This document shows, piece by piece, positions 1-20,000 of a stretch of 20,000 bases of DNA. The number at the start of each line of letters is the position of its first letter. The stretch's first letter is position 1. The stretch lies in IMG/VR virus record IMGVR_UViG_3300010233_000006. The stretch is one strand, 5' to 3'. Position numbers and translations under genes: made by a program. The notes beneath the pieces are model-generated. The model worked only from the letters and a program-made list of their open reading frames with translations. It searched no databases and was not told the DNA's origin. Origin of the DNA: an uncultured virus (IMG/VR IMGVR_UViG_3300010233_000006). Taxonomy: Duplodnaviria; Heunggongvirae; Uroviricota; Caudoviricetes.

Positions 1-362
1 TCCCGAGCAATCGCCAGCGCCGCTTCAGAAGAATCCACCCCCACTACGGTATTGCGGGTGCCAGCCAGTATTTCCGAACCATAGCCTACCCCGCATCCGA
101 AATCCAGGACTCGCGTCTCGATGAACACTCGCGAGGCGAAATCATACCGTTCCAGATGGGCATTCCGCTCCCAGCAATTGGGACAGAGGTCCACATCCAG
201 CGCGCCGCCATCGGGTAACATCCATTCCAAGGTCGGGATATCGGGCACACAGATCAGCGGCCTTTCCCGGGGATGCCGGCGGGCATCGGACAACCCCTCA
301 GCCGATTTCCATTGCGGTCGAAAAGGTCCCGAAACTGGCCCGAACACAAGACGGCCGATCAT
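1..362 (-). CDS. Class I SAM-dependent methyltransferase (5' part; runs off the window)
   Basis: Not in the ORF track. Manual translation from ATG 362 (ATGA overlap with the upstream stop): MIGRLVFGP...NAHLERYDFASRVFIETRVLDFGCGVGYGSEILAGTRNTVVGVDSSEAALAIAR. Contains motif I (VLDFGCGVGYG) and the post-I acidic motif (VVGVD). Alternative start at ATG 221. Confidence 0.88.
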   Translation of the reverse strand, partial: MIGRLVFGPVSGPFRPQWKSAEGLSDARRHPRERPLICVPDIPTLEWMLPDGGALDVDLCPNCWERNAHLERYDFASRVFIETRVLDFGCGVGYGSEILAGTRNTVVGVDSSEAALAIAR

Positions 363-817
363 AGGGTACCTTGGACTGCACAACTTTCGGGAGATGCGGC
401 GAGTTCACGTTCAGGAAGTCCATCCCGCAATCGTCCACCATAAACGCGGGTGAACAGCAAGATCTCTTTGCGCTCGTCATATTCCATGAATGTCCAAATT
501 GGACCAGGCAGCTGTATCTTCGAATAATCGGGCCACGGTGAAGGCGGCGGCGATTGCCAGGGCTTTAAATCCATGAGGGCATTGTCATATGCCTGAATCG
601 TTGCCTCGGATGGCTGCGGATTCAGCAGGTCGAAGGCTCGCAAATCCAAAGCTTCCAGCGCGTGTCGGATTACCCTGTATGTCCCTGCCCAAACACACTC
701 GAACCTGATCCAGTATCCGATACAAACTGACCATTCTGCAAAATGCGTCAGAGCCTTAGGTGCGCTGCCGACCACCCAATTCTTCACGCCGCAGGTGAGC
801 AAAGATTCTTCTTTCAT
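359..817 (-). CDS. Hypothetical protein (152 aa)
   Basis: Start placed at ATG 817 (MKEESLL...), which forms an ATGA overlap with the glycosyltransferase stop; its own stop forms an ATGA overlap with the methyltransferase start. No recognisable motif. Confidence 0.65.
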   Translation of the reverse strand: MKEESLLTCGVKNWVVGSAPKALTHFAEWSVCIGYWIRFECVWAGTYRVIRHALEALDLRAFDLLNPQPSEATIQAYDNALMDLKPWQSPPPSPWPDYSKIQLPGPIWTFMEYDERKEILLFTRVYGGRLRDGLPERELAASPESCAVQGTL

Positions 818-1491
818 GCGGCACCCCACGCATATCCCGAAACGTCCGGGTTGGTGGCCAGTCGCATCCAAGGACCCTGCTCCGTCTTCCGCTCCGAAGT
901 GTTTCCAGAATGGACCGTGGCCACGAGGAATTGCTCTCCGTTCACATTGGCCAGTTGATTCTCGGCGGCGGCCCGGTAGCCAAAACCTTCATCCTGTCCG
1001 ATCTGTAAATGTTCAAACGGATGGGAAAGCCACCAGGACCGCAGAAAACAAAGCGAAGCGCCAAGCGCGATATTCACGCCACCAGGATACCGCCACCAGA
1101 TGGAATTGTCAGTAAAGCAGCAGGTGTGGTATGCCGACACGGCCTTGCCGCTTCCGACTAGCCGTTCCACCTGGTCTGTTAGGCGCCCTGGTGCATACCA
1201 GTCATCATCGTCCTGAATGGCGATTACTTCCGCGTCGATCAGGGAGCAGCCGAGGTTCCGCTTCTCTCCCATTGTCCGGGGCCGGGTATCGTTATCCACG
1301 ATGCACAGCGTAATGCGCGGATCGTCTGTGGGAACCAGGTCGCTCACGTCTTCCCCGTCCGCAAGGATCAGCAGGCGCTTGGCCGGATAGTCCTGCCATT
1401 GGAAGCAGCGGATCGCCTTCGGGAGCCATTGGCGACGGTTCCGAGTGCAGCAGAGGCAGGTGACTGTTGGATAGATTTCAAGGCCGGGCAT
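814..1491 (-). CDS. Glycosyltransferase family 2 (GT-A fold)
   Basis: PTVTCLCCTRNR...LPKAIRCFQWQDYP..LLILADG, MGEKRNLG and the DxD-type motif IAIQDDDDWYAPGRL. Confidence 0.92.
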   Translation of the reverse strand: MPGLEIYPTVTCLCCTRNRRQWLPKAIRCFQWQDYPAKRLLILADGEDVSDLVPTDDPRITLCIVDNDTRPRTMGEKRNLGCSLIDAEVIAIQDDDDWYAPGRLTDQVERLVGSGKAVSAYHTCCFTDNSIWWRYPGGVNIALGASLCFLRSWWLSHPFEHLQIGQDEGFGYRAAAENQLANVNGEQFLVATVHSGNTSERKTEQGPWMRLATNPDVSGYAWGAA

Positions 1492-1513
1492 GCGAAAGTC
1501 TTGATTTTCTGGA

Positions 1514-1618
1514 GCCGGATTCGAACCGGCACTGCGCTATTCCTGGTTGTCGGATCTCGCGCCACCTCAAGCGGCAGGCCACGTCATTTCGTGTGCCGAG
1601 CGGCTTCACGCACCGCAG
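1514..1618 (-). ncRNA. Putative structured RNA ending in a tRNA-like T-arm
   Basis: Minus strand GCCGG-TTCGAAT-CCGGC (1530-1514), preceded by CTGCG/CGCAG pairing (1618-1614 with 1536-1532) and internal hairpins; intergenic location. Confidence 0.35.
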
Positions 1619-1666
1619 GGTATGCCAACTTCCCCCATCCGAACATTCCCGGCCCACTTCTCATAT

Positions 1667-2050
1667 TTACACATTCTCCTGCAGCCCAAGGCAGTTAAGC
1701 TCTAAAACTGCGTTCATTTCCATCACATTGGCCACGGATCGGATCAAGTAGGTACTGCCGTTGTCGCTGGCCACCCGCATGTCCGGTGTGATTCCCGGCT
1801 GATAGTACATCGTGACGATCAGGTAGAGCTCCGTAACGGTCAAACCTCCGCGGATCACTTCTGTGCCTGAAACGATGTCGATGGCCGCCATTGCTGTCGT
1901 AAAAGGATTCCAAACGGACTTCGGGCCGGCCGCATCGAAGTTCGGTGGGCTGGCTGGACCCTGTTTCTGGATCGTCACCAGGTGCCGAAGCTTCCCGATG
2001 TCGATGATCGGGAACCCACCCACGATCTCATAGGACTGGCTTAGAGGCAT
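1667..2050 (-). CDS. Phage head closure / head-tail joining protein (SPP1 gp16-like)
   Basis: IGKLRHLVTIQ...D..G....W...IVTMYYQPGITPDMRV...YLIRSV.N...LELNC pattern; position downstream of the connector. Confidence 0.9.
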   Translation of the reverse strand: MPLSQSYEIVGGFPIIDIGKLRHLVTIQKQGPASPPNFDAAGPKSVWNPFTTAMAAIDIVSGTEVIRGGLTVTELYLIVTMYYQPGITPDMRVASDNGSTYLIRSVANVMEMNAVLELNCLGLQENV

Positions 2051-2199
2051 GGGGAGTTTCCTAAAATCGGGCCGGGGCCCATCGATTCCGATCTGATCTT
2101 AACTCATCCGGCAGGCGAAGTGTGTTATAGTTCCCTACGTGAGCCTCAGTGTTCACCAACCCGCCACCAAACCCATCCAGCCAGAAGGCGAACAAACCA

Positions 2200-2302
2200 C
2201 GAAACCGCGCAATGCAGTGCGCGATCTCAGTCCGTCGCGGATATACGAACAGAAGGCGAAACCGCGCAATGCAGTGCGCGATCTCGATCCGCAGCGGATA
2301 TA
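2200..2302. repeat. Tandem direct repeat with 57-bp period and a hairpin-forming unit
   Basis: CGAAACCGCGCAATGCAGTGCGCGATCTC is identical at 2200-2228 and 2257-2285; each copy is followed after 2 nt by TCCG-NNN-CGGATATA. Confidence 0.9.
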
Positions 2303-2338
2303 GTTGATAATAAGCATAACATTTGCTTTATCAGTTAC

Positions 2339-5041
2339 TTACTGCGGGTTTACCAGCAAATATAGGTCGCACGCCTTGACCTGACCCCGTCCCGTCATGA
2401 TTGTGTTCGTCAGCGGGTACCTGCCGTTTGCACTTGCCCCCAACCAAGCACTAGCCGATTGTGTATCATTTGTTGGATTCGTGACCGGGACGGGAGGCGA
2501 TGCCTGCCAGGAGCTGGAGGCTACCGTATCGGTTCCGAGCATCGGTGTCCACAATAACTGGAAGTTTTCATTGCTCCTCGGATCCTTCTCGACCGGTACC
2601 TGGGTCGCATTCACGATGCCGGGGACGAGAGCAACGGTCAACGTCAGATTCACCACTTTGACTTCTCCCGAGTCCAGGTTGGCCAAGACTGAGATCAGAT
2701 AGGCTTGCCCGCTGGCTCCCCCTCCGATCCGAATTCGCGCCATGGGCAGCGCCAACCCCTGATCGGCCAGCGTGATGCCCGCAACCGCCGGCACCGAAAT
2801 CGAATTGATCGTAGTTATGCCCGCCAGGCCGGTCAGATCGATATCAAAGTCCTCGGTGCTCAGTGGATGCTTCAGCAGGTAGAGCATGACTTCCTCCTGG
2901 ACCATGAAAGAGCGCTGGCATACCGGCACGGGGATGACGTTTGATCGGGCGGCTACCGTGAAACTGCGTTGCAAGACCGGGACCGTTAGCAGCCGGATCG
3001 TGGCCGGTGTGATGTATCGGGCCAGTGTGGCAGCGAAGATCGCGAGTGAGACGTGATCCCGGAAGGTAACGAGCGGCCCGGCTCCAATGTGCGCTCCCAG
3101 CCCGATGCCGATCTGTGCCGCCGCCTGGAGGAAAGCCGCAGATTGGAAGCCCTCCGCAGATCCCAAAACAAGAACATCCCGCACGTCCAGACGAACGGAA
3201 TTACCGATTCCCGCCAGGAGCCCAAGCGTGGCCGAAACGAAGCCGCCTACCGCGACCCCAGCTTGGGCTGATGCCGCCACGCCTAAGCCGATCACATCGC
3301 TGTAGACTGTCGCCCCGCCGGGGTTCGCCGCAATTCCCTGGAGAATTCCAGCCGCAATGGCGCCCGCAATGACCGCCTGGGCATTTGCAGAAGTTCCAGC
3401 GGCAATTCCCAGGGGGGCACCGGCTTGCACGATGGCTTGGGATGCGGCTGTCGTAGCCTCCTGAGATCCCAGCGCAATGGCGCCCCGCAGAACTGCTTGC
3501 GCCGTGGTGACAGAGGCCGCCAGGATTCCGATGCCGACAGGACCGGAAAAGGCCGTGAGCAATGAATAGGAAAGGCCCGCCTGAACGCCCAGTCCAATCC
3601 CGTCCCGGATTGAGGCTGTCCCTGAATCTGTAGTGCCAGAGGATATTCCCAACGTTATGGGTACGCCGAATGCGGTCGCCAGGGCATCGGAAGTGGCAAG
3701 AAGTGCCCCCAGGCTCAGGACATCTCGAAATGTGGCGAAGTCCACTTCCGCAGTTCCGCCGGCCACGCCAAAAGTCAAGGCTCCGGAGAATCCGACGGCT
3801 ACCTGCTGGGCTGTCCCCGCCGCGACACCGAAAGTCAGCGAATCGTTATAAACGTTCGCCGCCACCATTCGGTAGGCCGCGAGGATAATGCAGGACACCG
3901 TGGCGCTCGACTCGGTGGCCGAGACGGTACCGCCCGCACTCGCCACAGTCTGATCTTCCCCCTCCGCCGAAAAGGTACCCGACCAGAGATTCCGCTGCGT
4001 CCAGCCACTGCCGCTGAACGCATCGCCTTCTCCTACTCCGAGAGCGATCACCAATTCGTTATTGTGTCCCGTCGTCAGGTTGGCGGTTGAGTGGCCGACC
4101 GTGCCGTCATCCGTAGCACTCGAGGTGGTGTCGACCGGTGGAGATCCGACAGTGGGGTATTCCAGGAATCCCGCGCCGGCTAACAGGATGCCGGAAGCCA
4201 CATTCCCAAAATCGACCGTCAATATAGGCCGATTGCCACCCGTTCCCACTACTGCGCTGTAGATCCAGGCATGGACTGCATGAGAAGAGGATGATGCCTT
4301 ACGTGTGGCGCTGACATCCGCGACGTAGGAATTGCCCTGGTTGTCCGAGATTGAGACGGAGCGGATCCAGGTAATCCGAGCCTGGCCGCGGGCACCGTTG
4401 CCACCGACTCCTCCCGTGGCCGCGGAGCCGCCACCGCCGCCACCGGGTGCCGCCCCATTGGCCCCACTGCCAATGCCTGCACCAGCACCGCCTGTTCCAC
4501 CGTTGGCACCATTCCCGCCGTCGCCACCGGTAGCACCAGCGGCCGAAACTCCAACACCGCCGGTAGTGGAAATCGTCGACGAAGCGCCCGCGCCGAAGGT
4601 CGGGGAGGAGCCGGTCCCCGGAGATCCCCCAGTTCCGCCGTCGGTTCCCGAGGGTACGGTGACCTTGTGTGTTGCTCCCTTGGCGATCAGGGAGTCCTGG
4701 TCTGTGTCCCCTATTGTGACCGTCAGCGCATCGCCCGGAGTGACGCTGAACGTCCCCTTGCCATAGCCACCACCACCACCACCGTCACCACCATTGCTTA
4801 CGCCGTCCCCCGGGCCACCGGTGCCACCCGCACCCCATACCTCGAAGATCACCTGTGTGCAACCGGTCGGAACCGTGACGCTGGTATCGCCGAGGGTCGT
4901 ATATAAATATTGATCGACCGATCCGCTCCAAATCTGAACTATCAGCAAATCCCCTGCTACGACATTCGAATCGAATTGCAGGGTATAACTGCTGTTGGGC
5001 GCCGGCCCGGCGATCTTGGACTGGATAGGGTCGTAGGACAC
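2339..5041 (-). CDS. Virion fibre-like protein: beta-rich N-domain with an inserted glycine-rich domain, ~20-aa repeat shaft, and two C-terminal fibre-adaptor-like domains
   Basis: 900-aa ORF with GTG start; Gly-rich block (VPTGCTQVIFEVWGAGG...GGGGGG); 20-aa periodic repeats; C-terminal LKHPLSTEDFDIDL and EKDPRSNENFQLLW domains; lies in the structural operon. Confidence 0.75.
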   Translation of the reverse strand: MSYDPIQSKIAGPAPNSSYTLQFDSNVVAGDLLIVQIWSGSVDQYLYTTLGDTSVTVPTGCTQVIFEVWGAGGTGGPGDGVSNGGDGGGGGGYGKGTFSVTPGDALTVTIGDTDQDSLIAKGATHKVTVPSGTDGGTGGSPGTGSSPTFGAGASSTISTTGGVGVSAAGATGGDGGNGANGGTGGAGAGIGSGANGAAPGGGGGGSAATGGVGGNGARGQARITWIRSVSISDNQGNSYVADVSATRKASSSSHAVHAWIYSAVVGTGGNRPILTVDFGNVASGILLAGAGFLEYPTVGSPPVDTTSSATDDGTVGHSTANLTTGHNNELVIALGVGEGDAFSGSGWTQRNLWSGTFSAEGEDQTVASAGGTVSATESSATVSCIILAAYRMVAANVYNDSLTFGVAAGTAQQVAVGFSGALTFGVAGGTAEVDFATFRDVLSLGALLATSDALATAFGVPITLGISSGTTDSGTASIRDGIGLGVQAGLSYSLLTAFSGPVGIGILAASVTTAQAVLRGAIALGSQEATTAASQAIVQAGAPLGIAAGTSANAQAVIAGAIAAGILQGIAANPGGATVYSDVIGLGVAASAQAGVAVGGFVSATLGLLAGIGNSVRLDVRDVLVLGSAEGFQSAAFLQAAAQIGIGLGAHIGAGPLVTFRDHVSLAIFAATLARYITPATIRLLTVPVLQRSFTVAARSNVIPVPVCQRSFMVQEEVMLYLLKHPLSTEDFDIDLTGLAGITTINSISVPAVAGITLADQGLALPMARIRIGGGASGQAYLISVLANLDSGEVKVVNLTLTVALVPGIVNATQVPVEKDPRSNENFQLLWTPMLGTDTVASSSWQASPPVPVTNPTNDTQSASAWLGASANGRYPLTNTIMTGRGQVKACDLYLLVNPQ

Positions 5042-5095
5042 GGAATGATCTGATCGATGCGGAACCTGCCAAACGTTGGGCCAGCAGAACTACTG

Positions 5096-5917
5096 CTATG
5101 CCGATGCTGCAGTCAACGTGACCGTGACGTGTTGATCTTGCACGAACTTGCGAGCCTCTTGTGGGGTGATTTTCGACCGCCTGCTCGTTGCTGAAAGAAT
5201 ACGGATAGTCACCCCGCACCCGCAGTGTGGGCAAAACTTCCAGGTAGCCTGCATACCTGCCTTACACTGAGGACATTCTCTCCCGCTGGCGTTGACACTC
5301 AGAGGCAACGTCAGGGCCTTTTCAATAGGCATACCCTTTCGCAATCGTGCTACGAGCACGTGAGAAGGAATCCCAATTTCAGCGGCCCATTCCCAGACGA
5401 ATTTACGCTCGCCTTCGAATTCTATTTGGCGGACATTGCGGCGGTTTCGCATCTGATCAGTGCGGCTGGCCCACCGACAGTTAGTTTTGGAATATGGGCC
5501 ATCATTGTCGATCCGGTCAAGGCTGGTATTCGTTGGCCGTTCGCCCATGTCAGCAAGAAATCCCTCGAAATATTCCCAACCAGGGTCATAGGAGATGCCG
5601 CGTCCCCCGTAGTTCGCGTATGAATTGTTATTTGGGTTGGTACACCGGCTCCGCATTGCCGCCCATGCAGTATATGTTGGAGTTTTTCTTCCGCGACGTG
5701 CCCAGCCATGGCGCTTGCGACCTGGATGGTCTTCCTTCCAGCATCCGCATGATTTAACCGAACTACAGATCAAGGCACTTGTGGGAACCTCGGTTATTGC
5801 TCCGCAGGCGCACTTGCACCGCCATCGCCTCTTTCGTTTACGGCCAACACCGCAGATTGGCTCAATGGCTGTCAGGCGGCCGAACGTCTTACCAGTTATG
5901 TCTATAGAACCTGGCAT
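5096..5917 (-). CDS. Free-standing HNH homing endonuclease-like protein with a C-terminal zinc ribbon
   Basis: DITGKTFGRLTA..WRCKCACG..SCGC, W..MRSRC.NP..YGGRGI, SLDRIDNDGPYSKTNCRWA..Q.RNRR; extra CPQC..CPHC motif. Confidence 0.9.
   Translation of the reverse strand: MPGSIDITGKTFGRLTAIEPICGVGRKRKRRWRCKCACGAITEVPTSALICSSVKSCGCWKEDHPGRKRHGWARRGRKTPTYTAWAAMRSRCTNPNNNSYANYGGRGISYDPGWEYFEGFLADMGERPTNTSLDRIDNDGPYSKTNCRWASRTDQMRNRRNVRQIEFEGERKFVWEWAAEIGIPSHVLVARLRKGMPIEKALTLPLSVNASGRECPQCKAGMQATWKFCPHCGCGVTIRILSATSRRSKITPQEARKFVQDQHVTVTLTAASA
5111..5130. repeat. 20-bp direct repeat, copy 1 (downstream end of the HNH insertion)
   Basis: AGTCAACGTGACCGTGACGT, identical to 5958-5977. Confidence 0.92.
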
Positions 5918-5923
5918 GAGTCC

Positions 5924-5932
5924 ATGGTAGCA
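5924..5932 (-). promoter_or_regulatory. Putative extended -10 promoter giving a leaderless HNH mRNA
   Basis: Minus strand TG-C-TACCAT, 6 nt, then ATG (5917); no strong Shine-Dalgarno. Confidence 0.45.
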
Positions 5933-5942
5933 TACATTAGTG

Positions 5943-6452
5943 TCACGCGCTACTGGAAGTCAACGTGACCGTGACGTTGACGCTGTCGCCCGAGGCAACT
6001 CCGCGTGGGGTAGCGAAATCGGCAACCCCGTAGAGCGTCCCGGCGGTCCCGCTTTTGGTGTTGTCTGTTACCACGAAGGCCCCTGCAATGGTGGCCGTAC
6101 CGTTGATCGAAAACACTGCCTTCGAGGCCGAATTGTCTACCGATTGTCCCGACACCGCCCCGAGCGTCAGCGTCTGCCGAACGGTTTCCGAATATCCGGT
6201 CGCTTCCGACCAGGCTCCATGGGAGGCCATCGTATCGGCCGCTACTGCGGTTCCGGCACCCTTCAGGCCGACGTAGAAGGCTGCCGTGTAGGAGGCCCCC
6301 TTGAAGTACTTGGAGAGGATGTCGTTCAATCCCACATTGACGGTGAGATTGTCAATTTCCTCGGTCCACTTCAGGCGTCCTTCCGAGTCGAAGCAGTCGA
6401 TGCGGTAGGTGTTTTTCACGGCCAGGGAGGCCTGGAAAGATTCGTTCTTCAT
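5943..6452 (-). CDS. Phage virion structural protein (fibre-associated, beta-rich)
   Basis: KW.EEIDNLTVNVGLNDIL...FYVGL...DTMASH.AW.E.TGY...GAF...GTLY...F...R.V.SGD..NVT pattern, which I recall from phage neck/fibre gene clusters; AAGGA upstream. Confidence 0.75.
   Translation of the reverse strand: MKNESFQASLAVKNTYRIDCFDSEGRLKWTEEIDNLTVNVGLNDILSKYFKGASYTAAFYVGLKGAGTAVAADTMASHGAWSEATGYSETVRQTLTLGAVSGQSVDNSASKAVFSINGTATIAGAFVVTDNTKSGTAGTLYGVADFATPRGVASGDSVNVTVTLTSSSA
5958..5977. repeat. 20-bp direct repeat, copy 2 (3' end of the 169-aa structural gene)
   Basis: AGTCAACGTGACCGTGACGT, identical to 5111-5130. Confidence 0.92.
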
Positions 6453-6470
6453 ATGGGGTATCCTTGGTTC

Positions 6471-6893
6471 ATGGCCAACCGACGAGACTTCCTGAAAATG
6501 TTCGGCGTAGGGGCGACCATCGTTCCCGTCATCGGAGGACTGCCCAGTATGGCGGTCTCGGCAAATCTGATCGAAGTCCCAAAGGTGGAGCCCGTGCGCC
6601 TAGCGTCACCAGCGGAAATCCATGATCTGAATGCTCCGCCCGCTCCTGGAGATATCGCCCGGATGTACCTCGACGTATCCACTAGGGACGGTAAACGCTT
6701 CCGGTTTACTGCCGAGGTCATGACTGTCGATTTAATGGGGCCGCAGAGGTACCGTCCAGACCTCAGAAGTTTTAATGATCCCTACGGCATGATTCCATGT
6801 CCTGTACCAAGCATGGAATGGGATCTCAAGCTCCACGTCCTATCCGGGCCGCACATGACCGTGTACGCTAATCCGGCATCCCCACAATATTGA
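6471..6893 (+). CDS. Antisense moron-like protein with a twin-arginine (Tat)-like signal peptide (140 aa)
   Basis: MANRRDFLKMFGVGATIVPVIGGLPSMAVSA matches (S/T/N)RRxFLK plus an h-region; fills the gap between two minus-strand genes; TATCCT lies 6 nt before the ATG. Confidence 0.72.
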   Translation: MANRRDFLKMFGVGATIVPVIGGLPSMAVSANLIEVPKVEPVRLASPAEIHDLNAPPAPGDIARMYLDVSTRDGKRFRFTAEVMTVDLMGPQRYRPDLRSFNDPYGMIPCPVPSMEWDLKLHVLSGPHMTVYANPASPQY

Positions 6894-7773
6894 CCCGGTA
6901 CCCTGCCAGCAGATCATCCATGGTGTTCTGCACTTCCACCGAGATCAAGCCTCTCCCCGTGGCAATCGGGATTCGATTCTGGAAGTAGTGGGTGGCCAGG
7001 TAGAGAATCGCCATCTGAATACCGCTGGGGACGGCGCTTCCCCGGAAGACCACCGGGGTTGAAAACGGCAATGTCGCTTGCCCATTTGCGGAAACAACCA
7101 ATTGAAGCTGATCCGCGCTTGGGGGCGAACCAACTCCGGGAGTGTAGCTGGCTACGTCGAAGGATTGCCGATTGAACGTCATCCAGGTACCCACTAGGCG
7201 CGGGTCAAAGGTCCCCGATACCAAAGTGGCGACTCCATTCGCATCCACCGTGGCGGTCCCTGTGAATGACTGGTAGCCGCACACATAAGTGATCTGGATC
7301 GGACTCGCCGGCAGCAGGATGGTCGTCGGCCAGATGCCGGCAAAAGGAAGCCGTAACTCTCCCGGCTCTGGCTCCGTGTCCAGCAAATAGTTGCCACCTG
7401 ACGGCGTGTTACTGTATCCCTGCTGCATGGTGTGCAGGGCTCCGGTTGTATCGAAATAATTGAACGACACAATCGATTGCAGTGGCGGCTTGGGCAGCGG
7501 GATCTTGGAGAACTTATAGTATTCCCGCAGCCCGAAGTTCTGCTGGTAACCGATCAAGTAGCTCCTGCCCGGAAAATGCTGGAGCGCCAGGCGCCAGGTC
7601 TGCGGCAGAAACGCCCGCTTCGTGATTTTCTCGCAATCCCGCGTGGCCGCCGCGATGTAGCCGGCGATCAGGGAATCCTCTGTCCCTGCGAAGAACCGGG
7701 AGTGTGCCTTGACATCTGCCACGGAGATCGGATCGAAGGCGGGTGGGACAACGAGAGTGAGGCCGGAGAACAT
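6868..7773 (-). CDS. Head-tail connector/adaptor (HK97 gp6 / phiE125 gp8-like) with an extra inserted domain
   Basis: PPAFDPISVADVKAHSR...EDSLIAGYIAAATRDCE..TKRAFLPQTWRL, LPKPPLQSI, ITYVCGY, VPSGIQMAILYLATHYFQNR. Confidence 0.92.
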   Translation of the reverse strand: MFSGLTLVVPPAFDPISVADVKAHSRFFAGTEDSLIAGYIAAATRDCEKITKRAFLPQTWRLALQHFPGRSYLIGYQQNFGLREYYKFSKIPLPKPPLQSIVSFNYFDTTGALHTMQQGYSNTPSGGNYLLDTEPEPGELRLPFAGIWPTTILLPASPIQITYVCGYQSFTGTATVDANGVATLVSGTFDPRLVGTWMTFNRQSFDVASYTPGVGSPPSADQLQLVVSANGQATLPFSTPVVFRGSAVPSGIQMAILYLATHYFQNRIPIATGRGLISVEVQNTMDDLLAGYRVNIVGMPD

Positions 7774-7785
7774 GGAATTGGGGCG

Positions 7786-8088
7786 CTATCGTTTCTGCAA
7801 AACCGGCGTGCCCAGTGGCAGTTCGGGCCCCAGGATTTCGAAGTGCGCGTTCAAGAGTTGGTAGGCCACGGTGAATGCTGCCGGTTTCCCGTCCCGATTC
7901 ACGACCAATGTATACGTACCCCAATCGACACGCTTCTGGTCGTCGGCCGGCGTCGGAATTGTGAATGCTGTTAGCCCGGCAGAGAGTGCGGCCTTCACCA
8001 TCGCCAATTCGGAGTCCGAAAGGCTCGGCTCGTTTTGGTCGTCGGTGAATACCGCCTTCCCCTTTTGGTTCGTGCTAATGCGAATCAT
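7786..8088 (-). CDS. Hypothetical phage protein (100 aa)
   Basis: Start reassigned to ATG 8088 (MIRISTNQKG...) with GGAGG upstream; the longer ORF-track version overlaps the neighbouring gene. Confidence 0.7.
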   Translation of the reverse strand: MIRISTNQKGKAVFTDDQNEPSLSDSELAMVKAALSAGLTAFTIPTPADDQKRVDWGTYTLVVNRDGKPAAFTVAYQLLNAHFEILGPELPLGTPVLQKR

Positions 8089-8105
8089 GAAGTCCCTCCA
8101 GGGGC

Positions 8106-8630
8106 TTATGCCAGCCCGCTGATGATCCGATAGCCCACCCGTACGATCAGGCTTCCATTCCCCGCCGTATATTCGGTGGCACTGGGATTCTGGAGCACGA
8201 CGGCCGTATTGAGGACCGTGCTCGTCACCCAGCCGGGACTGGCTGCGGGGAAGATTGGCGCGTCCCCCTGCAGTGCATTTGCCGCCGCGATTAATGCTGC
8301 GGAAGCCAGCCCGCTTCCGACCGCTTGGCCCCCGGCTCCCCAGTAGAGTCCCAGAATCCCGATGGAACTGGTGAACTGCGGACTCGTATATTGAAAATCC
8401 CACAGGATGCTGGTGACATCAATAAATGTGCCAGCTCCGGCGGCCGGGATGATCGTGACCGGGGTTCCATGTAAGGCTTTGATCTGCGCAGCGGTGATCG
8501 TCTTCGTAACCGCTTGCGGTAGGCCAAATCCCTCTCCGATGGCAAACTCGACGTTCCCGGCGGCCTTTCCGACGTACTGCATGCTGCCGTCTGATCCGAC
8601 GCGCGTAGTGACGGTGAAAATATCGCTCAT
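8106..8630 (-). CDS. Putative head-associated structural protein
   Basis: AAGGAG RBS; TITAAQIKALHGTPVTIIPAAGAG...GNGSLIVRVGY beta-rich pattern; located between capsid and connector genes. Confidence 0.7.
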   Translation of the reverse strand: MSDIFTVTTRVGSDGSMQYVGKAAGNVEFAIGEGFGLPQAVTKTITAAQIKALHGTPVTIIPAAGAGTFIDVTSILWDFQYTSPQFTSSIGILGLYWGAGGQAVGSGLASAALIAAANALQGDAPIFPAASPGWVTSTVLNTAVVLQNPSATEYTAGNGSLIVRVGYRIISGLA

Positions 8631-8695
8631 GTTGAGACAGGCTCCTTTTTGGAAGTTGGGGGGCGTCGGGTTGGGCGCCCAATTAAAGGGGAAAG

Positions 8696-9805
8696 CTACC
8701 GCGCCGCCAGGGCGACGAACGGAGAAGTGGGCGTGCTGCCATTGGCCGGGGTTACGGCAGCATTATCAAGCGGACCTCCTGTTGCCCGGAGAATAAATCT
8801 GAAAATTTGCTGGCCCGATTCGAACAAAACGTGGACCGACACTTCACCTCGCAGCCGTTCCCGCATGGCTACCACATAGCGGCTGAAGTCTGCCAGGACG
8901 ACATCGCCCGGAGTTCCGGCCGCCTGACAATACTCCGATGGAAATGCCGGAAGTCCGCAGAGCCAATCGTGGCCCGCATCGTCCGAGAAGTTGTACTGCC
9001 AGGAATTCGATTGGCTACCGGCTGTTCCCACGATCGTAGTCAAGCCGGTCAATTGCGGGAGAAGGTCCGTGTTGTACAACCAGATCGCGTTCTTGCGGGA
9101 GGGTGCCCACAGGCTGGACCGCATCTTGGTGACATTCTGATTGATGACTGTTCCCGATCCCTGCCCTGCCTCTTTGGCCACCGTCACGGTTGCTGGTGCG
9201 TTGACCACTCCTAGCGGTTGCCCGGCACCGGTGCCGTTCACGATGAGATCCTCCAGCCGAAAGGTCAACTCCATGGAGAATGCATAGGTGGCCCAGGAAG
9301 TCAAGGCATCGGAGTCCATGGCCAGTTCATCTGTGAGTTTCAGAAGCCCGATGATCTTCTTAGGCGTGAGTGACGTTAACTGGAAATCCGGGAGAGTGGA
9401 AGGTGGCGTAACGGCTTCGGGCTCCACAAAGACCTGAATGCCGCCCAGACGGCTACCAGGTGCACGCGAGGTTTCATTGAACTGCGGACATTTGATGCTC
9501 TGCCGCTGCACCGGCATCTCGAAACAGCGTCCCAGGATGTCGCCGACGAGGTACGAGCGCCGGACAATCTCGCGAGAAAATTCAGGAGCCACCAGGAATC
9601 CGCCGCCCGATGGCAAGCCTTCCGAAGCACCGGCCGCTGTCGGACCCGCGGCGCGTTTCTGGACTTCGAGTAGGCGTGGATCGGGCGTGCTACCCGGATT
9701 CATGCCGAACTTCGCCACGGCATGCAACTGCTCTCCAAACGAACGGAACGGGCAGTCCTCGACGGCACGGATTGGCTCGAGCCGGGGAATTGATTTGGGC
9801 ATCAT
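8696..9805 (-). CDS. Second HK97-fold major capsid protein paralog lacking most of the N-terminal delta/scaffold domain (369 aa)
   Basis: GASEGLPSGGGFLVAPEFS, KKIIGL..LTDEL..DS, IVNGTGAGQPLGVVN, GDVVLADFSRY, SPFVALAAR, colinear with the upstream MCP; AGGAG 10 nt before ATG 9805. Confidence 0.93.
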   Translation of the reverse strand: MMPKSIPRLEPIRAVEDCPFRSFGEQLHAVAKFGMNPGSTPDPRLLEVQKRAAGPTAAGASEGLPSGGGFLVAPEFSREIVRRSYLVGDILGRCFEMPVQRQSIKCPQFNETSRAPGSRLGGIQVFVEPEAVTPPSTLPDFQLTSLTPKKIIGLLKLTDELAMDSDALTSWATYAFSMELTFRLEDLIVNGTGAGQPLGVVNAPATVTVAKEAGQGSGTVINQNVTKMRSSLWAPSRKNAIWLYNTDLLPQLTGLTTIVGTAGSQSNSWQYNFSDDAGHDWLCGLPAFPSEYCQAAGTPGDVVLADFSRYVVAMRERLRGEVSVHVLFESGQQIFRFILRATGGPLDNAAVTPANGSTPTSPFVALAAR

Positions 9806-9843
9806 GATGTGAGATCTCCTGATCAACAAGTGAAGAGAGGGAA

Positions 9844-9904
9844 GGGGCGGCCCGGAGGAAGGACGCCCCGCGTGAAAAGCGCACCTTTGGTAGGCTCAGT
9901 GCGC
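9844..9904 (-). terminator. Two hairpins, possible partial terminator/attenuator upstream of the second capsid gene
   Basis: Minus strand GCGCAC..GTGCGC followed by TTTT, then GGGGCG..CGCCCC followed by a pyrimidine tract. Confidence 0.45.
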
Positions 9905-9920
9905 CGGCTTCCCTATTTGG

Positions 9921-10451
9921 TTAGACAGTGGCGCTCGGGCTGCCCTTGTAGCCGTAGCGGGCTCCAGAGAGGATCCCGATTACGGAGCCGATATTCGCGT
10001 TCACACCATCGGCGATCACCACATAGACGTAGGGATACTCTGTGATGGTGCCGACGACCCCCGCTTGCACTTCCAATTCCGCGGCATCGATTTCGATGAC
10101 CCATACGAGATTGGAACAGGCAGCGGGCAAGGGCGCGGATGCCGGCAGGGAGCTCGTGATTCCGGTCGTATCCGCATAGAATGGACCGGTCAGCGTGTCG
10201 TTACCGGCCCCGCCCGTGGCCTGCAGATAGAAGCGGAAGCCCATGGCCTTGCTTGCCCCGATTGCCTCGGTGGTCGCCTGGCGGACGATGAACGAGGTCG
10301 GCTGGGCCGCCACCGATCCATAGCTGATGATGATGGACAGATGTTCGTAATTCGCCATATTGACGGGCAAGGTGGTCTTGCCCGAAGAGGTTGAGACTGC
10401 CGGAAGCATGTTCACGACGTGTCCCGCTTCCGCAATATTATATCCGTTCAT
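9921..10451 (-). CDS. Putative capsid decoration/cement protein
   Basis: AAGGAG RBS; closely follows the MCP; VNMANYEHLSIIISYG...VIEIDAAEL...YPYV...ILSGARY beta-sandwich-like pattern. Confidence 0.7.
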   Translation of the reverse strand: MNGYNIAEAGHVVNMLPAVSTSSGKTTLPVNMANYEHLSIIISYGSVAAQPTSFIVRQATTEAIGASKAMGFRFYLQATGGAGNDTLTGPFYADTTGITSSLPASAPLPAACSNLVWVIEIDAAELEVQAGVVGTITEYPYVYVVIADGVNANIGSVIGILSGARYGYKGSPSATV

Positions 10452-10492
10452 TGGTTGTTACTCCTTTTTGGGGTTTGTCTGTTGCGGGGAGG

Positions 10493-10636
10493 TCATGCCC
10501 CGGTTCGGAAAGATTGTTTATTTGTGCGGGCCGCCAATCGAGATGGTTCCACTTGCTCATTTACTCCGCGAACCGATGATGGCGGGATACGCTTCTCGGC
10601 CCCGCAGAAGGCGCAGTGAATAATGGCTGAATGCAT
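10493..10636 (-). CDS. Small CxxC ORF (47 aa), possibly a truncated remnant
   Basis: Strong GAGGAGG RBS, then MHSAIIHCAFCGAEKRIPPSSVRG... Confidence 0.4.
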   Translation of the reverse strand: MHSAIIHCAFCGAEKRIPPSSVRGVNEQVEPSRLAARTNKQSFRTGA

Positions 10637-10645
10637 TGTGCCCCC

Positions 10646-10691
10646 TCCTCTAGTAGGGGTGCTGGCGGCAGCGTAGAGGACCGCCGCCAGC
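10646..10691 (-). promoter_or_regulatory. 11-bp hairpin whose loop can pair with the downstream RBS (H-type pseudoknot)
   Basis: GCTGGCGGCGG-TCCTCTACG-CTGCCGCCAGC-ACCCCTAC-TAGAGGA; loop TCCTCTA is complementary to TAGAGGA. Confidence 0.6.
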
Positions 10692-10737
10692 GCATCGGGG
10701 TAATTACTCCCAATGCTCAATGCCTATTGTAACTCCG

Positions 10738-12129
10738 TTACCGAGTGTCCAGGCAGACGAATGGACTCTGGGTATTCGAACCCTGCGCCGGCGTCAGCGT
10801 GGTTTTCCACCACGGTTGCGAATCGGTGCGGTAGATCCACCGATAGACCATTTCCGACGTCAGAAATCTGACGTGCATGGAAGTCGCGGTCTGAAGATCT
10901 CCCTTGTCTATCATCAGTTGTTGGCTGAAGTCGCACAGCATCACATCGCCGACAGTCCCGAGGGTTGAGGCTTGCTCGATGTTGATTACCGGGCGCCCGA
11001 AGAGTGTGGCATAGGGCGTGCCGGCCGCGCCCGTGGGCGGAAGATACACCGGCAATCCGCCGACGCCGACGACCTGACCCATCCCGTAGAGCTGCTGCTC
11101 GACATCCTGATTGATGAACCAGACCGCGTTCAACCGGGACTTGCTCCACATCCGGCCCCATGCCTTCTTGATGTTCTCCCATACGACGGTCTGCGCAGCT
11201 TGGCCGGTTTCCTTCGTGATCTTAATCAGGCAGTTTGAATTCAGGATGCCAAGCGGTTGGCCCGCACCGGTTCCCCGGATCATCGCGTCGTCCAGTTTGA
11301 ATCCGAATTCCTGCGCGAAGGCGGTCATCACGTAATTGCCCAGGAAGTTTTGATCGGCGAGTAGTTCATCGGTCGCGTAGAACAGGCCCGTCAGTTTTTT
11401 GAGGACCATCTCCAATATCGCGAAGGTGGGCTTACTGCCGACGAGCGATTGGGCTTCCTGCTCCCACATCATCTGAATGCCACCATTGCGGAAACCGTCT
11501 TTGCGCGACTGCTCGTCTACGGCCGGAATCTTCATTGCGTTCGTGAATTCGGCCAGTGGCAGTTTTCGTACGCGCGGGTAGATGAGCCCGGTGTCGTGCG
11601 CCAATTGGAGCAATTCCTGCGCAAATGAGGGAAACACGAGGAATCCGCCGTCTGATGGCACGGCTTCGGAGGCGCCAGCCGCCGCCGCGCGCTTCTCGAA
11701 TCCCTCGTTGAGCGCATACAGTCGGGGATCTCCCTTCTGTCCGGTGATCTGTCGCCGCTCCGCGTTTCGCACTTCGGCGAGAAATTCACCGAATCCACGG
11801 GAGATGCGCCGCAACCGTTGGTCCTTCGATTCGGCTGTCGGCTCGTCCGCTATCCACGGCTTGTCCAGCACATTGTCGTAGACCCGCGCCGGCTCGCTCC
11901 TTGGTCCCGTGCTCCGGTCGCTCGGGATGTTGGTCAGGGTGGCCATCCGTTCGGTTGCGTCGATGGTTGCCTGAATGTTGGCTGCTTCGGCGGTGAAGCC
12001 TTCGAACTTGGTGCGCTCTTCCGCCGTCATGGCTGCCCGCTTTTCGGTTTCCATTGTGGCCAGAATGCCTTGGGCCGAATCCAGCGCGGCAGCCTTACTC
12101 TGTCGTAAATCGAGCAAACGATTGCTCAT
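10738..12129 (-). CDS. Major capsid protein, HK97 family, with N-terminal coiled-coil delta domain (463 aa)
   Basis: Start reassigned to ATG 12129 (MSNRLLDLRQ) with AAGGAG; helical N-terminus, then GASEAVPSDGGFLVFP, KKLTGL.YATDELLAD, GTGAGQPLGILN, TLFGRPV, SPFVCLDTR. Confidence 0.96.
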   Translation of the reverse strand: MSNRLLDLRQSKAAALDSAQGILATMETEKRAAMTAEERTKFEGFTAEAANIQATIDATERMATLTNIPSDRSTGPRSEPARVYDNVLDKPWIADEPTAESKDQRLRRISRGFGEFLAEVRNAERRQITGQKGDPRLYALNEGFEKRAAAAGASEAVPSDGGFLVFPSFAQELLQLAHDTGLIYPRVRKLPLAEFTNAMKIPAVDEQSRKDGFRNGGIQMMWEQEAQSLVGSKPTFAILEMVLKKLTGLFYATDELLADQNFLGNYVMTAFAQEFGFKLDDAMIRGTGAGQPLGILNSNCLIKITKETGQAAQTVVWENIKKAWGRMWSKSRLNAVWFINQDVEQQLYGMGQVVGVGGLPVYLPPTGAAGTPYATLFGRPVINIEQASTLGTVGDVMLCDFSQQLMIDKGDLQTATSMHVRFLTSEMVYRWIYRTDSQPWWKTTLTPAQGSNTQSPFVCLDTR

Positions 12130-12338
12130 AGGTCTGTGCTCCTTGTGTAAGTAATTTGCCGCGGAGTTACCGCAGGCTGAAAGATAGCGTGCTGCTGAGA
12201 AGGTACTGCTCGGTGGCGCTGGCTGCACGCTGGAGCCTGCGTCAAAAATCTTGAAATGCTTCTTGAAGATCGGAAAACTGGAAGTGCTGAGTCCTCTAAG
12301 ATGGGCGAACGAACACGGGCTGCTGTTCTGCTGAAGGT

Positions 12339-14525
12339 CTAGCGGAGCCTCAGTATTGCCAAGCGGCCGGCATCGAAATCCATGGAATTCGAGAGTGCTG
12401 CCTGTTCAGACTGTACTGAGGCCTCGGTGTCCGCATAAGCCGGAAACGATACAATGCTCGCATCCCGGAGTAGTGCTCGCTCCACAACCCGAATGCGTTC
12501 TCCGTCTCTTGTTTCAAACCGAAACTTAAGTATCCAAAAGGAAGCTGATGAAGCAGACACGTCATTCCTGCGCAGTAGACAGAGAACATCGTCCGCATAG
12601 GACGTTTCCGGGAGATCGGCCTCGGCATGTACGCCATCTACGGCATCCCAAAAGCGCGCAGTTCCAGAAGATTGTCGGCCGAGGACGTATTTATCGTCAT
12701 GGCCCCACAGCACCCTCGGATCTTGATTCAAACCCTGCGAGAAGGCACCACGCTCATATCGCTCCTTGAATCCTCCAAGATCAATGGACGTGGAATCTCC
12801 ATACGGTGCCACAAACAATGATACTTTCCTACCATTTTCGGGAGCTGTTGCCGATCTGCCCGCAAATCGCCGCACCGCCAGGATCACACCCGGTTGCCCA
12901 AATAGGCCCTCACTGGAAGCCTTAGGATATTCATAATCGGCCCATCCACAGCCGCTTTTGTTGAATGCGTATTGGATCAGCGTTGGCATATGCTGGGATG
13001 CATCTGCGTGGAACACGTCGGCGCGGAGTGCGTCGGCCAGTCGGTCGGCAATGCTGGCCGCGTCAACAAATGCCAGCGCCAGTTCCGCTTCGCTCTTCAA
13101 GTCTGGAGCTTCGAGCCCGGCATCCTTTAGGTGCTTCGCCAGGTGCGCGTGAACTCCCTTACGGTCGGCTGCGGGAATCGTAGTTCCTCCACGACCGCCG
13201 TTAAGATTTCCAATTCCGGCTTGGCATGCTTTGATATTGGCAGCCCCGATACTTCCGCTTTCGGAGACTTCGTGATGGGGGAATTTAAATTGCACCTTTT
13301 TCGTGCCATCGCTTCCATTCTCCTGCCAGGCATAGGCCCTGCGGTAGTAGGCGGCATTCTGATCGGACTTCAAGCGCGCTTCGTTCGCTGGTCCGTCCCA
13401 GGACTTGTCGGAGGTCGCGGTCTTGTGGGGGGGGATGGCGCCGGCCTGGATGTTCGAAAGATCGTGAACGGAGTTCACAATCTGAGTGTGCTGAACGCCT
13501 TCCGCATCGGTATAACTGACGCTCAGGATAGTGCCCGTTCCAAGAGCAGCAGACATCATCTCATCGTCAGGAGGGTCCTGATCGTTCGATTCGAGAGCGG
13601 CCGTAGCGATCTGGCCCCGCAAGTATCCCAGGGCATCATCCACGGTCCCTACCGCATCGCAGAGCAGGGGCATACCCGTTTCTGCCGGGTAGCAGCCGGC
13701 CTCGGTGGCATAGAGGTCGTCGGCTGAGACGCCGCGGCTCTTGGCTACGGCGTTCACGAAGATGGCTTGAATCCGGTCGCACTGATCCTGCATGTCCGCT
13801 TCGGCACCACTGGACAGGGGTTCAAAGGGATTCCCATCCACTTTTTTCTTGCCGGCGAAGATCAGGGTGACTTTGACCCCGGCCTCTTTATACATCTCGC
13901 TGAGGTCAACATGGGCACTCCAGCAGCCGATCGAACCCGTGCCCCCCACGCTGGTTACGAACAATTTTGGGGCGGTCGAGGCGAGGCAGTAGGCCGCCGA
14001 GTAGCACTGATCCTTCGATATTGCGGCGGTGGGCTTGGTGGCTGCGAGGGATCGGAGGAGATCAGTGGTTTCAATCCAGTCCGAGCACGCTTCTCCGCCA
14101 GGGGAATCGTAGCAGAACAGTACACCTTTGATGGAGCTATCCGCATATGCATCCTCGGCTAGTTCGGCCAATTTCGAATACGTCATGAACCAGTAGGACT
14201 TCGGCACCAGGGGACCCCGCACCGAAATGCACGCGATTCCGTCCTCGGTTACCGGATATGGTTTCTCGTCGGGCTGGTCATCGTCCTCGTCATCATCATT
14301 CCAGGTCACCACGGGAGAGGCGATAGCACGATCCACCAGACTCTTGTAGGTCTTCAACTCCATCGCCCATGGGAGCGTGAGGATGCGCTCCGATTCCAGG
14401 AAATGTGGCCGGCGGACCTTCGGAGCTACGAGAACCAGAGATCCATCGGTCGAGCTAGCGGCCAGTGTGGGATCCAGAATGGGCGTCGGCGGCTTGGCTG
14501 CTGTCTTGGTGAATTGCAAAGCCAT
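12339..14525 (-). CDS. Prohead maturation protease fusion: S49 (SppA/lambda gpC-like) + uncharacterised middle domain + S78 (HK97-type)
   Basis: S49 motifs YDSPGGE, CYSAAYCLAS, GTGSIG, AGKKKVDGNPF; S78 motifs GGFKERYERGAF, VLWGHD..VLGR, DVSASSASF, LRDASIVSFPAY. Confidence 0.9.
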   Translation of the reverse strand: MALQFTKTAAKPPTPILDPTLAASSTDGSLVLVAPKVRRPHFLESERILTLPWAMELKTYKSLVDRAIASPVVTWNDDDEDDDQPDEKPYPVTEDGIACISVRGPLVPKSYWFMTYSKLAELAEDAYADSSIKGVLFCYDSPGGEACSDWIETTDLLRSLAATKPTAAISKDQCYSAAYCLASTAPKLFVTSVGGTGSIGCWSAHVDLSEMYKEAGVKVTLIFAGKKKVDGNPFEPLSSGAEADMQDQCDRIQAIFVNAVAKSRGVSADDLYATEAGCYPAETGMPLLCDAVGTVDDALGYLRGQIATAALESNDQDPPDDEMMSAALGTGTILSVSYTDAEGVQHTQIVNSVHDLSNIQAGAIPPHKTATSDKSWDGPANEARLKSDQNAAYYRRAYAWQENGSDGTKKVQFKFPHHEVSESGSIGAANIKACQAGIGNLNGGRGGTTIPAADRKGVHAHLAKHLKDAGLEAPDLKSEAELALAFVDAASIADRLADALRADVFHADASQHMPTLIQYAFNKSGCGWADYEYPKASSEGLFGQPGVILAVRRFAGRSATAPENGRKVSLFVAPYGDSTSIDLGGFKERYERGAFSQGLNQDPRVLWGHDDKYVLGRQSSGTARFWDAVDGVHAEADLPETSYADDVLCLLRRNDVSASSASFWILKFRFETRDGERIRVVERALLRDASIVSFPAYADTEASVQSEQAALSNSMDFDAGRLAILRLR

Positions 14526-14535
14526 GGCGATCTCC

Positions 14536-15015
14536 TTAGAGTTTCTCGGCGATGTATTCGGCCTCGTCCATTGCCTCGATCAAGCTCAACTGCTGGGCCA
14601 GCCATCCGACATGGCTTTGATGCCACTTTAGCAAGTGCTCGATCAGGTTTCTGGTCGTATCGTCCAGCGCCTTCATGGCCGTCTGAATTGTCTGCTCATA
14701 GGGAGCGACAATCGCCAGTTCCAGGCTGAGTTCGTTTTCGAACATGGCCGTCAACGTTTCCGACTCCATGATTCCAGACACCGGGTAGTTGAGCTTACCA
14801 CCGAGGAAGAGCAGCCGATCGGAAACTTTCTTGGCCCAGCAGTGAGCGTCGTCCCCGAAGGAATGCAGCTTCTTGGCGGTCTTCTTCACGCCGAGAAACT
14901 TTGCCAGCCGCCAATCCGCTCGATATTGCGCATTGAGGTGGACCTCTGCCGAGACTGCCAATTGCAGCGCCACCAGGACATCGGGATTGCCGGTGATCGG
15001 TGTACGGTTCGTCAT
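14536..15015 (-). CDS. bfr: Bacterioferritin-like protein with a non-canonical ferroxidase centre
   Basis: Aligns by eye end to end with E. coli Bfr (G...V...L......E.....QY; RLLFLGG; MFENELSLE; D..TR..HVGWL..QL.LI..M...EY); AAGGAG RBS. Confidence 0.88.
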   Translation of the reverse strand: MTNRTPITGNPDVLVALQLAVSAEVHLNAQYRADWRLAKFLGVKKTAKKLHSFGDDAHCWAKKVSDRLLFLGGKLNYPVSGIMESETLTAMFENELSLELAIVAPYEQTIQTAMKALDDTTRNLIEHLLKWHQSHVGWLAQQLSLIEAMDEAEYIAEKL

Positions 15016-15045
15016 ACTGAAAATCTCCTTCGGCAGTTCAGTTTT

Positions 15046-16329
15046 CTAATGCGCAAGGCCGTTCGGCTTCGACTTCGGCGCTGGGGTCGGCACGATTTTC
15101 ATATCTCGCGGAGCGGTTTCGGGGTTTCCCCCTTCTGGCATCATGTTCACCGGGGTCCAGTACGCCTTGCCTATCCCATCAGGCTGGGCATTCATGTCAA
15201 GCAGGCCCTCTCTGATTTCATCTGCGTTCATGATTCCCCATTGGCGCAGGATAGCGATCCACTTTCCCATGGCCTCATGGTTGCCACGCAGCAGATTCAG
15301 ATAGTTAAATCTGGTGAAGATCGTCCGGAATTCCCGCGCGGACAGGAGCGAGGCATGCGTCTCCGATTCCCAGTTAGTGGTCCAGCGATTGAGAGAATAC
15401 AGAACGTATTCCAGGCTCAGCTCTTCGATGTTGTTGTTGGTGGCCCGGTCGAGCAGCCCGACGCGATGCTGGGGAACTCCATAGATCCGGCAGATGGCTT
15501 GTGCGGTGAGACCGGCAGTCTTGATGAATTCCGCGTCCACCATGTTGGATGCGGTTTCCTTATAGGTGACCCCCTCCTCCAGGATTGCGATGCGATACGC
15601 ATTGTCAAGTCCCTGGTGGCTCTCTGCCCAGTCCTTCTTGAGCCGTAAGAAGGCAGCGTCATCGATTTTCTGCGGATGCGTTAGCATGCCCCGAGGCTCA
15701 GCCGAGTTGCCGAAATATCTGGCACCATGCTCCGTGATAGCCATGTCGAGGCCGATTCGCTGCCGGTGGACTTCGATGGGAGAAAGCCCCGTTACGCCAT
15801 CGACCGACAATCCGCGCAAATGGAAAATCCGGTCGCCCGGCAAGGTGAACGGCTTCCCGTCCTGCATCTTGTACGTATACTGGAGCGGACCACCTTTATA
15901 TTGCCGGGTGATCTTCACCCGATCCGGGCGCCAGGGCCACAAAGCGGTAACCTGGCCGCGCCCATTGATCTCGATCTCGGCATAGGCATTGCCGTTCAAG
16001 CCCACCCATGTCTGCATCAGGTGGGTATACCGCCAGGCCGTCATTTCGGGATTCGCCTGGTCCTGCAACAAGCCCCAAAGATAGTGCTCGGTGGCGCGTT
16101 CTCGCCCTTCTTCCGTGCGCCGATATGTCATCTGGGGCATCGTGGCGATATCACTCGCCAGGGCGTCGACACAGGCCCAGACGGTATCCACTGCTAGGGC
16201 ACCGGTTTCCGAGACGAGCTTGCCGGTATAGGATGGTTGGCCCCCGAACTGTTGGTCAAGCAGTCGATCGAAATCCGACAGCGACATGCCAGCCCCAACC
16301 TGCTGTGCGGCCCTCCTTACAAGATTCAC
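15046..16329 (-). CDS. Portal protein, HK97 family
   Basis: TVWACVDALASDIATMP, ANPEMTA, LNGNAYAEI, IFHLRG.SVDGVTGLSPI, ICRIYGVP.H.VG, NNIEE, GIMNADEIR; GTG start with GAGG. Confidence 0.97.
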   Translation of the reverse strand: MNLVRRAAQQVGAGMSLSDFDRLLDQQFGGQPSYTGKLVSETGALAVDTVWACVDALASDIATMPQMTYRRTEEGRERATEHYLWGLLQDQANPEMTAWRYTHLMQTWVGLNGNAYAEIEINGRGQVTALWPWRPDRVKITRQYKGGPLQYTYKMQDGKPFTLPGDRIFHLRGLSVDGVTGLSPIEVHRQRIGLDMAITEHGARYFGNSAEPRGMLTHPQKIDDAAFLRLKKDWAESHQGLDNAYRIAILEEGVTYKETASNMVDAEFIKTAGLTAQAICRIYGVPQHRVGLLDRATNNNIEELSLEYVLYSLNRWTTNWESETHASLLSAREFRTIFTRFNYLNLLRGNHEAMGKWIAILRQWGIMNADEIREGLLDMNAQPDGIGKAYWTPVNMMPEGGNPETAPRDMKIVPTPAPKSKPNGLAH

Positions 16330-16460
16330 TGATCCCTCGTTTCGGAAATGGCCGTAGCCTTGGCCCGGCGTACTTCTGCTGATCTTATCAGGGCGTTCTG
16401 CGATGGGGTATGGCCGCTAAGTATACCCTGTTGCGCAGCTCGACGGACGATATTAAACAT
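16326..16460 (-). CDS. 44-aa mini-ORF resembling the portal N-terminus
   Basis: Manual translation MFNIVRRAAQQGILSGHTPSQNALIRSAEVRRAKATAISETRDQ; its TGA overlaps the portal GTG (GTGA). Confidence 0.5.
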   Translation of the reverse strand: MFNIVRRAAQQGILSGHTPSQNALIRSAEVRRAKATAISETRDQ

Positions 16461-16495
16461 GCGAATTTGGATTCGGAGTTTAGTTATGTCAAACT
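16461..16495. promoter_or_regulatory. Possible overlapping divergent sigma70-type promoters
   Basis: Plus strand TTGGAT(16467)-17 nt-CAAACT with an extended TG, pointing at the RNA at 16505; minus strand TTGACA(16492-16487)-17 nt-CAAATT. Both -10 boxes are weak. Confidence 0.3.
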
Positions 16496-16504
16496 TGTTG
16501 TTCT

Positions 16505-16635
16505 GGCCGGGTAATGCCTGAGATGGCCTCGGGCGGGCAGGACGCAGAATAACTCCAGCGGCGAGAGCGTCACGCCACAGCCCCTACTGTCTCGCTGGGA
16601 TGGTGGGGCGGCGGTTCGAATCCGCACACCCGGCC
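16505..16635 (+). ncRNA. tRNA-like expanded cloverleaf RNA (~130 nt), antisense to the late operon
   Basis: Closing stem GGCCGGGT/ACCCGGCC; hairpin GCCTGAG/CTCGGGC; GACGC/GCGTC arm; long GCCCC..GGGGC arm; T-arm GCGG-TTCGAAT-CCGC; G-U wobbles favour the plus strand. Confidence 0.6.
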
Positions 16636-16657
16636 CTCGAAGGAGTCTAGCGATTAA

Positions 16658-16969
16658 ATGTTCCCTACTATCCTCTATGACTACGTGGTCCCTGGCGAGG
16701 TGGAAATGGCGACGTTCTATCCACCGGAAACGGCAAATGCATGGAACGGTGAATGGCATCGTCTGGATGGTGGCCATTTCATCCGATACCTTCCTACCTT
16801 TTGGGGTGGTGGCTGCTTCCAGCATGCGAGACCGAACAATCGGGATCGAGGCTTGGCGACATCCTATCCCGGTCTTTGTCTTCGCTGTTCTTCCGCCACC
16901 CGATCAGCGGATATCAGAAACGAAATCCAGACTCCTGAGATTCCACCGACAATCGGTCCCAACGGATGA
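16658..16969 (+). CDS. Hypothetical protein downstream of the tRNA-like RNA
   Basis: AAGGAG about 12 nt upstream; occupies otherwise empty sequence, but its 3' third overlaps a minus-strand gene. Confidence 0.4.
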   Translation: MFPTILYDYVVPGEVEMATFYPPETANAWNGEWHRLDGGHFIRYLPTFWGGGCFQHARPNNRDRGLATSYPGLCLRCSSATRSADIRNEIQTPEIPPTIGPNG

Positions 16970-17127
16970 TACACCATCCATGCCCCGTACGAAATCGAAG
17001 CCATGCCACCGAAGAAGAAGACCTGCTCCAGGACGGCCGGCACGATGGCCGTCACCTTCTGGCGCGCCTTTGTGGCAGCGCGCTGGAAGGCACTGAAGCC
17101 GCGGTGGACGGGAATGATGGAGGTCAT
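16864..17127 (-). CDS. Small membrane protein (two hydrophobic segments), of the kind often found between terL and portal
   Basis: VFFFGGMASISYGAWMVYHPLGPIVGGISGVWISFLI; ATGA overlap with the upstream ORF. Confidence 0.75.
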   Translation of the reverse strand: MTSIIPVHRGFSAFQRAATKARQKVTAIVPAVLEQVFFFGGMASISYGAWMVYHPLGPIVGGISGVWISFLISADRVAEEQRRQRPG

Positions 17128-17462
17128 CGCTTTGCCGACCAGGATGTGAATACGCTAAGGTCATCGCCGCTTCCGGCGACAGGAGGTTGCGGGCTTTCTT
17201 TGCTTTTCAAGTGAGCTGCCACACGATCCGCGAGGACTTCGATTAGCCCTGCGGAGGGTTGCAGGTCATCCAGCCACATTCCCTTATCGAAGATCAAGAA
17301 CTTGATTCCGTGCTCTTTTTCGAACGGGGCAAGCTGCTCTTTCAGCCGTAGGAAATCGGCTTCGCTCAGGTTAGTATCCACCTCCAAGGCATACGTTTTG
17401 CCTCGCTCCAAACCGCGAGCGGCCACCGCGCCAATCACAAGTTCAGGTGCTTCCATCGTCAT
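17124..17462 (-). CDS. Hypothetical protein with a segment resembling the portal clip region
   Basis: Tightly packed in the operon; YALEVDTNLSEADFLRLKEQL...KFLIFDKGM. Confidence 0.7.
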   Translation of the reverse strand: MTMEAPELVIGAVAARGLERGKTYALEVDTNLSEADFLRLKEQLAPFEKEHGIKFLIFDKGMWLDDLQPSAGLIEVLADRVAAHLKSKESPQPPVAGSGDDLSVFTSWSAKR

Positions 17463-17466
17463 GCCT

Positions 17467-17880
17467 TCAGTATTTCACAATCAACTGCGCCTTTACGGTC
17501 GTATCGGAGCAACTCCAGGTGATCCCTCCGGTCATGAACAGAGGAGAGGTGTCCGAGCGTTCATCCCGGTAGGAGTGATTCGGCGTCAATTGGACCGCAT
17601 TGTATGCCACATTGGGCGTGCCTGCCTTATCCTGAACGGTGCAGGTGGGCGAGCTGGTGGATTGCGGGATGAACTCGATCGACTTCAGCCAGACGCTCTT
17701 TGTATAGATATCGGCCGGCGAACTGGGAACCGTCGTCAAGGACACCACATGGTTGAAGATCCGCTCGGGCATCAGGATATCGGCGGCATGGACCAGGACC
17801 GGTAGAGCGACCCAGAGAATAAGGACGAGCGTGAAACTAATAAATGCACCACAAATGAATTTTGGATTATGACGGTACAT
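17467..17880 (-). CDS. Predicted exported beta-rich protein (Sec signal peptide)
   Basis: Basic N-terminus, hydrophobic FICGAFISFTLVLILWVALP, VHA-A cleavage site, two Cys in the mature part; AAGGA upstream. Confidence 0.72.
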   Translation of the reverse strand: MYRHNPKFICGAFISFTLVLILWVALPVLVHAADILMPERIFNHVVSLTTVPSSPADIYTKSVWLKSIEFIPQSTSSPTCTVQDKAGTPNVAYNAVQLTPNHSYRDERSDTSPLFMTGGITWSCSDTTVKAQLIVKY

Positions 17881-17950
17881 GGCTGCCCACTTCCTTTCTG
17901 GTGTGCCCGGGTTTTATGGCGCCTCGTCGGTACCCCACGAGCACAACCGA

Positions 17951-18208
17951 TCAGTTTGCTATCGGATGGTTTTGCGGGAAAGTTGCCTCTACTCCAACAT
18001 CGCGGAAGCAGCGTCCCCAGGTGTTCGATTCCGCCCAGCGCCCGACCGATGTACTGCGTTCGATCTGGCGGCCATAGGAATCAGTCTTGGAATCGTCCGG
18101 GGAACAGAACACAACGTTAATCATGTCGGGGCTCCAGACCGCCGTCACGATTGCATTATGGTCTCGCCGGATTTCATCCGTGTAGATCACTACATCGCCT
18201 ACTTTCAT
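17951..18208 (-). CDS. Small hypothetical protein (SH3-like N-terminus)
   Basis: AGGAGGTG RBS; MKVGDVVIY...AIVTAVWSPDMINVVF. Confidence 0.75.
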   Translation of the reverse strand: MKVGDVVIYTDEIRRDHNAIVTAVWSPDMINVVFCSPDDSKTDSYGRQIERSTSVGRWAESNTWGRCFRDVGVEATFPQNHPIAN

Positions 18209-18235
18209 TTGTTGCCTTCACCTCCTTTCCAAGTT

Positions 18236-19989
18236 CTACAGGAACCGAATCCCCCGTGTCGAGTAGACCGATTGGAATGGCTCGGGCATCGTCAGGGCTC
18301 GATTGAGTGCCATGATAAGAGCCACAGCCCCATCGATCTTATTCTCTTCCCGCTCTTTCCGCGGGTAGATGTTGTCTTTGAGGTCCCGCCAGCAGACCAC
18401 ATTGGAAATCTCCCATCCCAGGATCGGATCGCCATTGTGGTGGAAGCGGCCCTCGAGAACGACGGCCTCCAGTTCCTTCATGGGCGCCGAGAAATTCTGG
18501 ACGTTGGCATCCAGCGCGACTAGGAGAACGTTTTGATTCCAATCCGGCCGCGCCCGCATGACTTGGAGCAGCGGTTCCGACTGGTAGGGATCGTGCGGGA
18601 TCTCCCGTACCACAAAACGCTTCACGTCCTCGATCAGGCCATCTGCGATCCAGTTCAGGTCTGTGACATTCCCCGGGGTGACGGTCAGCAATTCATCATT
18701 CTGCCAACCCTGGTAGTGGATACCCTTGGACACGGCCGCTTCGTTCAGATAGTGCTCGGCGAAGGCGTAGTAGTGAACCTTGGGCTTCCCGTCCCCATCT
18801 GGAATCACCTTGCGAAACAGCCGTACTTTCGCTGCGATATCCACCCGGCTGGCCAGATCCACCCCGATCCAGCATTCCTGACGCTCGAACTCTTCGATCT
18901 TGAGATTGGGGTCGCCGCATCGGTCCCAGGCCACCATGTTCATCCAGGCAACCGCTGCGTTTACCCAGACGTTCAGGTGCTTCGTCTTGAAGACGTTTTG
19001 CTTGCGGGCGCTGTTGATCGCGTCCCGCTGCGCATCCAGCAGAAAGTCCGGTGAGACTGAGACCCCATAGTTCGGGTTGGCCTTGATCAGCGCCGCTTCC
19101 GAGGTCCACAGGTCAGTTTCATCAACCGTGTAGATCAGAACGAATAGCCGGTCGTTCTGAATCTTGCCTTCGAGCACCTTCTGGCAATCGATCTGGAGTG
19201 CGTAGCAGGGCCCTGATCGATCGCTGCCGGCAGTAGTGATGACCAGTAGGAGCGGCGATTGGCGCGCCCCCATCCCGGTTTTCATCGTGTCGTAGAACGT
19301 GTCGTCCGTGTGTTCGTGGTACTCGTCTACGATTGCGCAGGAGGGTGAGGCACCATCACCAGGCTTACCAATAAGCGGCTCGAAGCGGCTCCCATTCGCT
19401 GCGATCACCAGGGACTTAGCGTTGATCTTGACCCCGAAGGCCTCCCGAAAGTCGAAAGTGCGTTCGGCCATCTGCTTGGCCGGCCGAAATACCTCCCATG
19501 CCTGCTTCTCCGTGGTGGCCCCGCTATAGACTTCTGCACCGAACTCTCCGTCGGCCGCAAACTTGTAGTTTCCGCTCGCGGCAGCCCAGGTGGATTTGNN
19601 NNNNNNNNNNNNNNNNNNNNNNNNNNNNNNNNNNNNNNNNNNNNNNNNNNNNNNNNNNNNNNNNNNNNNTCGCTCCGACTGGCCCAGACGCCCTTCGTGT
19701 GGGGCATGCTCTCGATGAAACGGCAGGCCCGGTGCGCCTTCGCCGGATTGTAGCGGTATTGCCAGTCGTCGCGTTCCAGGTCCCGGAAGTGGCGTTCGCA
19801 GGCCAACTTCACCCATTTGCACGCGGGGATCAAGTCGTCCAGTACATCACGCGCGTACTGGTTGGCCTTCTCGGAATAGCCCGGCGGGCTCGGCGGCTTA
19901 GTTCGGCTTGTTCGGGTTGAAGAGGTCGGTGATGCTTTGGCCTTCGTCGAGGTTCGCGAACGGGTTCTTCTTGTCGGGTTCTGGGACAA
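18236..19989 (-). CDS. terL: Terminase large subunit (interrupted by an assembly gap)
   Basis: N-terminal ANQYARDVL...ACKWVKLACERH...FIESMPHTKG, gap, then KSTWAA (end of Walker A), EVYSGATT..QA, AIVDEYHEH (Walker B), LLVITTAG, IGVDLASRVD, HNGDPIL.W, KIDGAVALIMA. TTG start at 19989 is tentative. Confidence 0.95.
19599..19669. other. Assembly gap (71 N)
   Basis: Run of N; explains the apparent frame change within terL. Confidence 0.99.
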
Positions 19990-20000
19990 CGGACACCTTG
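19898..20000 (-). CDS. terS: Terminase small subunit, 3' end (P27-like)
   Basis: Manual translation ...KVSVVPEPDKKNPFANLDEGQSITDLFNPNKPN*; the NPF..L tail and overlap with the terL start are typical. Confidence 0.65.
   Translation of the reverse strand, partial: KVSVVPEPDKKNPFANLDEGQSITDLFNPNKPN

What the first reader, a model, noticed from the sequence alone, without database searches (positions are those of the whole stretch)
8696..15015. Head cassette combining a ferritin-like gene, a double protease and two HK97-fold shell genes: possible phage analogue of an encapsulin/ferritin system
Seen: the operon runs portal - bacterioferritin homolog - S49+S78 protease - MCP1 - decoration-like - MCP2, with short spacing around bfr (30 bp after portal, 10 bp before protease) and good RBSs. 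Known: portal-protease-capsid is normally contiguous; family 1 encapsulins are HK97-fold shells that assemble without scaffold and often load ferritin-like cargo from a neighbouring gene. Inference: the Bfr-like protein is a late product linked to head assembly. It could be internal cargo or a core, or cargo for a separate shell formed by the scaffold-less MCP2. No encapsulin targeting peptide is evident, so this is a hypothesis.
Basis: partly seen in the sequence, partly recalled or inferred. Interest (0 to 1): 0.85.

Follow-up and report, generated by a model that had tools for sequence, protein, structure and literature searches.

The report
Remodelled bacterioferritin inside a phage head operon
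An uncultured soil-type phage carries, between its portal and head-protease genes, a bacterioferritin-fold protein that has lost its iron-oxidising site and belongs to a phage-borne family almost always found in that slot, but it is not tied to the phage's second capsid gene, so the proposed ferritin-in-a-shell (encapsulin-like) pairing is not supported.

Summary
The gene order is real: TerL, portal, Bfr-like, S49+S78 fused protease, MCP1, p176, MCP2, all on the minus strand with tight spacing and good ribosome sites. The Bfr-like protein has the full bacterioferritin fold, but only 3 of 6 ferroxidase ligands, no haem methionine, and about a third of the usual negative charge. It belongs to a distinct family, about 30% identical to host Bfr. 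In 37 of 42 assessable related loci it lies directly after a portal gene, whether HK97-type or lambda-type, and ahead of the protease or protease-capsid gene. It is about twice as conserved as portal or TerL. This supports a head-linked late role.

The encapsulin reading fails its own refutation test. Close relatives show Bfr without MCP2 (L062), MCP2 without Bfr (L126), and neither. There is no targeting peptide. MCP2 is an ordinary HK97-type phage capsid protein from a clade of short forms without a delta domain. It is probably a specialised capsomer, as in T4 and phage Jabs.

New: in most HK97-type relatives, though not in this window, the protease next to Bfr carries a nine-cysteine metal-type motif (18 of 43 loci against 1 of 79 controls).

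The parts
18236..19822 (-). Large terminase (TerL)
   Evidence: PF20441 E 6e-37 and PF03354 E 1.6e-14; phrog_9 E 1.8e-132
15046..16329 (-). Portal protein, HK97/SPP1-type (PF04860)
   Evidence: PF04860 E 5e-90; phrog_12 E 3.7e-98
14536..15015 (-). Bfr-like protein, 159 aa. It has the bacterioferritin fold with a remodelled metal site: E24, Y31, E99 and H135 are kept, and E51->A57, M52->H58, H54->W60 and E127->H132 are changed
   Evidence: PF00210 E 3.6e-12. TIGR00754 scores 58.5 bits, below the cut-off of 125.55. PDB alignment. AF2 pLDDT 93. Foldseek TM 0.92 to Bfr 7y6f. Family signature
12339..14525 (-). Fused prohead protease, 728 aa: S49 domain, 'mid' segment, S78 domain
   Evidence: PF01343 and PF04586. 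phrog_53 E 3.1e-62 and phrog_80 E 1.4e-24. The same three-part protein occurs in L126. Conserved Ser/Lys-type and His/Ser-type motif columns are kept in both domains
13509..14297 (-). S49 (ClpP/SppA-like) protease domain, residues 77-339
   Evidence: phrog_53 covers residues 77-339. The SPGG and Ser columns are invariant in the alignment
12861..13493 (-). 'mid' segment, residues 345-555. It has no Pfam family and is common on prohead proteases
   Evidence: No Pfam hit at E<=1. Homologous segments occur in 15 of 43 Bfr loci and 22 of 79 control loci, so it is not linked to Bfr
12393..12845 (-). S78 (HK97 gp4-type) protease domain, residues 561-711
   Evidence: PF04586 E 2.4e-23. TIGR01543 scores 66 bits, above the cut-off of 59. 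The His and Ser columns are invariant
10738..12129 (-). MCP1, an HK97-type major capsid protein with an N-terminal delta (scaffolding) region. The likely start is the ATG at 12129; the ORF is open from 12228
   Evidence: PF05065 E 1.9e-37. TIGR01554 E 1.4e-52. RBS. Orthologues are 56% identical in L126 and 51% in L062
9921..10451 (-). p176, a small head-module protein that follows MCP1-type capsid genes. It may be a decoration or cement protein, but this is unverified
   Evidence: No family hit. Homologues follow the MCP in L016, L062 and L126 by tblastn. An aligned 162-aa ORF holds the same place in L017. Atlas gives a lead only
8696..9805 (-). MCP2, an HK97-type capsid protein without a delta domain. 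The likely start is the ATG at 9805; the ORF is open from 9829
   Evidence: PF05065 E 1.4e-29. It is 38% identical to MCP1. RBS. It belongs to a clade of short MCPs. An orthologue 54% identical sits in the same position in L126. AF2 pLDDT 81, with top fold matches to GTA, cf-PICI and phage capsids
8106..8630 (-). p174, a small protein after MCP2. It shares a segment with the C-terminal half of a cement-protein homologue
   Evidence: No family hit. tblastn gives 30% identity, E 7e-10, to the ORF carrying PF09956 in L036 and L037. It is not similar to p176
6868..7773 (-). Head-tail adaptor, marking the end of the head cassette
   Evidence: phrog_442 E 9.6e-18 and phrog_40 E 2.7e-10

Best explanation
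This is the head-morphogenesis operon of a tailed phage whose relatives lie in Acidobacteriota genomes. Two unusual features are combined in it, and they are independent of each other.

(1) The Bfr-like gene belongs to a phage-borne offshoot of bacterioferritin. The offshoot keeps the whole five-helix Bfr fold. It has replaced three of the six di-iron ligands and the haem methionine, and it has lost about two thirds of the negative charge that true Bfr carries. It is therefore very unlikely to be an iron-storing ferroxidase. It is made late, usually translationally coupled to the portal gene. I infer that it acts as a structural or assembly partner in the procapsid: a Bfr-like dimer or cage recruited with the protease/scaffold and portal, and possibly retained as an internal head protein. 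In most HK97-type relatives the neighbouring protease carries a nine-cysteine metal-type motif that may be its docking or metal partner. This window's protease has lost that motif or never had it.

(2) MCP2 is a second capsid protein without a delta domain, from a separate clade of short MCPs. It is kept together with MCP1 in a relative that lacks Bfr. I infer that it co-assembles with MCP1 as a specialised capsomer (most likely pentons), as in T4 and mycobacteriophage Jabs, and is not a separate shell for Bfr.

Shown: gene identities, fold, ligand changes, synteny, and independent gain and loss. Inferred: physical presence in the head, any binding partner, and the penton role.
For: Fold and site. 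The AF2 model has pLDDT 93 with five helices. Foldseek gives TM 0.92 and rmsd 1.2 A to Bfr 7y6f. In the ligand mapping, E18, E94 and H130 are kept, and E51->A, M52->H, H54->W and E127->H are changed. The same signature ([ASCG] at 57, [WFY] at 60, H at 132) recurs in 40 cluster representatives, against 56 with the canonical EMH...EH signature. Median net charge is -3.9 against -11.0.

Distinct family. 60 homologues are 46-66% identical. 21 clusters score E<=1e-30 among 1.84 billion representatives. TIGR00754 is below its cut-off. There is no PHROG. Acidobacteriota host Bfrs are 28-31% identical and canonical.

Synteny. Of the 43 Bfr-bearing loci, 42 can be assessed. A portal gene lies directly upstream in 37: 25 of PF04860 type and 12 of lambda PF05136 type. 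The junctions often overlap by 4 bases. Where the contig continues, the downstream gene is nearly always an S78, ClpP, S49, S78+ClpP or protease-MCP fusion gene; L024, L039 and L040 are exceptions.

Conservation. Bfr is 60% identical on average in pairs where the portal is 26% and TerL 29% identical. The window's branch is not accelerated (0.32 against a median of 0.38).

Cys motif. It occurs in 18 of 43 Bfr loci against 1 of 79 control loci (Fisher p 6e-9, loci not independent) and on four protease architectures.

Independence from MCP2. L126, L062 and L016/L017.

MCP2 kept as a second capsid gene. The window and L126 share the MCP1-p176-MCP2 order at 54-56% identity. There is precedent for hexon and penton paralogues in Jabs and T4 (passages of bioRxiv 10.64898/2026.07.24.740622).
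Against: No fused form with a head protein was found (weak evidence). No shared C-terminal motif was seen on the upstream portals. The Cys motif is missing from this window's protease and from the lambda-type, L024, L039 and L040 modules, so it cannot be the universal partner. One subfamily (L125) has lost every metal ligand. A protein that is twice as conserved as portal and TerL, and that sits beside non-homologous portals and proteases, is not what one expects of a partner that co-evolves with a specific head protein. A late but non-structural role fits this equally well. The Bfr tree shows at least one transfer between module types (L013 beside L019, support 100/99). For MCP2, nothing in the sequence shows a penton role, and short MCPs of its clade stand as the only visible capsid gene after a protease in L124 and L132.
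Confidence: 0.5

Rival explanations
1. The Bfr-like protein is a late-expressed but non-structural accessory. In this reading it is a metal or redox handler, for instance a chaperone or donor for the cysteine-rich module of the protease, or a modifier of host iron stores by mixing with host Bfr subunits. It is never part of the particle.
For: It co-occurs strongly with a nine-cysteine motif on the next gene. A possible one-metal site (E24, E99, H132, H135) is retained in most members. Its very high conservation does not track the divergence of portal, protease or capsid, which suits a partner outside the phage or a chemical task. Natural Bfr heteropolymers with non-catalytic subunits are in the PDB hit list (9bts, 9iig, 9h1u).
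Against: The metal ligands are not universal. H135 varies, and the L125 type has lost them all. The Cys motif is absent from this window and from about half of the lineages. The slot inside the portal-protease junction is kept across unrelated modules, which is unusual for a metabolic passenger. Identity to host Bfr is only about 30%, unlike a recent host-derived auxiliary gene.
Confidence: 0.25
2. One reading: MCP2, which lacks a scaffold, forms its own HK97-fold shell, and the Bfr-like protein is its cargo. This would be a phage counterpart of an encapsulin/ferritin nanocompartment.
For: A short MCP without a delta domain lies directly beside a Bfr-like gene in two other lineages. L024 has protease, short MCP, Bfr, long MCP. 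L125 has portal, short MCP, Bfr-like. Two MCPs occur in the window and in L024 among the Bfr loci, against 0 of 80 control loci, although the control HMM sees only nearer MCPs. Bfr cargo in Family 1 encapsulins is described (PMC8346489, passages read). Short MCPs of the MCP2 clade can be the only visible capsid gene (L124, L132).
Against: No second MCP was seen in the other Bfr lineages whose contigs run on to the adaptor or beyond the capsid gene. L126 keeps MCP2 with no Bfr, and L062 keeps Bfr with no MCP2. There is no C-terminal extension or targeting peptide: the protein is 159 aa against about 158 for Bfr and ends at helix E. MCP2 does not match PF04454. Its best fold matches are GTA, cf-PICI and phage capsids, and encapsulins first appear at rank 26. 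The ferroxidase site and acidic surface needed for iron storage are gone. The genes sit in a full packaging operon with TerL and portal.
Confidence: 0.05
3. The Bfr-like gene is a mobile passenger (a moron) that spreads among soil phages and has no role in head assembly. It sits at the portal-protease junction only because insertions there are tolerated and well expressed.
For: It is optional among close relatives: absent from L126 and L107, and present in only 1 of 80 control loci chosen by capsid likeness. The tree shows transfer between module types (L013 with L019). Protease types are mixed within Bfr clades.
Against: The same slot is used beside non-homologous portals, so homologous recombination cannot explain the placement. 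There is no promoter or terminator of its own, and the stop and start codons often overlap. Module type clusters on the Bfr tree (6 changes against a shuffled mean of 13.8; 0 of 200 shuffles as low), which points to long co-residence. Purifying selection is strong.
Confidence: 0.12
4. On MCP2 alone: it does not co-assemble with MCP1. Instead it builds a second, smaller capsid type, or it is a capsid gene shared with satellite-like elements, so the phage makes two kinds of particle.
For: The best fold matches include the small capsids of the Rhodobacter GTA (6tb9) and the capsid-forming PICI EcCI2 (9gyi). L124 carries an S49+S78 protease and an MCP2-like gene (57% identical) together with a replication initiator, a small terminase and an integrase. 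No TerL or portal is recognisable in the 10 kb upstream.
Against: Foldseek E-values for these and for ordinary phage capsids differ little. In the window and in L126, MCP2 is embedded in a single head operon with one portal and one terminase. L124 is a single case, and its 478-aa ORF is unidentified.
Confidence: 0.15

Closest known systems
Bacterioferritin (Bfr; TIGR00754, PF00210; e.g. Streptomyces coelicolor 7y6f, E. coli 1bcf)
   Same: It has the same five-helix fold over its whole length (TM 0.92, rmsd 1.2 A) and the same length. E18, Y25, E94 and H130 equivalents are kept, as is the D-x-x-T/S-R and H-x-x-W-L-E helix D pattern.
   Different: E51, H54 and E127 are replaced, and the haem ligand Met52 is replaced. 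Net charge is about -4 rather than -11. Identity to Bfr is 24-31%, host Bfr included. It scores below the NCBIfam cut-off. It is encoded in a phage head operon, not in an iron regulon.
Encapsulin systems with ferritin-like or Bfr cargo (Family 1, PF04454; PMC8346489)
   Same: An HK97-fold shell gene and a ferritin-superfamily gene lie in one operon. The idea of a ferritin cage inside an HK97-fold shell exists for encapsulins.
   Different: The shell genes here are PF05065 phage capsid proteins in a complete packaging operon. There is no targeting peptide. The ferritin-like gene and MCP2 do not co-occur across relatives. The ferroxidase site is lost.
Dual major capsid proteins of tailed phages (T4 gp23/gp24; mycobacteriophage Jabs MCPh/MCPp)
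   Same: Two HK97-fold paralogues of unequal length lie in one head operon. In Jabs and T4 one builds hexons and the other pentons. Here the pair is conserved in L126.
   Different: No structure exists here, so which protein occupies which position is unknown. The MCP2 clade also occurs as the only visible capsid gene in other elements (L124, L132).
Portal-adjacent minor head proteins (SPP1 gp7 / Mu gpF family, PF04233)
   Same: They occupy the same genomic slot between the portal and the scaffold or protease. In L013 the Bfr-like gene follows a Mu F-like gene directly. That gp7/gpF proteins are packaged with the portal is recalled knowledge, not tested here.
   Different: The fold is unrelated, and there is no evidence here for portal binding.
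Bfr-Bfd pair (bacterioferritin with its cysteine-ligated [2Fe-2S] ferredoxin partner)
   Same: A Bfr-fold protein is encoded beside a small cysteine-rich metal-type module in most HK97-type relatives. Bfd biology is taken from a passage of PMC8346489 and from recall.
   Different: The module has 8-9 cysteines in about 30 residues, is part of a prohead protease, and is not similar to Bfd by any test run here. It is absent from this window.

Membership tests
Bacterioferritin (functional Bfr) | Four-helix bundle plus short fifth helix of the Bfr subunit | tested here: met
   AF2 pLDDT 93, helices 11-41, 44-70, 88-115, 119-149 and 151-158. Foldseek TM 0.92 to 7y6f.
Bacterioferritin (functional Bfr) | Six di-iron ferroxidase ligands (E18, E51, H54, E94, E127, H130; E. 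coli numbering recalled) | tested here: not met
   Only E24, E99 and H135 match. A57, W60 and H132 replace the other three. The same changes run through the family.
Bacterioferritin (functional Bfr) | Haem-ligating Met52 | tested here: not met
   H58 is at that column in the window, and the column varies across the wider family.
Bacterioferritin (functional Bfr) | Score above the curated equivalog cut-off (TIGR00754) | tested here: not met
   58.5 bits against a cut-off of 125.55.
Bacterioferritin (functional Bfr) | 24-subunit cage with an acidic interior that mineralises iron | not testable with these tools
Family 1 encapsulin with ferritin-like cargo | Shell protein of the Linocin_M18 family (PF04454) | tested here: not met
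   MCP1 and MCP2 match only PF05065 and TIGR01554. Encapsulins first appear at rank 26 in the fold search.
Family 1 encapsulin with ferritin-like cargo | Cargo carries a terminal targeting peptide | tested here: not met
   The protein ends with helix E, as Bfr does. No extension is seen in 21 aligned members.
Family 1 encapsulin with ferritin-like cargo | Shell and cargo genes co-occur as a unit across relatives | tested here: not met
   L062 and L016/L017 have Bfr without MCP2. L126 has MCP2 without Bfr.
Family 3 encapsulin (PF05065 shell in a biosynthetic gene cluster) | Embedded in a natural-product gene cluster, without phage packaging genes | tested here: not met
   TerL, portal, protease, adaptor and head-closure genes flank it. 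The definition is from PMC8346489.
HK97-type phage head module | TerL, portal, prohead protease, and capsid protein with an N-terminal delta region, in one operon | tested here: met
   The first ~143 residues of MCP1 are absent from MCP2.
Dual-MCP capsid (hexon and penton paralogues) | Two intact HK97-fold paralogues in one head operon, conserved in relatives | tested here: met
   38% identity. The same MCP1-p176-MCP2 order occurs in L126 at 56% and 54% identity. Both have good ribosome sites.
Dual-MCP capsid (hexon and penton paralogues) | One paralogue occupies the pentons and the other the hexons | not testable with these tools
   This needs a particle structure or stoichiometry.

The most novel reading that the evidence does not exclude
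Phage heads of this lineage package a bacterioferritin-derived cage or dimer as a true internal component. It would be loaded together with the protease, whose cysteine-rich metal module serves as the docking or metal partner in most relatives. The Bfr-in-an-HK97-shell arrangement would then have a viral form, one that could be the evolutionary source of, or a parallel to, encapsulin-ferritin compartments. In this reading the dual capsid genes are a separate innovation.
Probability: 0.2. Interest if true: 0.85.

Novelty: new variant of a known kind. Interest (0 to 1): 0.62.

Why it matters
Head operons of tailed phages are among the best understood gene sets in biology. A conserved extra component derived from an iron-storage protein has not been described in the papers I could search (searches found none). 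If the protein is part of the procapsid, it would be a new class of internal head protein, and its link to a cysteine-rich metal module on the maturation protease would point to metal chemistry inside capsids. It would also give a concrete, testable bridge between phage capsids and encapsulin-ferritin compartments. The two conserved capsid paralogues add a further candidate to the very short list of tailed phages with separate hexon and penton proteins.

Tried and rejected
I had asked for two Bfr-like subunits of L008, the C-terminal 84 residues of its protease, and Zn.
- The look-up of sequencing runs listed no run for 8696-16329, so there is no expression evidence either way.
- No whole genome is held for the window.
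- Searches for close relatives in IMG/VR with MCP2 alone and with MCP1 alone found none.
- The wide Bfr alignment A2 was too diverse for a scan. I used the narrower alignments A3 and A4 instead.
- A search for longer, fused forms of the Bfr-like protein found none. This is weak evidence.
- I saw no shared C-terminal motif among the upstream portals.
- The 'mid' segment of the protease is not enriched beside Bfr: 15 of 43 loci against 22 of 79 controls. I rejected it as a partner.
- p176 and p174 are not paralogues, so the cassette is not a simple tandem duplication of an MCP-plus-accessory pair.
- The hairpin between p176 and MCP2 is not significant (z -1.34).
- My first strict cysteine pattern matched nothing because its spacing was wrong. 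The looser pattern was used for the counts.
- A sample of 401 Acidobacteriota genomes gave only the starting genome as a strong phage-type Bfr match. Three of the four weaker matches gave a tblastn hit, and those three read as canonical host Bfr.
- The same sample gave 1 of 401 genomes for the MCP2 profile at E<=1e-80, and that hit is a 458-aa form.
- The L023 row in the p176 alignment is a wrong frame and was disregarded.
- I considered a recent host-derived auxiliary metabolic gene and rejected it, because identity to host Bfr is only about 30%.

Full report
OBSERVATION.

The window carries one long minus-strand late operon. Pfam, PHROGs and NCBIfam identify its genes:
- TerL, 18236-19822.
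- Portal of the PF04860 type, 15046-16329.
- A 159-aa ferritin-family protein, 14536-15015.
- A 728-aa protein with an S49 and an S78 protease domain, 12339-14525.
- A 496-aa HK97-type capsid protein, MCP1, 10738-12228.
- A 176-aa protein with no family, 9921-10451.
- A 377-aa HK97-type capsid protein, MCP2, 8696-9829.
- A 174-aa protein, 8106-8630.
- A head-tail adaptor, 6868-7773.

There are 30 nt between portal and bfr, with AAGGAG 8 nt before the ATG. There are 10 nt between bfr and the protease, with GGAGA overlapping the bfr stop. No promoter-like or terminator-like site brackets bfr. MCP1 and MCP2 are 38% identical over 359 residues, and MCP2 lacks the first ~143 residues of MCP1.

Ribosome sites suggest that MCP1 really starts at 12129 and MCP2 at 9805. 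Both protease domains keep the motif columns that are invariant across relatives: SPGG and Ser in S49, His and Ser in S78. That these are the catalytic residues is recalled knowledge.

THE BFR-LIKE PROTEIN.

By sequence it matches only bacterioferritins in the PDB (best hit 7y6f, E 3.3e-11). It scores 58.5 bits on TIGR00754, whose cut-off is 125.55. The AlphaFold model is confident (pLDDT 93) and has the five Bfr helices. It superposes on Bfr structures at TM 0.92 and rmsd 1.1-1.2 A.

In the residue-by-residue alignment, only three of the six di-iron ligands are kept (E. coli numbering, recalled): E24, E99 and H135. E51 is A57, H54 is W60, and E127 is H132. The haem ligand Met52 is H58.

This is not a quirk of one sequence. 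Among the best cluster representatives from a profile search of 1.84 billion proteins (21 at E<=1e-30, 407 at E<=1e-10, 1444 at E<=1e-3), I classified those of 140-175 aa. Forty carry the changed pattern (position 57 not Glu, His at 132), with mostly small residues at 57 and aromatic ones at 60. Fifty-six carry the canonical E-M-H...E-x-x-H pattern.

The changed group is far less acidic: median net charge -3.9 against -11.0, and pI 5.8 against 4.9. E24, E99, H127 and H132 are the columns kept in at least 90% of the wider family. One branch (L125) has lost even these.

The protein has no extension at either end compared with Bfr. It has the bacterioferritin fold but fails the tests for a working bacterioferritin.

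WHERE THE FAMILY LIVES.

A word-indexed search found 60 homologues at 46-66% identity, all from metagenomes. No PHROG matches. Among 50,697 deposited phage records, only two Acinetobacter-labelled records match, at 24% identity.

Scans of IMG/VR, of species-representative genomes and of metagenome contigs gave 43 loci with a Bfr-like gene. I annotated them with tblastn and Pfam/PHROGs.

Of the 43 loci, one starts inside the gene. Of the other 42, a portal gene lies directly upstream in 37:
- 25 are of the PF04860 type.
- 12 are of the lambda PF05136 type, next to a GpA-type terminase.

In several loci the stop and start codons overlap by four bases. The five exceptions are:
- L013, where the gene follows a Mu F-like gene.
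- L024 and L125, where it follows a short capsid gene.
- L039, where it lies between an 814-aa transglycosylase-like protein and a 1517-aa protein.
- L040, which has no recognisable families.

Many loci are near-copies of one another. I count about 13 lineages.

Where the contig continues, the downstream gene in nearly all loci is one of these; the exceptions are L024 (the long capsid gene), L039 and L040:
- an S78 protease (L007, L011);
- a ClpP-type protease (L002/L008 group, L012, L015-17, L023);
- a 'mid'+S49 protease (L014, L018/19, L021, L030);
- an S78+ClpP fusion (L001, L022);
- a protease-capsid fusion (L025 and L031; the L034 and L038 type by its capsid domain and by likeness to L025);
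- L013's protease-like protein.

The three loci in named genomes are all Acidobacteriota MAGs.

The Bfr-like protein is the most conserved gene of the module. Mean identity is 60% in the 172 pairs whose portals are on average 26% identical, and 61% in the 91 pairs whose TerL is 29% identical.

On a maximum-likelihood tree the canonical Bfr outgroup is separate (support 100/100). Module type clusters: 6 changes against a shuffled mean of 13.8, with 0 of 200 shuffles as low. Protease types are mixed within clades, and L013 sits beside L019 with support 100/99, so some transfer between modules has occurred.

Host Bfrs of Acidobacteriota that I read are canonical and 28-31% identical to the window protein. 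In a sample of 401 genomes of the phylum, only the starting genome had a strong phage-type match. This is an old, phage-resident family, not a recent host capture.

A METAL-TYPE MOTIF NEXT DOOR.

When I printed the protease termini, I saw a cysteine cluster of the form C-x-C-x-C-x2-C-x5-C-x2-C-x4-C-x-D-x-N-C(-x2-C). Eight of its cysteines are invariant among the ClpP-type proteases. It lies 22-36 residues before the C-terminal helix in the ClpP and S49 types, and between or after domains in the S78 types.

A window count of at least 7 Cys in 40 residues finds it in the gene after Bfr in 21 of 43 loci. A pattern search finds it in 18 of 43 Bfr loci. Among the 80 loci fetched only for likeness to MCP2, it is found in 1 of the 79 that lack Bfr. 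The one control locus that has Bfr (L062) also has the motif (Fisher p 6e-9, with loci not independent).

The motif is absent from this window's protease, from L126 and L124, from L024, from the lambda-type fusions, and from L039 and L040.

As a negative control, the 'mid' segment of the window protease is not enriched beside Bfr: 15 of 43 against 22 of 79.

The motif links the Bfr-like gene to a probable metal-binding module on the protease in about half of the lineages, but it cannot be the universal partner.

MCP2 AND THE ENCAPSULIN IDEA.

The 53 nearest clusters to MCP2 (46-82% identity) are 297-395 aa long. Below about 45% identity, most relatives are 413-476 aa, the size with a delta region. 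This short clade is not in IMG/VR above 45% identity.

The metagenome scan gave its contexts:
- L126 is the closest relative of the whole cassette. It has TerL, a portal (55% identical), a 725-aa S49+mid+S78 protease, MCP1 (56%), p176 (31%) and MCP2 (54%). It has no Bfr-like gene in any frame and no room for one between portal and protease.
- L062 has a portal (43%), Bfr (40%), a protease with the Cys motif and S78, MCP1 (51%), p176 (38%) and the adaptor. It has a single capsid gene.
- L016 and L017 have Bfr and one capsid gene.
- L107 has neither Bfr nor, as far as the contig goes, a second capsid gene.

All combinations therefore occur among the nearest relatives.

The MCP2 model (pLDDT 81) matches the Rhodobacter GTA capsid, the capsid-forming PICI EcCI2 and phage capsids first (E about 1e-13 to 1e-12). 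Encapsulins appear from rank 26 (E about 1e-9 to 1e-10). MCP2 does not match PF04454.

According to the passages of PMC8346489 that I read, Family 1 encapsulins are PF04454 and their Bfr cargos carry C-terminal targeting peptides. Family 3 shells are PF05065 but lie in biosynthetic clusters. None of this fits here.

Some evidence remains in favour of a link. L024 has a 391-aa short and a 502-aa long capsid gene (27% identical) with the Bfr-like gene between them. L125 has portal, short MCP, then a Bfr-like gene. I give the encapsulin-like reading 5%.

WHAT MCP2 MOST LIKELY IS.

The MCP1-p176-MCP2 order is kept between the window and L126 at about 55% identity, so both paralogues are maintained. 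A preprint on mycobacteriophage Jabs (passages read) reports a T=9 capsid built from a long hexon protein and a short penton protein, and cites T4 as the other case. By analogy I take MCP2 to be a specialised capsomer that relies on the delta region of MCP1 or on the protease for assembly. This is inference.

The rival is that MCP2 forms a second kind of particle. Two observations fit it: the GTA and cf-PICI fold matches, and L124. In L124 an S49+S78 protease and an MCP2-like gene sit with a replication initiator, a small terminase and an integrase, and no recognisable TerL or portal lies in the 10 kb upstream.

HOW THE BFR-LIKE PROTEIN MOST LIKELY WORKS.

Shown: it is a late gene that is part of the head operon. 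It has the Bfr fold without the Bfr chemistry. Its slot between portal and protease is selected across unrelated modules. It is under strong constraint.

Inferred: it is a structural or assembly partner in the procapsid, perhaps kept as an internal protein, with the cysteine module as a partner in many relatives. I give this about 50%. A late but non-structural metal or redox role gets about 25%. A passenger with no head role gets about 12%.

No fused forms were found, and no common portal tail motif was seen.

EARLIER NOTES OF THIS SCAN.

Three earlier AI notes describe the same kind of gene in other genomes: e1-6481022, e1-6075278 and e1-5886727. The last one also describes a cysteine module on the protease. 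I found them after my own analysis. They agree with it but are not independent evidence.

LITERATURE.

Full-text searches for bacterioferritin or ferritin-like proteins in phage head modules returned no description of this family. A search for a cysteine-rich prohead protease returned nothing. One paper reports two peptides of host Bfr in CsCl-purified Stenotrophomonas phage AXL1 (PMC9206674, passage read). One preprint lists a bacterioferritin among auxiliary genes of a Nitrosospira phage. Neither concerns this family.

VERDICT.

The head-linked late role of the Bfr-like gene is supported by synteny. The encapsulin/ferritin analogy with MCP2 is not supported. The finding is best filed as a new variant of a phage head operon, carrying a remodelled bacterioferritin and, separately, a conserved second capsid paralogue.

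Noticed in passing
L008:6910-7758, L012:6248-7195, L016:8032-9423, L001:6566-8170, L007:1167-2405, L014:10491-12125 and others (not in the window): A nine-cysteine motif, C-x-C-x-C-x2-C-x5-C-x2-C-x4-C-x-D-x-N-C(-x2-C), sits on the prohead protease encoded right after the Bfr-like gene. It occurs on four different protease architectures. It is found in 18 of 43 Bfr loci against 1 of 79 control loci. It is absent from the window's own protease.
   Followed up: partly
L124:4128-13926: This is a satellite-like island at the end of a 110-kb metagenome contig. It has a replication initiator, a small terminase, an unidentified 478-aa ORF, an S49+S78 fused protease, a short MCP 57% identical to MCP2, two small ORFs and an integrase. 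No TerL or portal is recognisable in the 10 kb upstream.
   Followed up: partly
L125:1-2305: A relative has portal (51% identical), MCP2-like gene (53%), then a ferritin-fold gene that has lost all metal ligands (E24->L, E99->S, H132->L). There is no protease between the portal and the capsid gene. The contig ends inside the ferritin-like gene.
   Followed up: partly
window 814-1491; also L126:9568-9945, L127:1214-1831, L023:4599-5573: A family 2 glycosyltransferase gene recurs inside the structural module, near the adaptor or capsid genes, in the window and in relatives. It may glycosylate virion proteins.
   Followed up: no
window 2339-5041 and 5096-5917: A 900-aa protein has a glycine-rich domain and a C-terminal Gp77 fibre-tail adaptor domain. 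An HNH endonuclease with a zinc ribbon lies next to it. Both sit between the head-tail adaptor and the head-closure gene (1667-2050), which is an unusual place for them.
   Followed up: no
window 8106-8630: p174, the gene after MCP2, shares a segment (30% identity, E 7e-10) with the C-terminal half of the ORF that carries the Phage_cement_2 domain in L036 and L037. It may therefore be a capsid accessory. It is missing from L127, where a glycosyltransferase takes its place.
   Followed up: partly
L039:3555-11036: Here the Bfr-like gene lies between an 814-aa protein with a transglycosylase-like segment and a 1517-aa protein with a ddrB-ParB domain. Both look like large internal or ejected virion proteins.
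   Followed up: no
window 12130-12338: There is a 209-nt non-coding gap between the protease stop and the likely MCP1 start, which is long for this otherwise tightly packed operon.
   Followed up: no
window 16484-17880: Three small ORFs (113, 112 and 137 aa) lie between TerL and the portal and have no family. The 137-aa one has a sub-threshold pilin match (E 0.0086).
   Followed up: no

Follow-up and report, generated by a model that had tools for sequence, protein, structure and literature searches.

The window analysed here, a stretch of 20,000 nucleotides from an uncultured, soil-type tailed phage (IMG/VR record IMGVR_UViG_3300010233_000006), encodes two HK97-fold capsid proteins, and the shorter of them, MCP2, is the product of a real and intact capsid gene; a faulty assembly or a degenerating duplicate can be dismissed. 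MCP2 is conserved, co-inherited with the longer MCP1 and with a double-domain head protease, and represents the derived form of the two. By analogy with tailed phages that use a dedicated paralog at their vertices, MCP2 would be a minor, position-specialised subunit of the shell, probably forming the pentons, a reading to which we assign a probability of about one half. The features considered are listed in Table 1.

Table 1. Head-gene features of the window, in order of position.
Feature	Positions	Strand	Basis
Head-tail adaptor, next conserved structural gene	6868..7773	minus	phrog_442 E 9.6e-18
174-aa protein, after MCP2	8106..8630	minus	weak L001 homolog
MCP2, short HK97-fold capsid protein, 369 aa, no delta domain	8696..9805	minus	PF05065, AF2 model, BLASTP
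Shine-Dalgarno AGGAGA, 9 nt 5' of MCP2 ATG	9815..9820	minus	read from sequence
Two hairpins, interval from jelly-roll gene to MCP2	9844..9905	minus	RNA fold -39.6 kcal/mol
Jelly-roll protein, 176 aa, candidate cement/decoration protein, between both MCP genes	9921..10451	minus	model, VIA-align
Small ORF, 47 aa, one CxxC, GAGGAGG 5' of ATG	10493..10636	minus	sequence read
Strong 12-pair GC-rich hairpin just 3' of MCP1 stop, no T-run	10661..10691	minus	fold of 10640-10737
MCP1, long HK97-fold capsid protein, 463 aa, N-terminal delta/scaffold region of ~110 aa	10738..12129	minus	PF05065, phrog_10
Head maturation protease, S49 (residues 160-299) and S78 (577-709) in one chain, ~170-aa insert between	12339..14525	minus	Pfam
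Portal protein, single copy	15046..16329	minus	PF04860 E 5e-90

The open frame around MCP2 spans 8696..9829 on the minus strand, and translation likely begins with the ATG at 9805, as in the preliminary description of this DNA. The PF05065 profile matches MCP2 over positions 1-278 of 280 with 103.9 bits (E 1.4e-29), against a curated cut-off of 24.2 bits, and MCP1, whose ATG at 12129 is preceded by AAGGAG, with 129.6 bits (E 1.9e-37; phrog_10, E 2e-37). The AF2 model of MCP2 (pLDDT 85.7) shows the canonical HK97 fold with a 26-residue spine helix and matches 337 PDB chains at E <= 0.001, the top ones all being capsids; the best matches are capsids of phages, GTAs and cf-PICIs (E ~1e-12, TM 0.5-0.62), with chains of the cf-PICI EcCI2 (PDB 9gyi) at ranks 6 and 8. 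An encapsulin with ferritin-like cargo was also considered for MCP2 and rejected, since portal, terminase, adaptor and fibre genes surround it. A ferritin-like gene lies at 14536-15015 of the window and has no counterpart in the related Bryobacterales genome described below (L001).

MCP2 had been described as colinear with MCP1 and as lacking some 90-100 N-terminal residues, and both observations hold. BLASTP aligns the two proteins at 36% identity over 369 columns (E 2e-61), running from FGEQL/FGEFL through DPRL and AAGASE..PS.GGFLV to SPFV.L..R, and MCP2 falls short of MCP1 by ~90 residues when counted from the likely starts (residue 29 of MCP2 aligns with residue 144 of MCP1 in the numbering of the long ORFs). 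The missing part is the delta (scaffold) domain: only ~20 residues precede the F..FGEQL start of the N-arm in MCP2, compared to ~110 in MCP1, whose residues 1-75 are helix-prone (A/E/K/R/L/Q/T at 49/75 and P/G at 4/75). The mature parts are equal in size, at ~350 aa. At the column of the HK97 chainmail residue K169, lysine is found in 18/18 MCP1 and 17/18 MCP2 proteins, MCP2 of the window carrying L, while the N356 column holds M or I and the E363 column D, all read from an alignment to HK97 gp5 at ~13-15% identity.

An independent genome repeats this arrangement. The order in L001 is portal, S49+S78 protease, 475-aa MCP, 184-aa jelly-roll homolog, 161-aa protein, 384-aa MCP and adaptor, and the head proteins of the window are 46-63% identical to their counterparts there (portal 58%; adaptor 48%, to L001 11092-11949). 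The preliminary description had allowed that read mapping might expose a chimeric assembly, or that selection on MCP2 might be relaxed. The recurrence of the gene order in an independent genome indicates that the assembly is not chimeric, and the divergence of MCP2, being just 1.24x that of MCP1, indicates that selection has not been relaxed. Portal, adaptor and terminase occur in one copy each in the window.

Pairing of the two genes extends beyond these two genomes. Exact longest_contig values are shared with a listed MCP1 match by 18 of the 120 listed MCP2 matches, equal values being our basis for inferring pairs, which were confirmed on DNA for the window and L001 only; 11/18 inferred pairs also share the value with a fused S49+S78 protease. 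A point against the penton reading is that 13 of the 29 short matches on contigs of at least 10 kb lack an MCP1 partner among the 120 matches listed. In the phylogenetic tree, the MCP2 partners of the 18 pairs group without exception in a clade of 38 rows (SH-aLRT 99) and their MCP1 partners likewise in a separate clade of 29 rows (support 100), and pairwise distances among MCP1 and among MCP2 proteins are correlated across the 18 pairs (Mantel r 0.707; 0/5000 permutations as high). The identity of MCP1 to MCP2 is 0.41 within genomes and 0.40 between genomes, so there is no sign of gene conversion. Moreover, 64 columns are conserved with the identical residue in both clades and six are fixed differently; ordinary single-MCP relatives carry the MCP1 residue at 5/6 of these, which identifies MCP2 as the derived, specialised copy. 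MCP2 is not a recent in-situ copy of MCP1. The phylogeny that the preliminary description had proposed for deciding between in-situ duplication and acquisition yields two separate, well-supported clades and favours neither origin: the free tree keeps MCP1 and MCP2 apart, and a single joint clade was not rejected by the AU test (p 0.465).

The protease gene upstream of MCP1 joins an S49 domain (PF01343, E 2.4e-19) and an S78 domain (PF04586, E 2.4e-23) and aligns with its homologs in L001 and in a small integrated element, L002, described below. The two domains occur together in 69 database clusters. One literature search found no description of this combination, a result that does not by itself make the fusion undescribed. 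Besides, an A-R-L-x-x-L motif at the C-terminus of the protease is present once in the window, once in L001 and three times in L002. The hosts of the dual-MCP lineage are probably Acidobacteriota. The IMG/VR scan with a single protein returned no relative and the alignment scan of IMG/VR returned 80 loci, each of which carried a single long MCP at no more than 44% identity, so that the dual-MCP lineage was not found there; genome and metagenome scans with a 12-row alignment gave 1 and 3 loci, respectively, and two of the metagenome loci, L003 and L004, which are 2.6 and 3.1 kb long and have an MCP divided between two ORFs, were left out.

The preliminary description had seen terminator-like hairpins before MCP2 that could lower its expression, and two stems of 8 and 9 pairs are indeed present, the first followed by TTTT and the second by a pyrimidine-rich run; their terminator character is less secure, the fold scoring no better than shuffled sequences (z -1.44), with no proper T-run after either stem and no flag from the terminator scan, which weakens the case for reduced MCP2 expression. 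L001 carries a canonical stem and T-run at the same place, after its jelly-roll homolog, where the window has these weaker hairpins, which are possibly an attenuator. The stretch of 10640-10737, containing the hairpin beyond the MCP1 stop, folds as a whole at -47.8 kcal/mol, and the HK97 record has a terminator annotated right after gp5.

The preliminary description had suggested a vertex-specific or minor subunit, a capsid size modulator, or an alternative or decoy shell protein as possible roles of MCP2. The vertex or minor role is the best supported among these, by the co-inheritance with MCP1, the terminator-like element, the layout shared with the phages Jabs and Nocturne116, and the intact assembly and maintained selection, while nothing backs the decoy. 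As expected of a vertex paralog, the head operons of both the window and L001 have a second HK97-fold gene after that of the main MCP, and it lacks a scaffold extension. Retention alongside a hexon MCP gives a mixed picture, with 18 inferred pairs of correlated divergence on one side and, on the other, L002 and another element, L099, which have an MCP2-clade gene without MCP1. In the mechanism we propose, MCP2 would be a functional second shell protein that shares the late operon of MCP1 and is probably the less abundant product. Having no delta domain of its own, it would co-assemble into a procapsid organised by the delta domain of MCP1 and the S49+S78 protease, and would take a special position in the lattice, most likely that of the eleven pentons. 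Co-assembly and the penton position are the most likely arrangement by analogy with characterised phages.

The closest layout is that of the Mycobacterium abscessus siphophage Jabs, whose T=9 head has hexons of MCPh (ORF72, 594 aa) and pentons of MCPp (ORF73, 257 aa) encoded by adjacent genes (bioRxiv 10.64898/2026.07.24.740622). Jabs resembles the window in having a long and then a short HK97-fold gene, the short one without the N-terminal extension, and single-copy genes for the rest of the head. Unlike in Jabs, the MCP genes of the window are separated by a jelly-roll gene and hairpins, and its protease is doubled. MCPp has a reduced axial domain, whereas the mature domain of MCP2 is full-sized, which counts against the penton reading. 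A dedicated vertex protein encoded after the MCP has also been described for Lactococcus phage Nocturne116 and the c2-like phages (J Virol 2026, PMC13595954). There too a diverged HK97-fold paralog follows the MCP and is conserved lineage-wide; however, those phages have prolate heads, Gram-positive hosts and only weak similarity between MCP and vertex protein, while the pair of the window lineage is 36-41% identical. In T4, gp23 forms the hexamers and gp24 the vertex pentamers, and the two are products of paralogous, neighbouring genes, as in the window (PMC3012670). The scaffold core of T4 is separate and gp21 its single protease, whereas in the window the delta domain of MCP1 would serve as scaffold and the protease has two domains. 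The T4 vertex protein gp24 has a much shorter N-terminal propeptide than gp23, a further likeness to the pair of the window.

Doubling of both MCP and protease is known from head-tailed viruses of ANME-1 archaea, the proposed Ekchuahviridae, in which two divergent HK97-fold MCPs each have their own maturation protease and the other structural genes are single (bioRxiv 10.1101/2022.07.04.498658). These viruses are archaeal and their protease genes are separate; in the window S49 and S78 are fused. Given Jabs, the c2-like phages and the ANME-1 viruses, the view taken in the preliminary description that HK97-type phages usually use a single MCP is dated. A tblastn search with MCP2 against 50,697 phage records matched 21, none of them T4-like, c2-like, lactococcal or mycobacterial, and the likeness to those phages is therefore one of layout and not of descent.

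Genes of the MCP2 clade also occur without MCP1 in small integrated elements. L002 is a ~11.6-kb element with tRNA-Met-derived repeats at its flanks, a RepO-like gene with iterons and an integrase; its S49+S78 protease abuts a short MCP gene directly, and no MCP1 lies within 8 kb upstream or 3 kb downstream. L099 combines PrimPol-D5, HNH, an S78 protease, a 352-aa MCP, a fibre-like protein and an integrase adjoining tRNA-Lys, in a genome with a single match to the MCP profile. Among the ORFs scanned in the two elements, none matched a portal or terminase family; cf-PICIs have portal and terminase. What cf-PICIs share with L002 and L099 is a small size, an integrated state and an HK97 capsid gene of their own, whereas MCP2 of the window sits inside a full phage head-tail module. 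The location of these genes in tRNA-integrated elements that lack MCP1 suggests that MCP2 may build shells alone, and since a protein restricted to pentons should hardly be an element's single capsid protein, L002 and L099 count against the penton reading, unless MCP1 is borrowed from a helper.

It is accordingly conceivable, although unlikely, that MCP2 and the double protease form a self-sufficient capsid module and that the phage builds two alternative shells, which would differ in size or safeguard against interference aimed at the capsid and would share no lattice. Besides L002 and L099, whose only capsid gene is of the MCP2 clade, the full size of the mature domain speaks for this possibility, as do the abutting genes of L002, whose protease has three A-R-L-x-x-L copies that could be a scaffold or targeting peptide replacing the delta domain, and P0005 and P0024, which share a longest_contig value with a fused protease and have no MCP1 among the matches listed. 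However, portal, adaptor and terminase are single-copy, the long co-divergence of MCP1 and MCP2 suits partners better than alternatives, and the members without MCP1 are nested among paired ones in the tree and thus look like secondary losses. To our knowledge, no phage makes two kinds of head from two MCP genes, which also weighs against this explanation. A further, quite improbable reading holds that the double protease and MCP2 are a portable mini capsid kit that made several exits from dual-MCP phages into ~11-15 kb satellite-like elements (L002, L099 and perhaps the P0005/P0024 contigs), bringing their own pentons and protease and taking hexons, that is MCP1 with its scaffold, from a dual-MCP helper phage.

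The two proteins may also share a lattice otherwise than as hexons and pentons, either in mixed hexamers or with one kind of hexon, such as those next to the pentons or on threefold axes, made of MCP2. The co-inheritance evidence for the penton position fits this arrangement equally, the mature domains are of the same size with 64 core columns identical, and two-component HK97-type encapsulin shells of variable composition have been published (PMC11071501). We nevertheless consider it unlikely, because the solved tailed-phage cases all divide hexon from penton, and because a terminator-like element ahead of MCP2 points to few copies of the protein. As for a protein kept out of the virion, acting as a decoy or interfering with capsid-sensing defence or capsid-stealing satellites, the relatives of MCP2 in satellite-like elements indicate that capsid conflicts exist in the lineage. 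Some defence systems sense the MCP, as the preliminary description pointed out. Yet in both the window and L001 the gene is part of the head operon, placed between MCP1 and the adaptor, the protein retains the full fold and the core residues, and its long co-divergence with MCP1 gives no sign of arms-race turnover, all of which makes such a role very improbable.

T4 served as the textbook exception to the one-protein HK97-fold head until 2026, when two cryo-EM papers added Jabs and the c2-like phages. With the window, a further bacterial lineage joins them, the third outside T4; it is large and uncultured, its hosts are probably Acidobacteriota, and its second shell gene, both old and conserved, is tied to a single-chain S49+S78 protease. 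If MCP2 is a penton protein, dedicated vertex proteins would be a recurrent solution and not an oddity, and tallies of capsid genes in viromes would have to be read with caution, since two MCP genes can belong to a single phage. If the mini-kit reading were true, a capsid could be hijacked or resized by owning the vertices alone. The relatives without MCP1 offer a natural experiment on whether a vertex-type protein can become, or derive from, a stand-alone shell protein.

The 174-aa protein resembles its L001 homolog, which sits before MCP2, over the first 70 residues (BLASTP E 5e-05), with no Pfam or PHROG family found. It is not a paralog of the 176-aa jelly-roll protein (E 14), and a tandem duplication of a two-gene block was therefore rejected. 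The jelly-roll protein likewise has no family in Pfam or PHROG; it is 49% identical to L001 8774-9328, has 139 relatives and gives a model with pLDDT 89.9. Its matches in VIA-align are YomS (Z 10.7), XepA (Z 10.4), chain G of the phage 7-7-1 capsid (Z 8.3), chain H of the BPP-1 capsid entry (Z 7.0) and chain B of the Carin1 capsid (Z 6.6). The Protein Atlas search gave a single family lead, Bbp16 (score 0.87), to be taken as no more than that.

As judged from sequence, MCP2 appears to be a second shell gene, conserved and functional, in an old head module of the dual-MCP, dual-protease type. The preliminary description had considered it a divergent capsid gene colinear with MCP1, the long HK97-fold capsid protein with an N-terminal delta/scaffold region, and this was confirmed by an alignment of 369 columns with 36% identity (E 2e-61), running from FGEQL/FGEFL to the C-terminal SPFV.L..R, by matches of both proteins well above the PF05065 cut-off, and by an AF2 model of MCP2 (34-row alignment, pLDDT 85.7) with a plain HK97 fold. 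The best PDB matches of this model, at E about 1e-12, were the RcGTA capsid, phage Mycofy1, cf-PICI EcCI2, T5 and HK97. Counting from the likely starts (ATG at 9805 with AGGAGA 9 nt upstream for MCP2; ATG at 12129 preceded by AAGGAG for MCP1), MCP2 (369 aa) is about 90 residues shorter than MCP1 (463 aa). The proposed lack of some 90-100 N-terminal residues, including a putative coiled coil, was upheld as regards length, and the additional residues of MCP1 are helix-prone.

Every long gene of the window lies on the minus strand and belongs to a phage head-to-tail module (see table), which the protein database assigns to a contig of 77,002 bases; no tRNA genes were found in the window. When one genome per species was scanned, a single close locus was obtained: L001, located in a Bryobacterales genome on a contig of 295 kb, with the order portal, protease carrying S49 and S78 domains (594 aa), long MCP (475 aa), 184-aa protein, 161-aa protein, short MCP (384-aa ORF) and adaptor. 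Identities between the window and L001 were 58% for the portal, 51% and 46% for the two protease domains, 63% for MCP1, 56% for MCP2, 48% for the adaptor and 49% for the 176-aa protein, the homolog of the 184-aa protein. L001 thus shows the gene order of the window independently, so that MCP2 is not the product of a chimeric assembly. The 174-aa protein of the window and the 161-aa protein of L001 are weak homologs (E 5e-05), so that this small gene sits 3' of MCP2 in the former and 5' in the latter. The gene following the head-closure gene occupies the same place in L001 and is hence conserved at that position of the structural module. The ferritin-like gene has no counterpart in L001 and therefore looks like an inserted accessory gene, and the stretch 2339-6452, with the gp80-like fibre, HNH and 900-aa glycine-rich protein genes, is missing from the matching place.

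Features of the window, with positions in nucleotides
Feature	Position	Strand	Remarks
Large terminase	18236-19998	-	Not readable through: 71 N masked at 19599-19669
137-aa protein	17467-17880	-	Between terminase and portal; hydrophobic N-terminal segment; PF00114 pilin match weak (E 0.0086, below cut-off)
Portal	15046-16329	-	PF04860, E 5e-90
Ferritin-like gene	14536-15015	-	PF00210, E 3.6e-12; in head module, between portal and protease
Protease, 728 aa	12339-14525	-	S49 + S78 domains
MCP1, 463 aa	10738-12129	-	
Strong 12-pair hairpin	10661-10691	-	Directly after MCP1; no T-run
47-aa ORF	10493-10636	-	After MCP1 hairpin; CxxC motif; GAGGAGG ribosome site
176-aa jelly-roll protein	9921-10451	-	
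MCP2, 369 aa	8696-9805	-	
174-aa protein	8106-8630	-	
Head-tail adaptor	6868-7773	-	
gp80-like fibre protein, 900-aa glycine-rich protein			After adaptor; 900-aa protein with GP4 gp77-like end
HNH endonuclease	5096-5917	-	C-terminal zinc ribbon; phrog_374, E 1.8e-61; inserted among fibre genes
Head-closure protein	1667-2050	-	
225-aa protein	814-1491	-	After head-closure gene; 48% identity to L001 12822-13484 (+), family-2 glycosyltransferase (PF00535)

Homology searches returned at least 120 proteins for MCP2 (mostly 350-390 aa, 45-82% identity), with all the matches listed nearer to MCP2 than MCP1 is, and at least 120 for MCP1 (mostly 450-505 aa). Pairing was inferred from equal 'longest_contig' values, with a DNA-level check for the window and L001, and among the matches listed 18 MCP2 matches had exactly the value of an MCP1 match; one further coincidence involved the same protein, P0088, in both lists and was not a pair. 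The search with the L001 protease gave 69 clusters with both PF01343 and PF04586, and 11 of the 18 pairs match such an S49+S78 cluster by the same value. In the look-up of three MCP1/MCP2/protease triples, every protein was on exactly one contig, of the common size. Against 50,697 phage records, tblastn gave matches to MCP2 in 21 and to MCP1 in 18, at a single place each and with identities of at most 38%.

Phylogenetic analysis (92 rows, 347 mature-domain columns, quick IQ-TREE search, LG+G4) placed all 18 paired short proteins in an MCP2 clade (38 rows, support 99) and all 18 paired long proteins in an MCP1 clade (29 rows, support 100), with the ordinary single-MCP relatives on the MCP1 side of the tree. 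Both clades unite pairs 2+3, 6+9 and 14+15 as sisters, pairs 5, 12 and 16 share one subclade in each part, and pairs 8, 10, 11 and 17 fall in both clades outside the crown group holding the pair of the window. The MCP1 and MCP2 distance matrices of the 18 pairs are correlated (Mantel r 0.707; none of 5000 permutations as high), with mean p-distances of 0.38 and 0.47, respectively. The repeated sister groups and correlated distances indicate that both genes have long been co-inherited under purifying selection, contrary to the relaxed selection on MCP2 that the preliminary description had named as grounds for rejection, while the near-equal MCP1-MCP2 identities within (0.41) and between genomes (0.40) indicate that gene conversion is absent. 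The two clades were not sisters in the unconstrained tree and a joint clade was not rejected by the AU test (p 0.465), so that ancient duplication and acquisition are both compatible with the data. Six columns are fixed differently between the clades and ordinary relatives carry the MCP1 residue at five of them, so that MCP2 is the derived copy.

The head protease combines an S49 (SppA/ClpP-like) and an S78 (HK97 gp4-like) domain in one chain in the window, L001 (5363-7147) and L002 (6091-7923), a metagenome element with a short MCP; serine and histidine motifs are kept in both domains, and the protease of the window has an additional insert of about 170 aa between them. All 80 IMG/VR loci found by alignment have one long MCP. 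The longest upstream ORF was scanned at 70 of these loci, the other 10 being without a suitable ORF, and encoded S78 alone in 10, S49 alone in six and ClpP in four, most of the other 50 being portals; S49 and S78 together were found in none of the 70 (20 proteases among them). In the sampled loci, the double protease tracks the MCP2 clade and not the ordinary relatives.

MCP2-type genes also occur apart from MCP1. L002, located terminally on a metagenome contig of 110 kb, is delimited by 55-nt tRNA-Met-derived repeats 11,585 nt apart (347-401 and 11932-11986), giving an element of about 11.6 kb with a RepO-like gene containing four 23-nt iterons (2588-2724), two unknown ORFs, two small ORFs, an integrase and tRNA-Met. 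The end of its protease, with three C-terminal A-R-L-x-x-L motifs versus one in the window and L001, overlaps the start of a 388-aa short-MCP ORF, whose product is identical to database match P0012 and nested within the paired crown group. L002 showed no MCP1, and its scanned ORFs matched neither a portal nor a terminase family; from its gene content the element appears satellite-like. In a second element, L099, the MCP (352 aa) belongs to the MCP2 clade and is accompanied by PrimPol-D5, HNH, a protease with S78 alone, a fibre-like protein and, adjoining tRNA-Lys, an integrase; the MCP profile matched its genome just once. Three other loci (L091, L100 and L101) have short MCPs beside integrases, outside the MCP2 clade. 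In samples of 401 genomes each, any match was found in 3 (phylum) and 7 (order) at the thresholds used.

By analogy with known heads, the most likely role of MCP2, with a probability of about one half, would be that of a minor, position-specialised shell subunit, probably forming the pentons. In the T=9 head of Jabs, adjacent genes encode MCPh (594 aa) for hexons and MCPp (257 aa) for pentons (bioRxiv 10.64898/2026.07.24.740622), Nocturne116 has a dedicated vertex protein gene after the MCP, an arrangement its authors saw in all c2-like phages (PMC13595954), and T4 has gp23 and gp24 (PMC3012670). In the Ekchuahviridae of ANME-1, a pair of HK97 MCPs of unassigned role is encoded, and a separate protease goes with each of them (bioRxiv 10.1101/2022.07.04.498658). 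These systems resemble the window in layout and not in descent; the window differs in its fused double protease and full-sized short paralog, and its lineage in the MCP1-less offshoots and in the jelly-roll gene between the MCPs.

Those offshoots are the main counter-evidence to a penton-only role, since the MCP2-clade genes of L002 and L099 imply that some MCP2-type proteins either build shells alone or need the MCP1 of a helper. That MCP2 is itself a self-sufficient second shell protein agrees with the former option and seems unlikely beside the long co-divergence of the 18 inferred pairs. Somewhat more doubtful is another division of the lattice between MCP1 and MCP2, which their shared fold and co-divergence would accommodate and for which the Jabs and Nocturne116 layouts offer no model, while a non-structural decoy, set beside the long co-inheritance of the two genes, is highly improbable.

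The 176-aa protein has 139 relatives and matched no family in Pfam or PHROG, and its model (pLDDT 89.9) is a jelly-roll sandwich. VIA-align gave YomS (Z 10.7), XepA (Z 10.4), phage 7-7-1 capsid chain G (Z 8.3), BPP-1 capsid chain H (Z 7.0; entry title, jellyrolls securing chainmail) and a Carin1 capsid chain (Z 6.6). A candidate cement or decoration protein is a reasonable lead, and a lead rather than a result because chance scores of Z <8 are common in the library used.

Terminator-like hairpins had also been proposed before MCP2: two stems are indeed present at 9844-9905, but their energy is ordinary for the composition (z -1.44) and a terminator scan of the window did not flag them. L001 has a canonical terminator (GC stem and T-run) 3' of the 184-aa gene, at the spot equivalent to these weaker hairpins, and the HK97 record annotates a terminator directly 3' of gp5. 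In these two genomes, the layout would suit strong expression of MCP1 and of the jelly-roll protein, with less made of what lies downstream, including MCP2. Both sequences (n=2) have, ahead of the ribosome site of MCP2, a stem of GGGGCG type and then a pyrimidine-rich run, at 9836-9870 (-) in the window and 9925-9965 (+) in L001.

Follow-up and report, generated by a model that had tools for sequence, protein, structure and literature searches.

The window, a stretch of 20,000 nucleotides from an uncultured virus (IMG/VR IMGVR_UViG_3300010233_000006), carries a minus-strand module of phage structural genes. The module opens with the large terminase gene (18236-19822), followed by three small ORFs, the portal gene, a gene for a bacterioferritin-like (Bfr-like) protein and a protease gene. 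Beyond the protease lie a capsid gene (10738-12228), a second capsid paralogue (8696-9829), a head-tail adaptor and an HNH endonuclease, and the module ends with a 900-aa protein containing a GP4-type fibre-tail adaptor domain, a head completion protein and a family-2 glycosyltransferase. The Bfr-like ORF (14536..15015, minus strand) runs from an ATG at 15015 to a TAA at 14538-14536 and encodes 159 amino acids; the plus-strand frame of 14536-15015 is interrupted by a stop. Direct reading of the sequence places a Shine-Dalgarno-like AAGGAG (15025..15030, minus strand) 9 nt before the ATG. The upstream neighbour is the portal gene (15046..16329, minus strand; PF04860, E 5e-90), separated from the Bfr-like start by 30 nt. 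The gene downstream (12339..14525, minus strand) encodes a prohead protease of 728 aa that has both an S49 and an S78 domain; the AAGGAG of that gene (14532-14537) overlaps the Bfr-like stop codon. Promoter-like sites were absent from 12000-17000, as were terminator-like sites beside the Bfr-like gene.

Several of the neighbouring genes have features of their own. The 728-aa protease joins an S49 (ClpP-like) domain, residues 160-299, to an S78 prohead protease domain, residues 577-709, in a single ORF; the same S49+S78 fusion occurs at the related locus L019, and at L003 and L020 S78 and ClpP occur in the opposite order. The two major-capsid paralogues, of 496 and 377 aa respectively, both belong to PF05065 and are 38% identical over 359 residues, with a 176-aa ORF of unknown family between them; several related loci have a single capsid gene. 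The HNH endonuclease (5096-5917, minus strand; phrog_374, E 1.8e-61) has a C-terminal zinc ribbon and lies amid adaptor and tail genes. The family-2 glycosyltransferase (814-1491, minus strand), which adjoins the head completion gene (1667-2050) at the end of the module, might glycosylate virion proteins. The C-terminal domain of the 900-aa protein (2339-5041, minus strand) is like the podophage GP4 fibre-tail adaptor gp77, and a 169-aa ORF (5943-6452, minus strand) weakly resembles gp80, a fibre protein of the same phage; a podovirus tail of the GP4 type is hinted at.

The 159-aa protein is a true bacterioferritin homologue, far beyond chance, as had been proposed from an alignment by eye. 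It matched Pfam Ferritin PF00210 with E 3.6e-12 and 46.9 bits against a cut-off of 24.5, an assignment at the superfamily level, and its TIGR00754 equivalog score was 58.5 bits, below the NCBIfam Bfr cut-off of 125.55. Its matches among solved structures were almost only bacterioferritins (best E 3.3e-11). The best of these aligned query residues 8-156 with Bfr residues 2-151 with a single 1-residue gap, and in E. coli 1bcf residues 16-151 aligned with query residues 22-156. When the profile of the family (60 sequences) was compared by hhalign with that of 28 canonical Bfr representatives, the probability was 99.94%, with E 5.7e-37 over 157 columns. The AF2 model (pLDDT 94) has four long helices (11-41, 44-70, 88-115 and 119-149) and a short C-terminal fifth (151-158), and in Foldseek it matched solved Bfrs, including 5xx9, with TM 0.93 and rmsd 1.0 Å. 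The best Dps-like PDB match had an E of 0.089 against 3e-11 for Bfr, which places the protein outside the Dps group. No PHROG family, PADLOC model or enzyme family matched it.

Three alignments, to PDB structures, between profiles and by AF2 superposition, all yield the residue equivalences of the original prediction. Conservation was assessed among the window protein and 59 relatives of 44-67% identity, obtained by a word-indexed search. The retained residues are E24 (Bfr E18; codon 14944..14946, minus strand), which is Glu in 58/60, Y31 (Bfr Y25; 14923..14925, minus strand), Tyr in 54/60, E99 (Bfr E94; 14719..14721, minus strand), Glu in 58/60, and H135, the equivalent of H130. The last of these closes the segment H132-Q-S-H135 (Bfr E127 to H130; 14611..14622, minus strand), in which H132 is found in 56 sequences and H135 in 44. 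The predicted losses are equally clear in the three alignments: E51 is replaced by A57, H54 by W60 and E127 by H132, so that both bridging glutamates are gone. The haem ligand Met52 is replaced by H58, and the EMKH of Bfr (E51-M52-K53-H54) becomes A57-H58-C59-W60 (14836..14847, minus strand). Position 57 is Ala in 47 of the 60 and Asp or Glu in none; position 58 is His in 56; position 60 is always aromatic (Trp in 27, Phe in 26, Tyr in 7) and never His.

With both bridging glutamates and one histidine replaced, that is three of the six ligands throughout the family, the canonical di-iron ferroxidase centre cannot form, in agreement with the original prediction. A mononuclear Glu/His metal site, which had also been suggested, is plausible from the residues that survive; since H135 occurs in only 44/60, a fixed 2-His/2-Glu site would not be universal. 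D55 and D56 were considered as replacement bridging ligands; at 27/60 and 44/60 they are too variable and therefore unfit for that part. In 26/60 relatives, the window included, Cys59 directly follows His58 (A-H-C-W), and under two-fold symmetry the pair could form a His/Cys cluster at the dimer interface.

The strongest conservation lies elsewhere. The invariant residues of the family are R36, P105, E107, A116, D118, D119, R122, N123, E126, H127 and K130, and those from D118 to K130, at the start of helix D (14626..14664, minus strand), are present in 60/60. In the family alignment this helix-D stripe is the best-conserved part of the protein, and it is new relative to Bfr. The geometry of these sites was derived from the alignment together with helical periodicity. 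On that basis A57, W60, H132 and H135 would face the bundle core, H58 would be directed sideways, away from the core, as Met52 is, and D119, N123, E126 and K130 would form a stripe opposite the core.

Helices B and D line the ferritin cavity. The median net charge of the family is -3 compared to -12 in canonical Bfr, and the shift falls mainly in these two helices, which carry +4 and -1 in the family against 0 and -5 in the 28 canonical representatives. If B and D face the cavity here as well, the acidic interior on which iron mineral nucleates has been lost. Cage assembly in Bfr is reported to need R30, K33, R61, Y114, E128 and E135 (PMC3179174, PMC9439638). Four of these six are retained in the family: R30 as R36 (60/60), K33 as K39 or R39 (60/60), R61 as R67 (59/60), and E135 as E140 (54/60), although the protein encoded in the window carries Ala in that last place. 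The equivalent of Y114 is D119, Asp in 60/60, and that of E128 is position 133, which is Gln in 35 and Glu in 25. The change of Y114 to Asp, the Gln at the E128 position in 35/60 and the Ala in the window protein mean that cage assembly may differ or fail. NYLQ is described as the four-fold-pore motif of Bfr (PMC12120770). In the Bfr-like protein its position reads E153-Y154-I155-A156, within the short C-terminal helix of residues 151-159 (14539..14565, minus strand; consensus EAEYIAEKL).

Selection on the gene was estimated by the Nei-Gojobori method on genes from the loci, with 59 of 351 pairs giving usable dS. The dN/dS ratio was 0.07-0.22 in 15 pairs with dS of 0.07-0.85, more divergent pairs being near saturation. 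The substitutions are family-wide in 60 sequences, conserved and not random, and the purifying selection rules out decay, as the original prediction had argued from the intact ORF.

The position of the gene is constant. A scan of viral contigs found 27 loci with close relatives of the Bfr-like gene, one of which starts within that gene and was left out of the slot count; three loci from metagenome-assembled genomes (MAGs) have the identical terminase-portal-Bfr-like layout. In 29/29 assessable loci the Bfr-like gene comes directly after a portal or MuF gene. An HK97-type portal lies immediately upstream in 21 viral loci (tblastn with window proteins), a lambda-family portal in four and MuF in one (Pfam). 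The genes downstream encode S78, ClpP, S49 or S49+S78 proteases, or a protein of ~690 aa with a terminal capsid domain. Among the window and 26 loci, many of them near-duplicates that represent about six lineages, the Bfr-like start overlaps the portal stop (ATGA) in 15/27 and lies 2-31 nt past it in 9/27, including the window (30 nt); L010, L011 and L014 are the exceptions. Similarity to the window's counterpart is 54-66% for the Bfr-like protein compared to 24-50% for the portal, and the Bfr-like value is the higher in 21/21 loci.

Close relatives are rare outside viral sequences. Among one genome each of 185,579 species they occur at three loci only, with 64, 56 and 46% identity, in MAGs of Bryobacteraceae, Ca. 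Acidoferrum and Terriglobia, one of them within an 823-kb contig; the other 45 hits of that search were at most 33% identical. INPHARED phages yielded two records only, annotated bfr and 24% identical, and no close relative among cultured phages. The Atlas cluster that holds the Bfr-like protein is 61% viral. The family is phage-specific and linked to Acidobacteriota. One of the three MAGs, all of which are incomplete, also codes for a canonical Bfr (EEMGH...EEEH); this is the Terriglobia MAG, and its Bfr is 24% identical to the window protein.

When 1.84 billion representatives were searched with a profile, 1501 reached E <= 1e-3, and 20 of these E <= 1e-30. Sequences were called rewired when they lacked an acid at position 57 and had H127 and H132, and canonical when they had E-M-x-H...E-x-x-H; the best 150 hits included 35 full-length rewired and 28 canonical sequences. 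One rewired subfamily, P0100, is 30% identical to the window protein and is present at 72 viral loci. Its gene follows a lambda-family portal in 7/7 loci examined, within 30 nt in six and at 1.25 kb in L122, and precedes the gene for a capsid-domain protein of ~750 aa. A third rewired subtype (L085) follows an HK97-type portal. In the lambda-portal carriers L086, L099, L101, L109, L124, L146, L122, L022, L025 and L030 the next gene encodes a protein of 690-810 aa, of which the last ~300 residues are Phage_capsid_4; the first ~400 have no Pfam match and presumably represent a protease or scaffold fused to it.

The gene is optional within its slot. The window's own portal had no relative among the viral contigs. 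Portals of ClpP-type carriers found 585 loci, and of the best 80, 65 had at least 1.5 kb of downstream sequence. A ferritin-like ORF was present in 3/65, all of them lineage mates 97-98% identical, and absent from 62/65; in L160, whose portal is 58% identical, portal, ClpP protease and capsid genes follow one another with nothing between. None of the best 80 loci had a second ferritin ORF besides the Bfr-like gene. In a maximum-likelihood tree of 28 rows, with host Bfr as an outgroup on a very long branch, the copy in a MuF module (L011) is sister to copies in HK97-portal/S49 modules (L016 and L017) with support of 99/99, and the lambda-portal copies form one clade (99/100). The optional presence and the tree placement together indicate an accessory cassette, mobile among head modules, which nevertheless lands in the same slot. 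Optional presence is moron-like; the promoter and terminator of its own that a moron would carry were not found, and the gene abuts or overlaps its neighbours.

Comparison with known systems defines what is particular to the phage family. With bacterioferritin (TIGR00754/PF00210; S. coelicolor 5xx9/7y6f, E. coli 1bcf) it has in common its length, the five-helix fold, E18, Y25, E94, usually H130, and the equivalents of R30, K33, R61 and E135. It differs in having Ala for E51, Trp, Phe or Tyr for H54, His for E127 and for M52, Asp for Y114 and EYIA for NYLQ, in its smaller negative charge and sub-equivalog score, and in being found only in phage head operons. In the Bfr/Ftn of A. baumannii (9bts), subunits are reportedly specialised by loss of a cofactor site and assembled in mixed cages. 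A similar arrangement is described for hetero-Bfr subunits of S. oneidensis (SoBfr12, 9iig), in which one cofactor site is lost and the cages are mixed (PMC12120770). Both 9iig and 9bts are among the structure matches of the window protein. In hetero-Bfr subunits either Met52 or a complete ferroxidase centre survives, and a partner bfr adjoins the gene, whereas in the phage protein both sites are altered; the His at position 52 and the portal and protease neighbours do not fit a hetero-Bfr haem subunit.

For viruses, bfr is reported as an auxiliary gene for iron storage, in a Bathyarchaeia virus (PMC10904782) and in a preprint (bioRxiv 10.64898/2026.05.02.722434), and a Dps-like protein of phage G (gp346) is reported from particles (PMC12484599). 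The Bathyarchaeia-virus bfr, Nitrosospira phage roc1 and gp346 are likewise virus-borne members of the ferritin superfamily, one of them reported to be under purifying selection. The accessible parts of those reports present them as host-like proteins that store iron or protect DNA, and mention neither a rebuilt centre nor a portal-protease slot. Within the available article text of the literature, no account of either feature was found. What is new here is a phage-only family with a fixed portal-protease slot, carried as an optional cassette, with a lost acidic interior and an invariant helix-D stripe.

The loss of negative charge in helices B and D, together with the absence of a di-iron centre, leaves no iron-oxidising or iron-mineralising store, and the protein almost certainly does something other than iron storage. 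As a tentative explanation, and one for which there is a real though less than even chance, we favour a Bfr-type dimer or cage without ferroxidase activity, whose task in late infection would be to bind metal ions singly and to buffer or deliver them, not to store iron. From the layout, the gene is predicted to be transcribed late together with the head genes, and its translation would often be coupled to that of the portal gene. The product would assemble into Bfr-type dimers or cages, and single metal ions would be bound at the surviving site formed by E24, E99 and H132, with H135 where present. Metal may also be bound along the invariant polar stripe of helix D. Late in infection, metal would then be buffered or handed over. 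Against such a path for metal, the invariant stripe could instead be a protein-binding surface.

The fixed slot in the head operon and the tight coupling to the portal gene recall a different possibility, that the protein is a passenger of the capsid, either packed into the procapsid or bound to the portal vertex, and so travels with the virion. Encapsulins are HK97-fold shells with ferritin-like cargo encoded beside them, and the cargo bears a targeting peptide as well as an active site for iron oxidation. The Bfr-like gene also adjoins HK97-type shell machinery, although in a real phage locus with terminase, portal and tail genes, and its product has a rebuilt site and none of the marks of encapsulin or head cargo, namely a targeting peptide, a leader or fusion to a head protein. 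There is no extension beyond the Bfr fold, and the relatives start at the Bfr-like MxGNPEV. No C-terminal motif is common to the Bfr-like protein and the adjacent proteases at 18 loci, nor was a fused longer homologue present among 863 candidates, which is weak evidence. On the other side, BFVD matches include long uncultured-Caudovirales proteins with a ferritin-fold stretch (TM 0.66-0.78), named in UniProt 'Prohead protease' (333, 432 and 763 aa) and 'Dps' (290-679 aa); these models suggest ferritin-head protein fusions in other phages. The Dps-like protein reported in phage G particles also speaks for a passenger (PMC12484599). The gene is optional, and its sequence is conserved across three families of portal and two of capsid, a range of surroundings that a partner binding the capsid would not be expected to tolerate. 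A passenger role is unlikely. A more specific form, in which tailed-phage heads carry a ferritin-fold nanocage, built together with the head proteins into the procapsid or at the portal, whose neutral-to-positive lumen would bind phosphate, nucleic acid or metal, seems quite unlikely. Nor is it likely, to much the same degree as a capsid passenger, that the protein is a dominant-negative or modifying subunit that joins host Bfr or Ftn and alters iron storage or release, as the original prediction had also suggested. The contact residues R30, K33, R61 and E135 are retained, the Terriglobia MAG with the related prophage codes for a canonical Bfr, and natural hetero-Bfrs are described as mixing subunits no more than 45% identical, extra subunits joining according to their expression level (PMC12120770). 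The identity to the Terriglobia Bfr is only 24%, however, a canonical Bfr is coded in just one of the three searched, incomplete MAGs, Asp takes the place of the three-fold Y114 in 60/60, the four-fold NYLQ has become EYIA, and conservation is highest in a stripe peculiar to the family rather than at the shared interfaces.

The His at position 58 had raised the further prospect that a pair of these residues across the dimer ligates a b-type haem, making an electron-transfer cage with shifted potential. H58 does stand at the Met52 position in 56/60, and, like Met52, it would be turned outwards from the bundle core. In Bfr, F26 and I49 line the haem pocket; their equivalents here are R32 (56/60) and the mostly polar position 55 (Asp in 27/60), so that the pocket would be polar. 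In the 30%-identical subfamily the residue aligned with H58 is Glu. E. coli Bfr variants M52H and M52L are reported to be free of haem (PMC3184983), and a structure that by its entry title is the M52H variant (8w8z) ranks 26th among the fold matches; in that case the change is single and engineered, in contrast to the natural His and rebuilt centre of the phage family. Haem binding between two histidines is thus disfavoured on the residue evidence and appears very unlikely. A role outside those of ferritins, though on the ferritin scaffold, either as an enzyme with a new His-rich site (H127, H132, H135, E24 and E99) or as a protein that holds a conserved host target by its invariant helix-D stripe, for example in counter-defence, would fit a stripe kept whatever head proteins surround the gene, an accessory cassette exchanged between modules (L011 with L016/L017), and the persistence of H127 and H132 in 35 rewired representatives while helix-B positions vary. 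We consider it rather improbable, given that no enzyme-family or PADLOC match was found and that the whole Bfr architecture is kept, including a fifth helix that an enzyme or adaptor would not need. Finally, it is scarcely credible that this is just another auxiliary bfr for storing iron, or one in decay, even though viral iron-storage bfr genes are reported (PMC10904782, bioRxiv 10.64898/2026.05.02.722434). The replacement of Met52 and of three among the six ferroxidase ligands is itself conserved, the equivalog threshold for Bfr is not reached and the acidic interior seems to be gone; purifying selection rules out decay.

What defines a ferritin is its di-iron centre and its acidic cavity. 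Both have been rebuilt under strong selection in a virus-borne branch of two subfamilies and more than 100 viral loci, which is wired into the head-assembly operon of phages of soil Acidobacteria. Should a cage still form, it would be a natural nanocage with a new interior chemistry. Were it carried in the head, the encapsulin-style combination of shell and ferritin cargo would be a property of real viruses, and the cage would be a natural one with interior chemistry inverted in comparison with all known ferritins. If the protein is borne by the virion or meddles with host iron, it would represent a new accessory function of phages in iron-rich acid soils. Either way, the label 'bacterioferritin, iron storage', which several sources give to its relatives, is misleading.
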